From assembly GCA_021790305.1 (NCBI GenBank), contig JAJYED010000001.1, positions 11,844 through 75,843 on the forward strand: a stretch of 64,000 bases of DNA. Reading direction: 5' to 3'. Shown piece by piece: positions 1-64,000 of this stretch. Both the position numbers and the translations under genes were made by a program. Numbering within the stretch: position 1 is the first letter of the stretch; each line of letters begins with the position of its first letter. The stretch comes from Candidatus Micrarchaeota archaeon (GTDB lineage: Archaea > Micrarchaeota > Micrarchaeia > Micrarchaeales > CABMGC01). A model generated the notes under the pieces. That model did no database searches and had not been told where the DNA came from. It was given only the letters and a program-made list of their open reading frames with translations.

Positions 1-291
1 TTGATAATAAGGGACACAAATGGGCTGGTAAGCAGACATACGGGCGTGCGCAAGCCATACAATCAGAAAGGAATGCTGGTAGAATTCAGAGCGAGAGTCG
101 GTGTAGAGCCTGCAGAGCAGGATGCGGAAGAGACATGGAAAAAGGTATATGCCCCTACTGAAAGAAAGAAGAGGGAGATAAACGAGTTCCTTGCCATAAT
201 AGAAAAAACAATACATAATTACAACAACGAAGTTTCCAAGAAGCAGCATCAGCAGAACGAGAACGGTCTGTCAGGCCTTGTACGAGAGTAA
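1..291 (+). CDS. 3' end of an unidentified protein (partial, runs off window start)
   Basis: Frame open from position 1 to the stop at 289-291. The C-terminal segment is charged. No motif recognised. Confidence 0.3.
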   Translation: MIIRDTNGLVSRHTGVRKPYNQKGMLVEFRARVGVEPAEQDAEETWKKVYAPTERKKREINEFLAIIEKTIHNYNNEVSKKQHQQNENGLSGLVRE

Positions 292-361
292 TCGAACTTC
301 TTCATAACTGCAGCTTCTAAGATAAGTTTAAATATATTCCCAGTAATCTTGTTTAGGTTAT

Positions 362-1582
362 ATGGACGAAGTTGGGAACGACAATCAGGGAAATTATCAG
401 CAGTCTCCAGTTCAATCAATGCCTCAACAGGGTCAGGCATCTGTACCTCCTATCCATCATCATAAGCTGGCATTCATAATGGGCATACTGGTAGTGGTTG
501 TGGTAATTGCATTTATAGGTGCAATGCTATCAGTACAATCACAAAGCGCTTCATCAGGATCAAATGGAATAAGTGCTGCTCCAACAAGTACTGCTGCACC
601 AGTATCTCCTAAGACAATGCTGATAAATGATCTCGCAGCAGCAAAATCAGTAAACAACGTGCAGGTCTCATACCTTCTAAACATACCTACTCTTTCACAA
701 ACGAACATAACTCTAAATATGTATATGTTAGGAAAAAGTCTCAAATCTATAATCTCCCTTACGGTGCTTGGTGACCAGGTCACTGTTGCAAACTATAATG
801 AAAACAACACTAACGTCACCTGCACAGAATCTGCATTGGCTCCTCTATCCTGTTCACTCTCTAACGTTGCATCAACAAGCTTCAACGCGAGTTCTTATAC
901 TACTGTAAATCAGGCGGTAATAAATTCTCCGAAAGTGCAAACATCATATATCGGTAAATCCAGCGTATTAGGCAGGGCATGCAATGAATTCCAATTAACA
1001 GGCAGTCTGAGTGCATTATCATATGCTTCTACCTCTATAGCACCTGAGAACGGCACCTTCTCAACTTACATATGCGTAGACAACCAGACAGGCATACCTT
1101 TGAGCATGAACATATCCACTACGCGCTATTCGAAGCTTCTTGGGAAGAATCAAACTGCACTAATACTTTCACTGACTACAACGAACATTTCTACAGGCAG
1201 TGTGACTAATGCAGATATGGCAATTCCTGTAAAAGTTCTTATAAAAGGATACAACAGTCCTGGAAGTTTTGTGAGCTATGTTAATTGCACATCATCAAGT
1301 GTATCATTTACTGTAATGCCCACCGTAAATCTCGACAGTATCAATGTAAATGGAACAACATTCAGATACGTTACGCAGCAAAACGGCACATATACTCCTG
1401 AGAATACGGTGCTCTTCAGCGCAAACGAGACCGGCAACTATCAGGCGTTCTCGCAGTATCCGATGTCATTTGCTGTAAACAACGCATCGCAGATATCATC
1501 AGTTAATATATGCGCAGATGGATCATGTGATAACAACCTGTTCTGCCGCACTAACGGATCAGCAGTAATAAGTGCTGCTTAG
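362..1582 (+). CDS. Type II membrane-anchored surface protein, sequon-rich, function unknown
   Basis: Q-rich N-terminus, then a single hydrophobic helix (LAFIMGILVVVVVIAFIGAML). The remaining ~330 aa are S/T/N-rich with many N-x-S/T sequons. Confidence 0.55.
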   Translation: MDEVGNDNQGNYQQSPVQSMPQQGQASVPPIHHHKLAFIMGILVVVVVIAFIGAMLSVQSQSASSGSNGISAAPTSTAAPVSPKTMLINDLAAAKSVNNVQVSYLLNIPTLSQTNITLNMYMLGKSLKSIISLTVLGDQVTVANYNENNTNVTCTESALAPLSCSLSNVASTSFNASSYTTVNQAVINSPKVQTSYIGKSSVLGRACNEFQLTGSLSALSYASTSIAPENGTFSTYICVDNQTGIPLSMNISTTRYSKLLGKNQTALILSLTTTNISTGSVTNADMAIPVKVLIKGYNSPGSFVSYVNCTSSSVSFTVMPTVNLDSINVNGTTFRYVTQQNGTYTPENTVLFSANETGNYQAFSQYPMSFAVNNASQISSVNICADGSCDNNLFCRTNGSAVISAA

Positions 1583-1722
1583 GCGTATGCCTTTCTGCTT
1601 CGTGAAAAGAGGCAGACCACGTACCTCTGCACCGCGATATCAGGGATAACTTTATTAATATTATCATTTAATTCATATTGCTTATTTTCCCGCAATACTG
1701 CAGCTTTGCAGGAGGGATTAAC

Positions 1723-2352
1723 ATGGCAGAAGATTTGGAGAAACTCACTAAGTTCATTGAGGAGAATAAAGGAAAGAGGAAGTTCAAGCAGACAGTGGAG
1801 CTTGCAATAAACTTCAAAGGGATAGACTTCTCAAAGCAGGACAACAAGATTAACCTAGAGGTAACTCTGCCTCATGGAAAAGGAAAGTCAATGAAGATAG
1901 CCGTATTCGCGAATGACAATACTGTTGCCAGCGAGGCGAAGCAGAATAACATGGAGGTAATAAACGGTAGTGAGATAGAGACCATAGCAAAGGATCCAAA
2001 GAGGCTCAATGGCCTTCTTGAATACGAGCTCATAGCACAACCTCAGCTCATGCCTACAATAGCAAAGAGCCTGGGACAGTTCCTCGGACCGAGGAACAAG
2101 ATGCCAAAGCCTCTCATAGGCTCTACCCTGAAGACTATGTCAAACGACCTTACAAAGAGGATTACGCTTAAGACTAAGGGAAAGAATATTCCGACGGTGC
2201 ACTGCGTGGTAGGCACAGAGGACATGAATGCCGGCGAGATATACGAGAACATAAAGGAGATAGTGAACAGCATAAACAGGAAGCTGGGAGGCAATCACAT
2301 AAGGTCCCTATACGTGAAGTTTACCATGAGCGAACCGTTGAGGTTCATATAA
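1723..2352 (+). CDS. rpl1: Ribosomal protein uL1
   Basis: MAEDLEKLTKFIEENKGKRKFKQTVELAINFKGIDF... is a typical archaeal L1 N-terminus. GGAGG sits 8 nt upstream of ATG 1723, so the track start at 1678 is probably too long. Followed by P0 and P1 as in the conserved cluster. Confidence 0.93.
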   Translation: MAEDLEKLTKFIEENKGKRKFKQTVELAINFKGIDFSKQDNKINLEVTLPHGKGKSMKIAVFANDNTVASEAKQNNMEVINGSEIETIAKDPKRLNGLLEYELIAQPQLMPTIAKSLGQFLGPRNKMPKPLIGSTLKTMSNDLTKRITLKTKGKNIPTVHCVVGTEDMNAGEIYENIKEIVNSINRKLGGNHIRSLYVKFTMSEPLRFI

Positions 2353-2361
2353 GGTGTTCAT

Positions 2362-3234
2362 ATGATGATCAAAGCCCAAAAGGTTGAATTTGTCGAGAAG
2401 CTCAAGAAAGAGATAAAGACATACAAGACCATAGGCATACTCCCTATACAGGAGGTTCCTGACAGGCTTACGCAGAAGGCAAAGAACCTGCTCAAGCCAG
2501 ACACAAAGATAATCGTGGCAAGGAAGAGGCTGATAATGAAGGTTCTTGAGTCAGACCCTCAGCTGAAGAGGCTGGGAGAGCATATAGACTCGAACTTCGC
2601 ACTGATAATGTCTAACAGGAGCCCGGAGGAGCTTAATGAGATAATAAGCTCAAACAGGATAAAGCTCAGCGCAAAACCAAACCAGATCTCCCCGGATGAC
2701 ATAAGCATAGAGGCAGGAGAGACGACAATAGCTCCTGGGCAGGCCGTTACTGACCTTAAGACTGCAGGCATAGACGTACAGATACAGAAGGGAAAGGTAG
2801 TGATCTCAAAGTCAAAGGTACTTGTAAAGAAGGGCACAAAGATAAGCGTGCCTATATCCAAAGCGCTTAAGATGCTTGACATAATGCCGTTCGAGGCAGG
2901 CACACAGGTGCGCGCCTTATTAAGCGAAGGCATACTATACCACGGGCTTGCGCTCAAGGTAAATGCTGAATTCCTGAGGGACGAGATATCGAGAAGCTTT
3001 GCACAGGCATGCGCGATAGCCTCAACAGCAGGGATAATAACAGAATACAATATAAAGGAGAGCATCTCAAAGGCATACATATCGGCTCTTGGCCTCGGCC
3101 TCGATGCAAAGGTATATGAGCCTGAGATAGCGGAAAGGCTTCTGGCACAGGCTGTAAGGGAAGCGATGTCGGTAAACGCGCTGCCAAAGGCGGCTCCTGA
3201 AGCAGCTGCTCCGGATACTGAGAAGAAAGAGTGA
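2362..3234 (+). CDS. rpl10: Ribosomal stalk protein uL10 (P0)
   Basis: N-terminal L10 domain (KVEFVEKLKKEIKTYKTIGILPIQEVPDRLTQKAKNLL) and an acidic/Ala-rich C-terminal tail. Synteny is L1-P0-P1. Confidence 0.92.
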   Translation: MMIKAQKVEFVEKLKKEIKTYKTIGILPIQEVPDRLTQKAKNLLKPDTKIIVARKRLIMKVLESDPQLKRLGEHIDSNFALIMSNRSPEELNEIISSNRIKLSAKPNQISPDDISIEAGETTIAPGQAVTDLKTAGIDVQIQKGKVVISKSKVLVKKGTKISVPISKALKMLDIMPFEAGTQVRALLSEGILYHGLALKVNAEFLRDEISRSFAQACAIASTAGIITEYNIKESISKAYISALGLGLDAKVYEPEIAERLLAQAVREAMSVNALPKAAPEAAAPDTEKKE

Positions 3235-3260
3235 TACTAACTAGATAAAGGTGTAAAAGA

Positions 3261-3560
3261 ATGGAATACATATACGCTGCGTTATTGCTTGATGCGGCAG
3301 GAAAGGAGATAGACGAAAAGAGCTTAGAGGAAGTAGTGAAGGCAGCAGGACTCAGCCCTGACGAAGCCATGGCAAAGTCAGTCGCAAAGTCGCTGAAGGG
3401 AGTGAACATAAAGGATGTTATAAAGAACGCGCAGAGCGTTCAGGCAGCAGCTCCAGCAGCTGCAGCAGCTCCGGCAGCGGCAAAGAAGGAGGAGAAACCT
3501 GCAGAAGAGCACATGAGCGAAGAGCAGGCAGCAGGAGGACTCGCAAGTCTGTTTGGCTGA
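3261..3560 (+). CDS. rpl12: Ribosomal stalk protein P1 (archaeal L12)
   Basis: MEYIYAALLL...AAAPAAAAAPAAAKKEEKPAEE...GLASLFG. Canonical P1 architecture with an Ala/Pro hinge and a conserved GLxxLFG end. Confidence 0.93.
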   Translation: MEYIYAALLLDAAGKEIDEKSLEEVVKAAGLSPDEAMAKSVAKSLKGVNIKDVIKNAQSVQAAAPAAAAAPAAAKKEEKPAEEHMSEEQAAGGLASLFG

Positions 3561-3662
3561 TTGCAGTTTAATCTGCTATCAGGCAATATACCTGCGGAGC
3601 TCTTGTAAGCGCATACACTATTTAAGTGTTTTCAGCAAATATCTAACTATCGGTGTGTCTAA

Positions 3663-4019
3663 ATGCAAGTATACGTAGAAAAACCAAAATGTACCGGATG
3701 CCACCACTGCTTTGACGTGTGCCCGGTTGCAGTATTCGAGATGAAGGACAGGAAAAGTCCTGATGTTAACAGCGATGTCGCACCTGCAGAGGAGCAGTGG
3801 AAGGGCGAGACGCTCCCTGATGTAAAAGCGAAATGGGAGAATGTACAGGACGGTCACAAGCACTTCGCTCAGGCGAGCGACGGCACAAGCGGAGGAATAT
3901 CCGTTGCGGTGCAGGGTCCTTCATGCATTCTGTGCCAGGCATGCCTGGTAGAGTGCGAAGGAGAGTGCATAGTCATAACTGACGACACAAACAACGTCTA
4001 CAGGTCCATATACAAGTAA
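3663..4019 (+). CDS. Dicluster [4Fe-4S] ferredoxin-like protein with a long insert
   Basis: Two cluster motifs, CTGCHHCFDVCP and CILCQACLVECEGEC, separated by a ~65-aa charged insert. Confidence 0.65.
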   Translation: MQVYVEKPKCTGCHHCFDVCPVAVFEMKDRKSPDVNSDVAPAEEQWKGETLPDVKAKWENVQDGHKHFAQASDGTSGGISVAVQGPSCILCQACLVECEGECIVITDDTNNVYRSIYK

Positions 4020-4113
4020 ACCTTCAAGGAAGCTGTGGAAGCTGCCCTGATTACATGTCGGGTTGCTTCCGCGAGTTCCTTGCCATTCTTTTCCTTTATT
4101 TTATTCTTTTATT

Positions 4114-5043
4114 TTATTCTTTTATTTCTTTATTCTTCTTCCTCTTCTTTATCTCATTCTTATCCTTCTTGCTCTTACTCTTCTTCCCAATCCTTATATC
4201 AAGGACTACCTCAGACCTGTTCTTAGAGTAAGGCCTTACGACTCTCTTTCCGACAACCCTTGCAGTAAAGCCCATGTCCTTCGCACGCGCTCTTGCCATC
4301 TTCCCGCTCTCTGAGAAAGGATCAGAAGAATCTCCAAACGAGTAATAATGTATTACGCATCCGTTCCGTGCAGCAGTGATGGCGCTCCCAAGAAACCTCT
4401 CTGCGCTCATCGGCAGAGGCATTACTACCCTGTCTGCCCAATCTGCCATTCCTTCGACAACACTCTTCGCGTCTCCAAGAATCGGTTCAACATTTGCTGT
4501 CTTGTTTATCCTTATGTTTTCAAGCATATACCTGTAAGAATCCTTGTTCAGCTCCACGGCAATTATCTCCGAACCCTTGTTTTTCTTCGCAATCTCTATC
4601 GCAAAAGGCCCGATCCCTGCAAACATTACTACTACATGCTCTCTGTCCTTAGATAATTCAGTTATCCTCTTCCTCTCAAAGGATAATCTCGGGGAGAAGA
4701 AGGTCTTCCTTATGTCAAACCTAAATGCGCATCCATTCTCCTTGTAATCAGCTATGAAGTTCCTCTCTCCAGCGACAAATTCAAATTCCCTCTTCCTGTA
4801 CTTTCCCTTTACCGCTCCTGCCTTGCTCACAACTGTCTTCACATTCTTATTTACTCTCATCACAGCATCTGCTATTATCCTGCCCTTCCTTCCCTGCTCT
4901 CCGATAATGGCTATGCTTCCGAGGACATCATATCCTCTGACTGCAGAATCATACTCGTCTTTCAAGCCCTTCCTGAGCAGCTCCCTATAATTAGATTGTG
5001 TTTTATCCATGGATGCACGCTGCAGCTCCTGCAGGAGAATCAT
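4114..5043 (-). CDS. trm5: tRNA (guanine37-N1)-methyltransferase Trm5/Taw22 family, with a Lys-rich C-terminal tail
   Basis: Class I MTase core (VVVMFAGIGPFAIEIAKK, DRVVMPLP, GCVIHYY, VVLDIRI) is collinear with archaeal Trm5. About 24 extra K/E-rich residues follow the conserved end. Confidence 0.78.
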   Translation of the reverse strand: MILLQELQRASMDKTQSNYRELLRKGLKDEYDSAVRGYDVLGSIAIIGEQGRKGRIIADAVMRVNKNVKTVVSKAGAVKGKYRKREFEFVAGERNFIADYKENGCAFRFDIRKTFFSPRLSFERKRITELSKDREHVVVMFAGIGPFAIEIAKKNKGSEIIAVELNKDSYRYMLENIRINKTANVEPILGDAKSVVEGMADWADRVVMPLPMSAERFLGSAITAARNGCVIHYYSFGDSSDPFSESGKMARARAKDMGFTARVVGKRVVRPYSKNRSEVVLDIRIGKKSKSKKDKNEIKKRKKNKEIKE

Positions 5044-6302
5044 TGCTTGATTATTACCTTGTCTGACAGGTCTATTATCTTATCTACGCTGTATGTGATC
5101 GGATTTCCTAATCCTGTATTGATTATCATCTTGCCTCTCTTAAGATCCACTCCTGCTATCTTGCCTATCATGGCTCCGAGGTCATTGACGACTATCTTGC
5201 CCTTGAGACTCTTCTTCCTTATCAGGCGCCTTCTCATCACCCTGGATGCGCCTGATACTGCCACTCCTATCAGTATGGCCAATATTATATAGTCGACAAG
5301 CTGGCTGAAGTATATCTGGCCCATGAACCATTCCGTAAATGAGTAAAGCAGGGTCCACAGTATTATCGCTGAGCCTATGAATATCGCATACTTGAAGGTG
5401 CGGAAGTAATACCTGGCATCCCTTACGTCTATGAATCTGCCTATAAGATAGAGAATCAATATTATCGGCAATACTACCAGAAAGCCCTCTACCATATACG
5501 CTATTGACACCGCCTGATTTCCTGTTATCATCAGCTTTGTAGTATAATTGTTTGCAGCTATGAAGACTCCTGTAATCGCAAATAGTATGGCACTCATATA
5601 GAAGACAAAGGACATGCGGTCTATGCTGAATCCCAGGCCTTTGAAGGAGTTTATAAGAGCCTCTTCGAGCCCGAAGCCCTTTGCCAGCAGATATATCCCT
5701 ATGAGCGCAACAGGGAGTATCCATCCTGTGCCTAAGAAGTAACTAACTGCAAAAAGTATCAGAATCAATGCAGGAAGGCCGAACACAGTCCTTGCAAAGT
5801 GCGGCTCCTTAAGCTTCTCCATTATCGCATAGTATGTATTCTCAGCTCCTTCAGCCTGTTTTATGATAACCTGCTGAACGCTGCTTATCTTTACCCTTGA
5901 CTGTATTATCGGAAGAACCCGCTCGTCGCTCGGCCCGTCGGTTACCAGTATGCACTCATCGCTCTTGTACTTGTTCAATACAAGCTCAAGCTGCCTCGCC
6001 ACCTCCTTATCAGCTTCATATCCTTCCTTCTCAGAGCCTGTTACAGTTGCAACTTCTACGGAATAGCCTTCATCCCTCATCTTGTCATACAGATGCACTG
6101 CGTAGAACATTGTGTTTGAATCAGAATCTTCAGGATCGGCAAGCGCAAGCTGCGAAGCGCCGTTCAGGTTCTGTACCCTTCCCATAAGCGGCCCGCTTAT
6201 CCCTGTCTTCCTGTAAAGATCATTGTCTATGTCTATCGCTAGTATGAGTATGTTAGAATCCTTGCTCTTTATCTTAGGCTTAGTCAGTGGCATTATTCTC
6301 AA
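5040..6302 (-). CDS. DUF373-type archaeal integral membrane protein with a C-terminal PRC-barrel-like segment
   Basis: A ~165-aa soluble N-domain (ILAIDIDNDLYRKTGISGPL...), 6-7 hydrophobic helices, and a small beta-rich C-terminus. The family assignment is from memory of DUF373 and is not verified. Confidence 0.55.
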   Translation of the reverse strand: MRIMPLTKPKIKSKDSNILILAIDIDNDLYRKTGISGPLMGRVQNLNGASQLALADPEDSDSNTMFYAVHLYDKMRDEGYSVEVATVTGSEKEGYEADKEVARQLELVLNKYKSDECILVTDGPSDERVLPIIQSRVKISSVQQVIIKQAEGAENTYYAIMEKLKEPHFARTVFGLPALILILFAVSYFLGTGWILPVALIGIYLLAKGFGLEEALINSFKGLGFSIDRMSFVFYMSAILFAITGVFIAANNYTTKLMITGNQAVSIAYMVEGFLVVLPIILILYLIGRFIDVRDARYYFRTFKYAIFIGSAIILWTLLYSFTEWFMGQIYFSQLVDYIILAILIGVAVSGASRVMRRRLIRKKSLKGKIVVNDLGAMIGKIAGVDLKRGKMIINTGLGNPITYSVDKIIDLSDKVIIKQ

Positions 6303-6339
6303 TTAAATAAGCCGGAGAAGATTTAAAATCCCTTTACTC

Positions 6340-7908
6340 TCAGTCAGGCTTTGAGACCAGGAAGGTCTTAGGGTCATATTTGGCATTGTCGTTGACTATC
6401 TGCATTACCTTATCCCTGTTCTTGTAATAATTAGCTATAACCGAACCTGACTCGTTTACAGAGAGCACATCATTCGCAAGCATCCAGTTGAGTACCTTTG
6501 ACTTCTCCCCTATATCCTCTATGACCTCGTTCTTAGTGTACCCGCTATACAGCGATATGGTGTCAACGAGCCTTGTCAGCTCAGACACCTGCACAAAGGA
6601 ATCTCCCCTGAGGTTCCATCTATAAATGACATTGGCCTCCCCGCCCTTCTCTATCTCTCCGAATTCAAAGAGCCTTCTTATTCCCAGCCTTCTGTGCCTG
6701 AAGAGCGCTATTATGCCTCCTATGGCATTGAGCATTACCTTGGGTATCTCTATAGGCGGATTGGTCATTCTTATTATCGCATCCTCAGCGTTATCCGCGT
6801 GAAGCGTTCCATAGACGGAGTGTCCGGTATGCACTGCCTCGAAGAGCGTCTCTGCATCCTTCTTCGTCCTTATCTCCCCTACGATGACTATATCGGGACG
6901 CTGCCTCAATGCGTTTATCATGAGATTGTAAAGCACTATCTCTCCTTTTCCTTCAGGGTTAGCCTGTCTTGTAAGCATAGGCACCCATTGCACAAAGTCA
7001 GGTATGGTGAGCTCCTTTGTCTCCTCGATAGTTATCACCCTCCTGTTTGCAGGCACGAATATTGACATGGCGTTGAGGAAGCTCGTCTTTCCGCTTGCAG
7101 TTCCTCCGCTTACTATCAGGCTTATCTCATTCTGCACGCAGAGCCATATGAGCGATGCAATCTCAGGAGATATCTCCTTGCTCTTTATGAGCAGAGGCAT
7201 CGTCCAAGGGTTCTTTGAGAACTTTCTTATCGTGATCGTATTTCCCTTCTGTGATATGGGGAACAAGGTGGCATTAACTCTCGAACCATCAGGAAGCTCT
7301 GCATCCATGAGCGGGGCTATATTGTTTATCTGCCTTCCAACCAGCCTTCCTATATGCTCGGAGATGTCGTATATTGTAGCTTCGTCGAATATCCTGACAT
7401 TTGATTTGCACCAGCCGAACTTCTTGTGGAATATCCATATCGGCTCCTTTGCAGTGTTTACTGTAATCTCCTCAAGATGGTCGTCAGCGATGAATACCTC
7501 AAGGTCCCCCATGCCAAGCATCATGTTCTTTATGTAAGAGATAAGCGCATCCTTTATCGATTCCTCAGTGCCTGGGAGATACTTGTTTATTATAAGATTC
7601 GCAGCCTCTATGTACTTGTCCCTCATCTTTTCCATATACTCCGTATTCGTTACCTTTGACGTATCTATAGGCACAAGCGACAGCAGCTCCGGTTTTATCG
7701 ACATTAAGAGTATCCTTGTAGCATCTCCTATGCCAGGCATGCTGACCTCGTATATGGGTACGAACTCTCCCTTGTCTATTATGTTTATGTTTGCGGTCAT
7801 CCCCTGTACATTAAGCGTATACGATTCGTAAATCCCATTTGCATCAGGCTGAGGCCCTACCCTCTTGCTTATGTCTTCCTGATCCTCTTTCTTATCAACC
7901 AACAACAC
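6340..7908 (-). CDS. Type II/IV secretion-family hexameric ATPase (FlaI/PilB/VirB11 superfamily)
   Basis: Walker A GGTASGKTS, Walker B DIVIVGEIR, His box TGHSVYGTLHA, and an Asp box region ITIEETKEL. Its 522-aa length, with an N-terminal domain, matches archaeal FlaI/PilB-like enzymes. Confidence 0.85.
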   Translation of the reverse strand: MLLVDKKEDQEDISKRVGPQPDANGIYESYTLNVQGMTANINIIDKGEFVPIYEVSMPGIGDATRILLMSIKPELLSLVPIDTSKVTNTEYMEKMRDKYIEAANLIINKYLPGTEESIKDALISYIKNMMLGMGDLEVFIADDHLEEITVNTAKEPIWIFHKKFGWCKSNVRIFDEATIYDISEHIGRLVGRQINNIAPLMDAELPDGSRVNATLFPISQKGNTITIRKFSKNPWTMPLLIKSKEISPEIASLIWLCVQNEISLIVSGGTASGKTSFLNAMSIFVPANRRVITIEETKELTIPDFVQWVPMLTRQANPEGKGEIVLYNLMINALRQRPDIVIVGEIRTKKDAETLFEAVHTGHSVYGTLHADNAEDAIIRMTNPPIEIPKVMLNAIGGIIALFRHRRLGIRRLFEFGEIEKGGEANVIYRWNLRGDSFVQVSELTRLVDTISLYSGYTKNEVIEDIGEKSKVLNWMLANDVLSVNESGSVIANYYKNRDKVMQIVNDNAKYDPKTFLVSKPD

Positions 7909-7910
7909 AC

Positions 7911-9113
7911 CTACTTGCCAAGCTCCTCCACCTTCTTGGTAAGCTCTTCGGAGTGCGCAGTCATGGCAGCCATGAGCTCCTTTGCCTTTCTAGCCCTGGC
8001 TTCGAACTTCAGCATCGCCTCGTCCCTCTTCGCATCAGAAGCCTTCGGGGGTAATGCCCTTATGCCATCAAGTATGCCGCTCAGCTCCTTCTCCAGGGCC
8101 TTCTGCTCCTCCTTTATGGTGTCCAGGTCTGCCTGTACCTCCCCAACGCTGCTTGCAAGCGTCGCTCCCTTACCTACCTTGACCTTTATGTCGGCTATAT
8201 TCTTTTTTATGAAGCTGAAATCCGCTTCGGATGCCTTCGTTATTGCGTCTATCTCATTCCTATACCTTGTTATCTCATCGACGAAGTGCTCTGCCCTCTT
8301 TGCAGCACGCTGTCCACTAAGTCTTGAATCCTTGTAGTATTTGGAGCTCTGCTCCTGTACGCTCTGTATCTGCTGCGCCTGCAGCTTCGCAAGCTCCGAC
8401 AGTTCCTCTATCTTCAGCAGTATCTTGTCGGACTGCGCCTTCGACAGCTTCCTGTATTCATCTATGCTCTTCTCATTTGCCTTGTTGAATGCATTCAGTC
8501 CCTCCCTGAATATGCTTATCTCATTCCTTATGTCCTGGATCATCGCATTTGCTCCTGAGCTGTCTAGGCTGAATTTATTGACGCTTTCAGAGTATTTGTT
8601 TATATCGGATAGGCTTGCGTCTATGACTGCCTGGAGCTTCTCCAGCTCCGTCCTTCTAGCGTCTATCCTCTTGTATGCCTTCTCCACCCTTCTCTCTATA
8701 TCGGAGATTCGCTTTATAGAGTCATACATCTGCTTGTTCTTCGTCTTGAAGAGCTCCTCTATGCCCTTCATGGACTTTGAATATTCGTCTATCTGCTTTG
8801 TAACTCTGTTGAGCACCGCATCCTGTGCAGATACATCTGCGACAAGATCTGCCTTCTTCACTTCGTCAACTCTCTTCTGCGCCTCTATCACGTCAGCGCT
8901 CTTGGAAGTGCTGTCTGCAGGAGTGACGTACATCTTTCCAAGCTTGTAGGTTATCTTTACTATGTTGGCTTTTTCGAGGATCTTGACAAGATCCGTCATC
9001 GTGTCCTCTCCTATTCCCAAATTTGCTGAGAGGAGTGAAACCTCCGTCTCCCCATTTTTCTTAATATATGCGACAAGTCTGTCGACGCTCGTCTCTATAG
9101 ATTTATCAGCCAC
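7911..9113 (-). CDS. N-terminal winged-helix plus long coiled-coil protein, co-oriented with and 2 nt upstream of the ATPase
   Basis: The first ~65 aa look like a wHTH (VDRLVAYIKKNGETEVSLLSANLGIGEDTMTDLVKILEKANIVKITYK). The rest is E/K/A/L-rich heptad-like sequence. It stops 2 nt before the ATPase start. Confidence 0.6.
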   Translation of the reverse strand: MADKSIETSVDRLVAYIKKNGETEVSLLSANLGIGEDTMTDLVKILEKANIVKITYKLGKMYVTPADSTSKSADVIEAQKRVDEVKKADLVADVSAQDAVLNRVTKQIDEYSKSMKGIEELFKTKNKQMYDSIKRISDIERRVEKAYKRIDARRTELEKLQAVIDASLSDINKYSESVNKFSLDSSGANAMIQDIRNEISIFREGLNAFNKANEKSIDEYRKLSKAQSDKILLKIEELSELAKLQAQQIQSVQEQSSKYYKDSRLSGQRAAKRAEHFVDEITRYRNEIDAITKASEADFSFIKKNIADIKVKVGKGATLASSVGEVQADLDTIKEEQKALEKELSGILDGIRALPPKASDAKRDEAMLKFEARARKAKELMAAMTAHSEELTKKVEELGK

Positions 9114-9145
9114 TGATTACGCCCGATATGGTATGTTTGATTATG

Positions 9146-9154
9146 TTTATAAAA
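9146..9154 (-). promoter_or_regulatory. TATA-box-like element for the coiled-coil/ATPase operon
   Basis: TTTTATAAA read on the minus strand, ~33 nt upstream of the ATG at 9113. Spacing fits archaeal short-leader promoters. Confidence 0.35.
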
Positions 9155-9244
9155 TTAACCGTAAGAAAAGTGAAATTGCCATTTATCTTATAGCAAGCAC
9201 GCATTTCCTTTAATCTATATAACAAGATCCATAGTGCTGCATGT

Positions 9245-9268
9245 AAAGTATCACGTGCAAAGTATCAC
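9245..9268. promoter_or_regulatory. Direct repeat AAAGTATCAC x2 (14-bp spacing) in the divergent intergenic region
   Basis: Exact 10-mers at 9245-9254 and 9259-9268, lying between the two divergent promoters. Confidence 0.3.
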
Positions 9269-9350
9269 AAATTATACTGATTATGTAATTCTTCTGTATA
9301 TCCGCGCGTAAGTGCCTGTTTTTAATCTTTATGCCGTATGGCAGAAAGCT

Positions 9351-9358
9351 ATTTAAAG
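9351..9358 (+). promoter_or_regulatory. TATA-box-like element upstream of the pilin-candidate gene
   Basis: ATTTAAAG lies ~32-39 nt upstream of ATG 9390. Confidence 0.35.
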
Positions 9359-9389
9359 GTGGACGTTAACAATCATCTATAGTGGTTTA

Positions 9390-9860
9390 ATGAATTGGAC
9401 TACAATAAGGACAGCTTTGGTAAAAGCAATGATGATGAATAAGATGCTGCTTATCGCAGCAATGTTTGCAGGAGTGGTACTTGCATCTGCACAATTTAGC
9501 TTAGGCAGTGGCCTCGGTGGCATAACAGGTAGCGCTAGCCCAAACACTCAGGGAATTCAGAACTCACTCTGTCATGTTATTCAAGGGGTGCAACAGGTAG
9601 TTGCAGTAGTATCAATACTGCTCTTCGTACTCGGAGGTCTTATGTATGCAATAGCGCATATGATGCCTGCTGCAGGACAACTAAGAGGAAACCTGCAGGG
9701 ATGGTCTATGGGAATGATAGTAGGAGGAATAGTTGGTCTGATACTTGTACTATTGGCTCCTGGACTGGTCGGCTTCATAGTGGCTAACGGACAAGCTGCA
9801 GGAGGCGCAGTAACAAGCGCCGGATGCAGCAGCTTTGGCATCAACCTTGGCGGTTTCTGA
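9390..9860 (+). CDS. Secreted two-helix hairpin protein, candidate VirB2/TrbC/CedA1-type conjugative-pilin-like subunit
   Basis: Signal peptide (MNKMLLIAAMFAGVVLASA/QF) followed by a short polar segment. Hydrophobic helix 1 is VVAVVSILLFVLGGLMYAI. A short basic loop follows (AHMMPAAGQLRGNLQG). Hydrophobic helix 2 is WSMGMIVGGIVGLILVLLAPGLVGFIV, then a G/A/S tail. The topology is that of VirB2-family pilins. No sequence search was possible. Confidence 0.5.
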   Translation: MNWTTIRTALVKAMMMNKMLLIAAMFAGVVLASAQFSLGSGLGGITGSASPNTQGIQNSLCHVIQGVQQVVAVVSILLFVLGGLMYAIAHMMPAAGQLRGNLQGWSMGMIVGGIVGLILVLLAPGLVGFIVANGQAAGGAVTSAGCSSFGINLGGF

Positions 9861-9878
9861 ATCATATGATATAAAAGC

Positions 9879-9916
9879 GGATGGGGCTTTTCCCCATCTC
9901 TTTTTCTTTTTTATTT
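9879..9916 (+). terminator. Hairpin plus T-run terminator after the pilin-candidate gene
   Basis: GATGGGG-CTTTT-CCCCATC forms a 7-bp stem, followed immediately by TCTTTTTCTTTTTTATTT. Confidence 0.5.
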
Positions 9917-10004
9917 ATCCATCAAGATATTGGTTCTTGTAAACCAAACATATGCTTTAAATAAGTTGTTTGAATCTTAATATTACGGTGTTTATCTGGG
10001 AAGT

Positions 10005-10751
10005 GTGCTTGCTGACTCTTTTGAGACTTATAAGTCCAACATAAGGCTTGTCATCCTCTTCTCAATACCATTCATAATCGCATTCCTCATTCCTTTAATA
10101 GCCGTCCATGATGCATATGTAAGTGCAGGGGGGATCTTCCTAAGGACAGCAAACCTCTTCCATAATCCAACTCCGTTGGGATTGAGCATAATAGCAATTG
10201 CAGAGTTCTTCTCCCTGTTATTCATCAGCCTTGCGTTCGTGCTGATAAGCCTGATAGTCAAATCAAAGAGGACCCATGTGCGCATAGGGCAGATGGCCTT
10301 CAAGGAGATAGAGAAGAACATAAGCAAGGTCTTCGTAGTATTGCTTATATATACATTCATACTCCTGCTCGCAAACATAGTCGGATATTATCTGGGATAT
10401 GAAGCTCTATTCACAATAGTGGTCGGGATTGCAGGGATAATACCTATCTTCTATGTACCAAGTGCAATAGTCGTAGATGGCAAGAGCATATCCAGGGCAG
10501 TGAAGGAGAGCGTAAAGCTGATAGCGCAGGAGCCGCAGTACTTCATTATCTGGATAATAAGCGCCATAGTTGTCATATTCATAGCTGATTTTGCATCGAT
10601 ACTCGGATCAATAGCTATTCTCGGACCACTTACAGGAACAGTAGTATCTGAGTATCTTGTACTGATCCTGAACTCCTTATTCATACTGCCATACTTCATA
10701 ATCTTCATAGCAGAGGCATACATGAAGAAGTTCAAGCTCCTTAAGCACTGA
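10005..10751 (+). CDS. Polytopic membrane protein (about 6 TM), unknown function
   Basis: GTG start. The sequence is hydrophobic nearly throughout, with short basic loops (KSKRTHVR, KKFKLLKH). Confidence 0.6.
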   Translation: MLADSFETYKSNIRLVILFSIPFIIAFLIPLIAVHDAYVSAGGIFLRTANLFHNPTPLGLSIIAIAEFFSLLFISLAFVLISLIVKSKRTHVRIGQMAFKEIEKNISKVFVVLLIYTFILLLANIVGYYLGYEALFTIVVGIAGIIPIFYVPSAIVVDGKSISRAVKESVKLIAQEPQYFIIWIISAIVVIFIADFASILGSIAILGPLTGTVVSEYLVLILNSLFILPYFIIFIAEAYMKKFKLLKH

Positions 10752-10788
10752 ATAATCCATTTATAAATTATACAGGAGCAACTATATC

Positions 10789-12060
10789 ATGCGACTGCAA
10801 GCTCTTGTACTATTAACGGCATTTGCAATACTCACAGGGCTTCTTCACGCATCTCTCTTTATCACCCCTCCTGGGTACAGTACTCTGGTTTCCAATACTC
10901 CTAATGCTTGTACAGCGGTAATACATGCTACAGGAGGGACAATCCCAAGCACGCAATCTGGCGGCGCATTAATTACCTCACTTCCGGCAAATTCTTTCGG
11001 AATAGGGATTGCTCTTTTGGCCCTGGTCCTTTCAATAATGATTGTTGCGATTGTATACATGATAGGCAAGGTCTTTCCAAGCTCAGGGCTGCTTGGCTGG
11101 GTGAATCAGGAGTACTGGGAAATAGCAAAATCAGGACTAATATTATTGGCAATATTCGCACTACTTATCTTCATGAGCAATATAGCAGTAGCAGTAACTA
11201 ATACACCAGTAACTGCATACAGTAAAACAAATACTTACCTTAACAACATAAACGGACTGCTATATTCTTCAGAGACCTATCTTCTTACTGTTGACTCATA
11301 CTCTGCTGCAGGCTGGTGCACTCTAGGGCGTATTGATCTTGGTACGGCACTAATTAACAGTATCAAAATAGAGTACTATTTACCGTTTGACATATTTGAT
11401 GTAGGCCTCAAATTCGGGTTTGAATTCTCTCCTCTAACATCTGCTACAATACTGGCTGGAAGTGATCCTACAATAAGCCAATTACAGTCTATGTTTGTAG
11501 ATACGATAATACTTCTCTATTATCCGCTATCTATGGTAGATATAGTACTGATAGAGATTCTCCCCATCCTCGTATGGATAGGTCTAGGGTTCTTTATACC
11601 ATTCGGGATCTTTTGCAGAGCGCTACCTGTAATACGTCCCCTAGGGGGCACGCTGATCGCCATAGGTATCGCTCTTTCAATACTCCTTCCTTCAGTTCTA
11701 GTTATGCTAAACGTTCCTGTTACTAGCGTAATGCAAAACGTTCTGCCGATAAACGCTATTACCAGCCAGAATAATGCGTGCAAGCTTGGAAATGTGGTAT
11801 TTGACTATGCGTGCAAGGGACTCAATACGGTAGTTGGCGGCATATCTGGCATCGCCGATAGTCTTATATGGGGATTCTCTGCTTTTGGAGGCCTATATAC
11901 TATATTGAATGTGCTCATACCCTATCAATTATTCATGATGCTGCAAGAAATACTCTTAGTACTGGATATAATTATAGTCTATGCCATAGCAGATAATATA
12001 GCTATAGCTTTGGGAGGAAAGATGCCTACAAGTATTGGCGGTAAATTCAAACTTATTTAG
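10789..12060 (+). CDS. Polytopic membrane protein, array paralog 1 (VirB6/CedA-like by position and topology only)
   Basis: N-terminal signal-like helix and multiple TM segments. It carries the shared motif RPLGGTLIAIGIALSILLP and an early acidic motif NQEYWEIAKSG. TTTATAAA lies 22-29 nt upstream. Confidence 0.65.
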   Translation: MRLQALVLLTAFAILTGLLHASLFITPPGYSTLVSNTPNACTAVIHATGGTIPSTQSGGALITSLPANSFGIGIALLALVLSIMIVAIVYMIGKVFPSSGLLGWVNQEYWEIAKSGLILLAIFALLIFMSNIAVAVTNTPVTAYSKTNTYLNNINGLLYSSETYLLTVDSYSAAGWCTLGRIDLGTALINSIKIEYYLPFDIFDVGLKFGFEFSPLTSATILAGSDPTISQLQSMFVDTIILLYYPLSMVDIVLIEILPILVWIGLGFFIPFGIFCRALPVIRPLGGTLIAIGIALSILLPSVLVMLNVPVTSVMQNVLPINAITSQNNACKLGNVVFDYACKGLNTVVGGISGIADSLIWGFSAFGGLYTILNVLIPYQLFMMLQEILLVLDIIIVYAIADNIAIALGGKMPTSIGGKFKLI

Positions 12061-12067
12061 TGGTAGT

Positions 12068-13228
12068 ATGTTTTTCTTATTCGCAACAGCAACTTCGTAT
12101 CCGGGCTGTAGTTTCGGCGGAGTGGATACGAATAACTGGATACAAATAAATGCGCTGCTGCTTTTAATTGCAATATCGCTTGGTGCCGTATTCTACGCCT
12201 TTAGCAACATCTTGCCGCCTTCACAAAGCGAGAAGATGAAGGGCATGGTCAAAGCAGAGATATTTCAAGGGATGATAGGCATATTCATAGTTGCCGTTCT
12301 TGTATCATCGGCTTTCACGTGGTGCAACATAGGCATCTCTTTAACAAGCTCCTCAGGCATAACTACTGCCAATCCCATGGCATTCTCGGAAAGCTATCTG
12401 CAGAATCTGCTATTTACAAAAGGACTATCCCTGTTCGGATCTATATACTCGGAAACAGCATTATTGATGATAAACGGGATAGTATTGCAGCATGTGCTAA
12501 ACTTCGTACAGAGGATCGAGGCAAGCTATCTTCCTGTGCAGATAATTCTGTCGGAAAGATTGGCAGATGCACTGCAGAGTTATGCTATTGCATTTGGCTC
12601 TGCAAACCTTAGCATATTCTCAATAATCGCAGGGATAATATTCGTAATATATTTGGTTCTGCCTGTAGTCTCATCCATTGCGCTTACCGTGGTTGTGCCT
12701 ACTGCGATAGCCATGCGCATGCTCTCTTTCCTGGGTCCAAGGATAAGGGAGGCATCAGACGCTTTCCTTGCCATAGCGATAGCTGCATACTTTATATTTC
12801 CTTTAATGATAGTAATGAACAGCATGCTAATAAATTTCATTTACACTCCATGCACAGCTACTGTATCGACATGCAATCCTTATTCTACTTACCTGGGCCA
12901 GTACAAGCTCTCTCAGATACCTGCAGATTCGCTATTCAACACACCCCCGGCTTCTTTAGGCAGTTCCTTCTCTATATCTAAAAACTTCTTCGAAGGAATT
13001 ATCACAAGCCAAAATGGCCTTTTAGGAACATTCGGATCGATCTTTACCAATGCCTTCCTATTCCCTCAAGTAGTAATCTCATTTGCACAGGAGATAGCGC
13101 TTTTTGCTTTCCAGGGAGTATTCCTTATAGGACTTGATATACTTGTAACTATAATATTCGCCCAAGCTGTTGCAAAAGGGCTTAATTCAGTATCTGTTTA
13201 TGTCTCAGGAGGAGGTTTCTGGGGTTGA
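12068..13228 (+). CDS. Polytopic membrane protein, array paralog 2
   Basis: The ATG at 12068 is 8 nt after the paralog 1 stop (the track's TTG start at 12035 is an alternative). Motifs are REASDAFLAIAIAAYFIFP and VKAEIFQGMIG. Confidence 0.62.
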   Translation: MFFLFATATSYPGCSFGGVDTNNWIQINALLLLIAISLGAVFYAFSNILPPSQSEKMKGMVKAEIFQGMIGIFIVAVLVSSAFTWCNIGISLTSSSGITTANPMAFSESYLQNLLFTKGLSLFGSIYSETALLMINGIVLQHVLNFVQRIEASYLPVQIILSERLADALQSYAIAFGSANLSIFSIIAGIIFVIYLVLPVVSSIALTVVVPTAIAMRMLSFLGPRIREASDAFLAIAIAAYFIFPLMIVMNSMLINFIYTPCTATVSTCNPYSTYLGQYKLSQIPADSLFNTPPASLGSSFSISKNFFEGIITSQNGLLGTFGSIFTNAFLFPQVVISFAQEIALFAFQGVFLIGLDILVTIIFAQAVAKGLNSVSVYVSGGGFWG

Positions 13229-14874
13229 TGCGCATGAAATTAAGAATAACATTCATATTGTTCTTCCTTGCTGCAATTGCGACATATTCTGTTGCAAGTG
13301 CTGCTACACCAAGCACAAATAATAACTTCATAACATCATCGAGTATACTTAACAACTGGATCGTGATAGTCGCTGAGGGGGTCATTGCAAGCTTCATGAT
13401 TGTTTCAGTATACTACATGATAGGGTACCTGTTTAACAGATCAAGCATCAAGGCAGCAGCAACTTCTGAATTAGGCAAGCTTATCGGCATACTGATAGTA
13501 TCGATGGTAATACTGGGGGTATTTTATTCGTTCGGCGCTTCCCTGCTCTTTACAAATGCTGCTGGACAAGCTCAGATAGCGACCTTGTGCAACCAACTTC
13601 AGAATTCAAGGATAAATTTCATAAGCACTAATTCGCTAGTGCCTTCTCCTTCACCATCTAGTACGATATGCACTGATATAATAGACCCGAAAGCAGGCAC
13701 GAATATAGGCCAGGCTACGCGTTACATAGATTATGGTCTAAGCTCAGTATACATAATAGAGGACAATCTTACAAACCAATCTGCCCAGTCGTTAAACTCT
13801 GTTTATATATTCAGTACAATGCTGGGCTTCCTCAGGAAATACTCGATAACCGATTCGGTGTGTTTTCCGGCTCCGCCCTGTCTCATACCGGGGGAACTCT
13901 TCCAGACAGGCGTCGAACTCTCTTCCACCCCGTATGCCGGCTATCAAATAGGAAATACTCTCCCAAATGTGATAGGGACAGAGGCAAATGTCATATTCTA
14001 CTTCTTCCTGTTCCAACTTATACTGATACTTCTGATGCTGCTGATATGGCCGTATCTGCTGGCTGCCGGCTTGCTGCTTGAGACAAATATGTTTACCAGA
14101 AGACTTGGAGGCCTATTGATAGCAATAGTGATATCAAGCATGCTGGTATACCCGACAGTATTCCTGTTCGAGTACTCCTCCTTAAATAATCTGCAGAATG
14201 TACAGCCATATGGTGCATCATCAATACCCAGCCTTGCCCTGTGCGGCGCCCCTGCAGGAGGCACTCCTCTTGGCAAAACCCCATTGCTAAACGGCCAGCA
14301 GGCAAGCGGTGTTTATTGCTACACTGATGCAAAAGAGCTGCCATTAAGCTACATATACAAAGCAACTCTTCCGGATACGTTTACCGATATGGTTCCAAAT
14401 AACTATAAGAGCTACAGCCCGAATCTACTGGTTCCGGCATGCCCTAATAAAAATGCGCAAGGTTTATGCTTCTTCCAGAAGAATCTGAACTTTTTCGTAA
14501 TGCCAAAGATAAAAGACATACTTAACTTGTACTTTACGTGGCCAGCAGGCGGAAGTCTCCTTTCATTCGAAGCTCCATTCGTCGTGCCAGCTACTGCTCT
14601 GGTAAAGAACGTGGTAGACGCAATAGCTTCATTGACCAGCCTTCTCTCAGGCAATTTCATAGGGTCATTTCCATCAAGCATACTTGATTATTACGTGGAT
14701 CCTGCACATACTGTTGCAGCTATACTCGCATTGATTAACGTATATGCAATAGATGCTGTTGTAGGATTCATATTGCCGGTATTAAATGTACTTATATTGA
14801 TATCATCAATATTAGAGATCTCAAGGCTGCTGGGAGGTGAAAGGACCATACTTGGCCTAGAAAAATTCGTGTGA
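13228..14874 (+). CDS. Polytopic membrane protein, array paralog 3 (largest, with an extra extracytoplasmic insert)
   Basis: The ATG overlaps the upstream TGA (TGATG), and GGAGG lies upstream. It has the signal peptide MKLRITFILFFLAAIATYSVASA. Motifs are RRLGGLLIAIVISSMLVYP and ATSELGKLIG. Confidence 0.65.
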   Translation: MRMKLRITFILFFLAAIATYSVASAATPSTNNNFITSSSILNNWIVIVAEGVIASFMIVSVYYMIGYLFNRSSIKAAATSELGKLIGILIVSMVILGVFYSFGASLLFTNAAGQAQIATLCNQLQNSRINFISTNSLVPSPSPSSTICTDIIDPKAGTNIGQATRYIDYGLSSVYIIEDNLTNQSAQSLNSVYIFSTMLGFLRKYSITDSVCFPAPPCLIPGELFQTGVELSSTPYAGYQIGNTLPNVIGTEANVIFYFFLFQLILILLMLLIWPYLLAAGLLLETNMFTRRLGGLLIAIVISSMLVYPTVFLFEYSSLNNLQNVQPYGASSIPSLALCGAPAGGTPLGKTPLLNGQQASGVYCYTDAKELPLSYIYKATLPDTFTDMVPNNYKSYSPNLLVPACPNKNAQGLCFFQKNLNFFVMPKIKDILNLYFTWPAGGSLLSFEAPFVVPATALVKNVVDAIASLTSLLSGNFIGSFPSSILDYYVDPAHTVAAILALINVYAIDAVVGFILPVLNVLILISSILEISRLLGGERTILGLEKFV

Positions 14875-16049
14875 TTTTTGTGAGAAAATACGCCCTGTTG
14901 ATAATATTCGTCTCCGCCCTACTTCCGGTATTGCATGCTTCATCTGTTCCATTCCCCAGCGGCCAGAATATCTTCGACTGTACTACCCTTTTCACAAACA
15001 ATGTGAACGGCAATTCTCTGGTAAGTCCTGCTCTTGCTTCCTACTCATCTTACACCTCACTCCTAAAAATATCCTTATTGGTTGCATTTGCAATGATCAT
15101 GTTGATGGGATTAGTATATGTCCTTGGAATAGCATCAAAGTGGGACATGCTCAAGAAATTCGCAGCTAACGAATACTTGGAAGATTTCTTAAGCATAATT
15201 ATAATATTAATAGTAATCGGCGGCATAGCTATATTCAACAGCGCATCTGTAACTGTTGCAAATACGTTTACAGTTAATCCAAGTTCTTCTACCACTTCAA
15301 TTCTGACTCCTGCCTCTTTATACACATCCTTATGCAGTAATATGTTTAGCAACATGATTGAACCAGGGCTTCTAACAGAAATATGGATAGAGATTAACAG
15401 GATCCTAATCGGATTGATTGGCGGATTGAAAATCGATCTGGCTCCTAGCAATTTCGGGATAATCTTCGTTCCTCTTGCAGGATTCTCTTTGGTAAACCAA
15501 CTGCTATGGATTGAAGGCGGCGCATCTTTCTTCATGCTTTCAGCCGGTGCAATGATGATAGTGCTGCTTTTTGTGATATACTACCTGTTCCCGCTCTTCC
15601 TGTACCTTGGCATTGCACTCCGTGCCTTCCCATGGACGAGGGCTGCAGGAGGGGCATTCATAGCGCTATTTGTTGCCTTCTATATATTCTTCCCTGCAAT
15701 TATGTACCAGTTCTCAACAAGCTTCTCTACCTTTACCAATCCCAGCAGCAGTGCAGTTGGTTTATGTTCTTCAGGAAAAACAAACTGCGTCAGCAGTCCA
15801 GAAAGCCTTGCTACCAGCTCTTTCAAGGCATATCTGGGCGTGCTTAACCTTGACGTTGGATACACGGCATATACTAATATATACTACTTTTCTTACATCT
15901 TCCTGTATCTTGCACTTAATGTATTCGGCTTAATACTGGCTCTGCTTATATCGTATGAGGTACTTGGCATAGTCGGAAGACTTCTAGGAGCCAGTTCTGT
16001 CAAAGGAAGCAACATGTTCAAGAAGATTCTCTCTCCAAATAAACCATGA
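14871..16049 (+). CDS. Polytopic membrane protein, array paralog 4
   Basis: The GTG start overlaps the upstream stop by 4 nt (GTGA). Motifs are RAAGGAFIALFVAFYIFFP and AANEYLEDFLS. Confidence 0.62.
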   Translation: MIFVRKYALLIIFVSALLPVLHASSVPFPSGQNIFDCTTLFTNNVNGNSLVSPALASYSSYTSLLKISLLVAFAMIMLMGLVYVLGIASKWDMLKKFAANEYLEDFLSIIIILIVIGGIAIFNSASVTVANTFTVNPSSSTTSILTPASLYTSLCSNMFSNMIEPGLLTEIWIEINRILIGLIGGLKIDLAPSNFGIIFVPLAGFSLVNQLLWIEGGASFFMLSAGAMMIVLLFVIYYLFPLFLYLGIALRAFPWTRAAGGAFIALFVAFYIFFPAIMYQFSTSFSTFTNPSSSAVGLCSSGKTNCVSSPESLATSSFKAYLGVLNLDVGYTAYTNIYYFSYIFLYLALNVFGLILALLISYEVLGIVGRLLGASSVKGSNMFKKILSPNKP

Positions 16050-17131
16050 GGTTGTATATGATGAATGCTTCGGTTGGAAATTTTCCAGGATTCCTCTTTT
16101 CAGCAGTCTGTTCATTAAATAACATATTATCCTCTCCATATACTTTCTGGTTTCCGATAGTAGTAGTAGTGGCAATTGCAGTGATACTCATTGCAATATT
16201 GATAGGTATGTTGTCTCCGTTGCTTGGTAGAAACAATCTTGTACCCTGGGCAAGACTAAAAGCATACGAGGAGGTAGCAACAATAATATTCGCAATAATA
16301 TTTCTAAGTTTCTCCTCAATGCTCTGCGCAATAAATCCGATACCTGCTCTAAACTCAATCGGATTAGTGCCTACCGAATGCTCCTCATCATCAGCTGTCC
16401 CAATAAATAACATCTGGGGAATAGCAGTATGCAATATGTATACATTTAATACTCATGTCTCAGAGATTCTAACTGCAGGATACTGGCTAAATTTCCTTAG
16501 CGATGTAGGTCCAAAGTTTGGGTTTAGCCCTAATTTTGGCGGTGTTGGCATATCTGCTTCACTGTCACTATCTACAGGTCCGGAGAATCTGTATCTGTCG
16601 CCTATGTACTTCCTCATAATAGGAGAGATCATGGTATCAATGCTGCAGGTCATTCTGTTATCTTCTGCCCCCATATTATTCTCATTTCTAATAGGCATAG
16701 GTCTGATAGCAAGGTCATTTGGTATAACAAGAACCTTTGGAAACGCCATGATAGCTCTTGGAATAGGAATAGGGTTCATCTACCCACTACTCGTAACCAT
16801 AAGCTATGGGTTCATAAACACTACATTTACCAATGTGCTAAATGCCGCAGGAACATCCTTTGTCAATCTTTTTAAAGATTTCACGCTGAGCTTCTTGCTT
16901 TCATTGGTTTATCCTCTTTTTGTCAGCTCTTCGATTTATTGGGCAGCCGTAGCTGTAGTGCAGATCTGGAATATCCTAAGCCTGTTAATATTCCTTGCAG
17001 CCATAGTTGTAATGGGTCTGGTGTTCATACCTATGCTAAACTTCATGATACTCGATGCTTTTGTAAGGGACTTTTCAAGCTCGCTCGGACAGCAGGTATC
17101 ATTTCTAGATATGTTAATCGGGGTAGTTTAG
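16046..17131 (+). CDS. Polytopic membrane protein, array paralog 5
   Basis: The ATG overlaps the upstream stop by 4 nt (ATGA). Motifs are RTFGNAMIALGIGIGFIYP and LKAYEEVATI. Confidence 0.62.
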   Translation: MRLYMMNASVGNFPGFLFSAVCSLNNILSSPYTFWFPIVVVVAIAVILIAILIGMLSPLLGRNNLVPWARLKAYEEVATIIFAIIFLSFSSMLCAINPIPALNSIGLVPTECSSSSAVPINNIWGIAVCNMYTFNTHVSEILTAGYWLNFLSDVGPKFGFSPNFGGVGISASLSLSTGPENLYLSPMYFLIIGEIMVSMLQVILLSSAPILFSFLIGIGLIARSFGITRTFGNAMIALGIGIGFIYPLLVTISYGFINTTFTNVLNAAGTSFVNLFKDFTLSFLLSLVYPLFVSSSIYWAAVAVVQIWNILSLLIFLAAIVVMGLVFIPMLNFMILDAFVRDFSSSLGQQVSFLDMLIGVV

Positions 17132-18226
17132 ATGAGAAAAGCAAGTGTATATCTGATAACTATCTTGTCCATACTACTAATCGGCGTGGCGAGCGCACAA
17201 TCAACAACATCCTCTGTCTGTAATACTGGAAGTGCTATACAATCAGCAGCTCCATGGTATTGCAGCCAGGTAAATACACAAGCCCAGAGCGTCTGGGTTC
17301 AATGGGCACCTCTTGCCATAACTGTTGCGTTATTCTCGTTCATGATAGGCGTTCTTATATTCATGGCTGGAATAGCCATGAAGAACAACACAGTCCGGAG
17401 TTTCGGAGTAGGTGAGCTGTATGAATCCATTGCGTCTATGCTGATTGTGGCAGGCTTCCTATTCATAACCGCAGTGCTTTTTGGTCTTATTCCATCGATT
17501 GTCACAGGCCCGATAAATCCATACAATACTTCGCTTAGCTACATAGCAACTACTATAAACACTACGAGCTCACTGGCATCAAGACTCTTCATAATAGGCT
17601 CGTTAGATGCATACTATGCAAGTATAAGCGTACAACTATACATCCCAGGAATTACGGATAACACCGAGGCTCCCACCCCTCTCTCTTCCAAACCATTTGG
17701 AATATTGATACTTCTATTCTACTGGCCGGCATGGGCACTTATGCAATTCATGCTGGATGCGCTAATTTCGCTTTATGCCCAATACTACTTTATCCTATTC
17801 TTCTTATACGCAGGCATACCTGTCTTTTTGATACCTGGCGTTATACTAAGGGCTTTCCTGCCGACCAGGGGGGTAGGAAGCATGATGATTGCAATAGCGA
17901 TCGGCTTCTTTTTGGTAATGCCTGTACTGTTCTCTGTTGCCTACTACTTTACCAATCTTGGCGCGTTAAAAGCGCTATCTAACACCTATTCTATACTAAC
18001 CCAGTATGGATCAGGCACAGGGGCGCAGGCAAATGCCCTTTCTCCTTCATCACCGCTTGTCCTTGCTGTTTCCAATTCCAGCAGTGTAATGGGTGGCTTC
18101 TGGCTATCCATATTATTCTTCCCAGCCATAATACTTGCAATAACCTACTCGGTAGTAGCTAACATCGCAAACCTTATCGGGGGAGCAGCAAAAGCAGGCA
18201 GCAGCAGGCTAAGAAGTCTGATATGA
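17132..18226 (+). CDS. Polytopic membrane protein, array paralog 6
   Basis: The ATG directly abuts the upstream TAG. It has the signal peptide MRKASVYLITILSILLIGVASAQS. Motifs are RGVGSMMIAIAIGFFLVMP and GVGELYESIAS. Confidence 0.65.
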   Translation: MRKASVYLITILSILLIGVASAQSTTSSVCNTGSAIQSAAPWYCSQVNTQAQSVWVQWAPLAITVALFSFMIGVLIFMAGIAMKNNTVRSFGVGELYESIASMLIVAGFLFITAVLFGLIPSIVTGPINPYNTSLSYIATTINTTSSLASRLFIIGSLDAYYASISVQLYIPGITDNTEAPTPLSSKPFGILILLFYWPAWALMQFMLDALISLYAQYYFILFFLYAGIPVFLIPGVILRAFLPTRGVGSMMIAIAIGFFLVMPVLFSVAYYFTNLGALKALSNTYSILTQYGSGTGAQANALSPSSPLVLAVSNSSSVMGGFWLSILFFPAIILAITYSVVANIANLIGGAAKAGSSRLRSLI

Positions 18227-18235
18227 AAGGATCAT

Positions 18236-18442
18236 TTACAACAGTGCGAATGTCATCAGAAATTGTTGATCATAACTATGATCATATTTAGTTATTGTTA
18301 CTACTGTCATTACCAGAACTACTGTTATCATTCGCAGAATAATTATTACTGCCATCCCAGAACTGCCGCTGTTATCGTTCATAGGATAACTACTGCCCTC
18401 ATTCCCTGAACTACTTTCCAGAGGCGTTCTAGTAAGAACCAT
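18236..18442 (-). CDS. Questionable 68-aa ORF (S/G/N-rich segment plus a hydrophobic helix) overlapping the end of the upstream gene
   Basis: The ATG overlaps the last 14 nt of the 278-aa gene. The region contains an out-of-frame direct DNA repeat (AAYGATAACAG..AGTTCTGG), so the frame assignment is uncertain. Confidence 0.25.
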   Translation of the reverse strand: MVLTRTPLESSSGNEGSSYPMNDNSGSSGMAVIIILRMITVVLVMTVVTITKYDHSYDQQFLMTFALL

Positions 18443-19265
18443 TACTTAATTCGTATGTTCTCTCAGATTTTGCTATAAACATAGCTGATATTCTCTCCGC
18501 TATTCTCTTGTTAAATAGGTTGCCATAATATTGTATAGACAATTGAGGTTCTGCCATCATTATGTAACTATGAACCAGATCAGCCTCCTTTATTGCAACT
18601 CCATGCTCTTTTCCGCGCGCCTCTTTCTTAACTGCTCTAAGAGACCCGAACGCCTCTCTAAAATCCCCAACTCTTATATCTGTGAGTATGTTAACTATCA
18701 AAGGTCTCAAAGGAGGTTCGTCCATCAAAGGCTGCATCATTTGCTGCACTGTTTTTTCCATTAATATATAATTTTCCTCTGCAGAAATAACTCCTTCACC
18801 ATTTTTATTAACAGAACTTGTGGAACGTGCGTGATTATACTCAGGAACATGCTGAATTCCTTGCTGCTCTCTCTTGCCAGTCATATAAGCATACGCAACA
18901 CCTATCCTATTAATTGCAAAATCATTATGTTCAATCTTGGCTTTCCCATAAGTTATCCTAAGAATATTCTCTGCCCCATCAAAATTACCAAATTCTATAT
19001 CTCTAAAAACAGCAACAATATATGGTCCCAACTGTTGATCGTAAAGCAACGGATACAAATCACTTCTGACAGAGTTCTCCACATTCAGGTCTCTTTTCGA
19101 GGAACTGTCATAATCAGACCTTGCTGTTTCGTACAATGCCTTTTCCACAGGCAATATACTTCCTGTATGTGCATCTGCATTAACTTGCAATGTAGCTCCA
19201 GCTATAAACATCCCTGCAACTGCTGCTTTTGCATATTTATCCAGCTTCTTATACATATTTCCCAA
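18429..19265 (-). CDS. Signal-anchored helical-repeat protein with an internal duplication, unknown function
   Basis: N-terminal hydrophobic segment AAVAGMFIAGATLQVNA. Two ~60-aa related blocks are present: LYPLLYDQQLGPYIVAVFRDIEFGNFDGAENILR and MQPLMDEPPLRPLIVNILTDIRVGDFREAFGSLR. Confidence 0.6.
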   Translation of the reverse strand: MGNMYKKLDKYAKAAVAGMFIAGATLQVNADAHTGSILPVEKALYETARSDYDSSSKRDLNVENSVRSDLYPLLYDQQLGPYIVAVFRDIEFGNFDGAENILRITYGKAKIEHNDFAINRIGVAYAYMTGKREQQGIQHVPEYNHARSTSSVNKNGEGVISAEENYILMEKTVQQMMQPLMDEPPLRPLIVNILTDIRVGDFREAFGSLRAVKKEARGKEHGVAIKEADLVHSYIMMAEPQLSIQYYGNLFNKRIAERISAMFIAKSERTYELSNGSY

Positions 19266-19345
19266 TATAAATTATGAATTTTCTTATATTTAAGAGTTAC
19301 TCTGGATTAGGAATGCTTTTATAAACTGAGAGCTAATCTTAAATT

Positions 19346-20629
19346 ATGATATGGATTCTGGGACTCATGCATTTGGTGCTATCGCTCGGAGATGTAAATG
19401 CACTAATCCCAATTATCGTAATACTAATACTTATCGTTGCAGCAGGAGGTCTAACACGAGGTTTTGATATATTCAGTTTATTTGGGCTCGGCACGCTTGC
19501 CGGAATAGGGCTTGGTAGTCGAGGATCAATTGCAAAGGGCAATGCATACGACAAGTCAGCCCCTTCTGGATTCAAAGACGCAACTGTATCCAAGATAGAT
19601 AAAAAAGAAATAAAAAAGATAAGAGAACAGATTAAAAACAAGGAGATAACAAGATGGAAAGGATTAAAGAAAATGGGAGCTGTCATGGGAGGAACCGCTT
19701 CCTCTCTAAGCGCAGCCGCAATGATTGGCAGTGCTTACAGAGAGCTTTCAAAGAAGCGGGAAAGTAAGACTTCTTATGGCGATAAAGACTCACCAAATAT
19801 CCTAAAAAGAGGAGCAAAAGCTGGGGGCACATCAAAGATGAGTGTAAGAGAATCTGAAAACGCAGTAGCAAATAGGGTAAGGATGGCAGTGATGAACGAA
19901 CCTCCAAACTTTAAACCAAGATCAAGTGTACCTGAACAGCCATACTCTGCAACCGAAACCAATTATAACTTCAAACCATCTCTTCCATTCTCTTCAATAG
20001 AAGCTGCTGTTGCATGGTCGCTATCATCACATAAGCAAGGTGGTTCTAATCAGGGAAAACCAACTATGGCTGAGATGTTAAGAACAAAAGAGATGAAGAG
20101 ACTTGCTGCAGAAGATCCAAAGGAATTCAACAGGAGATACCTCCGTATGGCAAGAAAACAACTGCTCCTGCATGGCAAATTGCATGCACAAGCTATGCGC
20201 GAGAAGTTCGATAAAGATCCGCGTTATAAAAAAGAGTACATAAAAGAAAAATACATACAGGCAGGCAAAGGCAGGCCAAGATTAGGCACTTATACTATCA
20301 ATCTAAGCAGGAAGGGCAACAAGAAGAATATCAGTGATAACGGTCCAAAGTTCGGACCCCATGAAGAAGCAAACATTGTCAGTGCCCGTGGTCGTTCGTT
20401 TAATATAAAGGGACCTACGAGCATGGAAATAAGTGCCAGCGTCGGTCAGCTTAAAAAGAAATGGAGCATAAAAGCAAAAGGAGAAGAAGCAAGTAAAAAG
20501 AGAATGAACAACATCGAGGAAGACTTCAGAAAAAGACAGGAAGATAAGTTAAAAGAAGCAGAAGAAGAAAGACATGCGAGAGAAGAACTCAAAGCAAAAA
20601 AAGAAAAAGAAAAGGAAGATGAAGAATAA
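19346..20629 (+). CDS. Membrane-anchored, highly basic low-complexity protein
   Basis: Two N-terminal hydrophobic helices are followed by ~360 aa rich in K/R/E, with a KEKEKEDEE end. No catalytic motif seen. Confidence 0.55.
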   Translation: MIWILGLMHLVLSLGDVNALIPIIVILILIVAAGGLTRGFDIFSLFGLGTLAGIGLGSRGSIAKGNAYDKSAPSGFKDATVSKIDKKEIKKIREQIKNKEITRWKGLKKMGAVMGGTASSLSAAAMIGSAYRELSKKRESKTSYGDKDSPNILKRGAKAGGTSKMSVRESENAVANRVRMAVMNEPPNFKPRSSVPEQPYSATETNYNFKPSLPFSSIEAAVAWSLSSHKQGGSNQGKPTMAEMLRTKEMKRLAAEDPKEFNRRYLRMARKQLLLHGKLHAQAMREKFDKDPRYKKEYIKEKYIQAGKGRPRLGTYTINLSRKGNKKNISDNGPKFGPHEEANIVSARGRSFNIKGPTSMEISASVGQLKKKWSIKAKGEEASKKRMNNIEEDFRKRQEDKLKEAEEERHAREELKAKKEKEKEDEE

Positions 20630-20712
20630 GAATGCAGAATAAGCAAAGAGCAAGGCCAACTATATCGTATAGTTTATTAAGCTGACCTATTATTTTATAT
20701 CAGGTAATCTGG

Positions 20713-21534
20713 TTGAACAAGAACTTTTCTTTCCTGATATTCTTGGGCCTGCTTTCAGGAGCTTTCATATGTGCAGTAATAATAGGCATACTGCCTCCAG
20801 GGTATGAAATAGTCGCAATAATCCTGGCGGCAATAGGGCTTCTTTTCGATGTAATTGCCGCATCTGCCAGGTTCTATTCATACTACTTCGTTCCATTCAT
20901 CAAGCGCAAGAACAATGTGGTTACGCTGAGCAACGAGCCACCATTCTTTGTGACAGCTTCGGGAAATGCAATAATAATAAAAGAAGAAGAAAACACCTAT
21001 GCGAGCGTCTTTGTAAAGATACCTGTCTATCTGTCTTCAACGGAGATGTCTGACGAGGAGAAGCTCAATTTTGCAAGATCCTTCTCGAAGATGATAACAG
21101 TCAATAGCAGATATCCGATGAAACTGGCATCACAGCTCTATTACCTTAACAAAGACGAGTACATACGAAGGATAAGTGCAAAGCTGAATGAAGTGGAAGA
21201 CAAGTACGATAAACTGAAAGCTGACAAGACCACGCCTGACAAGCTTCTGGAGCGCGTAGAAGGAGAGTTGGCGATGTGGCACAACCTCTTTGACGGGGTT
21301 AACAAGTCGCCCTCGCAGAACCAGATGGCATATGCCATGGTAAGTGCCCCCGGGGCGAACGAGGAGGAAGCAGTAGCGATAGCCATGCAGCGTGCAGAGG
21401 AGGTCGCAGCAGGAGCCGGCTCAATCTTCGGCGTGACTGCAAGCATAGCTACCGGAGAGGAGATGCTCACGTTTGTAGAGCCAGAATACAGCATACCTCC
21501 CGCAACGATAAGCGAGCTTCTCAAGAAGGGATAA
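20713..21534 (+). CDS. 2-TM plus ~200-aa soluble-domain protein, paralog a (possible VirB3/VirB4-N-domain-like component)
   Basis: TTG start and an N-terminal TM hairpin (FLIFLGLLSGAFICAVIIGIL / IVAIILAAIGLLFDVIAA). The soluble domain is collinear with the next ORF. It lies directly upstream of the VirB4-like ATPase. Confidence 0.55.
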   Translation: MNKNFSFLIFLGLLSGAFICAVIIGILPPGYEIVAIILAAIGLLFDVIAASARFYSYYFVPFIKRKNNVVTLSNEPPFFVTASGNAIIIKEEENTYASVFVKIPVYLSSTEMSDEEKLNFARSFSKMITVNSRYPMKLASQLYYLNKDEYIRRISAKLNEVEDKYDKLKADKTTPDKLLERVEGELAMWHNLFDGVNKSPSQNQMAYAMVSAPGANEEEAVAIAMQRAEEVAAGAGSIFGVTASIATGEEMLTFVEPEYSIPPATISELLKKG

Positions 21535-21536
21535 GC

Positions 21537-22361
21537 ATGGATGAAGAGACGATATTCAGGGTTGGGATCACATCGATACTTGCATTGATGTTCGCATCGT
21601 TCAGTGCAGCTTATGGTCCTTTGGATATACTTGCAATAATACTCTTCCTAGTTGCATTCATTCTTATAATGGTCATAAGCTTCGCAGACTTCTTACTCTT
21701 TCCGATATTCACAAAGCTTCTCAAGGTCAGCACAATTCCTGCAAGGGATTACACGATTCCTAAAGAAAACGACGGGATAGTAAAGTATGTTAACGGCCTT
21801 TACTACGCAACGGGATATCTTACTGCCAATGTCTACAATTATGTCTTCCAGGCGGAGCAGATGATAGAAGGGGAGGAGAGCGAGATGGTCATGGGGCCCG
21901 ACAAATGGGAAAAGGCAGTAATGAGCGTAAAATTCCCATTCAAATTCATAGCGATAGGGCAGGCTGTAGACATACAGAAGTACAGGGATGACCTGGAAGG
22001 AAGAAGGGCATATCTCGAATTCCAATACTCAAAAAGCGAGAGCGCTCCCAATGTCTCTACTTCAGTGCTCGAAGACCTAAAAAGAAGAACGCGAGTGCTT
22101 CAGGTAAGGATAGACAGACTTGGGGCCGGTGAGAGACCTCTTAGCAGCATGATGTATATAGAGACCACTGCAGTTGGAATAACAATGAGCGATGCCATGA
22201 GTAAACTTACCCAGCAGACAGACCAGCTGCAAACGGTATTCAATGTATTCGATCTTGACCTGATAAGGGTGGTGGGCAGGGAGATGTACAGTCTTTACAA
22301 GCTGAATTATTACATACCAACCATGGAAGAGATTATATCATCATTCCAGTTCCAAAAATGA
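21537..22361 (+). CDS. 2-TM plus ~200-aa soluble-domain protein, paralog b
   Basis: Starts 2 nt after the previous stop. It has the same architecture, and its C-terminal blocks align (MMYIETTAVGITMSDAMSKL...VFNVFDLDLIRVVGREM vs MAYAMVSAPGANEEEAVAIA...IFGVTASIATGEEM). Confidence 0.55.
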   Translation: MDEETIFRVGITSILALMFASFSAAYGPLDILAIILFLVAFILIMVISFADFLLFPIFTKLLKVSTIPARDYTIPKENDGIVKYVNGLYYATGYLTANVYNYVFQAEQMIEGEESEMVMGPDKWEKAVMSVKFPFKFIAIGQAVDIQKYRDDLEGRRAYLEFQYSKSESAPNVSTSVLEDLKRRTRVLQVRIDRLGAGERPLSSMMYIETTAVGITMSDAMSKLTQQTDQLQTVFNVFDLDLIRVVGREMYSLYKLNYYIPTMEEIISSFQFQK

Positions 22362-22401
22362 TAACTAAATAATATGTCTGAACAATGTTATGTGAACGAT
22401 T

Positions 22402-23907
22402 ATGGGATTAATAAGGATACAGAATGTAATGAGCAATGAACTTGCAAAGCGCGTCTTCCTTAGCAGACCCCCTGAGCCTCCGCCTGAATTCCTTCTCAAC
22501 GACCCTACTGATTCAATATTCATAGGCATAACGAGAAGGTTCGGCGTGCCTCTTACATGGACATTCGCAACGCTGACAAACCCTCACATCTCAGTAGTGG
22601 GAATAACAGGAGCCGGTAAGTCCTTCTTTGTAAAGACCTTCCTGATAAGAGCGAGCTACGTATGGAATGCAAATGCAATCATAATAGACTGGGCAGGAGA
22701 GTACAAATCATGGGTGGCACAGAGCGGAGGCAAGATCGTTGCCCTGGGAAAGGGCGATTTCATAAACATAATGGATCTCGCAGGCATGAAACCTCTTGAC
22801 AGGGCAAAGCAGATAATGAATGCACTTGACATACTGACCGATATTACCAGCTTTGCGGAGCAGAGAAGACTTACGGCAGAGGCCATAGAGCAGACTTATG
22901 TGAATGCAGGCTTCCCTCTTACCCAGATTCCAAAGGATGGAAAGGATGCCCCTACTCTGAAGAACGTGACCGCGCTGCTGGAGGAGAAGCTTGGCGAAGG
23001 TAACTACGCATATCCTGCAGAGCTTGAGAATGCGATATACAGATTAAGGGAATTCTCAAGAGAAGGGGAAGACTACTTTGCAAGGAAGAGCACAGTCGAT
23101 CTTGACAAACTTATCACATCCGGACTTGTAGACCTTGACCTTTCCGGTCTTCCCGATGAGAGGTTCAGGGCGCTTGCAGGACTATTCATACTGCAGACAT
23201 TGAAGGAAAAGATGCGTTTTGAAGGATGGAGTCCTAGCAAGGGACTTAAGGCAATAATAGTGCTTGACGAGGCATGGAAGATAGCAAGCGATGAAAGGAG
23301 CGACGCAATCACTATAATTAGAGAAGGTAGGAAGTACCAATTCGGCCTCATAGTTGCATCGCAGAACCCTACTGATATAAACGAGGCAATATTCTCCAAC
23401 GTAGGCACATCAATAATACTAAGGATAAGGTTCGAGAAGTTCCTCGACTACCTGCAGGGATCCCTTGGCTTTACGGCTTTCATGAGAGATGAGATAAGCA
23501 GGTTCGGAGTAGGCCAGGCGGCCATAGACCTCTCATTCCAGACCTCTATAAAATTCCCATCAGTATTCATAATAGAGCATATAATCGGGGAGATGCCTCT
23601 GAATGTCTATGCCATAACTCTTGGTGATATACTTCAGGAAAGCGAGATGAACGATACGACCATACAAAAGGACTATTATCTGAAGAAGATGGACATAATG
23701 GCAAAGCTTGTAAGGACAAATGCAAGTATGGACACCATAAACAGCATAATATTCGACATGGATAAGGCAAACCGCTCCGTAGATGTCAAAGCACTTGCAG
23801 GCATACTCACAAAGAACAATATAAATCGTGAAGCCATAATACAATTCTTAAGGGAGGTTGGGATACCTGATAATATTATAAGCAGAGTGTTCGTATATAT
23901 GAGATGA
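22402..23907 (+). CDS. VirB4/TrbE/TraC-like P-loop ATPase (FtsK-HerA superfamily)
   Basis: Walker A VVGITGAGKSFF and Walker B IIVLDEAWKIA (the DEAW form typical of VirB4-type ATPases). REGRKYQFGLIVASQNPTDI matches the RK...ATQ..D sensor region. Confidence 0.72.
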   Translation: MGLIRIQNVMSNELAKRVFLSRPPEPPPEFLLNDPTDSIFIGITRRFGVPLTWTFATLTNPHISVVGITGAGKSFFVKTFLIRASYVWNANAIIIDWAGEYKSWVAQSGGKIVALGKGDFINIMDLAGMKPLDRAKQIMNALDILTDITSFAEQRRLTAEAIEQTYVNAGFPLTQIPKDGKDAPTLKNVTALLEEKLGEGNYAYPAELENAIYRLREFSREGEDYFARKSTVDLDKLITSGLVDLDLSGLPDERFRALAGLFILQTLKEKMRFEGWSPSKGLKAIIVLDEAWKIASDERSDAITIIREGRKYQFGLIVASQNPTDINEAIFSNVGTSIILRIRFEKFLDYLQGSLGFTAFMRDEISRFGVGQAAIDLSFQTSIKFPSVFIIEHIIGEMPLNVYAITLGDILQESEMNDTTIQKDYYLKKMDIMAKLVRTNASMDTINSIIFDMDKANRSVDVKALAGILTKNNINREAIIQFLREVGIPDNIISRVFVYMR

Positions 23908-23911
23908 GTGC

Positions 23912-24211
23912 ATGGCAGGAACCTACATGATAAACAAGATAGAGCTCAAGCGCATACTCCATTCTTTCGGCGTTAATATAACGAGCGTTGAGAAAATGTT
24001 AGGGGAGCTCGACAAGATGCACAAGAATGTCAATGCGATAGAGTTTGCCAAGATGCTCTTTGGAGTAGGGCTGAAACAGTTGCAGGTCGAGACGATACTG
24101 AGAAGGATAGGAGTAGATGACCTTTCCATATCAGACATATTCGATAGGATAGATGAGGATAAGATACACCAGTCATTCGGAAGAGTGGTGGAACTCGGTG
24201 TAGATCTATAA
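23912..24211 (+). CDS. Small helical protein, unknown function
   Basis: 99-aa ORF starting 4 nt after the ATPase stop. No recognisable motif. Confidence 0.45.
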   Translation: MAGTYMINKIELKRILHSFGVNITSVEKMLGELDKMHKNVNAIEFAKMLFGVGLKQLQVETILRRIGVDDLSISDIFDRIDEDKIHQSFGRVVELGVDL

Positions 24212-24334
24212 CAAGGTGATGATGTAACAAGCAGTTATTGTATAATATGCGGCAAGAAGAAGGACGGGATAAAAGTCGCTGATGATCATGTCCTAAAGTC
24301 ACTCAGATGGTTCAAGACGAATATAACAAAGAAC

Positions 24335-24604
24335 GTGCAGAACAATGCGCTTGTAGTATGCAAGACCTGCTATCCGCAGTACAGCAAGCAGCGCAAGAAG
24401 TATGTAAGCAGGAGGACCGCATATGTGGCTTTGGGACTCATATTCCTTATACTGTCAATAATAATATCTTCCGGGGCATGGCTGACTGCACTGTCAATAG
24501 GCATATTCATAGTCATACTTCTATATGCATTATCACTTATCAATTACATGCCTGGCCTGCAGCTACCTAAAGTAAGCAAAAAGAACAGTTCAAGGAAGAA
24601 ATAA
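24335..24604 (+). CDS. Zinc-ribbon plus 2-TM small membrane protein (start unresolved; frame is open from 24212)
   Basis: The track ORF starts at GTG 24335 and contains CKTC plus two hydrophobic helices. A partner CIIC lies upstream in the same open frame at 24239-24250, with no canonical start before it. Confidence 0.5.
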   Translation: MQNNALVVCKTCYPQYSKQRKKYVSRRTAYVALGLIFLILSIIISSGAWLTALSIGIFIVILLYALSLINYMPGLQLPKVSKKNSSRKK

Positions 24605-24660
24605 GGTACCCTTTTTATTCTTTCATTTATCTATAATAAAGCAATAATGGAGGAGTTGTT

Positions 24661-25386
24661 TTGGCTGAAGATACTATAGTGCTTCCGAAAGTGGAGGAAT
24701 TGCAGCTTGAAGGGAAGCTCAAGACCTCATTCCCTGAAATCAAGGCAAAGTTGGCAAAGCTTCCTTTCTATGACGTTGGCGCTGATGCCAATTCAGTGAC
24801 TGCTGCAAAGGTGGAGAGCAGGAACATAGACAAGATGCCTTACCTGTTCCACATAGTGAAAATAAGCCCTAATAGCATAGATGTAAGCTATTCGATAATA
24901 CCGGACACGAGCGAAAGCATGAGACGGGCATATGTTGTAAAGAATATTGCAGGTATTCTCTCGCTGATAAGCAATGATTACGAGATCGATGTTCCGAAGT
25001 TCATGCAGTATGTTGATTCTACGCTCGGAAATCTCATAGATGGGATATCGCAGAACTACAACCTGCTGTACAATAAGTACGATTCATTAACTGCAGAGTA
25101 CAGGGAGATAAAGAGGCTTAACAATGAACTGGAGGCATCAAATAAGAACATTACTGTGCAGATTACCCAGCTAAGCGAGGAGAACAAGGAGCTTAAAGAG
25201 GAGCTTGACAAGCTGAAGAAGTACTCGGACGAGGCTCTCATGGGGCTGGTTCAGGAATGGGTGGAGGTACATGATAATTCTATAGACACGGAGCAGTTCG
25301 CAAAGAACTACGCAGTATCCATACCTAGAGTAGAGCAGATACTGAATAAGATGGTGATGCAGGGTTATCTTGAGGTAAAGTCATAG
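24661..25386 (+). CDS. Coiled-coil protein with a C-terminal winged-helix-like end
   Basis: TTG start. The central part is a heptad-rich region (NELEASNKNITVQITQLSEENKELKEELDKLKK). The C-terminus is IPRVEQILNKMVMQGYLEVKS. Confidence 0.5.
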   Translation: MAEDTIVLPKVEELQLEGKLKTSFPEIKAKLAKLPFYDVGADANSVTAAKVESRNIDKMPYLFHIVKISPNSIDVSYSIIPDTSESMRRAYVVKNIAGILSLISNDYEIDVPKFMQYVDSTLGNLIDGISQNYNLLYNKYDSLTAEYREIKRLNNELEASNKNITVQITQLSEENKELKEELDKLKKYSDEALMGLVQEWVEVHDNSIDTEQFAKNYAVSIPRVEQILNKMVMQGYLEVKS

Positions 25387-25394
25387 GTTGTCCG

Positions 25395-25541
25395 ATGAGA
25401 TATAACGTTGTCGTGAAGAGGCGCTTCCAGGACATACGTGTGTTTAAGGTAATAAAACGCATGAATGACAGGTCTAACAAGCTGTCAAGGGCCGTAATGA
25501 AATTCCTGGAGAAGAAGATGAACGAGGAAAAAAAGGTATAA
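25395..25541 (+). CDS. 48-aa basic protein, possible ribbon-helix-helix (CopG/Arc-like)
   Basis: MRYNVVVKRRFQDIRVFKVIKRMNDRSNKLSRAVMKFLEKKMNEEKKV. It shows a beta-strand then helix-turn-helix pattern with SRAVMKFL. It is below the track's size cutoff and was found by hand. Confidence 0.35.
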   Translation: MRYNVVVKRRFQDIRVFKVIKRMNDRSNKLSRAVMKFLEKKMNEEKKV

Positions 25542-25553
25542 CTGTTTATTTTA

Positions 25554-27989
25554 GTGGTTAGGTTGACGAAAAGGAGGAAGCTGTCCAAGACAGTGATTAT
25601 AGGAGTAATTGCAATAATTGTGATAGCAATAATCTCAATCATACTTATAGAGAACGCTGTAAGTAGTGCCATAAGTTCGTATCATCCCTCTCTTCCTCCC
25701 CACGCTATAAACAGCTCCTTAAGCATGCAGAATGCATTTTTCGGAAATTATGCGAATTCAACAGCATTTGCAGCATATGCTAAACTGAACTATCATGTGA
25801 CCAACGCCTCATATGCGGGCTTTACATTAAGAGTCTTCAAGACAGATCCTATTCCCAAGATATACCTTGTAGATACGGACAACTACTGCATAAACTGCTT
25901 TCTGGGATCTACTATGCAGCAGTATCTGCAGAATTATCTGAGCCAGTTCGGTCTCCTTCTCAACCAGAGCAGTTTCAATTACATACAGCTTAACAACATG
26001 TCATCCGTGCCTCCAAATTCGATAATAATAGTACCTTCGGGGCTTATTCCATTATCCTTTCTTCCAATACAGAACAGCTCTCTTAACGGCTACAACGCAT
26101 GCCCATTAAACTATAATTATAGCATAATCAACATGCTCAATAAAGGAGATACTATATTCTATGTTGGTGACAACTTCTCCAACACGGTTTCATGCGGTCA
26201 GCAAATAATACAGACTCCACAAAGCATAATAAATCAATTGTCATCAATAGGCCTTGGCACAAGGCCGGCAAATGCTACTGACATAATAACAGCAAAGAAC
26301 CAGACCTACCTCACCTTCAATTCGCCAACATTCTTATTCACAAGTGGATACGTGGGACCGAGCTCAACTTATGTTAACGTTTTGAATGGCAGCGTAGTCG
26401 CACTTACCAACTATCCGTCCAAAGGGTGGAATAATGCATCTACTCTCTCACGGGATATAGCTGCATTAATTAACCTGCACTCCTGGAATGGCGAACTGGC
26501 ATCAGGCAGCACCGGATATATGCGGATAAAAAACAACAGCTCATCAGGTCAGATTGGGCTGGTAACTAATACCACGCAGGCAAGCCTGCAGTCTCTTACT
26601 AATATATCTCTATCAAGTACATATGTATTGGGAACTTCATACTTCTATAACTCTGCTGGCCAGTTGAAGGAGAACAATATATTATTCGGGTTAAATGGGC
26701 TTGAAAACGGATACGTGAGCATTACATCACCAGTTCCACAGACCGCAAGCGAATACATAAGTGCCGGTGCAACAAATATAACCAACGCTTATGATTCATT
26801 CCATATCTACATATACAATCTCAGCTATAATAACCCTGTCCAGTATCTTTTTATAGGTCAGATGAAACCAAACGTAACGTTCATAAAACCCATATCCTTC
26901 TCGCTTCTAGGCGGATACTATATAGCATCACTCATAGACTCAAACAACCATACATATGCACGTGCAATATTCAGAATATATAATACAAATATCACTGCAG
27001 TACGTCCATTCTCCTTCAGCAACAGGACCTTTACCTTCTCCCTCCATAGCGGAGACTATCCCCTTACCGGTATTCCATATAGCATATCCATTAATGGCCA
27101 GTATGTACAAAATGGTACTGTAAACAACAGTATAATACAATATTCCCTGCCGGGAGGTTCGGTATTGAGTTACGGGAATGAGACATTTACCATAAAGGTG
27201 CTCGGGAATACAGAAACAATAATAGAGCCTTACAGTAACACAATATTCAACATACCTGCGTACTATATAGAGTTTGCCATAGCGGCAGTCGTAATAGTTG
27301 TACTTAATAAGATACTCATCCCTCCAAATATAGACAGATACTACATAAACGTGCAGGAGTTCGGCCATACAGATAGGGCAAAGGTCAAGGAGCCTCCAGA
27401 GACGATCCTTAAGGTATTTGACCAGGTAAATTACTATTATCACTGGAGATATATGCCTCTAACTGCTGAAGAGGTAAAGGCAGGGATATCGGGCAATGTG
27501 AGATATGGAAACATGCCTATAGCGGTGACGCTGCAGAATACCTATACTGTTCTAAATAAGATGTCCAGGAAGGGACTTATAGTAGAAGCTGCAGATTATT
27601 ATGCCCCCAAGAGCTGGGAAGAAACATCAAAGCATGACATAGAATACCTTGTAATATTCAGGAAGCTCAGAGACTACAGCGTATCTAACGCAATGCTCTT
27701 CACTGACATTGACGCATATGATAATGTAGATATGATGATAACAAACAAGGGAGTCCAGAATTACGTCTATATATACTCCAAACTGTCAGAGAACCCGAAA
27801 CTAAAGAACATACCTCTGGGCAAGAGCCACAGAACATTTATCGTCTTCTTAAACGAAGAGGACAGATACGACTTCGTGGACAGGTTAAATATCTCATATG
27901 GGGAAGAGAGCGAGATATTAAGAATGAGTATAGACTCATTAGACATAAGGCTGATAGGCACTGACGATCTGACACAGCTCAAACTTTAA
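25554..27989 (+). CDS. 811-aa bitopic surface glycoprotein-like protein with a cytoplasmic C-terminal domain
   Basis: GTG start and an N-terminal TM (VIIGVIAIIVIAIISIILI). A ~550-aa ectodomain carries more than 20 N-x-S/T sequons. A second TM follows (YYIEFAIAAVVIVVLNKILI), then a ~220-aa cytoplasmic domain containing a wHTH-like stretch (TVLNKMSRKGLIVEA). Confidence 0.62.
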   Translation: MVRLTKRRKLSKTVIIGVIAIIVIAIISIILIENAVSSAISSYHPSLPPHAINSSLSMQNAFFGNYANSTAFAAYAKLNYHVTNASYAGFTLRVFKTDPIPKIYLVDTDNYCINCFLGSTMQQYLQNYLSQFGLLLNQSSFNYIQLNNMSSVPPNSIIIVPSGLIPLSFLPIQNSSLNGYNACPLNYNYSIINMLNKGDTIFYVGDNFSNTVSCGQQIIQTPQSIINQLSSIGLGTRPANATDIITAKNQTYLTFNSPTFLFTSGYVGPSSTYVNVLNGSVVALTNYPSKGWNNASTLSRDIAALINLHSWNGELASGSTGYMRIKNNSSSGQIGLVTNTTQASLQSLTNISLSSTYVLGTSYFYNSAGQLKENNILFGLNGLENGYVSITSPVPQTASEYISAGATNITNAYDSFHIYIYNLSYNNPVQYLFIGQMKPNVTFIKPISFSLLGGYYIASLIDSNNHTYARAIFRIYNTNITAVRPFSFSNRTFTFSLHSGDYPLTGIPYSISINGQYVQNGTVNNSIIQYSLPGGSVLSYGNETFTIKVLGNTETIIEPYSNTIFNIPAYYIEFAIAAVVIVVLNKILIPPNIDRYYINVQEFGHTDRAKVKEPPETILKVFDQVNYYYHWRYMPLTAEEVKAGISGNVRYGNMPIAVTLQNTYTVLNKMSRKGLIVEAADYYAPKSWEETSKHDIEYLVIFRKLRDYSVSNAMLFTDIDAYDNVDMMITNKGVQNYVYIYSKLSENPKLKNIPLGKSHRTFIVFLNEEDRYDFVDRLNISYGEESEILRMSIDSLDIRLIGTDDLTQLKL

Positions 27990-28088
27990 TCTAATGAATA
28001 TTGTAAAAAGCAACTGAGATTTAGTTACTGTTATTTTATCTGATACGTCTGGACATATCTAGAGAGCTCTAGAAAAAATACTAAAGTA

Positions 28089-29705
28089 TTACTCTTCAGC
28101 TGAATCCTGAGAAGTCTCACTGTCTGCTACATCTTCTTCCGAATCATCTTCCTTTCCCATGTCATACTTGCTCTCAACTATGTGCTTTAGGGAGCTCTCT
28201 ATCTGCTCCTTATCCTCTCCGGTAATGTCACTAAGATCAGCAGAAAGCTGCCCCACATATCTCATTATTGTCTTGTACCTTGATTCTCGGACATGCATGT
28301 TCTTCTGCTTGTTTATGTGTATCTGCAGCTTTCTGGCGCATTCCATGATCCCAAGCTTTAACTCTTCTATTATCTCAGGCTCCTGTGACACCGCCTGCTT
28401 TCCTATTCCGTTGTAAGGTATGTAAACGCTGGATATGTTGACAAAGACGCTTATAGGTTCATCTCCGAAATCTCTTATCCCGTATCTCTTCCATTGGATC
28501 TGGTTAACAGCTTCTGTTATCGCACAGACAGAACCATCGAACAACAGCGGGACCTTATTTGCAAAACGCATTATAGTACCTTTTGTTCCTTCTTCTGTCT
28601 TCTTTCCTGCGTCGCCTCCATAAGCTATTCCGGCTTCAACTACAAACGGTATGCCACCCTTGAATATCTTTGGCTTTCTTTCAGTCACGCTGATGAACTG
28701 GGGATTTATTATGTTGAGCATCGCAGTCTCCATCTGCGCTGCACCTATTACTGAGAGTGAATCTGTCTCAGGAGCGATCCACTTGACGCTCTTGAAAGCT
28801 TCAACGAGCTTCTCTGCTTCGGGCCATGTCAATTCACGAGGTTTCTTATCAAAATTGATATCCTTTGCAATTCCTTTAAGTTCGTCTATCTTTGCAGCGC
28901 TGACTCTGGAGAAGCTCTCCGTAAGGAAGGATGAGATATTGCTGCTATTGGTAACATGTGCGAAGTCGAGCAAGTCCCTTGCGCTTATTCCAAGTGGATG
29001 AGGTTTGGTCTGCTTCGGCCTCTTTGGCATCTCATTAACCGACCTTGGGAAGACTGTCTCTTTTCCATCAGGTTCAACAAGCTTTATTGTAGCATGAGGA
29101 TTGGATAATGCAGTACGCTTCACATATTCATAGACTCCATGGTCGCTTCTCTCATACTTCGTATCTCCAAATTCTCCGCTTACGGATGTGCCTCTGAAGT
29201 CTTCGAGCATAGTCTTCATGTTTGTTATCAGCGGTTTGTTCGTCTTTATGTCTATTGCGATATCGCACTCAAAGGAGCCCTTTCCTGTACCCGATCTTGC
29301 ATGTATTGGTTTTCCAGTTGTTATAGCTGCAAAGAGCGTACAGCCACCGGCTCCTATTCCCTGCTGTCCGCGCTGCTGAAGATATCTGTGGAATTTTGTT
29401 CCTGATAATATGCTGGCAAGAGCCTTCCCTATGTGCTTCTGAGGTATTCCTGGACCGTTGTCAGTAACAGTAACCATGTGCCTGTTCTCATTGACCGCTT
29501 TGACCTCTACGCTTATCTCAGGGAATATCCCTGCCTCTTCACAAGCGTCAAGAGAGTTGGCCACGTACTCGTGTACTACTGTAGTAAGGGATCTCACCTT
29601 CCCGGAATAGCCGAGCATCTGGCTGTTCTTCCTGAAGAACTGCGTTATCGACTGCTCTTTGAACTCCTTGAATATCTCATCAGCGTCTTTCTCTCCGGTC
29701 GCCAT
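28089..29705 (-). CDS. top6B: DNA topoisomerase VI subunit B
   Basis: GHKL/Bergerat ATPase motifs (VHEYVANSLDACEEAG, VTDNGPGIP, GQQGIGAGG) and a transducer domain. The length is typical. Confidence 0.92.
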   Translation of the reverse strand: MATGEKDADEIFKEFKEQSITQFFRKNSQMLGYSGKVRSLTTVVHEYVANSLDACEEAGIFPEISVEVKAVNENRHMVTVTDNGPGIPQKHIGKALASILSGTKFHRYLQQRGQQGIGAGGCTLFAAITTGKPIHARSGTGKGSFECDIAIDIKTNKPLITNMKTMLEDFRGTSVSGEFGDTKYERSDHGVYEYVKRTALSNPHATIKLVEPDGKETVFPRSVNEMPKRPKQTKPHPLGISARDLLDFAHVTNSSNISSFLTESFSRVSAAKIDELKGIAKDINFDKKPRELTWPEAEKLVEAFKSVKWIAPETDSLSVIGAAQMETAMLNIINPQFISVTERKPKIFKGGIPFVVEAGIAYGGDAGKKTEEGTKGTIMRFANKVPLLFDGSVCAITEAVNQIQWKRYGIRDFGDEPISVFVNISSVYIPYNGIGKQAVSQEPEIIEELKLGIMECARKLQIHINKQKNMHVRESRYKTIMRYVGQLSADLSDITGEDKEQIESSLKHIVESKYDMGKEDDSEEDVADSETSQDSAEE

Positions 29706-29709
29706 AAAA

Positions 29710-30207
29710 TCACACGCTCTTTAGCTTTCTCCTTTCTTTTTCCATCACAGCATAAGCGGTGCTGTGCTTTCCTCCGTCAAGCAGTATGTTTATCCCAGCT
29801 TTTGCGATTCTTATTTCATCTATATTGCCTATAAGGCTTATGGTATCTCCGTATATCTCTATTGCAGCTCCGCTCACTTCTTCCATATAAATCTTTGCCT
29901 TGCCATCCGTGCCGATTATCCTTGCAATCATCCTCTTCTTCTTTACCTTGTTTGATGCTATGTCCCCGACATCTATGCTCTCGAAGAAGAAGTCCTCATT
30001 AAGCAGCTTAAACGCGGTATTCAGCTTGAAGCCTCGTGCTATCGCCTGAACAATGCCCTTTGCCGCATACTCGGCATATGCATCACCCTCTATAGTGACC
30101 TCATTCTTGCCTTCAATGATTATTTTGCAAAGCAGTCTCTTCTCTATAGTGGCCATGGCCTCTTTCAAAGCATGCACTCTTGCCGCAGGTATGAGTATGC
30201 GCTCCAT
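29710..30207 (-). CDS. KH-domain RNA-binding protein (archaeal Dim2/Pno1-like)
   Basis: Two KH-like modules, with IARIIGTDGKAKIYMEEVSG (GxxG-type loop) and a helix-rich first module. The ATG at 30207 is preferred over the GTG at 30216. Confidence 0.72.
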   Translation of the reverse strand: MERILIPAARVHALKEAMATIEKRLLCKIIIEGKNEVTIEGDAYAEYAAKGIVQAIARGFKLNTAFKLLNEDFFFESIDVGDIASNKVKKKRMIARIIGTDGKAKIYMEEVSGAAIEIYGDTISLIGNIDEIRIAKAGINILLDGGKHSTAYAVMEKERRKLKSV

Positions 30208-30389
30208 TATAAACACGCTGAATGCGTAGTCCTTACTTAATAACTTTGCGCTGGAAAGCCTGTAATGGCTCTACAAAGCATATCTTTGCGCATCAGGATA
30301 AGGGACGCATTGTCTTCCCGCATGTTTCTTAACATTGCAAATGCTCCGACGTGAATAAGTAATCGGAAGTTCCAACTCTTTGAGTAAGG

Positions 30390-30397
30390 TTTAAATA
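30390..30397 (+). promoter_or_regulatory. TATA-box-like element (TTTAAATA)
   Basis: A consensus-like archaeal TATA ~80-90 nt upstream of the wHTH gene start. The TCATGA array begins ~16 nt downstream. Confidence 0.4.
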
Positions 30398-30412
30398 TCT
30401 TATTCTATACAT

Positions 30413-30462
30413 TCATGATTGAATCATGATTCATTCTGAAACAGTTCATGAATCTTTCATGA
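30413..30462. promoter_or_regulatory. Four palindromic TCATGA hexamers at 11/22/11-bp spacing (candidate operator array)
   Basis: TCATGA occurs at 30413, 30424, 30446 and 30457. All four share A/T-rich flanks (TTCATGAT/A). Confidence 0.45.
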
Positions 30463-30476
30463 TATGGTTGTGAGCC

Positions 30477-30980
30477 GTGTTGGGTATGGATACAAACAAA
30501 CAAATCACAGAAGAGATTAATAAACTTAGGGAGGAGATCCGCTTACTTTCGGAAAAGAAGGAATCCGACCAGGGAGCAGGAATGATCGCGCTCATAAAAT
30601 ATGTCACAGAAGAGAGGGAGAGGACTGAGAAGCTGCTAATGACAATGGCAGAGAAGATAAGAAGGATGGAAAGCAGGCAGCAGTTGGGGGTACAGGAACA
30701 TGTGCCTGTTCAGGATAACGCTAAAGGAAAGAACTTCGAAGAGATTGCACTCTCAGATACTGATAGACGAATAATAGACTTCGTGCAGACAAAGGGCATG
30801 GCATGCGCAGATGATATAAAAGGCATAATGGGATACAAAAGAAGAAATGCTGCATGCACAAGGCTGAAGAAGCTCTGCGATGATGGGCTTCTGCAAAGAT
30901 TCCAACTAGGTCACAAGGTTTATTACAGATTTGATGCTGGCAAGGCGACCAACACACTAATCATATCACCTCCACAGTAA
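30477..30980 (+). CDS. Coiled-coil plus C-terminal winged-helix transcription regulator-like protein
   Basis: The C-terminal part is DRRIIDFVQTKGMACADDIKGIMGYKRRNAACTRLKKLCDDGLLQRFQLGHKVYYRF, a MarR/TrmB-like wHTH pattern. The start is GTG 30477 or ATG 30486. Confidence 0.6.
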   Translation: MLGMDTNKQITEEINKLREEIRLLSEKKESDQGAGMIALIKYVTEERERTEKLLMTMAEKIRRMESRQQLGVQEHVPVQDNAKGKNFEEIALSDTDRRIIDFVQTKGMACADDIKGIMGYKRRNAACTRLKKLCDDGLLQRFQLGHKVYYRFDAGKATNTLIISPPQ

Positions 30981-30987
30981 CTTGATT

Positions 30988-31016
30988 GGGCCCGCTAGTA
31001 TTTCCCCAGCGGGCCC
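30988..31016 (+). terminator. GC-rich hairpin after the regulator gene
   Basis: GGGCCCGCT-(11 nt)-AGCGGGCCC forms a perfect 9-bp stem 8 nt after the stop. A T-rich tract follows but is weak. Confidence 0.35.
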
Positions 31017-31152
31017 GTCTATTTATCTGATCTGCGTGTTCTTGCCATTCTTTTTAACACAGACAGCTAGCATGCCGCAAGTTTTCCGATCCGGATTTTC
31101 CCCCAAGCATTTTTAAATAGTTGAGCGTCCAAATATCTATCTCTGTGAGCTT

Positions 31153-32130
31153 ATGGATCCAAGAAATATATTCTCACTTACACACCAAAGCGATATAGAC
31201 GGGGTAGGCAGTGCGGCCCTGATAAAGATGCGTTATGGAATACCTGCCAAGAACATGTTCTTTGCAGATTATTCTCCAGAAAACGTGATAAGGTCGAAGC
31301 AGGAGATAACAAAGGCTGCGAAAGATGGTGCTGTCCTTATAATAGCTGACCTCGGGCTAAATGAGGCTACGAAGCAGCCTATGCTTGAGCTGATAAATAA
31401 TATCAAGAATAAAGATGGCAGTGTATACTGGTTCGATCATCATATGTGGAGCGATAGCTGGATAAAGGATGTCGCATCAAAGTGCGATGCCGCAATAGTC
31501 AACGAGAATGCAGAGTACTGTGCTACTGAGATAGTAAGAAATGAGCTATCCTTAAACAGCGCCTTCTGCATGAGATTTGCCCAGATAGTTCATTACTCAG
31601 ACTTCAACCTTCGCCCAAAGAATAATGCGTACATGAAAATGATAATAGAGTATGCGACATGCATAACTTCATACAGTCAGATAACAGATTACCAGAGACG
31701 CAACAATAAGCTGAGGCACGTTGCAGAGGTGATAAGCACAGGCAGGCTCTCAGACAGCATTATAAGAAGCGATGCTGCAGAATTTGATAAGGTTAATAAA
31801 ACAAGGATAAAAGAGCTGGTAAGCAAAAGACTGATTGTACTTGACAATGTTGCAGTTGGCTTCCAAAAGAGAGTGAATTCGACCCTTGCAGGCTCTGAGA
31901 TTATAAAACAGAGCGGCAAGGATATCGCAGTATACATAAACACAGACGATCTGCATGGCCACATAAGGACCAAAAAGGCAGACTGCGTTAAGCTCGCCAA
32001 CTATCTCGGAGGCGGAGGACACCCTCATGCTGCAGGCTTTACTCTAAAGAAAAAATACGACTTCTCAAAAGAATCCGAGAGAAGAAAATTTGCAACTCTT
32101 ATAGACAGAAAGGCAAAGGAGCTATGCTGA
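31153..32130 (+). CDS. DHH/DHHA1-family phosphoesterase (NrnA/RecJ-like)
   Basis: Motifs HQSDIDGVGSA, FDHH and GGGGHPHAAGF. Confidence 0.8.
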   Translation: MDPRNIFSLTHQSDIDGVGSAALIKMRYGIPAKNMFFADYSPENVIRSKQEITKAAKDGAVLIIADLGLNEATKQPMLELINNIKNKDGSVYWFDHHMWSDSWIKDVASKCDAAIVNENAEYCATEIVRNELSLNSAFCMRFAQIVHYSDFNLRPKNNAYMKMIIEYATCITSYSQITDYQRRNNKLRHVAEVISTGRLSDSIIRSDAAEFDKVNKTRIKELVSKRLIVLDNVAVGFQKRVNSTLAGSEIIKQSGKDIAVYINTDDLHGHIRTKKADCVKLANYLGGGGHPHAAGFTLKKKYDFSKESERRKFATLIDRKAKELC

Positions 32131-33324
32131 TAGGGTACCGTATCCGTATAATCTCCATCTCTGCTTTATGTTTCTAAGGACAGAAATCTTCATGTGCTTG
32201 TCTACACAGAAAGCGTGCCTAAGCTTTATGGTCACCATATTCTTCTTTACCTTCTTCACATAGCCGACTACTGTGCCTGTCCCTATTCCTAAAATAACAG
32301 GTTCCATATCTGCAAATCCCTGCTTGGGTATGTCATCTCTATTCAATGAACTGTAGTTTATCGATATCTCAGTCTTCGATTCAGGGAGCTTTCCAACATG
32401 CCCTATAATCTGCCCGACAAGTCCGTCTGCCTTAGTCATTGCAGGATCCATATCCGTACCTATCGCTATCAGTCCTCCTGCTATCGCTTTATCAAGTTTC
32501 TCCTCTCCTGCCGAGATGCTTTCTATGGTTACTATGAGCGGCTTGTAATTTGCATTGCCCTTCTTGTCCTTTGCAACATTTATCCCAGGGCGTATCTCTG
32601 CCTTGTCTCCAGGCTTGAACGTGCCTCTTATCACCGAGCCGCCTACGACTCCGCCTACCAAATCGTCTATATCAGTTCCAGGCTTGTTCACGTCAAAAGA
32701 CCTTGCAACATACATTATGGGATCCGACCCGGTATCGCGCTCAGGCAAAGGTATCCTTGCTATCTCTTCAAGAACCATATCGACGTTTATGTTCCTGTTT
32801 GCCATTACAGGTATTATGACCGCGTCAGCTATCTTGCTTCCCTTGATAAACTCCTTTATCTGCGCATAATGCTGCTTCGCCTTATCCTTCCCAACTATGT
32901 CAACTTTGGTCTGCACTATTATGACATTCTTTATTCCCAGCGCATTTATTATCATAAGGTGCTCCTTTGTCTGAGGCATAGGGCACGGCTCTGTGGCAGA
33001 TATCACAAAAAGTGCGGCATCTATTATGTTCGATCCGGCTATGGCTGTTGCCATGAGCGTTTCGTGACCAGGAGAGTCAAGCAGAGATACTTTCACTATC
33101 TCCTTCGCGCCTGGCTGCTTTTCTGTAGTATAAGCTATCTTGCCATCCTTTTCATATGTATATATGACAGCATCGGAATAGCCTAGCTTTATTGTCATGC
33201 TTCTCTTAATGCTCTCGCTGTGTATATCAGTCCACTTATGCGCTATGGCTGCGGTCAGCGTAGTCTTTCCATGGTCCACGTGGCCAAGCGTGCCGATGTT
33301 AAGCTGGCTCTGTTTTATTGTCAT
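32122..33324 (-). CDS. eif2g: Translation initiation factor aIF2 gamma subunit
   Basis: GTPase motifs NIGTLGHVDHGKTT, DSPGHE and TKVD, with EF-Tu-like domains II and III. It lies downstream of eS6, as in many archaea. Confidence 0.93.
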   Translation of the reverse strand: MTIKQSQLNIGTLGHVDHGKTTLTAAIAHKWTDIHSESIKRSMTIKLGYSDAVIYTYEKDGKIAYTTEKQPGAKEIVKVSLLDSPGHETLMATAIAGSNIIDAALFVISATEPCPMPQTKEHLMIINALGIKNVIIVQTKVDIVGKDKAKQHYAQIKEFIKGSKIADAVIIPVMANRNINVDMVLEEIARIPLPERDTGSDPIMYVARSFDVNKPGTDIDDLVGGVVGGSVIRGTFKPGDKAEIRPGINVAKDKKGNANYKPLIVTIESISAGEEKLDKAIAGGLIAIGTDMDPAMTKADGLVGQIIGHVGKLPESKTEISINYSSLNRDDIPKQGFADMEPVILGIGTGTVVGYVKKVKKNMVTIKLRHAFCVDKHMKISVLRNIKQRWRLYGYGTLSA

Positions 33325-33328
33325 CTAC

Positions 33329-33718
33329 TTATTCCTCCTTCTTCTCCTTCGGCTTGAACAGCTCCTCGGCATTATGCGATCCCATCTCGGTTATGACCGT
33401 ATTTACCTGTGATGTATCGTTGCCTATGGTATTTCCCCTTATGAGCCTCTTGACCCTGTAACCCTTCCTTGCCTTCTTTATCCCAGGGCCTCTGCTCAAC
33501 AGCGGCCTTGACTTTATTATGCCGTCTATCTCCTTCCTTGAAGGCGCTCCTGTGCTGTCGCTCAGTCCTGTTATCTGGAACTTCATGCCTTCAAGACCCA
33601 CGACGAATCCTTCCAACGAATCTCCTATCTTAAGCCCTATCAGCAGGTTCTCCTTTTCCTTTGGGACCTCAAGCTGCGATGTCTTTCCGCTCTTCTTGTC
33701 AGAGTACACTATCTTCAT
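33329..33718 (-). CDS. rps6e: Ribosomal protein eS6
   Basis: MKIVYSDKKSGKTSQLEV...LSRGPGIKKARKGYRVKRLIRGNTI matches the S6e pattern. The ATG at 33718 is preferred over the track start at 33727. Confidence 0.9.
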   Translation of the reverse strand: MKIVYSDKKSGKTSQLEVPKEKENLLIGLKIGDSLEGFVVGLEGMKFQITGLSDSTGAPSRKEIDGIIKSRPLLSRGPGIKKARKGYRVKRLIRGNTIGNDTSQVNTVITEMGSHNAEELFKPKEKKEE

Positions 33719-33754
33719 GCAAATCAACTATTTCTTTTAACATTATTTACCTAT

Positions 33755-35908
33755 TTATCTATACATGCTCTCCGGCTCATCCTTGAACCTTGATATTCTG
33801 TCAGCAAGCTCCTTAGGTATTGCAGGCTTTATCTCTTCCAGAGCCTTCTTGAAATCTTCTGCCTTGACTATATCGCGGTTAGCACGTATCGCGCTCATTC
33901 CCGCTTCCCTGCACACATTCTCTATCTCCGCTCCTGTGTAATTCTCAGTGACCTTTGCAAGCTCAACTATGTCTATGCTCTTGTCGAGCGGCATTCTTTT
34001 CGTATGTATCGTAAATATCTGCTCCCTTGCCTTCTCATCAGGCATGGGTATGTCTATTATTTTGTCGAACCTTCCTGCACGCAGTATGGCAGGATCTATC
34101 GCATCAGGCCTGTTCGTAGCAGCAAGAACCACTACATTCTTCAGCTCCTGCAGCCCATCCATCTCGGTAAGAAGCGTATCCACTACACGTTCGCTCACAA
34201 GCGAATCTCCTGAATCACCGCCTCTCGGATGTGCGATAGAGTCTATCTCATCGATGAATATTATGCATGGCGCAGCAAGTCTGGCCTTCCTGAATATCTC
34301 TCTCAGGGTCTTTTCGCTCTCTCCCACATACTTGGAGAGTATTTCAGGACCTTTTATGGATATGAAGTTTGATTCCCTCTCAGTTGCTACTGCCTTTGCC
34401 AGTAGTGTCTTTCCTGTACCTGGCGGTCCTACAAGCAGCAGCCCCTTCACAGGCCTTATTCCCATATCTTCAAAAGCCTTTGGATTCTTGAGAGGAAGTT
34501 CTATACTGTCTCTCAATTCATCCTTTACCTTGTCAAGTGCACCTACATCATTCCAATGCACATTTGGCCTTTCTACAAATACCTCCCTCAATGCGCTTGG
34601 CTGTATATTCTTCATCGCCTCGAGGAAGTCATCCCGTGACACCTTGAGATCCAGAAGAATCTCATTCGGAATTGATTGCTTGTCTGCAATCTTAGGTAAT
34701 ATGGTCCTTAAGGTTGCCATTGCAGCTTCTCTGACAAGCGCATTAAGGTCTGCTCCAGTATAACCGTGCGTCTTGTTTGCGAGTTCATCTATGTCAACGT
34801 CTTTCATCGGCATGTTCCTTGTATGTATCTGCAGTATCTCCTTTCTCGCATTTCTTCCAGGAACTCCTATCTCTATCTCCCTGTCAAATCTTCCCGGTCT
34901 TCTCAAGGCAGGATCTATTGCATCAGGCCTGTTCGTGGCAGCAAGCACTATTACCTGTCCGCGCTGTCCCACTCCGTCCATGAGCGTGAGCATCTGAGAA
35001 ACCATCCTTCGCTCGACTTCATTTGTAGACTCCTCCCTTCTTGGAGCTATTGCATCTATCTCATCCATGAATATTATCGAAGGCGCTTTCTCATTTGCGT
35101 TTTTGAATATCTCCCTTAGCTTCTCCTCGCTCTCTCCTACGAATTTCGATACGAGTTCAGGCCCGGATATGGATATGAAGTTCGCATCACTCTCGTTTGC
35201 CACTGCCTTTGCAAGCAGCGTCTTTCCAGTACCTGGAGAGCCATAAAGAAGCACTCCTTTAGGAGGTTCTATTCCAAGCCTTTCGAATAGCTCCGGATAC
35301 CTTATCGGCAGTTCCACAAGCTCCCTTATCTTCTGCTTTGCATCCTCGAGACCTCCTATGTCTTCGTAATGAACATTGCCTACCTTGACTATGGACTCTG
35401 ACACAGGCTCTTCTTTTACAACGAGGTTAGTATCCCTTGTTATCTTCACAACCCCATGGGGCACTACCTGCACCACTATGAAGTTGAAGACTATGCCGAA
35501 CATTGGTATCGGTATGGAATCTCCTTTAACAAGAGGTCTCCCATCAAGCCTTTTCTTTGCAAATTCTGGGAAATCAGGAGATAAAGGCATCTTCTGCCCT
35601 ACCGGAGGTGCAAGAATCACCTTTTCAGCATCCTTTACAGCTGCTTTTGAAACGAATATCTTATCCCCTATCCCTACACCAAGATTCTGCCTTATGTAAC
35701 CGTCTATTCTTATGAAGCCAAGCCCTTCGTCGCTCGGGTGGGACTGCCATGTAATCGCAGCAGTTGACTTTTTCTTGCCCTTTATCTCAATTATGTCTCC
35801 AGAGAGGACGTCAAGCATCTTCCTTGATTTTGAATCTATCCTGGCTACGCTCCTCCCCGAATCGGTCACAAGCGCATCTGCCACAGTCAATTCTATGCCA
35901 TCAGGCAT
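33755..35908 (-). CDS. cdc48: CDC48/VCP-type AAA+ ATPase (two AAA domains plus N-domain)
   Basis: Two Walker A motifs ([30 protein letters not shown]), two Walker B motifs ([16 protein letters not shown]), an N-terminal double-psi barrel region, and SRH motifs. Confidence 0.95.
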
Positions 35909-36022
35909 CTATATCACCTAAGAAAAGAGTTAATTTTCCCGTTGGTACTTATGCTATTAGATTCTATACTAAAAGTTATAAAACCTTTTATAAAGCATCA
36001 GGCGATCTGCCGCTCAATTATC

Positions 36023-37231
36023 CTAATTCCCAGCACTGCTTTCCTTTTTAGCCTTTATCAGTTCTACAGTGTAAGAATTTAATCTAATCGAATGTACTCC
36101 GATATCGTGCTCACCTGTGGACCAGTCGCTATTGCCGCTTACTGCAAGAGGTACAAATCTGCCCGCCTCTCTCTCATACATAGTGAAAGCTCCGGTTATC
36201 TCCTTCGCATGGAAGTAAGTTCCGCCTCCAATGCCTGCTATAACGAGTCCAGTATCCTTTAGCTTACCGAACTCAATCTTTGCACTCTTCAATCCTTGTA
36301 CCTTGTAAGATACAGTATCAAACTCCACCTCTTTACTCCAGTCAAGTGTATTGCCATTAACCGGTATTATCCCGAAATTGAGGTATGCAATATCCTGTTT
36401 TTCTGTAACTCTTATGTCAATGGCAAATCTGATTCGGTCTGACGTCCGAGTATCCCCTCCACGTATGCCCAATCTGCCATTTTCCTTATATGCCTTATAA
36501 TCAGAATAAACATATGTCGGTATTACTCCTGCAGAATCTGTAATAATACCTTTGCCATGCATCCCGTTTAGATTTAGTTTATTAAAGTCTTTCTGTGTAA
36601 GCTCTTTTCCCTCAGCTATCTTAACATCAAGATTGATACTGTCCTTAAATATTTCCGAGATGCTTCCATAGGTGTATGATGGTTTTTGCAACTCTTTGTT
36701 CCCATGTATAAATATCTGCACCCCGTTCTGCACCCATATCCATCTGCTTCCTCCGCCACTGCTTATGACATGTACATATGTATTTAGCTGTACAGAAGCG
36801 CCATTTACAGTTCTTCCTCCATTAAGCATCTCAGAAGAAATGCCCTTTAACTTGTCTATATTCACTACTCCTAAAATCTCATTTGTAGGTGAACCTTTTT
36901 CAACACTCTCGCCTCTGGCGGAATATTTTGCATCGCTTCTCATAAGTTTGTCGAGAGCTTCAATATCCTGCTTGCTGTATGCTGGCTCATGTAATGACTG
37001 CCCTGCAAATGCGATAGGTGAAAGCGCCATATACACTGCTACAGCAGCTCCTGCAAGGTTCAATGCCTTCCTATGCCCTTTATCGAGTCTATCAGAGGTC
37101 CTTCCAACATGAGATATAAAATCCTGCGCACTGTTTATCTCAGCTGCCTTTACTATCTTGTACTCCTTCTCTTCCCTATCTGCTTCTTTCTTCTCTGCAG
37201 CACTCTTCCGGAATCTATGCCCAACCATCAA
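36023..37231 (-). CDS. Membrane-anchored thermopsin-like (peptidase A5-like) domain protein, tentative
   Basis: A charged N-terminus and a single TM (ALNLAGAAVAVYMALSPIAFA). The ectodomain contains TNEILGVVNI...GASVQLNTYVHV...RWIWVQNGVQIF, which resembles the QLN...WxQN core I recall from thermopsins. Not verified. Confidence 0.4.
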   Translation of the reverse strand: MMVGHRFRKSAAEKKEADREEKEYKIVKAAEINSAQDFISHVGRTSDRLDKGHRKALNLAGAAVAVYMALSPIAFAGQSLHEPAYSKQDIEALDKLMRSDAKYSARGESVEKGSPTNEILGVVNIDKLKGISSEMLNGGRTVNGASVQLNTYVHVISSGGGSRWIWVQNGVQIFIHGNKELQKPSYTYGSISEIFKDSINLDVKIAEGKELTQKDFNKLNLNGMHGKGIITDSAGVIPTYVYSDYKAYKENGRLGIRGGDTRTSDRIRFAIDIRVTEKQDIAYLNFGIIPVNGNTLDWSKEVEFDTVSYKVQGLKSAKIEFGKLKDTGLVIAGIGGGTYFHAKEITGAFTMYEREAGRFVPLAVSGNSDWSTGEHDIGVHSIRLNSYTVELIKAKKESSAGN

Positions 37232-37252
37232 CCCACTATGCTACATATCATG

Positions 37253-38860
37253 TTACTCTGCAGCTTCATTGGTAAATATCAAAGGCGCAATGGCCTCGTC
37301 CACTTCCTCTCTTTGAACGGTATTTCCTCCTTCCAACTTTAGCTGAACTCCTATCGCTGCAAGTTGCGTTATAACAAGTTCGGACATGTCAGGATAATCG
37401 TTTTCATATCCTCTCATGACTGCCTTGTTTTTATCATTAAGTCGCTTCATTATCTCTTCATAATCATCGCTAATCTGTTTTACTACTCTCGAAGCATTGT
37501 CTCCTTCATTATAGGCGAGTACATTTGCCCCAAGCCTCTCATAAATGGGCTTTCCTGAGGAATCCCTGATATCATCAATGTCCCTCTGCATATCCCTTAT
37601 TTCATGCATGAACATAGGGACCTTGCTAACATTAAGCTCTTTCTCTTCTGCGAGTTTAGCTATCCTCTTGTTGGAATACGATCCTGCATCTCCTAGCTTC
37701 TCCACAAGTGCATCTATTGAGTTCTCATGAGCTTCGCGTGCTTCTTTATCATCAGGGAATACCCTGTCCAGGTTATCCTTCGTCTTCATAAGCAGATCTT
37801 TATAAGCACTTATTTCTATGAAAAGTTTTATGTTGGCATCAGACACCTCTGCAATATCTTCTGCTGTAATCTCATTCTTTTCCTTATCTTCCATATTATT
37901 CAGAACGCGATTGATCTCATCCATCCTCTTGTTCATATTTGCTTCCATAATGCTACGTTGCTTTATCATCTTTTCAGGACTATCAAGTTTTTCTAGCTCT
38001 AGTACTAGCGGTTGTTCCTCTTCAGGCTTGCGCTTAGCTCTGGTGCCACTTCCATTACTGCCATTTCCTCCTCCACCATTCTTCTCTGCGCTTGTTTCAT
38101 GCTTTTCAGAGCTTGCTTCTCTCTCTTCTTTTTGTTCTTGTTTACCGGAATCCTCATTTGCCCTAGAACCATAATGCCTATTAACTGCTTCTGTATACGA
38201 TGAATCAGGCCTGAGTTTTGGTCTTTCCCTTTGCTGTTTATTACTATCTGCATTATTATTCAGTTTCTCTGCCAATTCATCTATAATTGCAGCCTTCCTT
38301 ATAGTCTTCAGATCTTTTGCTATCTGTAACTGATCCTCCTTTCCATTATCCTGTGCCTTTCTCCCAGAACTTTTCTTAGTCGTTGTGCTAAAATCATGTA
38401 TCGCAGTTTCAAGTGCATAAGACGCTGTGTCTGGAGCAGAATCGGATAGTTCTCTAAGATCTGAGGTAAGTCTTGCAACCCTGCTCACTGCAGCCTCATA
38501 TGATTGCCCTTTCTCCTTTTTAATAAATTCAGTAAGCGCCTCTTTAAATTTGTCTGCAGGCATTTCTGAGAGCTTTTCCAAACCCCGATTGAATCTATCC
38601 TCAATACTTATCCTTTCCTTAACGCTTAGTTCACCCTTTCTGCTTGCATCTCCAACCTTAATCTTGAGTTCTTTCACCGTCTCTTCATAATAGTCGTGCC
38701 TTGCAGAAGTAGTGCCATCCTTCGACACTCCATTCTTGGAAAAGTGACTGCCATCCATGTGCTGTATAGAGCGTGATGCATCAGTGAAATCATTAAGCAG
38801 TGCGGATGCACCTGCTTCTTTCCTTGTGCTTTTATCTGAACTTTTATACGCAGTCGCCAT
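37253..38860 (-). CDS. 535-aa highly charged protein, paralog of the next gene (shared ~180-aa block at its C-terminus)
   Basis: E/K/D/S-rich and without a TM. The shared block begins ANIKLFIEISAYKDLLMKTKDNLDRVFPD. Confidence 0.55.
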   Translation of the reverse strand: MATAYKSSDKSTRKEAGASALLNDFTDASRSIQHMDGSHFSKNGVSKDGTTSARHDYYEETVKELKIKVGDASRKGELSVKERISIEDRFNRGLEKLSEMPADKFKEALTEFIKKEKGQSYEAAVSRVARLTSDLRELSDSAPDTASYALETAIHDFSTTTKKSSGRKAQDNGKEDQLQIAKDLKTIRKAAIIDELAEKLNNNADSNKQQRERPKLRPDSSYTEAVNRHYGSRANEDSGKQEQKEEREASSEKHETSAEKNGGGGNGSNGSGTRAKRKPEEEQPLVLELEKLDSPEKMIKQRSIMEANMNKRMDEINRVLNNMEDKEKNEITAEDIAEVSDANIKLFIEISAYKDLLMKTKDNLDRVFPDDKEAREAHENSIDALVEKLGDAGSYSNKRIAKLAEEKELNVSKVPMFMHEIRDMQRDIDDIRDSSGKPIYERLGANVLAYNEGDNASRVVKQISDDYEEIMKRLNDKNKAVMRGYENDYPDMSELVITQLAAIGVQLKLEGGNTVQREEVDEAIAPLIFTNEAAE

Positions 38861-39031
38861 AATACCACTTGAAATAATATACGCTTTTCTCGTATTTAAA
38901 TATATCTACATCTGCGATCTAGACATATAAATCAGATTTATATCTACCTGGACTGCTATCTCTACAGTACAATATGCACAAGTGTTAGATGTCTGCTTTA
39001 GGGCTTATATATTCTAAAAGAAGGAAAATAA

Positions 39032-40507
39032 CTAAAGTGACATATCCTGTTCAAAGTTCTGCTCTACCTTCATATTATTATCAGCCTTAACCCCGGTCTC
39101 CATAGTATTCTCAGCCTTAACCTCGGCCCTAACTTGATTAACCGTCATCTCATTAGCCTTTATACTATTTTCAGTCTCCATAGTATTCTCAGCCTTAACC
39201 GCGGTCTTCACATCATTCTTAGCCTCAGTACTAACTTCATTAACCGTCGTCTCAGCAGATATGCTACTTTCAGTCTTTATATCATTCTCAGCCTTAACCT
39301 CGGCCCTAATTTCATTAACCTTCATCTCATTGGCCTTTTTAATCTCATCCGCTTTCATCTCATCGGCCATTCTAAGCAATTCACTTAATGGCATAATCTC
39401 CTCTTTAGTAAGCGTAGGCATTATTCCTGTTCTTGCTGCTACAACAATTTCTGGCTTCTGAGAAGAAGATACTGCATTATTACTATCCGTGGGCTCTGTT
39501 ACCTCGACCATACCTGACCTAAGCAACCGGACAGTATCTATCGATTTATGTTTTTTAGAACCATTGCCATAAGCTGGAGCTTCCCTCTCTCTTTTATGTG
39601 GACTATCTTCAGTTGCATTTTCAGAAGAAAACTGCATTGTAATCTCTTCATCTTCAGATTTTTGATAGCTATCTGTGCGCTTCTGCACAAGTATATCATT
39701 AAGCTGTACCTCTATTACCGAAAGTTGCCTTATTATGTCGATTGAGAACATCTTTCCTCCAACAAGCGAAACCCTTCCCAATAACGCCTTGCTTTGCTCT
39801 GACAGTCTGTCCTCTATCTCTTTTTGGTCGTTAATTATGGCATCCTGAACAGAAGTCGGAGGTACAGCTCCAGCAAAGCGGACAAGATTAGAGCCAAGCC
39901 TTGCTGCCACGCTGTTTCCATTTTCATCTTTTATGCTTTTAATATCTGTGTTCAAACTCTTTATATCACTAGCTGAAATTGACAACGTGCCCAATTTCAT
40001 ACCTTTCTTTTCTCCAATAGCTTTCATAATGCCATTAGACTCTTTTGCTACATCCTTAATCTCCTTTAACAATTCATCTATGCTCTTCTCAATCTCAATC
40101 CTAGAAGCATTATCTACGTCAGGGAATTGGGTCTCAACTCCCTTCTTTGCATCGGTTAGGAAGTTCGTATAAGCATTCAGTTCTACGAAGAGCCTGATAT
40201 TAGCTAAGGAAATTGCCTTAAGATCCCCCTGGAATCTTTCCCCATCAGCTACATGTTTTCCATCTTTCAGGTCCGGCTTTTCTACCTTCAATATATGCTC
40301 TCCAAGCTTCATTACCTTTTCAGCCTTTTCATTCATACTTTTAAGAATGAATTCCTTCTGCCTTGCAAATCCTTCTACCGTATACTTATCAGAATCAGGT
40401 GAATGGCTTTCGTTGTTGCCTCTAACATGTTCCTTAAAACCTGCAGAAGTCTTAGTCCCATTATTAGCTCTGTTTTCCACAGCTTCCACTTTGGTTATCA
40501 TAATCAT
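39032..40507 (-). CDS. 491-aa charged protein, paralog of the previous gene (shared block near its N-terminus) with a repetitive C-terminus
   Basis: The shared block begins ANIRLFVELNAYTNFLTDAKKGVETQFPD. The C-terminal ~110 aa are degenerate repeats (VKAENTMET, EMKVNEIRAEVKAEN). Confidence 0.55.
   Translation of the reverse strand: MIMITKVEAVENRANNGTKTSAGFKEHVRGNNESHSPDSDKYTVEGFARQKEFILKSMNEKAEKVMKLGEHILKVEKPDLKDGKHVADGERFQGDLKAISLANIRLFVELNAYTNFLTDAKKGVETQFPDVDNASRIEIEKSIDELLKEIKDVAKESNGIMKAIGEKKGMKLGTLSISASDIKSLNTDIKSIKDENGNSVAARLGSNLVRFAGAVPPTSVQDAIINDQKEIEDRLSEQSKALLGRVSLVGGKMFSIDIIRQLSVIEVQLNDILVQKRTDSYQKSEDEEITMQFSSENATEDSPHKREREAPAYGNGSKKHKSIDTVRLLRSGMVEVTEPTDSNNAVSSSQKPEIVVAARTGIMPTLTKEEIMPLSELLRMADEMKADEIKKANEMKVNEIRAEVKAENDIKTESSISAETTVNEVSTEAKNDVKTAVKAENTMETENSIKANEMTVNQVRAEVKAENTMETGVKADNNMKVEQNFEQDMSL
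39060..39360 (-). repeat. In-frame imperfect tandem repeats inside the 491-aa gene
   Basis: A 52-nt block at 39107-39158 recurs at 39284-39335 (offset 177 nt, 4 mismatches). A 25-nt block CTCCATAGTATTCTCAGCCTTAACC at 39098-39122 recurs at 39176-39200 (offset 78 nt). Confidence 0.8.
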
Positions 40508-40558
40508 TCACTACTCTATTATGGCATTTTTCATATTAAAAGACATATGTGCAATCCG

Positions 40559-41065
40559 TTATCTGACGCTTAAAAAGCTTATCTGAGAGTGCATAGTCTT
40601 ACTCTTTCCTGGATCTCTAACAGTGTAAAGATAACTGACGGGTTCCTTTTTGGTTATATCTGCACGCAATACTAGGCAAGCTTTATTCTCAAAGTATGTG
40701 TTGCTTGCAAGAACAACTCCTCTACCTGGCAAGAGGACAGCTCTCTCTTCAGAAGGGAGCACTGAAAATTCATCCCACGATATCCTATAATTTTGGCCTT
40801 CGTTAGGATTAATTCTTACGTACTCCATGCTCTCAATTCCTATCTGCGATGTCAGTGCCCATCCTTTATTATACATCATACTCCTAAAGGCAGCATCATT
40901 CGCATAACAAAGACTTATCTGATCAGGAGTTGCAAGCAGGCGCCCTCTTTCACGCAATAAGTCCTTTAAATTACTCATATCAACAGGCATAACCTTTTCA
41001 GTAGACCTGAATACTTGCGGACATCTGCCTTCTAACGCCTTCATATTGCTAACCATAATTACCAC
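40559..41065 (-). CDS. ~170-aa family protein, member A (unknown function)
   Basis: Shares the ordered motifs ISLCYANDAAFRSMM, YVRINPNEG, VLPSEERAVL and VSYLYTV with members C, F and G. Confidence 0.55.
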   Translation of the reverse strand: MVIMVSNMKALEGRCPQVFRSTEKVMPVDMSNLKDLLRERGRLLATPDQISLCYANDAAFRSMMYNKGWALTSQIGIESMEYVRINPNEGQNYRISWDEFSVLPSEERAVLLPGRGVVLASNTYFENKACLVLRADITKKEPVSYLYTVRDPGKSKTMHSQISFLSVR

Positions 41066-41076
41066 ATTGAGCTTAT

Positions 41077-41580
41077 CTATCGTTTTGCACTTTTGATACC
41101 TTCATTTAGTATATCACTGTTAAGTTGTACATATGCGGCACGTGCAATGTATAACTTATTGCCAGAGGGACAATTAGCATCTCCAAATCTGACACAAACA
41201 TGCTCTGAATCCTTCCTAAAAACAGCCAATCTGTCTTTGGCAATTGTCCCACGTATCATTTTCCTGCTTACGTGTTCTAATGTTTCATTGCCTATCCTGT
41301 AATACCAATATGCGCCTTCAGGACAGTATCCTTGTCCTTTACGCGCAAGAATCCATCCGTCATATGGATTTACGCTATTGCAATATAGCATTATCGTGCT
41401 CCTTAATTCTAGATTATCGCTGTATTTCTGTACGAGCTCATCAAGCGTTGCAATTCTTGAATCTCTGGGCACATGCGGCGATATCTCTCTGCCTAAAAGT
41501 GAGGTATATCTCTCTGAAAGTCCTACATTCGGGACATCTTTAAAAACGCTTTTCTGCCGTCTTTCCAGTATGTGCTCCAT
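41077..41580 (-). CDS. ~170-aa family protein, member B (divergent)
   Basis: Same size and position in the array. Motifs are weaker (DELVQKYSDNLELRSTI, YYRIGNETL, ARAAYVQL). Confidence 0.5.
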   Translation of the reverse strand: MEHILERRQKSVFKDVPNVGLSERYTSLLGREISPHVPRDSRIATLDELVQKYSDNLELRSTIMLYCNSVNPYDGWILARKGQGYCPEGAYWYYRIGNETLEHVSRKMIRGTIAKDRLAVFRKDSEHVCVRFGDANCPSGNKLYIARAAYVQLNSDILNEGIKSAKR

Positions 41581-41590
41581 GCCTAATTAC

Positions 41591-42115
41591 CTATGCTCTA
41601 ACAATCATCCTTAATGCGTCCGCTAATCTGAAACTGTCATTTTCAGCAGTCGTCCTTACATATGCCACATGGGCTTTTCCGAAATAAGCTGTCGAATACG
41701 GTGATAGGAAAAGGCTTTTTCCCAGATCACAAACGCTACTGTCCTTATGTGTCTTTGATGTATCCATATTTACATATGCGACCATGGTATTATCATCTGC
41801 CTTCTGCACAAGCCCTCTCCTTTTAGGGTTAAGTATCCAGTAATCTGTAATATCAATATAGCAAAAGCCATCCTTGTTTATCTCTATAGTTCCAGATCTG
41901 CTGAACTTATTATCATTAACAATCAGAGTAGGGCCTGCTTTAATTAACATATTCCTTAAAGACTCGCTGGTTGCATAAGCCCTCAGAAACTCTCCGGATG
42001 TTGCAGGTGAACAACCTTCAGGTACAAGGCGCCATGCTTCAGAAGGTTCAGCCAGCCTTCTTGATATATATACTTCAAAAGCCGTTTTTTGCTGTTTTTG
42101 CATAGTTGCGTTCAT
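41591..42115 (-). CDS. ~170-aa family protein, member C
   Basis: Motifs EFLRAYATSESLRNML, TIEINKDGF and AHVAYVRT. Confidence 0.55.
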   Translation of the reverse strand: MNATMQKQQKTAFEVYISRRLAEPSEAWRLVPEGCSPATSGEFLRAYATSESLRNMLIKAGPTLIVNDNKFSRSGTIEINKDGFCYIDITDYWILNPKRRGLVQKADDNTMVAYVNMDTSKTHKDSSVCDLGKSLFLSPYSTAYFGKAHVAYVRTTAENDSFRLADALRMIVRA

Positions 42116-42145
42116 AATATATTCACCATTCTCTAACTATTCGGA

Positions 42146-42451
42146 CTACCTTTTAGGAAAAGGCAAATCAGTCCTGACGACAGCCTTAAATATAACCGAG
42201 CGATTCTCATCAACAAAAAGACCCTCTCCGTCTGAGGTATCGAAATGCGTTCCTCTCAACTCCTCCTTAAGCCTTGGACAAAGCGAAATGGCTTTTTCAG
42301 CTTCTTCTCTGCTGAACCTCCTGAGACCCATACTGTCGAATACCTTATTAACCTCCCTTATATCAGAAGCGTTTATTGCAGGGGCTATTACTACCCTGCT
42401 GTTTCCTATCCGTACCTCCTTATACTCCATTATTTTTGTTATCATTGTCAA
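42146..42451 (-). CDS. 101-aa protein, possibly a truncated or divergent member of the same family
   Basis: Contains SREEAEKAISLCPRLKEELRG, which resembles the family's first motif. It lacks the C-terminal half. Confidence 0.4.
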   Translation of the reverse strand: MTMITKIMEYKEVRIGNSRVVIAPAINASDIREVNKVFDSMGLRRFSREEAEKAISLCPRLKEELRGTHFDTSDGEGLFVDENRSVIFKAVVRTDLPFPKR

Positions 42452-42698
42452 CTACCTGCTGTTTTAAAGTTGCCACAATCAAGATTTAGCACGTATAAAT
42501 AAGTAAAAGCTGTGAACATCCTGATTTATAAAGTTAACTGAAAGCTACGGCCTGATTCGCCATGCGCCGATAATCGGTTACCCTAAACTTATGCAGAGCA
42601 GACCGGCAGCAAAAATAACACAAGATTTTTAATATTACTCCTTCATAGTAGTGGTAGTATTAGGTTCTATTCTTAGATCCAAAAATCAAGTGCTTAGT

Positions 42699-42851
42699 AT
42701 GGGAAAGTTTCCAATAGCAGACGCGCAGCTGTCCAAGACATGGATATGCAGAAAGTGCAAAGGCAGGAATAGGGCTGGCGTAGAGAAATGCAAGAGATGC
42801 GGCTACAAGTACCTGCGCCCTAAGAGGAAGGAAAAGAGAGTAAAGAAGTGA
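42699..42851 (+). CDS. rpl40e: Ribosomal protein eL40
   Basis: MGKFPIADAQLSKTWICRKCKGRNRAGVEKCKRCGYKYLRPKRKEK has the C4 zinc ribbon typical of L40e. The internal ATG at 42699 is preferred over the track start at 42651. Confidence 0.85.
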   Translation: MGKFPIADAQLSKTWICRKCKGRNRAGVEKCKRCGYKYLRPKRKEKRVKK

Positions 42852-42871
42852 TGCTTTTCTGAGTTGAGATA

Positions 42872-43096
42872 ATGGTAGATTTAAACCCTATAGAGAGTCT
42901 TGTCGTTCAATCCATGAGAGAGATAGGGGCGACGAGCGAGGAAAAGAAGAAGACAGCTGACGATATAGCAAAGAAATGCAACAGGCCAAAGTCGATGGTA
43001 AACAACGCACTGGTCTCACTAGCCGGAAAGGGCGTGGTAAAGCGTGTTGTAAGGGAGAAGGCATCTGGATATTATGTAATGCCTGGAACAGCGTAA
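42872..43096 (+). CDS. 74-aa winged-helix protein
   Basis: TADDIAKKCNRPKSMVNNALVSLAGKGVVKRV fits an HTH plus wing pattern. Confidence 0.5.
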   Translation: MVDLNPIESLVVQSMREIGATSEEKKKTADDIAKKCNRPKSMVNNALVSLAGKGVVKRVVREKASGYYVMPGTA

Positions 43097-43100
43097 CAGC

Positions 43101-43994
43101 ATGGCCGGCACCGACTCAATAGAGTTCTTTGCAAACTATGATGGCTGGGCAGAGAGCCGCAGCATGGATATAACTGATTCTACAAAGCCTTCGGAGATAG
43201 CCCACGAGCTTGCAGTAATAAGAGAAGCAATAGATAGAAAAGCATTTGATATACTGGGAATAGATACAAAATCTCTTGATGCTTATTCCGAAAGGTTCTC
43301 AAAACAGGCGCCTAAGAACGATTACAAGTCCCTTGCAGTAATATACAAGTCTCTCGGCTCGGCAGAAGCTGATTCTGAGATAACGAAAGCGGCAAAAGGA
43401 AGAGAGGAGCTGAAACCTTTTGCAAAGGTCTATCTTCTAAGAACGACTGCAAAGATGTTAGGGCTAGGCTGGTATGTTCCATCAGACAACAAGGCGATAG
43501 CCTGCAAGACAAAAGCACAGGCTAATGGGAAGCCACCGTATACTGGAGTGGCGCTGATGGCAAAGTACAAGGACTGGATCTCTATAAAGAAGCTATCAAT
43601 AGACAAGGAGACAAAACCTGAAGAGGTGGCTGCACAGCTTACATCAATAAGAATGGCGGTTGACAGGAAGCTGCCGCAGATAATGGGTATAAACACCGAA
43701 GAGCTTGATATTTACGCTGACGACTCTACGAATAACATGAGGAAGAGCGTAGCAAACATAGAAAAGATAGTAAATATTCTATGCAGCAGCGACACAAAGA
43801 AGATAATAGATGCTGCAATACCTTCTGAATCAGTAAGAGGCATAGCTGTCATATACCTATTTGGCAGGATGCTGCAGAACATAAAGGTTGATTTAGAGGT
43901 AAGCCCTGATACTCTGGAGAGCATGTTCCCCGGCCTGAAGATACCAAAGCCGAAGGGAAGGATGCCCGGGCAGAAGAAAAAGCAGAAGAAGTGA
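43101..43994 (+). CDS. 297-aa protein with an internal duplication and a Lys-rich tail
   Basis: Repeat 1 (FANYDGWAESRSMDITDSTKPSEIAHELAVIREAIDRKAFDILGIDTKSLDAYSE) matches repeat 2 (MAKYKDWISIKKLSIDKETKPEEVAAQLTSIRMAVDRKLPQIMGINTEELDIYAD). The protein ends PKPKGRMPGQKKKQKK. Confidence 0.55.
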   Translation: MAGTDSIEFFANYDGWAESRSMDITDSTKPSEIAHELAVIREAIDRKAFDILGIDTKSLDAYSERFSKQAPKNDYKSLAVIYKSLGSAEADSEITKAAKGREELKPFAKVYLLRTTAKMLGLGWYVPSDNKAIACKTKAQANGKPPYTGVALMAKYKDWISIKKLSIDKETKPEEVAAQLTSIRMAVDRKLPQIMGINTEELDIYADDSTNNMRKSVANIEKIVNILCSSDTKKIIDAAIPSESVRGIAVIYLFGRMLQNIKVDLEVSPDTLESMFPGLKIPKPKGRMPGQKKKQKK

Positions 43995-44042
43995 ATAAGC
44001 AAGGTATATAGATTATCCCTGTTTTTAATAATACTAAATCAA

Positions 44043-44115
44043 GGGGAGTTAGGCTAGCTTGGTAGGCTTCAAGCTTTGGGAGCTTGCGACCCGTGTTCAA
44101 ATCACGGACTCCCCA
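44043..44115 (+). tRNA. tRNA-Pro (anticodon UGG)
   Basis: Manual cloverleaf. The acceptor GGGGAGT pairs with ACTCCCC. The anticodon arm is CAAGC-TTTGGGA-GCTTG. The T arm is CCGTG-TTCAAAT-CACGG and the discriminator is A. No CCA is encoded, and a T-run follows. Confidence 0.9.
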
Positions 44116-44256
44116 GATTTTTTCATTGGTGTTATGCCTAACCACTATTTCTGATATATCTCTAGGATTTGACGTGTAATGCTATTCGAAGTGCAGATGA
44201 ATATTCAGCCAGAACCAGTTATAACACATAATCTTACATAATTATAATCTACCAAA

Positions 44257-45177
44257 TTACGAAGGAAACTTTTTGACAGTTTCTATTATTGGCTTACTAT
44301 CAAGATAGTCAAGAGTTATCTTTTCTAACAAACTGAAACGCCATTTTTGTATTTTTGGTTTACCTATAATCCTTGCTGCTGCCCATATAGTTTTTGCAAG
44401 CATAAAATCATCTTGATATTCTGATAATTCAGGATAGCCATTTCCAGAATAGATATTGTCCATTGCCTTAAAATAAGTATCAAACTGCTTTTTGGTAAAA
44501 CCATAAGGCCTTATGCTCTCATAATTGCCTTCTTTCGGAAAGAGGTATATCTGATAAATATTGCCGACCAAGTCATAACCGGCATATCCATTAAATACAT
44601 ATCCAAAATCAATTATCCCTTTAGGAAGAATATTGTGTGGGTTCAAATCTCCGTGTGTCAAAACAACTGGAAACGCAGAAACTCGCTTTGTTATTTTATT
44701 GAAAGCTTCAATAAGTTCATCTTTAAATTGAGGAAAGTCGTCTAAAATGTAATTCATATAAATTCCGCAGTAAAAATCTTTATCATGTTTTTTAGTGGTT
44801 GCTGTGGATAACTGCGCCTCAGCAAATTGTCTAGTTAGACTTAAAAATGTAGAGAAATTACGATTAGAAATGTTGCCATACTTCTTGTAATCTTCCGAGA
44901 AAAGGTAGGTTAAAAGCGAAGTTCCTACTGACTTCTCAATATAAAAGTATTGGCCGTCTATTTCGCCTTCACGCAAAACCTCGGGAATAGGAAATCCATG
45001 AGCCAATAGCTGTCTATGTATCTGTAACTCCTTTCGAATAAGATCATGTTTGCCTATTCTAAGAAAAGCATCCCTGCTGCTATAAATTGAGACAGGATCG
45101 TATACTCTTGTCCTTAGAAATTTAAATGTCTGATCTTCTATTATCAGTCGTTTTGGTGTGGTCTTTTCTTTTAGCAT
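44257..45177 (-). CDS. Aminoglycoside/choline-kinase-like phosphotransferase (APH family fold)
   Basis: Catalytic loop LTHGDLNPHNIL followed by IIDFGY (a DFG-like motif). The gene is visibly more AT-rich than its neighbours. Confidence 0.68.
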   Translation of the reverse strand: MLKEKTTPKRLIIEDQTFKFLRTRVYDPVSIYSSRDAFLRIGKHDLIRKELQIHRQLLAHGFPIPEVLREGEIDGQYFYIEKSVGTSLLTYLFSEDYKKYGNISNRNFSTFLSLTRQFAEAQLSTATTKKHDKDFYCGIYMNYILDDFPQFKDELIEAFNKITKRVSAFPVVLTHGDLNPHNILPKGIIDFGYVFNGYAGYDLVGNIYQIYLFPKEGNYESIRPYGFTKKQFDTYFKAMDNIYSGNGYPELSEYQDDFMLAKTIWAAARIIGKPKIQKWRFSLLEKITLDYLDSKPIIETVKKFPS

Positions 45178-45278
45178 TGTATTATCACTTTAACGCATTG
45201 CCCTTTTACATTTTTAATAATTCTCTAATGATAAAGTATCAAGATAGGCTTAAATATCACGTATAACTAAATAAGATT

Positions 45279-45584
45279 ATGGCAGAGGGGTTAGTCACAA
45301 AAAAGCAGGAGGCATCAGAAGCCGCAGGGATGAAGCGTCTTTTCAAGGCTGCAAGGCGAATAGCCACTACCAGTGCTGAAAAAACAGCTGTGCTTGGTCC
45401 GACAATGCAGAATAACCTGACGATACTGAGTACCTGTGGATGCGGAAGCTGTCCCAGGTGTGCCGTAAATGCAGTTGTAGTTACTGCAAATACTGTAATG
45501 GCTTTAGTGGGACTTAGACGAAAAGAAAAAAGGCCAGAGCATGTTGGGCATGACCACTCTGCACATGACCACAAGCATGAGTAA
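45279..45584 (+). CDS. Small Cys-cluster and His-rich-tail protein (possible metal binding)
   Basis: Contains CGCGSCPRC and the C-terminal HVGHDHSAHDHKHE. It competes with an antisense ORF (45257-45574), and I prefer this strand on composition. Confidence 0.4.
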   Translation: MAEGLVTKKQEASEAAGMKRLFKAARRIATTSAEKTAVLGPTMQNNLTILSTCGCGSCPRCAVNAVVVTANTVMALVGLRRKEKRPEHVGHDHSAHDHKHE

Positions 45585-45647
45585 AACCGATATGCCCTTC
45601 AGAATACTCAACAGTATTCAGGCATTTACGTAGCTGCCTTTTCCACA

Positions 45648-46322
45648 TTATGACATTGCCTTTGACTTGTTTCCGTTCAGCACATCGTTAAGGCGCTTGT
45701 TTGCTTCCTGCCAGTTTATATTGTCAAGGAAGACCTTGACATAAGCTCCTTTGTCAGTGCCATAGTCCATGGCATACGAATGCTCCCAGCAGTCAAGCGC
45801 AATTACCACATCCTGTGCTATTGCAGGGACGTTTATGCTGTGCTCGTTTATGACCCAGTTGTGCAGCTGGTTCCTGTTCCTATCAACCGTTACGAGCACC
45901 CATCCAGGGGTAGAGGCTGCATCTGCCTTTGTCTCAGCCTTCCACTTGTCTATACCGCCAAAAGACGCATTCAACAGGCTCTTGAACTGGTCGTCAGGCT
46001 CGTTTACAGGCTCAAGATTCTCAAAATAAGCCTTGTGCAGATAGCTGGCGTTGTATGCGACTATCTCCCTGCGCTTCAGCTCGCTGTAGCTGCCGTAGGT
46101 GAAATTTGCGTTCTTGCTCAGTATCTCAGGATCAGTATCCAGCTGCTTCCTAAGATCATCCAGCTTCTGCTCTATTTCATTGAGCTTCTTAACATATCCT
46201 TCATAAAGGCCTATATGCGCCTTTATCAGTTTAGGCGTCAGTCCCTTTACTGCTCCTTCCTGCAAAAGTGCTGAAAAATCCTTTATCTTGTGTTCTACTA
46301 GCATTCCACTCACACTATACAA
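45648..46322 (-). CDS. sod: Fe/Mn-type superoxide dismutase family protein
   Basis: The C-terminal signature DCWEHSYAMDY matches D-x-W-E-H-x-Y. The putative ligand His residues lie in KAHIGLY and SYLHKAYF. TTG start. Confidence 0.72.
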   Translation of the reverse strand: MYSVSGMLVEHKIKDFSALLQEGAVKGLTPKLIKAHIGLYEGYVKKLNEIEQKLDDLRKQLDTDPEILSKNANFTYGSYSELKRREIVAYNASYLHKAYFENLEPVNEPDDQFKSLLNASFGGIDKWKAETKADAASTPGWVLVTVDRNRNQLHNWVINEHSINVPAIAQDVVIALDCWEHSYAMDYGTDKGAYVKVFLDNINWQEANKRLNDVLNGNKSKAMS

Positions 46323-46403
46323 TTACAACCAAGTTATATAAATTTTACAAATACTTTCAGTAACCTTTGGTATCCAGGAAGCGTATGCATATCTGAACAT
46401 GTG

Positions 46404-46934
46404 TCAGTGCCTTAGCAGAATAGAGAACATCTCATCAAGCTTTCCGTCATTCTTAATGCCAAGTACTGTGTGCTCTTTTATCGCAGGACTTGCATCTCCG
46501 TCTATATCAAAACGGTATCCCTTCAGTTTTGCGAAGCGGTCGCTGTACACTGAGAGTATCATTGGCATATATCCTTTGTACACGAAGACGGTATCCTCAA
46601 CTCCATAAGCATTCTTGGGCACATCCCTGCCAATCTGCAAAAGTTCCCCTCTTCTGCTGAATGTACAGTACTCGCTGAACTCATCGATGCCGAAGCCATT
46701 AATATAAAAGCTGTCTCCTTTCAGGCTGTTCCTGAATCTCAGAGCCATTCTTGAGCTTCCGTATGCTCTTGCCAGTATCTCCTTATAATCTACGGACCTG
46801 AGGTCATGTTCAACAAGAAGCTTCAACGACTCAGTGCAGTTGGCATGGGCATGGATCTTAAATATTCCTGATTGTGATATCTCCCTGAATTCCAGACTTT
46901 TACTGCCAATGCCGCTCTTTATCATGCTACCCAT
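46404..46934 (-). CDS. ~170-aa family protein, member E (divergent)
   Basis: 176 aa. It carries KEILARAYGSSRMALRF and SFYINGFGI in the same order as the family motifs. Confidence 0.45.
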   Translation of the reverse strand: MGSMIKSGIGSKSLEFREISQSGIFKIHAHANCTESLKLLVEHDLRSVDYKEILARAYGSSRMALRFRNSLKGDSFYINGFGIDEFSEYCTFSRRGELLQIGRDVPKNAYGVEDTVFVYKGYMPMILSVYSDRFAKLKGYRFDIDGDASPAIKEHTVLGIKNDGKLDEMFSILLRH

Positions 46935-46948
46935 AATGACCCTGCTAA

Positions 46949-47479
46949 TTAACTTCTCCTGAATCTTGCCAAGTCCCTGCCGTCATGATCCAATGCACCT
47001 TTGTCCACCACATAAGCTATCTTCGCCTCTACTGCTGAAGGATAATGCCATGTACTTATGTTCAGGCAGCCCCCTCCGAACATACTGTCTATTGTAACTG
47101 CACCTCCCCCTTTGTTATGGAAGGACCTTCTCTCTTCAGGCAGTTTGTAGAACTTAGACCTCGATACAGTTCTGAACGAATAATCATCAAGTATCTCCTT
47201 GTATCCTGCAGTATCAAGGCCATTATGTCTGACCCATACGCTGTCATTATGCAGCATCTTCCTGAAAGGTCGGGAGTGCACATATGCCTCTACCGCTTCT
47301 GCAAGGCTTATCTGCCTGCGACCATCAGGCACGAGGAATTGCATCATTCTACTATCTACTGCCCTATCCGTTATCCCTATTTTATAAGTATCATTTCCAA
47401 TAACAAAGCTGCAGTATTCGTGCTTCTCCACTGCAAATCTCGCATCTGCCTTAAACTGACGAGTCAAGGTGGTCATCAT
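46949..47479 (-). CDS. ~170-aa family protein, member F
   Basis: Motifs EAVEAYVHSRPFRKML, YKLPEERRSF and AKIAYVVD. Confidence 0.55.
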   Translation of the reverse strand: MMTTLTRQFKADARFAVEKHEYCSFVIGNDTYKIGITDRAVDSRMMQFLVPDGRRQISLAEAVEAYVHSRPFRKMLHNDSVWVRHNGLDTAGYKEILDDYSFRTVSRSKFYKLPEERRSFHNKGGGAVTIDSMFGGGCLNISTWHYPSAVEAKIAYVVDKGALDHDGRDLARFRRS

Positions 47480-47523
47480 TATCTATCAGATGGATATACT
47501 GCCTGATTTATAAAATTAGCGTA

Positions 47524-48774
47524 ATGCTTCCAGATACCTTTTATAAGATTCACTATTTTGTTATAATGGGAATAACAAATACTAGGATTATACATTGCTC
47601 CAATGGGATTGCAATGATGGAGACATATAAAGTTTATCCGAACGGATTGCGGAAGCTGGATCGGGCAGGTATAACCACGAGGATAGAGACACTAAGGCAA
47701 GAGGAGCTTAAAAAGTATCGCATGTCTGCTGTCTCTCTGGATGATATAAGGCGTGCTGTCGGCAGGATGGAAGGGGAGGGCCATCTGAGAAACATGGAGA
47801 AAAACGAGAGGAACGAGTACAAGCAATTTCTTTACAGGGCTGCAAGAGAGGAAGACTTCTACTGGACAACAAACAGGAAAGGCGGAAAGCTAAAGGAACG
47901 CGCAGTAGCAGAAGATTTCTACCTGTTAAGCGGTGTAAGGAATCTCGCAGTCCTTCATGATAACGAACTATTCGACTATAAAAAATTTAATTTCGACAGT
48001 ATCTTTGAGTTTACGGGAACAGTGGGATCCGCACTGGAGATCGTATCAAAGGCCAACGGGTGGAGATACGGTTTGCCCTGGAATACTCGGAGGGAGAATA
48101 AGAGAACCATATCAAGCATAGTGACAAGCGACGGGGCAGGGGAGATGAGGATATTCCAACAGGATATAACTCCATACGAAACGACAGACCCTTTCGGAAA
48201 GAGGGTATACTACAGAAGGCTGGGAATTGCTGATAAAAAAGCCGTTGAAGCTTCGTCGTCTACTGAGAGCTATCTCCTTATCTCAATACTAAAGTATGTA
48301 GAGCAGCTTGGACTCAGGCCCGATATACTGGAGAAGGGCGCTGTGACTACCAATCAGTATATAACAAATATCAGCCAGATGGAAATGGCAAAACAACACA
48401 AAATAGCAGATAGAGCTTCCGAATCTATAAAGGCACTATTCAGTACATGGGAGATTCCACTACCTAAAGTGTCTGAAGGCAAGGTAAAGGATAGTAAATT
48501 CGCGCACTTCATACAATCAACATTGGGAGGGGGCTATAACATATGCATAAGTGAAAACAATGAGCTTGTGATAGGCAGGAAGATAAGAAATGAGATAGAT
48601 GTGGAGAATTCTGTGACCTTCCTTCCAGAGGATACCAATAATCTGATCAAGAGCCTGCTATATCAGGCTGCCAGAGGGTTGGGAAGGACTACGGAGAGGC
48701 AACTGCTTGACATACTAGAGTACAGATACTCTTCAAAGATGAAAGATGGGTATAAACTTGTTGCACGGAAGTAA
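47524..48774 (+). CDS. Hypothetical ~400-aa soluble protein
   Basis: Long ORF with coding-like composition. No motif recognised. The true start is possibly the internal MMETYKV. Confidence 0.5.
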   Translation: MLPDTFYKIHYFVIMGITNTRIIHCSNGIAMMETYKVYPNGLRKLDRAGITTRIETLRQEELKKYRMSAVSLDDIRRAVGRMEGEGHLRNMEKNERNEYKQFLYRAAREEDFYWTTNRKGGKLKERAVAEDFYLLSGVRNLAVLHDNELFDYKKFNFDSIFEFTGTVGSALEIVSKANGWRYGLPWNTRRENKRTISSIVTSDGAGEMRIFQQDITPYETTDPFGKRVYYRRLGIADKKAVEASSSTESYLLISILKYVEQLGLRPDILEKGAVTTNQYITNISQMEMAKQHKIADRASESIKALFSTWEIPLPKVSEGKVKDSKFAHFIQSTLGGGYNICISENNELVIGRKIRNEIDVENSVTFLPEDTNNLIKSLLYQAARGLGRTTERQLLDILEYRYSSKMKDGYKLVARK

Positions 48775-48829
48775 GAGCGATTAACGATAAATATTTTAAC
48801 TTGCGCAGAGAATAAACTCCGTATATAAT

Positions 48830-51611
<2,782 letters not shown>

Positions 51612-51615
51612 TCGG

Positions 51616-51750
51616 TTATGAATCTCCTGAGCCGCAGTTGCAATAACCGAGTTCATCAACCCTGCCTTTGCAGATGGGGCACTTTATCTCAAGAAACTCT
51701 ACTTCGTGGAATTCCTTTCCATACATCCTTACGTGCTCATCCTCTTTCAT
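51616..51750 (-). CDS. 44-aa CPxCG-type zinc-ribbon mini-protein (below the track cutoff)
   Basis: MKEDEHVRMYGKEFHEVEFLEIKCPICKGRVDELGYCNCGSGDS, found by hand translation. It has CPxC and CxC pairs. Confidence 0.4.
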   Translation of the reverse strand: MKEDEHVRMYGKEFHEVEFLEIKCPICKGRVDELGYCNCGSGDS

Positions 51751-51811
51751 AGCTATCAATTAAAATATTAGATTTTACATATTTATTACTTTCTATTCAT
51801 ATAATCCATGC

Positions 51812-51886
51812 GGGTCCGTAACTCAGTTTGGCTAGAGTGGAAGGCTTTTAACCTTTAAGTCGTGGGTTCAAATCCCACCGGGCCCG
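51812..51886 (+). tRNA. tRNA-Lys (anticodon UUU)
   Basis: Manual cloverleaf. The acceptor GGGTCCG pairs with CGGGCCC. The D arm is ACTC/GAGT. The anticodon arm is GAAGG-CTTTTAA-CCTTT. The T arm is GTGGG-TTCAAAT-CCCAC and the discriminator is G. Confidence 0.9.
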
Positions 51887-51994
51887 TAGACATACGACAG
51901 TTCTTTCACAGAATAAAACGAGTAAAATTGCAGATTAAATTTATTAATCAGAGTAATCTACCTCCTTTGAGATATTAAACATGCAAGTGTTACT

Positions 51995-52594
51995 ATGGAT
52001 AATGCAAAAGTCTTCAGGGAAAGACCACAAAAGCTAATGTTCTCTGAAAGAGAGGTTTTTGTAGATGATATACAAAGAGTCATGCCTGCAGGGTACAGGC
52101 AGGTATATGTAAAGGAGATAGCATCACTATTCTTCCACAACGCCGAATTCAGAGAGGAACTTAGGACTGCAGGAGCCGTATGGACTGCAGATAAGGGGAC
52201 CAAGAACATGGGAGTATTCAGAATAAACGCAGAAGGCTTGTTTCTGCCTACGAATAAGGAGGAGGTAAGGTCGCTACCAGAAGGGCACTATTCTGCCCAC
52301 TATCCAGGGATCGGACAGGTGATAGTAAGGTGTTACAATTGCTATGACAAAATCGGAATGTATATAGACGCGGAATACAAACCGTCTAAAACAGCCAAAG
52401 TTGCATATGTAAAAGACGAAAACGCTAAGCCTGACCATCAAAATAAAACGACAGTAGCTATACCTGCGGAAGAGATAAATGCCGTAAAGGAATCCCTTAA
52501 GGCAGTTGAAGCGTCAATCAAAAGGATGCCTCATACAAGTGAACTGATTGTATTCATAAGCAATGTAAAGGAACTTTTACGAGATAGAACCTAA
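51995..52594 (+). CDS. ~170-aa family protein, member G (with a C-terminal helical extension)
   Basis: Motifs KEIASLFFHNAEFREEL, VFRINAEGL, RSLPEGHYSA and AKVAYVKD. Confidence 0.55.
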   Translation: MDNAKVFRERPQKLMFSEREVFVDDIQRVMPAGYRQVYVKEIASLFFHNAEFREELRTAGAVWTADKGTKNMGVFRINAEGLFLPTNKEEVRSLPEGHYSAHYPGIGQVIVRCYNCYDKIGMYIDAEYKPSKTAKVAYVKDENAKPDHQNKTTVAIPAEEINAVKESLKAVEASIKRMPHTSELIVFISNVKELLRDRT

Positions 52595-52655
52595 CAAAAA
52601 CCTAACTTTTCAGAAAAGGGTTTAAATTCCAATCACTTATCTTAATTGTGATTAT

Positions 52656-53546
52656 TTGGGAAAGACTCTTGAGACAAAGAAGAAGATACTCGAACTTCTT
52701 GAAAATAAGAAGATGACAATTACTGAGCTTAGCAAGGAGCTAGGTCTATCAAAAGCTACGGTTAGCCAGCATATAGATGAACTGACAAGAGTGCACGCGG
52801 TGGAGAAAGTAGACTCGGAATACTTCAAGAAACTAAAATACTACAAGACGACCCCTAATTACTCTGCAATGTTCGCAAAGGCTATAGGGGTAGTAATTGT
52901 ACTTGGAATAGTGGCATATGCAATATACTCTTATGCGAGTATACCCTTGCATTCAAATACTAATAATGTAAGCAACAAGACAGGCTTAATTACAGCGTCT
53001 GTAACGACAGCATCATATGTTAATTCATCTGCAAACGCTACGGTAACTCCGGGGCAGATATCTTCAGCATACTCATGCATCTTCCTTAATTATCATATGA
53101 GTGGAAGCATAGTAAGCGAAAGCGGCTTTTCAGCATACACCCTGAACTATACTGTCGGCAACATGACAAAAAATGTCACCGACTATGTAATAAGCAGGGG
53201 ATCTTCAGGCAGCTTCAGGCTTGCAGAGAACATAACGCAGACGCTTTCAGAACCACAAGGATTCAACAGCACTAGGACACATTACTACCTGCTAAGGTAC
53301 AACAATAGTATAACTTCATTCCAACCGACCGGAGTAAATATAACATTCAGTCCAAAGGTCTTCCAGGCAGCAAACGGCAGCATAAACACTACGGCATACG
53401 TAAGAATCGCTGCTAATGCCACATATGGAACATACTGGATAAACTTTGACGGACCATGTGGCGGAGGAATAGGCCCTGAACTGCTGACTGTGGGAAGCAA
53501 GCCATACAATGGCACACTCCACGAGCCAGTCAACATATTCGGCTGA
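52656..53546 (+). CDS. Membrane-tethered ArsR-type wHTH protein with a sequon-rich extracellular domain
   Basis: TTG start and an HTH (MTITELSKELGLSKATVSQHIDELTRVHAVEKV). One TM follows (AIGVVIVLGIVAYAIYSYA), then a ~190-aa ectodomain with more than 12 N-x-S/T sequons. Confidence 0.6.
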   Translation: MGKTLETKKKILELLENKKMTITELSKELGLSKATVSQHIDELTRVHAVEKVDSEYFKKLKYYKTTPNYSAMFAKAIGVVIVLGIVAYAIYSYASIPLHSNTNNVSNKTGLITASVTTASYVNSSANATVTPGQISSAYSCIFLNYHMSGSIVSESGFSAYTLNYTVGNMTKNVTDYVISRGSSGSFRLAENITQTLSEPQGFNSTRTHYYLLRYNNSITSFQPTGVNITFSPKVFQAANGSINTTAYVRIAANATYGTYWINFDGPCGGGIGPELLTVGSKPYNGTLHEPVNIFG

Positions 53547-53629
53547 ATGCCTGCAGAAGCAAATCTGCAGGATTCATCTGGAACAGCAGCTAACAGCAAA
53601 CATTAAATACTTTATTGTCTTAATTATTC

Positions 53630-53746
53630 TGTCAAACGGCCATAGGAATAGGGAAACGCCCGAACCCATCCCGAACTCGGAAGCTAAGCCTGTTCACGAT
53701 ATGAAATACTGCTCGTAAGAGTGGGAAAGCATATTGCTGTTTGGCA
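53630..53746 (+). rRNA. rrf: 5S rRNA (stand-alone)
   Basis: Contains the universal CCCATCCCGAACTCGGAAGCTAAGC core. The terminal helix pairs GTCAAACGGC with GCTGTTTGGC perfectly, counting G-U pairs. No 16S or 23S rRNA is in the window. Confidence 0.9.
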
Positions 53747-53893
53747 TTATAATTAGAGATTTAGCATAAGCTCTGCTTATCAATCAAAAAGCCACCATCG
53801 GAAGCCTCCACAATTTCAATCGTGGGATGATGCCACCTATAATTAAGGCAAATAAAACAGTATCTCAAGCTAATTCTAAAGAAGCAGACCTGA

Positions 53894-54361
53894 TTATACT
53901 TTTACTTCTCCGCTCTTTATCTTTGCAATCATCTCCTTTGCACTTATGCCTTCGCAAGTTATGTTCATCGACTTGCATGTTCCTAGGATCTGATTGACTC
54001 TCTCCTTCATGCTGTTGCCATACATCTTAGACTCCTTTGCCTTGGCTACATTCTTTACCTGCTCGAGCGTTATATTGCCGGCAACCTCATCCTTGGTCTT
54101 AGCCCCTTTCTGTATCCCTATCTCCTTTAGTATAAGGGCGCTTGTAGGAGGAGCTCCTACTTCAACAGTATACTTCTTTGTAGAAGGATTGACTATAACC
54201 TTTACAGGAACCTTTACCCCTTCGAATGCCTGCGTCTTCTTGTTTATCTCTTCTATTATTGCTGCAACATTGACCCCGAGAGGGCCAAGAGCTGGGCCGA
54301 AAGGCGCACCGTTAGTAGCCTTTCCTCCTTCTATTAATCCATTTATTATAGCATCTGCCAT
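53894..54361 (-). CDS. rpl11: Ribosomal protein uL11
   Basis: GGKATNGAPFGPALGPLGVNV...PPTSALILKE matches the L11 N- and C-domain signatures. It lies downstream of Spt5. Confidence 0.92.
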   Translation of the reverse strand: MADAIINGLIEGGKATNGAPFGPALGPLGVNVAAIIEEINKKTQAFEGVKVPVKVIVNPSTKKYTVEVGAPPTSALILKEIGIQKGAKTKDEVAGNITLEQVKNVAKAKESKMYGNSMKERVNQILGTCKSMNITCEGISAKEMIAKIKSGEVKV

Positions 54362-54364
54362 TGT

Positions 54365-54811
54365 CTACACCTTTTCTGCCTTCTCTATTACGCGAGCCAT
54401 GTTTGATTTTGTCGTTACAGGTATTGGAACTGCAACATCCATGAGCTCTACCGTAATCTCATCTTTTGATGGGTCAGTATTTATTACCTTTGCCTTGTAT
54501 CCCTTGAACGGCCCTGCAAAGAACTCCACAAGGTCGTTTGGAGCTATGTCTTGGGACTGCTGCTTCTTGGCAAGTACCTTGTCTATCTCTTCCTGCGTGA
54601 GCGGCTTGGGAAGCATGCCTTTTACATGGGGTTCGTTAAGTATGAGATCCCTGCATGCTATCTCATCCTGCGCCTCAACTATTATATAGCCGCGCATTCC
54701 CTGCGGTATTATTATCGAGTATATTCCATTGTCCTTTCCCTTTGACTTGTTCTGCAGTATGTCTGCAGTTATCTTCTCCTGCGACGCAGTTACTCTTACT
54801 ATAAAATACAT
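54365..54811 (-). CDS. spt5: Transcription elongation factor Spt5 (archaeal NusG)
   Basis: NGN domain (MYFIVRVTASQEKITADIL...GYIIVEA) plus a KOW motif (DLVEFFAGPFKGYKAKVI). The ATG at 54811 is preferred. Confidence 0.88.
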   Translation of the reverse strand: MYFIVRVTASQEKITADILQNKSKGKDNGIYSIIIPQGMRGYIIVEAQDEIACRDLILNEPHVKGMLPKPLTQEEIDKVLAKKQQSQDIAPNDLVEFFAGPFKGYKAKVINTDPSKDEITVELMDVAVPIPVTTKSNMARVIEKAEKV

Positions 54812-54921
54812 CTTCACATCCTTGATATTATATGCGCAAAGGCTGCGCAATAAACATACTTCAAATTAAGGGTATGTTTAACTGATTCATATTGTAAGGA
54901 CTTATTTATATATTTTGCGTT

Positions 54922-55227
54922 TTGACCATCATTACTATGAAGGGCTATGCCGAGAAGAAGAATCCGGGCGAGAAGCTCGTCTGCGTAGATATAAATTATT
55001 CTGACAAGATAGAGAAGCTCATCATAACCGGGGATTTCTTCATGCATCCGGAGGGCTGTGTAATGGATATAGAGAGGGCGCTGGAAGGCGTACCTCTTGC
55101 TATGAATGACATGGAGCTGAGAGACATAATAAACAACGTGGTCGAGTCGCACAAGGCCAAGCTGGTAGGAATATCTGCAAATAGCATAGTCGCTGCGATA
55201 AGGGATGCGACAGCGAGGGAGATATGA
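54922..55227 (+). CDS. lplB: Lipoate-protein ligase accessory subunit (LplA C-terminal-domain protein, LplB-like)
   Basis: A ~95-aa protein, KLVCVDINYSDKIEKLIITGDFFMHPEG, matching the stand-alone C-terminal domain used with LplA in Thermoplasma. It lies immediately upstream of lplA. The start is TTG 54922 or ATG 54937. Confidence 0.7.
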   Translation: MTIITMKGYAEKKNPGEKLVCVDINYSDKIEKLIITGDFFMHPEGCVMDIERALEGVPLAMNDMELRDIINNVVESHKAKLVGISANSIVAAIRDATAREI

Positions 55228-55974
55228 ATGGAGCTGAGAGTGATACCTTATTCATCAAACTCTGCATACCAGAACATGGCGATAGACCACGCGCTCCTAG
55301 AATCTGTCGCAATGGGCAATTCCAGCATGACGTTAAGGCTATACGCATGGAAGCCAAGTGCAGTCTCAATTGGCAGGTTCCAAAGCATGCAGAAAGAGGT
55401 AAACCTGGAGCAGTGCAAATCCCTTGGCATAGATTCTGTACGCAGGATTACTGGGGGAGGGGCAGTATACCATGATTCTGAAGGGGAGATAACGTACAGC
55501 CTTATAGCAAAAGAAGGTGAACTGCCTGATGGGATACAGAAGTGCTACAGGTTCTCCGCATCAATGATAATAGACGCACTGAAGAGCATAGGGATAAACG
55601 CCGAGTATGCGCCAATAAACGACATAACTGTAGATGGAAGGAAGATATCAGGAAACGCACAGACGAGGAGAGACGGGGCAGTGCTGCTTCACGGCACCAT
55701 ATTATATACTGCAGATGTCAAGAAGATGTTCTCTGTACTAAATGTAAGCAAGGAGAAGCTATCAGATAAGATGATAAAGAGTGCAGAAGAGAGGATAACA
55801 GACGTAAGGTCGAACTGCCACGCGAGCATCGATGAGCTTAGGGAGGCACTGCTAAACAGCTTCACAAAAGGCAGAGCGTGGAAGGAATCACCTCTTACAG
55901 AAGAAGAAAAAGAAAGAAGCATAGAACTTGAGGAAACGGTCTACAGGAACTCAGAGTGGAACTTTAACAGATAA
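55228..55974 (+). CDS. lplA: Lipoate-protein ligase A catalytic subunit
   Basis: Motifs AYQNMAIDHALLE, RRITGGGAVYHD and GRKISGNAQTRR (catalytic Lys region). 248 aa, with no fused C-domain. Confidence 0.85.
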   Translation: MELRVIPYSSNSAYQNMAIDHALLESVAMGNSSMTLRLYAWKPSAVSIGRFQSMQKEVNLEQCKSLGIDSVRRITGGGAVYHDSEGEITYSLIAKEGELPDGIQKCYRFSASMIIDALKSIGINAEYAPINDITVDGRKISGNAQTRRDGAVLLHGTILYTADVKKMFSVLNVSKEKLSDKMIKSAEERITDVRSNCHASIDELREALLNSFTKGRAWKESPLTEEEKERSIELEETVYRNSEWNFNR

Positions 55975-56031
55975 TCTATAAAAGTTACATGCATCTGTAT
56001 AATCTGTATATATTGCATTTGAAGGGTTTAG

Positions 56032-57489
56032 ATGGCAGAAGAAACAAAGATAAAGAAAGTCGAAGAGTTGCTGGAGAAGGGAATAAACCCATATCCATAT
56101 TCTTACAAGCGTACAAAGACGGCATCTGAGATAACCTCTGACTTCAGCAGCAATGAAGGCAGGAGCGCAAGCATTGCGGGAAGGATAATACGGCTAAGAA
56201 AGATGGGCAAGATAATATTCATTGATCTCCTTGACGAGTCTGGTAAGATACAGATAATGATACGAGAGGATGTAGTAGAAAAAGAAGCAGCAAAGATTCT
56301 GCAGTTCATCGACATAGGGGACATAATAGGAGTGGAAGGAAATGTTACAAAGAGCACACGCGGAGAGATAAGCATAGAGGTCAGGAAAGCCGTTCTTCTT
56401 TCAAAATCTCTGCGCACGCTGCCGGACAAGTTCCACGGGATAAGCGATACCGAATTGAGGTACAGGAAGCGTTATCTTGATCTCATAATGAATCCTGATG
56501 TAAGGAAGGTATTCAAGACAAGGACAAGGATAATGGATTATGTCAGGAACTTCTTCAATGCAAGAGGATATCTTGAATTCGAGACGCCGATACTTCAGCC
56601 AACATACGGAGGAGCGAATGCCAAGCCATTCACGACGTACTACAACTCGCTGGAGTCTGATTTTTATCTGAGAGTTGCGAATGAGCTCTACCTGAAAAGG
56701 CTGATAATAGGGGGCTTCGAAAAGGTCTACGAGTTCTCAAAGGACTTCAGGAACGAGGACATAGACTCATCGCACAATCCTGAATTCACGATGCTTGAAT
56801 TCTATGAGGCATACAAGGATTATGAGGACTTCATGGCACTCATGGAGGAGATGCTCTCAGGGCTTGCAAAGCATATTCATGGTGCATATGCATTTACATA
56901 TCAGGATAAGGAGCTGAACTTCAAGCCAAAATTCAAGAGGATATACTGGGTGGAGGAGCTGAAGAAGCTCTCCGGAATAGATATATCAAAGATGACTGAC
57001 GAAGAAGCAAAGAAAATAGCGAAGGAAGAGAGGCTTGATACAAAGATACTTAACAATTACCACGTTGCGGATTCGCTTTTTGACAAGTACATAAAGCCAA
57101 CACTTGTGGACCCTACATTCATACTTGACTTCCCGGCATACATGTGTCCGCTTACCAAGGACAAACGCGGAAACAAGTTCCTGAGCGAGAGGTTTGAGAT
57201 GTACGTTAATGGCATGGAAGTAGCAAACTGCTATTCAGAGCTTACCAATCCTATAGAACAGAGGAAGAAGTTCGAGGAGCAGGAAGCTGAGAGGAAGAAG
57301 GGCGACGAAGAAGCACCGCCTTCTGACAAGGACTTCATAGAAGCGATAGAGTACGGTATGCCTCCGACGGCAGGATGCGGCATAGGGATGGACAGGCTGA
57401 TAATGCTGCTTACAAATGTTCCGTCAATGAAGGAGGTAATTCTCTTCCCGGCAGTAAGGCCAGAGGAGAAGAAAAAACAGAATAAATAA
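56032..57489 (+). CDS. lysS: Lysyl-tRNA synthetase, class II
   Basis: An OB anticodon-binding domain plus class II motifs (FRNEDIDSSHNPEFTMLEFY, GIGMDRLIMLLT). Confidence 0.92.
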   Translation: MAEETKIKKVEELLEKGINPYPYSYKRTKTASEITSDFSSNEGRSASIAGRIIRLRKMGKIIFIDLLDESGKIQIMIREDVVEKEAAKILQFIDIGDIIGVEGNVTKSTRGEISIEVRKAVLLSKSLRTLPDKFHGISDTELRYRKRYLDLIMNPDVRKVFKTRTRIMDYVRNFFNARGYLEFETPILQPTYGGANAKPFTTYYNSLESDFYLRVANELYLKRLIIGGFEKVYEFSKDFRNEDIDSSHNPEFTMLEFYEAYKDYEDFMALMEEMLSGLAKHIHGAYAFTYQDKELNFKPKFKRIYWVEELKKLSGIDISKMTDEEAKKIAKEERLDTKILNNYHVADSLFDKYIKPTLVDPTFILDFPAYMCPLTKDKRGNKFLSERFEMYVNGMEVANCYSELTNPIEQRKKFEEQEAERKKGDEEAPPSDKDFIEAIEYGMPPTAGCGIGMDRLIMLLTNVPSMKEVILFPAVRPEEKKKQNK

Positions 57490-57542
57490 ACAGCTTCGCA
57501 TGGGAAAAGAATTATAAGGATAGCAAACTGATGGTATAGCGT

Positions 57543-57669
57543 GCCAGGGTGGCAGAATCCGGTAACGCGCGCGCCTGGAAATAATACCTGCAAGCGCGTG
57601 GCCTCACGGCCTTTTGGGTTCAAATGAATCTTAGGAGAACCTAACTTTCTGAGAGTCCCAACCCTGGCG
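57543..57669 (+). tRNA. tRNA-Ser (anticodon GGA) interrupted by two introns (~12 nt after position 37; ~31 nt at the 3' side of the T-loop)
   Basis: The acceptor GCCAGGG (57543-49) pairs with CCCTGGC (57662-68), and the discriminator is G. The anticodon stem CGCGC (57570-74) pairs only with GCGCG at 57594-98, leaving ATAATACCTGCA as an intron. A long variable arm is present (GGCC-TCAC-GGCC). The T stem TTGGG (57614-18) and loop TTCAAAT pair only with CCCAA at 57657-61, leaving a 31-nt insert. One D-stem mismatch. Confidence 0.7.
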
Positions 57670-57822
57670 TATACTAATGGCTTGAAAGTGTATTACTGAT
57701 GCAAATAATAAAGGCTTTTAAATCATTCTGTATTAATATAATGCACTGCAGTCAGTTAACGGCAGCTATTTTAACTGCGATTTAACAACGTTTAATTGAT
57801 GCATTCTTACTGTGGTCATTAG

Positions 57823-58371
57823 ATGGCAAAAGAAGAAATTCCAAAGAAGAAGGCGCACGAAGACGCCAAGCCCAAAGCTCAGGGAATGATAGTTCGACTT
57901 GCAGGCAGGGACATCAACGGAGACAAGAAGATAGCCCAGGCGATAGGCGAGATAAAAGGCATAGGACATACCATGTCGCATGCGCTTGCTATACATATAA
58001 AGAATGATCTAGGCATAGACTGCAATCAGCAGATAGGCCATCTTGACGAGGAGCATATGGCAAAGATAGAGCAGGCTGTAAAGGATGCAACAGATTCAAA
58101 GATACCCTCATATTTATTCAACAGGCGCATGGAGATGCAGTCAGGAAAGGACATGCACCTTGTTGGTACGGACCTCGTAGTCAAGGTCAAGCAGGACATA
58201 GACGGTGACATAAAGCTGATGAGCTGGCGCGGAATAAGGCACAGAACAAACCAGAAGGTCCGCGGACAGAGAACCAGATCCACAGGAAGAACCGGCACGA
58301 CTATAGGGGTCATGAAGAAGTCTGCAAAGCAGGCTCAGGCAGCTGCAGGAAAGCCTGCAGAGAAGAAGTGA
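57823..58371 (+). CDS. rps13: Ribosomal protein uS13
   Basis: IVRLAGRDINGDKKIAQAIGEIKGIG and a basic C-terminal tail. Synteny is S13-S4-S11. Confidence 0.92.
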   Translation: MAKEEIPKKKAHEDAKPKAQGMIVRLAGRDINGDKKIAQAIGEIKGIGHTMSHALAIHIKNDLGIDCNQQIGHLDEEHMAKIEQAVKDATDSKIPSYLFNRRMEMQSGKDMHLVGTDLVVKVKQDIDGDIKLMSWRGIRHRTNQKVRGQRTRSTGRTGTTIGVMKKSAKQAQAAAGKPAEKK

Positions 58372-58375
58372 CTGA

Positions 58376-58957
58376 ATGGGAGATCCGAAGCGCATAAGGA
58401 GAAAGTTCGACAAGCCAAAGACAATGTGGTCAAAGGACAGAATAGAGTCTGAACACGCTCTGAAAGAGAAGTACGGGCTTAAGAACCTGAGAGAGCTCTG
58501 GCAGGCAACTACAGAGGTTAGCAGGATACGAAGAAACGTTAGAAAGGTATTGTCCGGAGCATCAACTGAAAAAGAAGGAAAGGAGATATCTGAGAGACTA
58601 GCAAAATACAGCATAGTAAGGCAGGGTGCATCTCTAGACGACCTTCTCGGAGTGACTTCTGAGGCGATACTTGAACGCAGGCTGCAGTCAGTCGCATTCA
58701 AGAAAGGTCTGGGAAGGACTGCAAAGCAGTCAAGGCAACTAATAACTCATGGTTTCATATCTGTAAACGGGAGGCAGGTAAAGTCTCCAGGGTATTTGGT
58801 CATGGCTTCGGAAGAATCAAAGATAAACTACTACAAGCCGATAGATCTTAACTTCAATAAAGAGGCAGAACAGGCTCCTGCTCCAAAAGCTGCAGAGCCA
58901 AAAGCCACGGAGCCCAATAATGTGGCTACGGCAACAGAGGACAAAGAGAGTGCTTAA
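58376..58957 (+). CDS. rps4: Ribosomal protein uS4
   Basis: [18 protein letters not shown], plus an S4 RNA-binding domain ([35 protein letters not shown]). Confidence 0.92.
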
Positions 58958-58959
58958 TC

Positions 58960-59478
58960 ATGGCTGGAAAGAAAAAGAAGATAGAGAAGAAGCAGACAAA
59001 GCAGCAACAGCAACAGCAGCAGAAGGCTAACAAGAAAGAAGCTCCATCATTCGAAGCTGCTGTGCAGGAGGCTCATGAGAAATTCAAATCAAAGGCAGTA
59101 AGATGGGGCGTAGCACATATCTTCTCATCAAAGAATAACACGATAATAACTCTTACAGATCTGTCAGGATCAGAGACCATAGCTGTAGGGAGCGGAGGCA
59201 TGGTCGTGGATGCTGACCACGAGGAAGGATCGCCTTATGCGGCCATGCATGCAACATACAAGGTAGCTGCAACCGCTATAGAGAAGGGCGTAACTCATAT
59301 AAATATAAAGATAAGGGCTCCCGGAGGCCACAACTCAAAGATTCCTGGTCCAGGAGCGCAGGCTGTCGTAAGAGCTCTCGCAAGGAGCGGCTTCAAGATA
59401 GGCAGCATAGAGGACGTAACTCCCATACCCACTGATACTACCAAGAGGCCAGGGGGCAGAAGGGGACGCAGAGTATAA
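58960..59478 (+). CDS. rps11: Ribosomal protein uS11 with a K/Q-rich N-terminal extension
   Basis: The core is [19 protein letters not shown]...[19 protein letters not shown]. The N-terminal ~35 aa include QQQQQQQQ. Confidence 0.9.
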
Positions 59479-59601
59479 ATATCCAGAGTACACATACTCA
59501 TTGGTGTTGAACTGCCTGAACAAGAAGACATCTTCAGGGCAAATGACATACGCGGGATATACCCTGATACTCTGAACGAGAAAATTGCCGAAGAGATAGG
59601 G

Positions 59602-60867
59602 ATGGCATTCGGCACATTTATCGGAAAAAAGAAGCGCTTAGCATTGAGCATGGACATAAGGGAGAGCAGCCCGGTTCTAAAGGAAAGCTTCGTAAAGGGA
59701 TTGAAGAGAGCGGGAGCAGAGGTATTATACATAGGCAGGGTTCCCACTCCACTGCTCTATTTTGCCATAGCGCATTATAATCTTGACGGTGGTGCAGCTG
59801 TAAGCGCAAGCCACAATCCTCCTAAATGGAACGGCCTGAAGCTATGCGGTCCTATGGGAAGGACGTATGGATCTGGATTCGGACAGGAAGAGATAAAGAA
59901 GATATACTCAAAGAAGAGATTTAGATATGGAAAAGGCGGAAGAGCAAAAGACATAAGCAAGAAACTGATGAAAGATTACGAGAATTTTCTGCTTAAGAGG
60001 GCAAAGATAAGGAAGCCTATCAGGATAGGGATAGATCCTGGCAACGGCGCTGACTCGCTGATAGCTGCAAATATCCTGAGAAAAGCCGGCATACATATTG
60101 TATCTATAAACGACAAGCCTGATGGCAACTTCCCATCAAGATCTCCAGAACCGAAACCTGAAAACATAACCGAATTAAGCAATCTTGTCAAGGCTAACAA
60201 GCTGGATTTTGGAGTCGCGTTCGACGGCGATGGCGACAGGGCGATGTTTGTTGATGACACAGGCAGGGCATTCTTCGGTGACATAACTCTTGCCATGATG
60301 GTCAAGAATATGATAAACAAGGGAGACAAGGTAGTGTATGAACTGAGCTCATCCAAGACCGTAGAGGATATGATAAAGCTGAAGAAGGCAAAGGGCGTAA
60401 AGGCAAAGACTGGGAGGGCATTCATAATAGACAAGATGCTGGAGAATAAAGCAAAGCTTGGGGGAGAGCATTCTACTCACTTCTATTTCAGCGACATATA
60501 CGGTTTTGACGATGCCATATTCGCCGTGATAAAGATGGCAGAGCTGATATCCGGAAGCGGAAAAAAGATGTCCGAACTGATGGACGAGCTTCCCAAATAC
60601 GAGCGCATAGTCAGCGAGTTCGAGGTTAAAGACAGCGAGAAGTTCAGGATAGTATCAAGGATGAAAGAGAGTCTGAAGAAAAAGAAAGGCGCAAAGGTTG
60701 TAACTACTGAAGGGGTGAAGATGATAGCAAAAGACGGATGGCTAATGGCAAGGGCTTCAAACACAACTCCAAAAGTAAAGATAATTGCAGAATCATCTGA
60801 CAAAAGAGCCTTGGATAGATTATATGCGCTTGCATTGTCGGAATTCGAGAAGGCAAAAAGCGCATAA
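59602..60867 (+). CDS. Phosphoglucomutase/phosphomannomutase (alpha-D-phosphohexomutase family); true N-terminus lies upstream of the annotated ATG
   Basis: The active-site loop is SASHNPPKWNGLK and the metal loop is FDGDGDR. The conserved N-terminal IFRANDIRG block is encoded in frame at 59530-59556, upstream of the first canonical start. Confidence 0.85.
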   Translation: MAFGTFIGKKKRLALSMDIRESSPVLKESFVKGLKRAGAEVLYIGRVPTPLLYFAIAHYNLDGGAAVSASHNPPKWNGLKLCGPMGRTYGSGFGQEEIKKIYSKKRFRYGKGGRAKDISKKLMKDYENFLLKRAKIRKPIRIGIDPGNGADSLIAANILRKAGIHIVSINDKPDGNFPSRSPEPKPENITELSNLVKANKLDFGVAFDGDGDRAMFVDDTGRAFFGDITLAMMVKNMINKGDKVVYELSSSKTVEDMIKLKKAKGVKAKTGRAFIIDKMLENKAKLGGEHSTHFYFSDIYGFDDAIFAVIKMAELISGSGKKMSELMDELPKYERIVSEFEVKDSEKFRIVSRMKESLKKKKGAKVVTTEGVKMIAKDGWLMARASNTTPKVKIIAESSDKRALDRLYALALSEFEKAKSA

Positions 60868-60932
60868 CCTATTTCTATTATCAGCGTATCTCTACATAAT
60901 GTTTAAATAATGGGATAAACTGAGTAATATGA

Positions 60933-61154
60933 GTGGTATTCATGACCTCAGAAAAAGTGGTATCTATAAACAAGTACAAGGAAGAGAAGCGAAAACCTGG
61001 AGATATATCAGATGTACTGCGCAAGGAAGTGATGATCGCTCTGGATCCCGACAGGCCTGGTCCTTTTGGAAAGTCTGATGTAAAACGTCTGAAGTATGAA
61101 TGCGAGCGATACGATCCTGTACAGAATGAATTGGATTATCTGACTAGAGTTTAA
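60933..61154 (+). CDS. Small hypothetical protein (73 aa)
   Basis: ORF only, charged, with no motif. GTG start with an ATG 9 nt downstream. Confidence 0.35.
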   Translation: MVFMTSEKVVSINKYKEEKRKPGDISDVLRKEVMIALDPDRPGPFGKSDVKRLKYECERYDPVQNELDYLTRV

Positions 61155-61157
61155 TGC

Positions 61158-62135
61158 TCAAGGGGATAAGGGCTGTTTTCCTGTAAGTGCAAGGGAGGCC
61201 AGCATAGCCTCTATCTGTATCCTGTCATTTGCACCCTCTACTATCCTGAAGTTGTATTCTCCTATGGCGCTTATCAGTTTCAGTTTGGCTTTGTCATCCA
61301 GATCTAAATTAATGGCTTCTCTATAGCATTGTATCAGCACATCCTCTCCACTCATTCCGTATACCAGAAGGAGCTTGTCAAGCTCGTTCCTAGCCCTTAT
61401 AAAATCTCCATTGAATGCGAAGTTTAGCATAGAAACAATCTCTTTAGGGCGTGCTCTTGAAGCTATGTCATATACTGATTTCTCAGTTATCTTCTTGTTA
61501 GATATCGCAGCGCTCTGCAGTACGTTAGTGAGCTTTCTCAAATCGCCTTCGCTCACATAGATCAATGCCTTCTCAGCGTCCTCGGATATCTCTATGCCCT
61601 CATTCTCTCTTATCCTCTCTATGTATCCGAGCATCTCCTCCTCTTTCAGCGGCTTGAACCTGAGCACAACGCACCTGCTCTGTATGGGCTCTATTATCTT
61701 GCTTGCATAATTGGCGCTGAGTACGAATCTGGTGCTTGCAGAGTACTTCTCCATGGTTCTCCTAAGCGCATGCTGTGCCTCAGGAGTAAGAGCATCCGCT
61801 TCATCAAGGAAGATTATCTTCACAAGCCCTGTAGACAAAGAAAGAGTCTTGGCAAACTCCTTAACCCTGCCTCGTATTATCTCTATGCCTCTGGTATCGC
61901 TCGCATTCAGCTCAAGGAATGCCTGGTTTATGCTCTCCCCGTATAGCTCCTTTGCCATCGCTATCGCTGAAGTTGTCTTGCCTATGCCTGCGCTCCCTGC
62001 AAATATCATGTTAGGAAAGCTCTTTGCCTTGACAAAAGCCTCTAATCTCTCGACTATGGCCTTCTGGCCTATTATATCGTTTAGCTTCGAAGGCCTGTAC
62101 TTCTCCGTCCATGCATTGTCAAGTATCTCTGCCAA
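61158..62135 (-). CDS. rfcS: Replication factor C small subunit
   Basis: WTEKYRP, Walker A GSAGIGKTT, Walker B FLDEADAL, and SRC motif SRCVVLRF. The TTG at 62135 gives MAEILDNAWTEKYRP, so the track start at 62189 is probably too long. Confidence 0.92.
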   Translation of the reverse strand: MAEILDNAWTEKYRPSKLNDIIGQKAIVERLEAFVKAKSFPNMIFAGSAGIGKTTSAIAMAKELYGESINQAFLELNASDTRGIEIIRGRVKEFAKTLSLSTGLVKIIFLDEADALTPEAQHALRRTMEKYSASTRFVLSANYASKIIEPIQSRCVVLRFKPLKEEEMLGYIERIRENEGIEISEDAEKALIYVSEGDLRKLTNVLQSAAISNKKITEKSVYDIASRARPKEIVSMLNFAFNGDFIRARNELDKLLLVYGMSGEDVLIQCYREAINLDLDDKAKLKLISAIGEYNFRIVEGANDRIQIEAMLASLALTGKQPLSP

Positions 62136-62294
62136 AAATATTCCCCTCTGAAACAGCAAAATACGCTGTATTGATAAGTAACAATACAATACTATTTAAT
62201 TTAATAAATGCTTACCAAAAATCCGCTTATTCTGTGCCAAGAAACAGAAAAGGGCACTAAAAGCTTTAAATATGAGAAATTGTCAATCTAATAT

Positions 62295-63221
62295 GTGGGG
62301 TTATCTATGCAGGGGACAAATCAATTTGTCGTCGAAAGTAGTGGTTCTTCGGACCAAAAGATATCTATAGCTTATACTAAAGTTGCAGGTCTCCATATAA
62401 GATATGCAGAAGTGGGCAGGGACAACGATAAGAAGGTGCTGATGATACACGGAGGAGGGGTGTCATCAGGCGCAGTTTCCTGGTCCAAGATAATGCCGGT
62501 AATAGGTGCAGAGCATCATGTAATAGCTCCAGACCTGCCAGGCTACGGGAAGAGCCAGAAAGGCAGGGAGAAGGCAACTCTTGCATATTATGTGGATTTC
62601 ACAGAGAGCTTCATGAAGCATATGCACATCAAGAAGGCAGATATAATAGCAGAGTCTTTCGGAGGCGGCATAGCTCTTGGTTTTACACTTGAGCACAAGG
62701 AGAGGGTAAACAGCCTTGCACTTATAGACGCATTCGGATTCTTCGACAAAAAGTTTCCTCTTGCAGCATATGTCCTTACAAGGATTCCTGCGGATATACA
62801 ACAATCGCTGATAAATAATCTTGCAAAGAGCGATGCAGCTTTCTCCACAGTACTTAAAATTCTGCTAAAAGGGCATAACGGAAGCGGCCCTAGCAACGGA
62901 GAAGCCAAGATCGTTCAGGAATACGTGAAGCGCCGCAATCTTACCGAAGCCTGCCTGGAATTCGTACAGAGCGAGGTAACAATGCACGGAATAAGAAGCA
63001 ATTTCACAAACAGGATACCAGAATTGAACAGCACAGGTATACCTGTCCTGTTCCTGCATGGAACGAGAGACGGGCTCTTCCCGATAGAGAATCAGAAGAG
63101 GATATCGGAGATGATAAACAACTCAAGATTCGTATCTATAGAAGCAGCGCACCAGCCTGAAGAGACGAACCCTGAAGAGGTATGCAGGGAGCTTCTTGCT
63201 CTTCTGAAAAGAGCAAGCTGA
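62295..63221 (+). CDS. Alpha/beta-fold hydrolase
   Basis: HGGG oxyanion region and the nucleophile elbow AESFGGG (G-x-S-x-G variant). LHGTRDGLFP and a late His (AAHQPEE) are also present. The start may be ATG 62307. Confidence 0.7.
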   Translation: MGLSMQGTNQFVVESSGSSDQKISIAYTKVAGLHIRYAEVGRDNDKKVLMIHGGGVSSGAVSWSKIMPVIGAEHHVIAPDLPGYGKSQKGREKATLAYYVDFTESFMKHMHIKKADIIAESFGGGIALGFTLEHKERVNSLALIDAFGFFDKKFPLAAYVLTRIPADIQQSLINNLAKSDAAFSTVLKILLKGHNGSGPSNGEAKIVQEYVKRRNLTEACLEFVQSEVTMHGIRSNFTNRIPELNSTGIPVLFLHGTRDGLFPIENQKRISEMINNSRFVSIEAAHQPEETNPEEVCRELLALLKRAS

Positions 63222-63459
63222 TGAATTAAGAAAGAGTGGAGCGGTTTGTTAAGCTATCAACAAAGTACCTGAGAGATAATAATGATGTCCTAACAAGGAG
63301 TCAATTGGAAATACTCGATTATGGGACAGCCTAACTCCACAGCAATATTTATATATGAGTCAAGGATAAAATATATCAGTAATAGTCTTTGACTCGTACT
63401 AACTAATACTCTAAAAGGTACAGTACAGATTACATCTTCTAATATTTCAAAGTGAAAAC

Positions 63460-64000
63460 ATGGTAGTTTACAATAGCCCTAAAAGGACACGCAATGTAAA
63501 AGCAAAATGGAATAAGGTATATAATAAACAGAGCAACAGAAAACGCGTTCTGGTCATGAGAATACCTGACGATCCCATAGTTAGCACAGCATTATCAATA
63601 AAGAAACACATTACAAAACAATTGACATATTTAGATATAGGCTGCGGAGATGGGTTTTACGCAGTGCAGTTAACAAAGAAAGGGTTTAACTCAACAGGAA
63701 TGGATATTTCGGAAGTTGCCATAAGAAGAGCAAGACGATTCGCCAAAAAGAACAACGTCTACGTAAACTTTATTGTAGGAAACGCTTTAAGGAAAACGAT
63801 TAAAGGACAGTTTGATTTAGTAGCATCAAATTTTGTCTTACAACTTGTTAAGGAATCGTACAAGCGCAAGTTTATAGAAAACATGATGAGCCATACTGCA
63901 CCAGGTGGCTATAATGTCATAATCTTTCATACTCAACATCGTCCAAGGATAAACTCCAAGACAGGCCAGGGAGAAGATATAAGCGGCTTCCAAAAGAAGC
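63460..64000 (+). CDS. Class I SAM-dependent methyltransferase (partial, runs off window end)
   Basis: Hand translation from ATG 63460 has no stops to the window end. Motif I is YLDIGCGDGFYAV and the acidic post-I residue is in GMDISE. It is absent from the ORF track because no stop is reached. The region is AT-rich. Confidence 0.65.
   Translation, partial: MVVYNSPKRTRNVKAKWNKVYNKQSNRKRVLVMRIPDDPIVSTALSIKKHITKQLTYLDIGCGDGFYAVQLTKKGFNSTGMDISEVAIRRARRFAKKNNVYVNFIVGNALRKTIKGQFDLVASNFVLQLVKESYKRKFIENMMSHTAPGGYNVIIFHTQHRPRINSKTGQGEDISGFQKK

Follow-up and report, generated by a model that had tools for sequence, protein, structure and literature searches.

A likely VirB2/TrbC-family pre-pilin gene in a T4SS-like chromosomal locus conserved in Micrarchaeota

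We describe here a small Micrarchaeota gene whose likely product is the pre-pilin, or major subunit, of a conjugation-type VirB2/TrbC-family filament belonging to a chromosomal T4SS-like apparatus conserved in Micrarchaeota, with both filament formation and cargo unproven. The filament itself lacks support from expression data, proteomics, or imaging, and the case rests on the gene, its family, and its neighbors. The gene lies within a 64,000-nt stretch of DNA that was analysed as a whole (the window) and in which no second pilin-family unit was found. It starts with ATG and codes for 156 residues plus a stop, as the sequence-only reading of the region had claimed. The open reading frame is a real gene under selection, with dN/dS values against close strains of 0.23-0.26 versus 0.01-0.05 for flanking genes (the rows for Trm5 in L001 and for M397 were left out, their codon alignments being mis-registered). 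The gene has 41 homologues in a 5.8-billion-protein set, and a search of a 1.84-billion set recovered 349 cluster representatives at E<=1e-3. The features discussed are collected in Table 1.

The layout of the encoded protein is that of a leader followed by a helical hairpin with variable ends. The leader is composed of a conserved MNWTTI(R/K) N-extension, K12 and K18, a 13-residue hydrophobic core (MLLIAAMFAGVVL), and A-S-A, and the -3/-1 rule places a putative signal-peptidase-I site between A34 and Q35 (...VVLASA/QF); this is inferred from sequence alone, without a predictor or proteomics, and small residues occupy the -1 and -3 positions of the predicted site in most aligned family members. 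The segment that would follow cleavage, with a lineage-specific Gly/Ser-rich insert at approximately residues 37-51, is among the least conserved (top-residue frequency 0.21, occupancy 0.51). Helix 1 includes the stretch VVAVVSILLFVLGGLMYAI (residues 70-88) and helix 2 the stretch WSMGMIVGGIVGLILVLLAPGLVGFIV (residues 105-131), with hydropathy peaks of 2.2 and 2.7 respectively in 19-residue windows, and the 16-residue loop between the helices includes AAGQLRGNLQG (94-104) and has Arg99 as its sole Arg. No segment of the pilin family is more conserved than this loop (entropy 0.39 bits); H90, P93, G96, Q103, G104, and W105 are invariant in the family alignment and R99 is at least 90% conserved. 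The top-residue frequency is 0.89 in the loop, 0.69-0.78 in the helices, and 0.21-0.32 at the termini, a pattern compatible with a conjugative pilus, again from sequence alone. Cys61, an equivalent of which is present in each unit of the polypilins P0172 and P0173, and Cys146 in the tail (codon 9825-9827) are both invariant and flank the helical hairpin. The 10 residues past Cys146 are restricted to the sub-lineage of the window protein, most relatives stopping at or just past this Cys. An AlphaFold model built with 39 input sequences has helices at 3-39, 53-89, and 96-136, with a mean pLDDT of 67.7, values of 71-87 in the hairpin, and about 40-50 in the tail. The signal peptide ending ASA/QF, the two hydrophobic helices, the loop with a single Arg, and the Gly/Ala/Ser tail had all been proposed beforehand, and all held, every quoted string being present in the translation.

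Table 1. Features of the pilin locus, in coordinates of the 64,000-nt window
Feature	Coordinates	Strand	Basis
T2SSE-superfamily (FlaI/TadA/VirB11-class) ATPase, divergent from pilin	6340..7908	-	Pfam T2SSE 4.2e-35
400-aa coiled-coil protein paired with the divergent ATPase	7911..9113	-	Coiled-coil family matches
TATA-like box TATTTAAA	9350..9357	+	Read off the sequence, ~33 nt upstream of the ATG
Likely pre-pilin gene, VirB2/TrbC family	9390..9860	+	ORF, family profile placement, helical hairpin model
Long leader, aa 1-34 (cleavage predicted)	9390..9491	+	Sequence and family alignment
Variable N-terminal segment of the predicted mature protein, aa 35-60	9492..9569	+	Alignment
Invariant Cys61 codon, just N-terminal of helix 1	9570..9572	+	39/39 family members
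Hydrophobic helix 1, aa 64-89	9579..9656	+	AlphaFold model and hydropathy
Inter-helix loop HMMPAAGQLRGNLQGW, aa 90-105, with Arg99	9657..9704	+	Conservation
Hydrophobic helix 2, aa 106-131	9705..9782	+	AlphaFold model and hydropathy
Variable Gly/Ala/Ser tail, aa 132-156	9783..9857	+	Alignment and conservation
GC hairpin (9879-9899) then T-run	9879..9916	+	Fold and recurrence in related loci
Conserved 248-aa polytopic membrane protein (M248)	10005..10751	+	Gene-order comparison
Polytopic membrane paralogue 1 of 6, 423 aa	10789..12060	+	Gene-order comparison
Polytopic membrane paralogue 2 of 6, 397 aa	12035..13228	+	Gene-order comparison
Polytopic membrane paralogue 3 of 6, 549 aa	13225..14874	+	Gene-order comparison
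Polytopic membrane paralogue 4 of 6, 392 aa	14871..16049	+	Gene-order comparison
Polytopic membrane paralogue 5 of 6, 361 aa	16046..17131	+	Gene-order comparison
Polytopic membrane paralogue 6 of 6, 364 aa	17132..18226	+	Structure model
273-aa protein (p273), first of the 2-TM pair	20713..21534	+	Gene order and hhalign
274-aa protein (p274), second of the 2-TM pair	21537..22361	+	Gene order and hhalign
VirB4/CedB/HerA-class P-loop ATPase, 501 aa	22402..23907	+	Pfam, NCBIfam, hhalign

Placement of the family with TrbC/VirB2 (PF04956) is likely, and is supported at the level of the family by the profiles of close homologues together with the conserved linkage to a VirB4/HerA-class ATPase and polytopic proteins. 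The intact window protein has no Pfam match at E<=1 and so falls below the curated PF04956 cut-off of 27.9 bits; alone it has no significant NCBIfam match, and neither profile nor single-sequence searches of PDB sequences gave a match to the pilin. PF04956 is matched at E<=0.1 by 30 of 39 family members, three of which exceed the cut-off (P0007 with 35.0 bits, P0020 with 33.2, and P0010 with 30.3) in alignments running from model positions 5, 8, and 11 respectively to 98, which is nearly the whole model, and P0007 shares 66-71% identity with the window protein. Removal of the Gly/Ser insert and the N-extension brings the window protein to 25.0 bits (E 2.3e-5, positions 13-98 of 98), still just short of the cut-off. 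By hhalign, the pilin family matches six annotated bacterial VirB2 proteins with P=2.8e-4, versus 0.1-0.4 for VirB3, VirB6, and VirB8 controls, and its helix 2 pairs with helix 2 of bacterial VirB2; we note that these comparison profiles are narrow, because all six reference virB operons are alphaproteobacterial. The leader, the two hydrophobic helices, and the short loop with a basic residue meet the criterion of a TrbC/VirB2 layout, and one homologue is labelled as a VirB2 pilin in the JGI annotation. In Pfam, some family members also give weak matches to membrane families such as Yip1. Foldseek with the pilin model against the PDB returned generic helical hairpins only, with TedC (8dft_A) at rank 8 and non-significant (E=2.8); a fold search with a two-helix hairpin is uninformative. 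The proposal of a VirB2/TrbC pilin candidate in the sequence-only reading thus held at the family level, with the window protein itself missing PF04956, and its more specific suggestion of kinship with CedA1 and TedC was not shown, the Foldseek alignment being the sole direct comparison.

The pilin is co-encoded with a VirB4/HerA-class ATPase, situated 12.5 kb downstream in the window. The locus was found in 37 related genomes, all of them Micrarchaeota-type MAGs, with a common order of a divergently transcribed FlaI/VirB11-class ATPase and coiled-coil protein, the pilin, M248, six paralogues, a 2-TM pair, and the VirB4/HerA-class ATPase. In L037 this ATPase comes straight after the cluster; L030 and L014 have in that position the 2-TM pair, which precedes the ATPase. 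The 501-aa protein consists of the ATPase domain only, with Pfam matches to DUF87, AAA_10, and the TraG P-loop domain; its NCBIfam matches to CedD, CedB, TraC, and VirB4-like families are all partial and below cut-off, hhalign aligns it to residues 441-687 of 803 in VirB4 at 90.5%, and its identity across Micrarchaeota is 67-72%. The best NCBIfam matches, CedD (67.9 bits, cut-off 600) and CedB (64.5 bits, cut-off 700), are domain-only, and the protein fails the NCBIfam equivalog criterion for CedB/TedB. The HerA match in NCBIfam is nearly as good as that to VirB4 or CedB, and whether the protein is VirB4 proper or a HerA/CedB-like relative is unresolved.

Between the pilin and this ATPase are membrane proteins with few recognizable relatives. 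M248 is encoded downstream of the pilin in 36 of 37 loci, adjacent to it or one inserted gene away, and has no Pfam or NCBIfam match. It was considered as a pilin-processing enzyme and rejected, there being no family match and no recognised motif formed by its conserved E103, D158, D195, E237, and several Ser residues. The six paralogues occupy the position expected for VirB6/TrbL, and VirB6 homology can be neither accepted nor rejected: the Pfam scan gave no TrbL match for the window paralogues or for 67 M364 homologues, hhalign against six bacterial VirB6 proteins gave P=0.25, and the model of paralogue 6, a bundle of 34-53-residue helices (pLDDT 83), gave only weak and non-significant Foldseek matches to TrwI/VirB6 (E 0.16-0.22, ranks 3 and 6). 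No link of the paralogues to VirB6, TrbL, CedA, or TedA was obtained by Pfam, hhalign, or Foldseek. The two proteins of the 2-TM pair, whose N-terminal hydrophobic segments were counted by eye as two TM helices, are mutually paralogous (hhalign 92-94%), and a p273 counterpart immediately follows the sixth paralogue in L037, L030, and L014. Identification of p273 and p274 as VirB3, VirB8, or the VirB4 N-domain was rejected in the absence of similarity by hhalign. The downstream machinery genes postulated in the earlier reading fit this conserved block of polytopic membrane proteins and the VirB4/HerA-class ATPase.

On the other side of the pilin, the divergent ATPase scores 250 bits with FlaI, 176 with TadA, and 133 with VirB11 in NCBIfam, all below cut-off, and is nearer FlaI than VirB11; it adjoins the pilin in 14 loci, distant ones among them. 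The coiled-coil protein is co-conserved in 15 loci, and its weak HTH_PafC match (E 0.018) makes an N-terminal HTH no more than possible. The locus is flanked by genes for the ribosomal proteins L1 and L10, Trm5, Topo VI-B, eIF2-gamma, CDC48, PFOR, RFC, and a class II aminoacyl-tRNA synthetase of the D/K/N type, and no integrase, relaxase, or coupling protein was seen at the locus or in its flanks. Given these housekeeping flanks and the absence of integrase and relaxase, a conjugative or integrative mobile element was rejected; the synteny extends over 37 genomes.

The pilin gene is followed by a GC hairpin and a long T-run, as the sequence-only reading had stated. The hairpin has the stem GGATGGGG/CCCCATCT with a 5-nt loop, followed by CTTTTTCTTTTTTATTTAT, and a folding energy of -14.9 kcal/mol (z = -2.4 against shuffles). 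A strict hairpin and T-run within 100 nt of the pilin stop is found in 12 of 37 loci, versus about 0.22 expected at a background rate of 0.006 per 100 nt, with stems that vary in sequence from one locus to the next. We infer from its sequence, fold, and recurrence that the element is terminator-like or 3'-end-stabilising.

Several Micrarchaeota relatives have pilin arrays, and the family also includes polyproteins in which four to seven pilin units are joined (the polypilins mentioned above are examples) and adhesin-pilin fusions, with large extracellular domains joined to a single hairpin unit in P0285, P0296, P0261, and P0203. These arrays, fusions, and polypilins sit immediately upstream of the same machinery, as would be expected of a surface filament with both major and minor subunits. 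No description of a Cys-bracketed hairpin or of polypilins as variants of pilin biogenesis was found in the literature searched.

There are alternative readings to consider. The one that survives best, which we regard as unlikely, is that the VirB2-family protein stays in the membrane as a channel subunit or as an anchor for surface domains, without a pilus. Single hairpins with large extracellular domains would be equally sensible as membrane-anchored adhesins, VirB5-, VirB7-, VirB9-, and VirB10-type parts were not found, and the link of the paralogues to VirB6 is unproven. However, a near-invariant loop with hypervariable outer tails and paired Cys residues suits a packed and exposed polymer, the pilin gene has a terminator-like element of its own, which is conserved and would suit a subunit needed in excess, and solved VirB2-family proteins of this layout, including CedA1 and TedC, make pili (PMC9905601).

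Much less plausible is an ordinary three-TM protein unrelated to secretion, with an uncleaved N-terminal helix and a Pfam similarity that reflects hydrophobic composition. The window protein alone indeed lacks a significant database match, AlphaFold renders the leader as a single long helix (3-39), and the weak matches to membrane families such as Yip1 demonstrate that composition can by itself give a match. Against this, the hydrophobic core of the leader is merely 13 residues long, with A-S-A next to it, conservation is lowest in the leader and the adjoining segment, TrbC matches are full-length and present in 30 of 39 members with three above the curated cut-off, the VirB3/VirB6/VirB8 controls are at least 400-fold worse in hhalign, and the pilin stays linked to a VirB4-class ATPase across related loci. 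An archaeal type IV pilus subunit, that is, a class-III-signal-peptide pilin driven by the FlaI-like neighbor, is also very unlikely and was rejected: the divergent ATPase is most like FlaI/TadA and keeps its place beside the pilin in 14 loci, and Micrarchaeota are known to have type IV pilus loci (PMC5498576), but the long leader is not a class III signal peptide, ends in AXA, and is followed by two more TM helices (three hydrophobic segments in all), the pilin has no Pilin_N match, no T2SSF/TadC/PilC was present among the locus proteins scanned, and the TadC and class III pilins of the type IV pilus loci in the Micrarchaeon Mia14 are absent here.

Returning to the VirB2/TrbC-type pilin, we can propose a plausible pathway for it. 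The pre-protein would enter the cytoplasmic membrane, where signal peptidase I is predicted to cut the 34-residue leader after ASA, and the mature protein of about 122 residues would then reside in the membrane as a two-helix hairpin with its variable tails outside and the basic loop with Arg99 in the cytoplasm; the conservation is shown, and the topology is inferred. Cys61 and Cys146, both on the outer side in this topology, may form a disulfide within or between subunits, and such a bond could tie the ends of the hairpin and replace the head-to-tail cyclisation of VirB2/TrbC. By analogy with bacterial T4SS and with Ced/Ted, the VirB4/HerA-class ATPase would pull subunits from the membrane and stack them into a tube, with the two 2-TM proteins, the six polytopic proteins, and possibly the FlaI/VirB11-class ATPase as assembly partners, although only the linkage of these genes is shown. 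Within the tube the loop would, again by analogy, line the lumen and the variable tails cover the surface. The filament or its base may then serve cell-cell contact and the transfer of macromolecules, probably DNA, between Micrarchaeota cells or between a Micrarchaeon and its host archaeon. From its conservation, the hairpin and T-run is inferred to end or stabilise an abundant monocistronic pilin transcript. A lumen-facing Arg99, polymerisation, and attenuation at 9916 had been part of the earlier reading as well, and these remain inferences that are not shown.

The system shares features with several known ones. With the bacterial TrbC/VirB2 pilins (Agrobacterium VirB2, RP4 TrbC) the Micrarchaeota pilin has in common a long Sec-type leader, a two-helix hairpin, a short basic loop, near-full-length Pfam matches in its close homologues, and a VirB4-class ATPase in the cluster. 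It differs in its archaeal (DPANN) host and chromosomal locus, in the lack of any relaxase, coupling protein, VirB1, VirB5, or VirB7-10 seen at the locus, in the longer loop of 16 residues, and in the occurrence of polyproteins and adhesin fusions. VirB2 and TrbC undergo head-to-tail cyclisation (a point made also in PMC13434634 and PMC11722321), whereas the Micrarchaeota pilin has an invariant Cys pair around its hairpin.

A second comparison is with TedC of Thermoproteales and CedA1 of Sulfolobales/Aeropyrum, which are archaeal VirB2-like pilins of DNA-import machines (PMC9905601). Like the Micrarchaeota locus, Ced and Ted are domesticated T4SS-like systems encoded on archaeal chromosomes, in which a VirB2-like pilin is accompanied by polytopic partners and a VirB4-like ATPase, and TedC has a leader of the signal-peptidase-I type (PMC9905601). 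However, they belong to another phylum and have one CedA/TedA rather than six paralogous membrane proteins, M248 and the 2-TM pair are extra, and, unlike the Ced/Ted pilins, the Micrarchaeota family is detectable directly by the bacterial Pfam model. Patescibacteria (CPR), which are also ultrasmall and host-dependent, have chromosomal T4SS with VirB2-like pilin arrays, proposed for host interaction (PMC12102498), and share the relaxase-less chromosomal clusters and VirB2-like pilins, often in divergent arrays; their system is nonetheless bacterial, with a VirB4 in the monoderm MPF-FATA class and different accessory genes (PMC12102498), and polypilins and a Cys pair are unmentioned in the relevant sections of that report. 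The rvh T4SS of Rickettsiales is an analogy only, combining obligate host association with tandem expansion of a polytopic component (duplicated VirB6; PMC2653234, PMC7648143), whereas VirB6 homology of the six Micrarchaeota paralogues is unproven.

It is not settled by what means DPANN archaea hold on to their hosts and obtain material from them. Microscopy studies have reported pili-like links joining ARMAN cells to Thermoplasmatales, with no molecular identity assigned (PMC5498576), and no published description of such a system in Micrarchaeota, which are tiny host-dependent DPANN archaea, was found in the literature searched. The locus is a concrete candidate, conserved across the phylum, whose major subunit is small and lends itself to tagging or antibody production, and the organisms that carry the locus are now available in co-culture. 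If the reading is true, archaeal conjugation-derived machines reach beyond the crenarchaeal Ced and Ted systems, in parallel to the relaxase-less T4SS of Patescibacteria. A bolder reading, which taken as a whole we consider only possible, is that of a phylum-wide domesticated conjugation-type machine, perhaps present in other DPANN too, acting as a physical conduit to the host, in which a VirB2-type tube would serve the uptake of DNA and further macromolecules from hosts of the Thermoplasmatales type, or their exchange with such hosts. Its subunits would each be closed by a disulfide between Cys61 and Cys146 instead of cyclisation and be made in some lineages as polyproteins or adhesin fusions, and a strain-variable cassette of six paralogues would confer partner specificity.

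We also note that the TATA-like box upstream of the pilin gene could, judging by its sequence and position, be an archaeal promoter with a short leader that holds GTGG (9382-9385).

The product of the pilin gene, 156 residues encoded from an ATG start, is a member of the VirB2/TrbC family and has the hairpin architecture of that family. The protein alone gives no significant Pfam or NCBIfam match. It has 41 homologues, however, and 30 of the 39 aligned family members match PF04956 (TrbC/VirB2 pilin), and 15 of the 39 match PF18895 (T4SS_pilin) weakly. Three homologues score above the curated Pfam TrbC cut-off of 27.9 bits and cover almost the whole model (P0007, 35.0; P0020, 33.2; P0010, 30.3 bits), and the window protein is 66–71% identical to the first of these. 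In the window lineage a Gly/Ser-rich insert (about residues 37–51) sits at the junction of the leader and helix 1, and when this and the N-terminal extension are deleted the window protein matches TrbC with 25.0 bits (E 2.3e-5, positions 13–98 of 98), indicating that the insert masks the match. As an independent check, VirB2, VirB3, VirB6, and VirB8 were taken from six annotated plasmid virB operons; hhalign of the pilin family gave P=2.8e-4 against VirB2, the aligned part being helix 2 only, as against 0.1–0.4 for the VirB3, VirB6, and VirB8 controls. Searching by fold, and against PDB sequences, told us nothing useful about so small a hairpin. We also note that some automated labels already exist: several homologues carry Pfam TrbC, JGI calls one a 'VirB2 pilin', and one ATPase is tagged 'VirB4 component'.

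The translation reads MNWTTIRTALVKAMMMNKMLLIAAMFAGVVLASA followed by QFSLGSGLGGITGSASPNTQGIQNSLCHVIQGVQQVVAVVSILLFVLGGLMYAIAHMMPAAGQLRGNLQGWSMGMIVGGIVGLILVLLAPGLVGFIVANGQAAGGAVTSAGCSSFGINLGGF, the inferred cleavage point lying between the two, and the strings that the sequence-only reading had cited for the 156-residue protein are all present in it, so that this observation held. The hydropathy maxima, taken over 19-residue windows, are 1.9 for the leader, 2.2 for helix 1, and 2.7 for helix 2. The AlphaFold2 model, with 39 homologues as input, has helices at residues 3–39, 53–89, and 96–136; its mean pLDDT is 67.7, with 71–87 in the hairpin and values below 50 at residues 36–52 and 148–156.

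Two cysteines are invariant in the family alignment, C61 just ahead of helix 1 and C146 past helix 2. The second is the final or near-final residue in most members, and the window sub-lineage has about 10 residues beyond it. The inter-helix loop HMMPAAGQLRGNLQGW is the most conserved segment (top-residue frequency 0.89), the helices are intermediate (0.69 and 0.78), and the mature N-terminal segment (0.21) and the tail (0.32) are the least conserved. Against two close strains the pilin dN/dS is 0.23–0.26, with 0.01–0.05 in neighbouring genes. It is well known that the loop of conjugative pili faces the lumen and that the termini are exposed; this arrangement is also described for such pili (PMC9905601). 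The pattern seen here agrees with that architecture, although the placement of particular segments at lumen and surface is inferred.

We consider it likely that the window protein serves as major subunit of a pilus or tube of the conjugation type, with polymerisation itself being inferred. In the mechanism we propose, the leader would be cut after A34, the subunit would adopt a membrane topology that is likewise inferred, and a C61–C146 disulfide may stand in place of the peptide cyclisation of VirB2/TrbC. The ATPase would then drive extraction and polymerisation, the loop carrying Arg99 would line the lumen, and the filament may serve in cell-cell contact and macromolecule transfer. Of the other explanations, the one that survives best is a membrane subunit that does not polymerise, which is unlikely. 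An unrelated protein with three transmembrane (TM) segments, which has the TrbC/VirB2 placement against it, and a type IV pilin are both very unlikely.

Scanning a single genome for each species recovered 37 loci; 35 of them bear the label Candidatus Micrarchaeota or Micrarchaeaceae and the other two 'Marsarchaeota', which identifies the window as part of a Micrarchaeota (DPANN) chromosome. Gene order is kept across them (divergent ATPase and coiled-coil protein, pilin, M248, six paralogues, 2-TM pair, ATPase), and the linkage of the pilin to a VirB4-class ATPase and membrane proteins is conserved.

Features of the pilin locus and its surroundings, with fusion proteins from related loci
Feature	Coordinates	Strand	Remark
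406-aa Ser/Thr/Asn-rich membrane-anchored protein	362-1582	+	
T2SSE-superfamily ATPase	6340-7908	-	divergent from pilin
Coiled-coil protein, 400 aa	7911-9113	-	divergent from pilin; weak N-terminal HTH match
Pilin	9390-9860	+	two tandem copies in some loci
Stem of terminator-like element	9879-9899		
M248, 248-aa polytopic membrane protein	10005-10751	+	conserved order
Six polytopic membrane proteins	10789-18226	+	conserved order
278-aa secreted-looking protein	18429-19265	-	extra gene in window
427-aa Lys-rich protein, N-terminal TM segment	19346-20629	+	extra gene in window
Two 2-TM proteins	20713-22361	+	conserved order
501-aa ATPase	22402-23907	+	conserved order
99-aa ORF	23912-24211	+	just past ATPase
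811-aa protein	25554-27989	+	
Thermopsin-family (acid protease) domain protein	36023-37231	-	
632-aa polytopic membrane protein	L033:10311-12209		between pilin and M248
Polypilins: P0172, P0173, P0175, and the L044 locus	L044:10001-11899		signal peptide, extracellular domain, four to seven VirB2-like hairpin units
Adhesin-pilin fusions: P0285, P0296, P0261, P0203, P0194, and the L044 locus	L044:12004-16876		

The 501-aa ATPase matches DUF87/HerA, AAA_10, and TraG P-loop domains in Pfam, and its NCBIfam matches are partial, led by CedD, CedB, TraC, and VirB4-like models, and all under cut-off. It aligns by hhalign (90.5%) to the C-terminal ATPase domain of a bacterial VirB4 (residues 441–687 of 803), is without the VirB4 N-terminal domain, and is 67–72% identical across Micrarchaeota. 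The 99-aa ORF has a weak likeness to residues 425–497 of this ATPase (BLAST E 0.002–0.013, in a tiny database). The divergent ATPase matches FlaI best (250 bits), with TadA at 176 and VirB11 at 133 in NCBIfam, and the adjacency of the ATPase/coiled-coil pair to the pilin is retained in distant Micrarchaeota (ATPase identity 61–68%), even where the remaining upstream synteny is gone.

M248 is next after the pilin, directly or past one inserted gene, in 36 of the 37 loci. It is about 96% conserved in close strains and has no family match. At least 95% of sequences retain E103, D158, D195, and E237, and at least 90% retain the C-terminal His248; a role in modifying or processing the pilin is possible but speculative. 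In about 20 loci a gap of ~2 kb separates the two genes, and many Micrarchaeota have there an extra 632-aa protein with a C-terminal extracellular domain, which matches nothing in Pfam or NCBIfam and is missing from the window lineage.

The six membrane proteins are distant paralogues (pairwise BLAST E 1e-6 to 5e-3) sharing, by eye, the motif R-x-(F/L)-P-x-T-R-x-x-G-G-x-x-I-A. They form a strain-variable cassette in a conserved backbone: between close strains the block has 50–77% protein identity with synonymous divergence saturated (dS at least 1.4), whereas the flanks and M248 are 95–99% identical with dS of 0.36–0.63, and one breakpoint relative to L001, a related locus, lies within the block near 11.7 kb. 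The history of the block is therefore deeper than that of its surroundings, which recombination or long-maintained alleles would account for, and the divergence fits exposed proteins facing partners or viruses. The model of the sixth paralogue, M364 (pLDDT 83.3), is a bundle of 34–53-residue helices for which Foldseek gives TrwI/VirB6 only as weak, non-significant hits at ranks 3 and 6 (E 0.16–0.22); sequence methods gave no match of the six to VirB6.

The 2-TM proteins, about 273 residues each, are mutually paralogous (hhalign 92–94%), and each has a soluble domain besides N-terminal hydrophobic segments that we read as two TM helices. The pair is immediately upstream of the VirB4-class ATPase, and we detected no resemblance of it to VirB3, to VirB8, or to the N-domain of VirB4. 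In L037, L030, and L014 the sixth paralogue directly abuts the pair, without the two window-lineage genes; the ATPase start is visible past it in L037, and the sequence examined stops short of it in the other two.

Downstream of the pilin an 8-pair stem (-14.9 kcal/mol, z = -2.4) is followed by CTTTTTCTTTTTTATTTAT, and the hairpin and T-run that the earlier reading had placed after the gene thus held. In 12 of 37 loci a strict element of this kind follows the pilin stop by no more than 100 nt, where about 0.2 would be expected from a background of 0.006 per 100 nt. The stems are unlike from locus to locus (e.g. GATGGGG, GGGTGGGGG, GGGCTGGGC, GGATGCCACG, and GGTGCCGCC), which argues that the element is selected for structure.

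A profile search with the pilin family returned 349 cluster representatives. Among the polypilins, P0173 (632 aa) has four tandem pilin units and P0172 (1071 aa) seven, behind an extracellular domain, and every unit of both keeps the two cysteines; in P0172 the linkers from the last Cys of one unit to the first of the next are roughly 17–19 residues, counted by eye. P0173 is present on nine independent contigs, and an assembly artefact is thus probably excluded. Elsewhere, large Cys/Ser/Thr-rich or Ig-like/PKD-like extracellular domains are joined to one pilin unit at either end. At L044 the same machinery genes are directly preceded by one polypilin, three adhesin-pilin fusions, and one single pilin. 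The extracellular-domain fusions occur in arrays ahead of these genes and could be adhesin-bearing tip or minor subunits.

In sequence the nearest relatives of the pilin are bacterial TrbC/VirB2 proteins; in biology the system most resembles Ced and Ted, with which archaea import DNA (PMC9905601), and the chromosomal T4SS of Patescibacteria, which has no relaxase and carries VirB2-like pilins in arrays (PMC12102498). We do not class the locus as Ced/Ted, because the ATPase scores far under the CedB and CedD cut-offs, the accessory genes (six paralogues, M248, and the 2-TM pair) differ, and there is no comparison of the pilin with CedA1/TedC. Full-text searches on VirB-, pilin-, conjugation- or Ced/Ted-type systems in Micrarchaeota and DPANN returned no account of the locus, although most subscription journals were outside coverage and an earlier description is possible; the sole pilus loci listed in the Mia14 genome paper are class-III type IV with TadC (PMC5498576).

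Of the window proteins scanned, none was identified as an integrase, relaxase, or coupling protein. Flanking genes are those for ribosomal proteins L1 and L10, Trm5, Topo VI-B, eIF2-gamma, CDC48, PFOR, an aminoacyl-tRNA synthetase (class II, D/K/N type), and RFC, and the nearest species representative has about 87% DNA identity across the flanks. In the 811-aa protein an N-terminal TM segment precedes a large stretch rich in N-x-S/T sequons, after which come another TM segment and a cytoplasmic domain at the C-terminus. It matches no family and could be either part of the secretion system or a mere neighbour of it. The 406-aa protein is 76–80% identical between close strains in its alignable parts, as against 93–97% for adjacent ribosomal protein genes, and is possibly a surface protein. 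The thermopsin-family protein agrees with an acidophilic habitat of the organism.

Follow-up and report, generated by a model that had tools for sequence, protein, structure and literature searches.

To our knowledge, VirB4/CedB-type ATPases are the only component that all conjugation-type machines share, and work is still under way in the field on how their N-terminal domain (NTD) links the motor to the membrane channel. In bacteria, the small hairpin protein VirB3 is sometimes fused to VirB4, and VirB3 and VirB4 together are the equivalent of an arrangement of transmembrane (TM) segment, NTD, and ATPase. Ced is an archaeal DNA import system of crenarchaea (Sulfolobales), with the ATPases CedB (NF041017) and CedD (NF053655). 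Both combine TM segments, an NTD, and an ATPase domain; their NTDs can be superposed on the VirB4 NTD, each on a different part of it, and Ced uses them as two paralogous NTD-bearing subunits (PMC11868833). Chromosomal T4SS components of the CPR (Patescibacteria) are reported to be essential for epibiotic growth in one cultivated strain (PMC12102498).

We analyzed a 64,000-nucleotide stretch of DNA from a Candidatus Micrarchaeota archaeon (here called the window), in which two adjacent genes of similar size (A and B) are followed by an ATPase gene (Table 1). A and B are probably paralogous proteins that each join a membrane hairpin to a homolog of the CedB/VirB4 NTD, with the 501-aa protein as a separate soluble motor, such that the three would rebuild the architecture of TM segment, NTD, and ATPase. 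The observations behind this reading are gene structure, paralogy, fold and profile homology, fused relatives, synteny, and conservation. In VirB4 proteins (TrwK, TraC, TrbE, and CagE), the NTD likewise ties a C-terminal P-loop motor to the membrane complex, but NTD and motor form one chain there, whereas the NTD-like fold is carried here by A and B. The hairpin of VirB3 may be regarded as analogous to those of A and B, which might take its place here. The locus resembles Ced in having two paralogous NTD-bearing subunits and in being chromosomal and nonmobile. Unlike in Ced, TM and NTD are on separate polypeptides, only these parts are duplicated (one motor gene versus two complete Ced ATPases), A and B are colinear over the same NTD region whereas the CedB and CedD NTDs are reported to correspond to VirB4 NTD parts that differ between the two, and the organism is a DPANN archaeon rather than a crenarchaeon. 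What is new here is the splitting off and duplication of the TM and NTD module of a CedB/VirB4-type ATPase, the ATPase family itself being known. In the literature searched, we found no description of a split VirB4 NTD and none of this cluster in Micrarchaeota or DPANN; the nearest published case is that of nanohaloarchaeal SPEARE proteins proposed to carry VirB4/TraG-like domains (PMC10266531).

Table 1. Genes and motifs of the cluster, with positions in the window
Feature	Position	Strand	Description or basis
g01, 156 aa	9390-9860	+	Signal-peptide-like N terminus, two hydrophobic helices
g02, 248 aa, polytopic membrane protein	10005-10751	+	TM predictions; conserved cluster member
g03-g08, six paralogous polytopic membrane proteins in a row, 361-549 aa	10789-18226	+	TM predictions
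g09, 427 aa	19346-20629	+	Single N-terminal TM helix, K/E-rich tail
Gene A	20713-21534	+	ORF, 273 aa, TTG start
Gene B	21537-22361	+	ORF, 274 aa
ATPase gene	22402-23907	+	ORF, 501 aa
Walker A GITGAGKS, aa 67-74	22600-22623	+	Columns invariant in alignment A4
Walker B IIVLDEAW, aa 285-292	23254-23277	+	D289, E290, and A291 invariant in alignment A4
g13, 99 aa	23912-24211	+	Free-standing paralog of the ATPase C-terminal domain (ca. 80 aa)
g14-g17, downstream module	24335-27989	+	ORFs, conserved with the ATPase

Two membrane-anchored paralogs and their structural models

The open reading frames bear out the layout given in a preliminary description of this DNA, namely, two proteins of about 273 aa followed by a 501-aa ATPase, with spacers of 2 nt (between A and B) and 40 nt (between B and the ATPase). 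All three genes are co-directional, and their starts were confirmed by orthologs that open at the same residues. The TM hairpin and soluble domain ascribed earlier to both proteins were also recovered, with two N-terminal hydrophobic helices predicted in each. On the basis of hydrophobicity and the helices of AF2 models, the hairpin spans about residues 8 to 55 in A and 6 to 49 in B; in both, the soluble domain that follows measures about 210 aa. Because the sequence after the second helix is K/R rich, the positive-inside rule suggests that the soluble domain is cytoplasmic.

There were 33 orthologs of A (265 to 310 aa), with Pfam matches in none of the 33, and 196 homologs of B (about 273 to 277 aa). 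By BLASTP, A and B shared 19% identity over 140 aa (E value, 0.006). The similarity quoted in the preliminary description is this BLASTP alignment itself, which is weak on its own. A comparison of family profiles (34 and 59 sequences) settled that the two proteins do align, with an hhalign probability of 96.4% (E value, 1.3e-9) and colinearity over 258 columns; judged from these profiles, A and B are true but distant paralogs. Neither protein had a sequence match in Pfam, NCBIfam, PHROGs, PADLOC, or a profile search against PDB sequences. The Pfam search did not detect PF03135 in A or B, a difference from VirB4, and there was no direct sequence match to the VirB4 and CedB profiles, the link to which passes via the fused relatives described below. 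A, B, and most of their neighbors in the cluster are currently without annotation.

Foldseek searches of the soluble domains against VirB4 had been proposed earlier as a check, and the AF2 models of both A (pLDDT, 73.6) and B (pLDDT, 76.1) returned TrwK/VirB4 first when run against 350,542 PDB chains. The top 11 matches of A (E values from 0.0068; probability, 0.85 to 0.99) and the top 9 matches of B (E values from 0.013; probability, 0.94 to 1.00) were all TrwK/VirB4, and the next matches beyond this family had probabilities of ≤0.6. TrwK, the VirB4 of R388, was thus the top solved-structure match of both models, a likeness to VirB4. Taken singly, the E values are marginal (0.007 to 0.06), with TM-scores of just 0.30 to 0.34 and rmsd values of 10 to 16 Å, and the matches are to the TrwK chain as a whole rather than to identified residues of it. 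An NTD with a VirB4-NTD-like fold preceded by TM helices is a trait of CedB, and the N-terminal TM helices and VirB4-NTD-like domain of the Ced ATPases correspond to what is present here in trans on A and B.

The motor and its fused relatives

The ATPase has intact Walker motifs and no predicted TM segment. It comprises a remnant of the interdomain linker (about residues 17 to 50), a P-loop motor (about residues 50 to 400), and, at the C terminus, an additional domain of about 80 aa. Its Pfam matches were DUF87, AAA_10 (45.9 bits; cutoff, 27.5), and P-loop_TraG (40.1 bits; cutoff, 25.8), and the last two pass their thresholds, a possible likeness to VirB4. The best NCBIfam matches were CedD (6.8e-19) and CedB (7.3e-18), with TraC at 6e-15. 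Only the C-terminal parts of the profiles were aligned (positions 223 to 512 of 527 in CedD, 251 to 535 of 590 in CedB, 421 to 736 of 800 in TraC, and 437 to 708 of 792 in VirB4_CagE), in agreement with the earlier remark that the protein opens almost directly with the P-loop domain. By these alignments, the ATPase is without the N-terminal region present in all related profiles. Its scores are far below the equivalog cutoff for CedB (NF041017; 64.5 bits versus 700), a difference from Ced, and below that of VirB4_CagE (TIGR00929; 29.4 bits versus 643), a difference from VirB4. In searches against PDB sequences, its best matches were HerA proteins, which scored above VirB4. The motor domain appears to belong to the HerA/CedB clade rather than to classical bacterial VirB4, and its closest family would therefore be the CedB type; a HerA-clade motor is a likeness to Ced. 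In relatives of the ATPase, inteins are inserted in Walker A and immediately ahead of Walker B, as is typical of highly constrained proteins.

By sequence, HerA, mad8, and DndH score as well against the motor as CedB or VirB4 does (PADLOC, 7e-21, 1.5e-19, and 1.4e-15, respectively). The ATPase could accordingly be a HerA-type helicase/translocase of a repair or antivirus module, with A and B as unrelated membrane partners whose VirB4-like fold matches arose by chance; Foldseek E values of just about 1e-2, for a simple alpha/beta domain with a helical hairpin, and the PDB matches to HerA speak for such a module. We give this explanation little credence. HerA profiles cover the motor only (e.g., positions 395 to 510 of 561 in NF040819). 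HerA-NurA and defense HerA systems share the FtsK-HerA superfamily motor with this locus, but no HAS-barrel N domain was found in the ATPase (Pfam and NCBIfam), no NurA or other nuclease was found in the cluster, and there was no Sir2 or methylase partner nearby. The partners here are instead membrane anchored with a VirB4-NTD-like fold, the PADLOC search gave nothing for A and B, and a defense system was judged unlikely. Moreover, two independent models converge on one PDB family, hhalign ties A and B to the N domain of proteins that align with CedB over its whole length, and the housekeeping-like, fixed position beside TopoVI-B across the class, with 68% ATPase identity, is unlike that of defense islands.

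Fused versions in related genomes, which the preliminary description had suggested looking for, are present. Seven long relatives of the ATPase (P0316, P0317, P0321, P0323, P0324, P0340, and P0348; about 870 to 910 aa; 30 to 34% identity) have an A/B-like front of about 270 to 300 aa before the ATPase domain (222 aa in P0348, whose N terminus is cut short), and in these proteins the hairpin is simply the N terminus of the ATPase. This N terminus matched A with an hhalign probability of 97.2% (E value, 3.3e-11), hairpin included, and B with a probability of 82.6% (E value, 9.7e-6). The split point is a domain boundary, with residue ~10 of the ATPase aligned to residue ~273 of P0316, and the linker motif RPPEPPPEFLL of the ATPase resembles KPKLPPISKLL in the fused forms. 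The fused proteins also align with the CedB profile from one end to the other, a likeness to Ced: residues 42 to 643 of P0317 cover positions 13 to 587 of 590 (E value, 6e-41), almost the full length, and P0316 and P0317 start at profile position 13 or 75 and reach 587 with 141 to 144 bits. In the TraC, CD1110, and mycoplasma VirB4 profiles, their alignments likewise reach into the N domain, as they do, by tblastn, in Gram-positive VirB4/TraE. One of them is preceded by two genes with precomputed PF27251 (CedA1) matches, another likeness to Ced; at this locus (L007), the 291-aa product of one of the two matched NCBIfam Ced_CedA (E value, 6e-23) and, more weakly, Ced_CedA1 (E value, 3e-5).

It had been proposed that A and B are the separate, duplicated, membrane-anchoring N-terminal part of a VirB4-type ATPase, and the ATPase without an NTD, the TrwK-like folds, the fused relatives, and the CedB match uphold this proposal as four independent lines. 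The description of A and B as trans-encoded, duplicated TM and NTD modules of a CedB/VirB4-type ATPase is thus largely supported. The same working mechanism would hold if A/B-type adaptors and a stand-alone HerA-clade ATPase had been separate first and CedB-like chains had been fused later, in which case A and B would be forerunners of an NTD and not pieces of one. Such an order of events would fit the prevalence of short forms (about 450 to 525 aa) among the nearest ATPase relatives, as well as a locus (L089, 36% ATPase identity) in which an A/B-like ORF still stands by itself upstream. We consider it unlikely, however, because a single chain of TM segment, NTD, and ATPase occurs in bacterial VirB4, CedB, CedD, and TedB, far beyond Micrarchaeota (PMC11868833, PMC9905601), and the split form was seen in this analysis only in Micrarchaeota-type contigs. 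Two more distant short ATPases (L088 and L090) are without an A/B-like neighbor.

Conservation and genomic setting

The order of A, B, and ATPase is kept in 67 of the 75 informative Micrarchaeota species (62 adjacent and 5 near-adjacent), and searches starting from B found the arrangement with the ATPase in 55 of about 60 loci. The ATPase lies apart from A and B in the other 8 genomes. Orthologous ATPases without these partners had been named in advance as evidence against the proposal, and these 8 genomes provide it only marginally. Since A-B pairs that lack an ATPase directly behind them are similarly frequent (4 of about 60), the separated cases seem to reflect the breakup of clusters and not the loss of A and B.

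All orthologs of the ATPase are about 501 aa long and 65 to 72% identical, with a median identity of 68%, versus 62.5% for TopoVI-B. The trio is part of a chromosomal cluster of about 17 genes that is not on a mobile element, is conserved across the class, and is held under housekeeping-level constraint. An integrated conjugative element, a plasmid, or a provirus, with the ATPase as its transfer or packaging motor, would agree with the VirB4/TraG-type Pfam matches of the ATPase, with its weak PHROG matches to terminase-like and Zot-like families, and with an IS element that adjoins it in one genome. Genomic context and synteny led us to rule out this origin, which we regard as highly improbable. 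No integrase or other mobile-element genes were present among the flanking genes scanned, and no relaxase, replication, or capsid genes were found; the cluster is flanked instead by L1/L10 ribosomal-protein genes and by TopoVI-B/KH genes. Its order is constant at a fixed chromosomal position beside TopoVI-B in dozens of species, even though the proteins have diverged to 30 to 70% identity, which argues for vertical inheritance.

Neighboring genes and a possible envelope machine

Seven polytopic membrane proteins, none with a family match, lie upstream of the trio. The first (g02) has 39 orthologous ORFs at the cluster head in other loci. The six paralogs g03 to g08, for which all pairwise family-profile comparisons gave hhalign probabilities of 96 to 99.5%, are kept upstream of A and B in other Micrarchaeota and may form the channel or platform of a machine in the membrane. 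Their family profiles had no detectable similarity to one CedA sequence (probability, <7%), and g02 to g09, considered as VirB6/CedA, showed neither family-profile similarity to that sequence nor an NCBIfam match. No window protein matched Ced_CedA, CedE, or CedA1 (NCBIfam; precomputed Pfam). Unlike in Ced, then, no CedA, CedA1, or CedA2 homolog is detectable in the window, and, in an apparent difference from VirB4 systems, sequence searches detected no VirB6/CedA homolog in the cluster, and VirB8 and a coupling protein were not found. The g09 protein, whose counterpart in other genomes is about 360 aa long, had no family matches in Pfam or NCBIfam. At the head of the cluster, g01 could be a pilin of the VirB2/T4SS type, although as a candidate it is weak: matches to T4SS_pilin (PF18895) are in the same register in the window copy (E value, 1.5) and in two orthologs (0.0014 in L079 and 0.64 in L136), all below the cutoff, and the gene is absent from this position in most other genomes.

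If A and B are NTD modules, their hairpins would anchor them in the inner membrane with the NTD-like domains facing the cytoplasm, and these domains would dock an ATPase hexamer beneath a membrane complex of the polytopic g02 to g08. ATP hydrolysis would power either the building of a T4SS/Ced-like translocon across the envelope or the movement of substrate through it. Two NTD subunits with one motor gene could mimic two nonequivalent VirB4 protomers or the pair of CedB and CedD. We infer in this way a physical A-B-ATPase complex, its stoichiometry, its substrate, and the direction of transport. Plausibly, the translocon would handle host-derived DNA or other cargo. Instead of plasmid conjugation, we favor a role in which macromolecules, DNA before others, are taken up from or exchanged with the host or kin, since the cluster is chromosomal and class-wide and is under housekeeping constraint in a DPANN archaeon that depends on a host.

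More tentatively, and with considerable doubt, the whole cluster (about positions 9390 to 27989) might be an undescribed, lineage-defining envelope machine of Micrarchaeota, a rebuilt T4SS/Ced descendant that takes DNA or other macromolecules from Thermoplasmatales hosts. It would consist of one soluble hexameric motor, the N- and C-terminal domains of that motor, duplicated and made as subunits of their own (A, B, and g13), a hetero-oligomeric channel (g03 to g08), and a large glycosylated surface protein (g17). Such a machine would be to these archaea what the essential T4SS is to CPR epibionts. The parallel is ecological and genomic, in that both are chromosomal, lineage-wide, T4SS-related sets in a reduced, host-dependent lineage. 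However, the CPR system is a recognizable monoderm-type T4SS with full-length VirB4, PrgI/VirB3, VirB6, and VirB2-like proteins, whereas in the Micrarchaeota cluster the motor alone is recognizable by sequence and the architecture is split. The putative archaeal secretion system of Makarova et al. 2015 (arCOG01314/arCOG02884) is a different, MoxR/vWA-based one.

Given its class-wide presence, its housekeeping setting, and a motor conserved above TopoVI-B, the cluster is a prime candidate for the apparatus by which reduced DPANN archaea get host material, and it offers a testable gene set that this question has so far lacked. A natural system with the NTD as a separate, duplicated, membrane-anchored subunit would also be a ready-made dissection of VirB4/CedB; it predicts that the contact between NTD and motor works in trans and offers small soluble and membrane pieces for structural work.

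Downstream of the trio, g13 directly follows the ATPase in nearly all loci. It matched the ATPase by BLASTP (E value, 2e-5), and its family matched residues 422 to 500 with an hhalign probability of 97.7% (E value, 2e-12). The genes beyond it encode a protein of about 89 to 119 aa with a CxxC motif and a TM segment (g14), a 241-aa coiled coil (g15), a 48-aa protein (g16), and an 811-aa protein (g17) with an N-terminal TM segment, a large N-x-S/T-rich exodomain, a second TM segment, and a cytoplasmic C-terminal domain. This last domain was considered as the split-off wHTH/nuclease-like C terminus of the fused ATPases and gave no match. The g14 to g17 module always travels with the ATPase, even at the loci without A and B (L043, L052, L064, and L074).

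Layout and domains of the hairpin proteins and the ATPase

The two paralogous membrane-hairpin genes (A and B) and the ATPase gene directly downstream have exactly the sizes and spacers (2 nt between A and B and 40 nt between B and the ATPase gene) given in the preliminary description. All three lie on the same strand, and their start residues are the same in orthologues. TATA-like AT-rich boxes occur approximately 30 to 40 nt 5' of the A and ATPase starts, a sequence reading rather than promoter evidence.

Features of the window in and around the ATPase cluster
Feature	Position	Strand	Description
T2SSE gene pair	6340-9113	-	FlaI/PilB-type T2SSE ATPase (522 aa) and 400-aa coiled-coil protein, divergent from the cluster
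g01	9390-9860		156 aa; signal-like N-terminus and two hydrophobic helices
g02			Polytopic membrane protein
g03-g08	10789-18226		Six tandem paralogous polytopic membrane proteins, 361-549 aa
Minus-strand gene	18429-19265	-	Missing from the other species examined (L005 and L006)
g09			Single TM helix
A	20713-21534	+	273 aa, TTG start
B	21537-22361	+	274 aa
ATPase	22402-23907	+	501 aa
g13	23912-24211		99 aa; free-standing paralogue of the ATPase C-terminal domain
g15			Coiled-coil protein
g17			811 aa; N-terminal TM, large N-x-S/T-rich exodomain, second TM, cytoplasmic tail
tRNA-Pro(TGG)	44043-44115
tRNA-Lys(TTT)	51811-51887
5S rRNA	53632-53745		Alone, no 16S/23S linkage within the window

The ATPase exceeded the thresholds of three Pfam families (DUF87, AAA_10, and P-loop_TraG). 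Its Walker A and Walker B motifs lie at aa 67-74 and 285-292, respectively, and no hydrophobic segment was found in it. Its nearest NCBIfam profiles were CedD (E = 6.8e-19), CedB (7.3e-18), F-type TraC (6e-15), and CD1110-family VirB4 (1.9e-14), all with scores far under the curated cutoffs. Because only the C-terminal parts of such profiles were covered (CedB, 251-535 of 590; TraC, 421-736 of 800; VirB4_CagE, 437-708 of 792), the protein represents the motor domain without the N-terminal domain of its relatives, in line with the earlier remark that it is short and starts near the P-loop domain. It also carries an extra C-terminal domain of ~80 aa.

The protein, first described as VirB4-like, is VirB4 related, but by sequence the motor belongs to the HerA/CedB clade and not to classical VirB4. 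The best PDB sequence matches were HerA proteins, and TrwK was not found in the PDB sequence search, even using a profile of the fused relatives described below. PADLOC scores for HerA, mad8, and DndH were in the same range as those for the Ced (archaeal DNA-import system) and VirB4 profiles. We therefore label the protein a split ATPase of the CedB type, related to VirB4.

A and B each have two predicted N-terminal hydrophobic helices followed by a soluble domain of ~210 aa, close to the hairpin and ~200-aa domain first proposed. Given the basic residues after helix 2, the soluble domains should face the cytoplasm (positive-inside rule). The reported alignment of A with B is weak in pairwise comparison (BLASTP, 19% identity, E = 0.006) and clear between family profiles (34 A-family and 59 B-family sequences; hhalign, 96.4%, E = 1.3e-9, colinear over 258 columns). 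AF2 models of A and B, of moderate confidence (pLDDT, 73.6 and 76.1, respectively), place the secondary-structure elements in the same order. The paralogy is real but old.

A and B as a probable separately encoded N-terminal domain

Searches of sequence libraries (Pfam, NCBIfam, PHROGs, PADLOC, and profiles against PDB sequences) yielded no annotation for A or B. In Foldseek searches of the PDB, the best 9 matches of the B model were all TrwK/VirB4 of plasmid R388 (E from 0.013; probability, 0.94-1.00; ~200 aligned columns), with subsequent matches at a probability of ≤0.6. The best 11 matches of the independently built A model were likewise all TrwK/VirB4 (E from 0.0068). Taken singly, these E-values are marginal; the low TM-scores (0.30-0.34) would be expected if the hairpin and the long helical hairpin can swing freely. 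Even so, the convergence of both models on one family among 350,542 PDB chains is not a chance pattern.

An exhaustive phmmer search over 1.84 billion representatives returned 1,911 ATPase relatives, the near ones mostly short (450-525 aa). Seven longer relatives (P0316, P0317, P0321, P0323, P0324, P0340, and P0348; 689-913 aa; 29-34% identity to the ATPase) proved to be the fused versions whose existence in related genomes had been raised as a check. Their ATPase match begins at residue ~270-300 (223 in P0348, which is truncated at its N-terminus). The N-terminal 222-300 residues (alignment A3) comprise a two-helix hairpin and a soluble domain, with homology to both A (hhalign, 97.2%, E = 3.3e-11, 239 columns, hairpin included) and B (82.6%, E = 9.7e-6). 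The split falls at the domain boundary: residue ~10 of the ATPase aligns with residue ~273 of P0316, and the proline-rich linker at the beginning of the window's ATPase (RPPEPPPEFLL) has KPKLPPISKLL as its counterpart in the fused relatives.

The fused relatives match the NCBIfam CedB profile over almost its whole length. Residues 42-643 of P0317 cover positions 13-587 of the 590-position NCBIfam CedB profile (E = 5.9e-41), and residues 102-641 of P0316 cover positions 75-587. Against the profiles for TraC, CD1110, and mycoplasma VirB4, the aligned region extends well N-terminal of the motor (e.g., P0323 residues 129-572 on TraC positions 250-689), and in a tblastn search of plasmids P0317 aligned with VirB4/TraE proteins of Gram-positive origin, starting at its residue 126 or 174. 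CedB and CedD are TM + N-terminal domain (NTD) + HerA-type motor proteins, with NTDs homologous in structure to that of VirB4 (PMC11868833, 2025). A chain of homology therefore runs from A and B by way of the CedB-like N-domain to the VirB4 NTD, and the direct fold match of A and B to VirB4 closes it. Fold matches and fused relatives together uphold the proposal that A and B are the separately encoded, duplicated N-terminal part of a VirB4-type ATPase. The hairpin, which in the fused relatives is simply the N-terminus of the ATPase, may fill the role of VirB3.

One fused relative, P0324, is encoded in a compact archaeal Ced-like locus (Logan SRR22387965 contig, 16.9 kb), directly preceded by two genes with precomputed CedA1 (PF27251) matches. 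The product of one of these two, a 291-aa CedA-like protein, matches NCBIfam Ced_CedA (VirB6-like; E = 6e-23). The gene order is CedA1-like (84 aa), CedA-like (291 aa), and 65-aa two-TM, 913-aa, 432-aa, and 119-aa proteins. The 913-aa protein consists of TM, NTD, and motor, and its C-terminal region may, on a reading of the sequence, be a wHTH plus a restriction-endonuclease-like domain. A Sir2-like gene and a MEDS/KaiC-like gene lie nearby.

The surrounding cluster and its conservation in Micrarchaeota

The window is chromosomal DNA. Its genes include those for ribosomal proteins L1 and L10, Trm5/Tyw2, topoisomerase VI-B, aIF2-gamma, and Cdc48; no integrase, relaxase, or viral genes were found among the genes scanned around the cluster. 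The upstream membrane paralogues g03-g08 matched one another in all profile-profile comparisons (hhalign, 96-99.5%), and each forms a conserved orthologous set across Micrarchaeota. A hetero-oligomeric ring of these six paralogues beside a hexameric motor is pure speculation. They showed no similarity to a CedA sequence, and no CedA/VirB6 similarity was detectable in the cluster; the T4SS/Ced character of the whole machine accordingly rests on the motor and NTD subunits. Two loci from the window's species with identical g01 (L165 and L166) differ in their membrane paralogues (430 versus 423, 537 versus 548, and 386 versus 392 aa) and in the gene on the minus strand that separates g08 from g09 (329 aa versus 275 + 68 aa), which is strain-level variability within an otherwise conserved cluster (window positions 10789-19265).

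With its signal-like N-terminus and two hydrophobic helices, which have a conserved core (LGG.LYA..H..P...G..QG..MGM..GGII), g01 looks like a VirB2/T4SS pilin, but its T4SS_pilin (PF18895) matches are all subthreshold (E = 1.5; orthologues, 0.0014 [L079] and 0.64). Only a few other genomes have g01 at this position; most do not. Downstream, g13 is paralogous to the last ~80 aa of the ATPase (23665-23907; BLASTP, E = 2e-5; hhalign between families, 97.7%, E = 2e-12). The C-terminal domain of the motor, like its N-domain, is thus also present as a separate, duplicated gene.

Among 80 species-representative Micrarchaeota loci, A, B, and the ATPase gene were adjacent in 62. Five had an insertion of 0.65-1.9 kb between B and the ATPase gene, and eight (e.g., OY969902.1) retained the ATPase and downstream genes, but the 2.2-10 kb of upstream sequence at hand contained no A/B (an IS element was at the junction in one of the eight); the remaining five, cut by a contig end, were uninformative. 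A separate metagenome scan from B found the ATPase gene downstream in 55 loci and A and B with no ATPase gene after them in 4, with A directly 5' of B in every case. Since both A-B-only and ATPase-only loci occur, the B/ATPase junction is a recurrent breakpoint between two modules (g01/g02-g09 with A and B, and the ATPase with g13-g17), each of which persists after the break.

In more distant species, median identity to the window protein was 68% for the ATPase, 62.5% for TopoVI-B, 47% for B, 43% for A, and about 32% for g03-g07. Two ATPases with 52-53% identity to that of the window, which has no intein, contain inteins with LAGLIDADG homing-endonuclease domains, within Walker A (GSGK|S) in P0276 and immediately before Walker B (..KLF|..|VVDEAWK) in P0275. 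Its high conservation and the presence of inteins both indicate that the motor is strongly constrained. An A/B-like ORF still lies immediately upstream of an ATPase with 36% identity (L089); two other distant short ATPases (L088 and L090) have no A/B-like neighbor.

All homologues of A, B, and the ATPase bearing a source name are labeled Candidatus Micrarchaeota (DPANN archaea), on contigs reaching 850 kb in some cases; the closest genome record is MAG MAS1.bin53 (98% ATPase identity). Three cluster-bearing contigs (L019, L068, and L072) were deposited as Candidatus Marsarchaeota, "bacterium," and Candidatus Saccharimonadales, respectively, probably through binning or labeling errors in public records.

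Proposed role and relation to known systems

We infer an A-B-ATPase complex, together with its stoichiometry, substrate, and direction of transport. In the most likely mechanism, the hairpins would hold A and B in the membrane, and the NTD-like domains, on the cytoplasmic side, would bring the soluble ATPase hexamer to a complex of the upstream polytopic membrane proteins. ATP hydrolysis would then power either the assembly of a translocon that spans the envelope or transport through it. The chromosomal location, vertical inheritance, and tight conservation of the system in a host-dependent lineage lead us to favor a Ced-like role, in which DNA or other macromolecules are taken up or exchanged, over conjugation of plasmids.

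The literature searched held no description of this cluster or of a VirB4/CedB NTD encoded in trans. The parts are of known kind; what is new is that the architecture is split and duplicated and that it is fixed throughout the Micrarchaeota lineage. Having two distinct NTD subunits for one motor recalls both the nonequivalent pair of VirB4 protomers in R388 and the CedB/CedD pair of Ced; here, however, the duplication is limited to the adaptor part. A further parallel is the chromosomal T4SS of CPR epibionts (PMC12102498).
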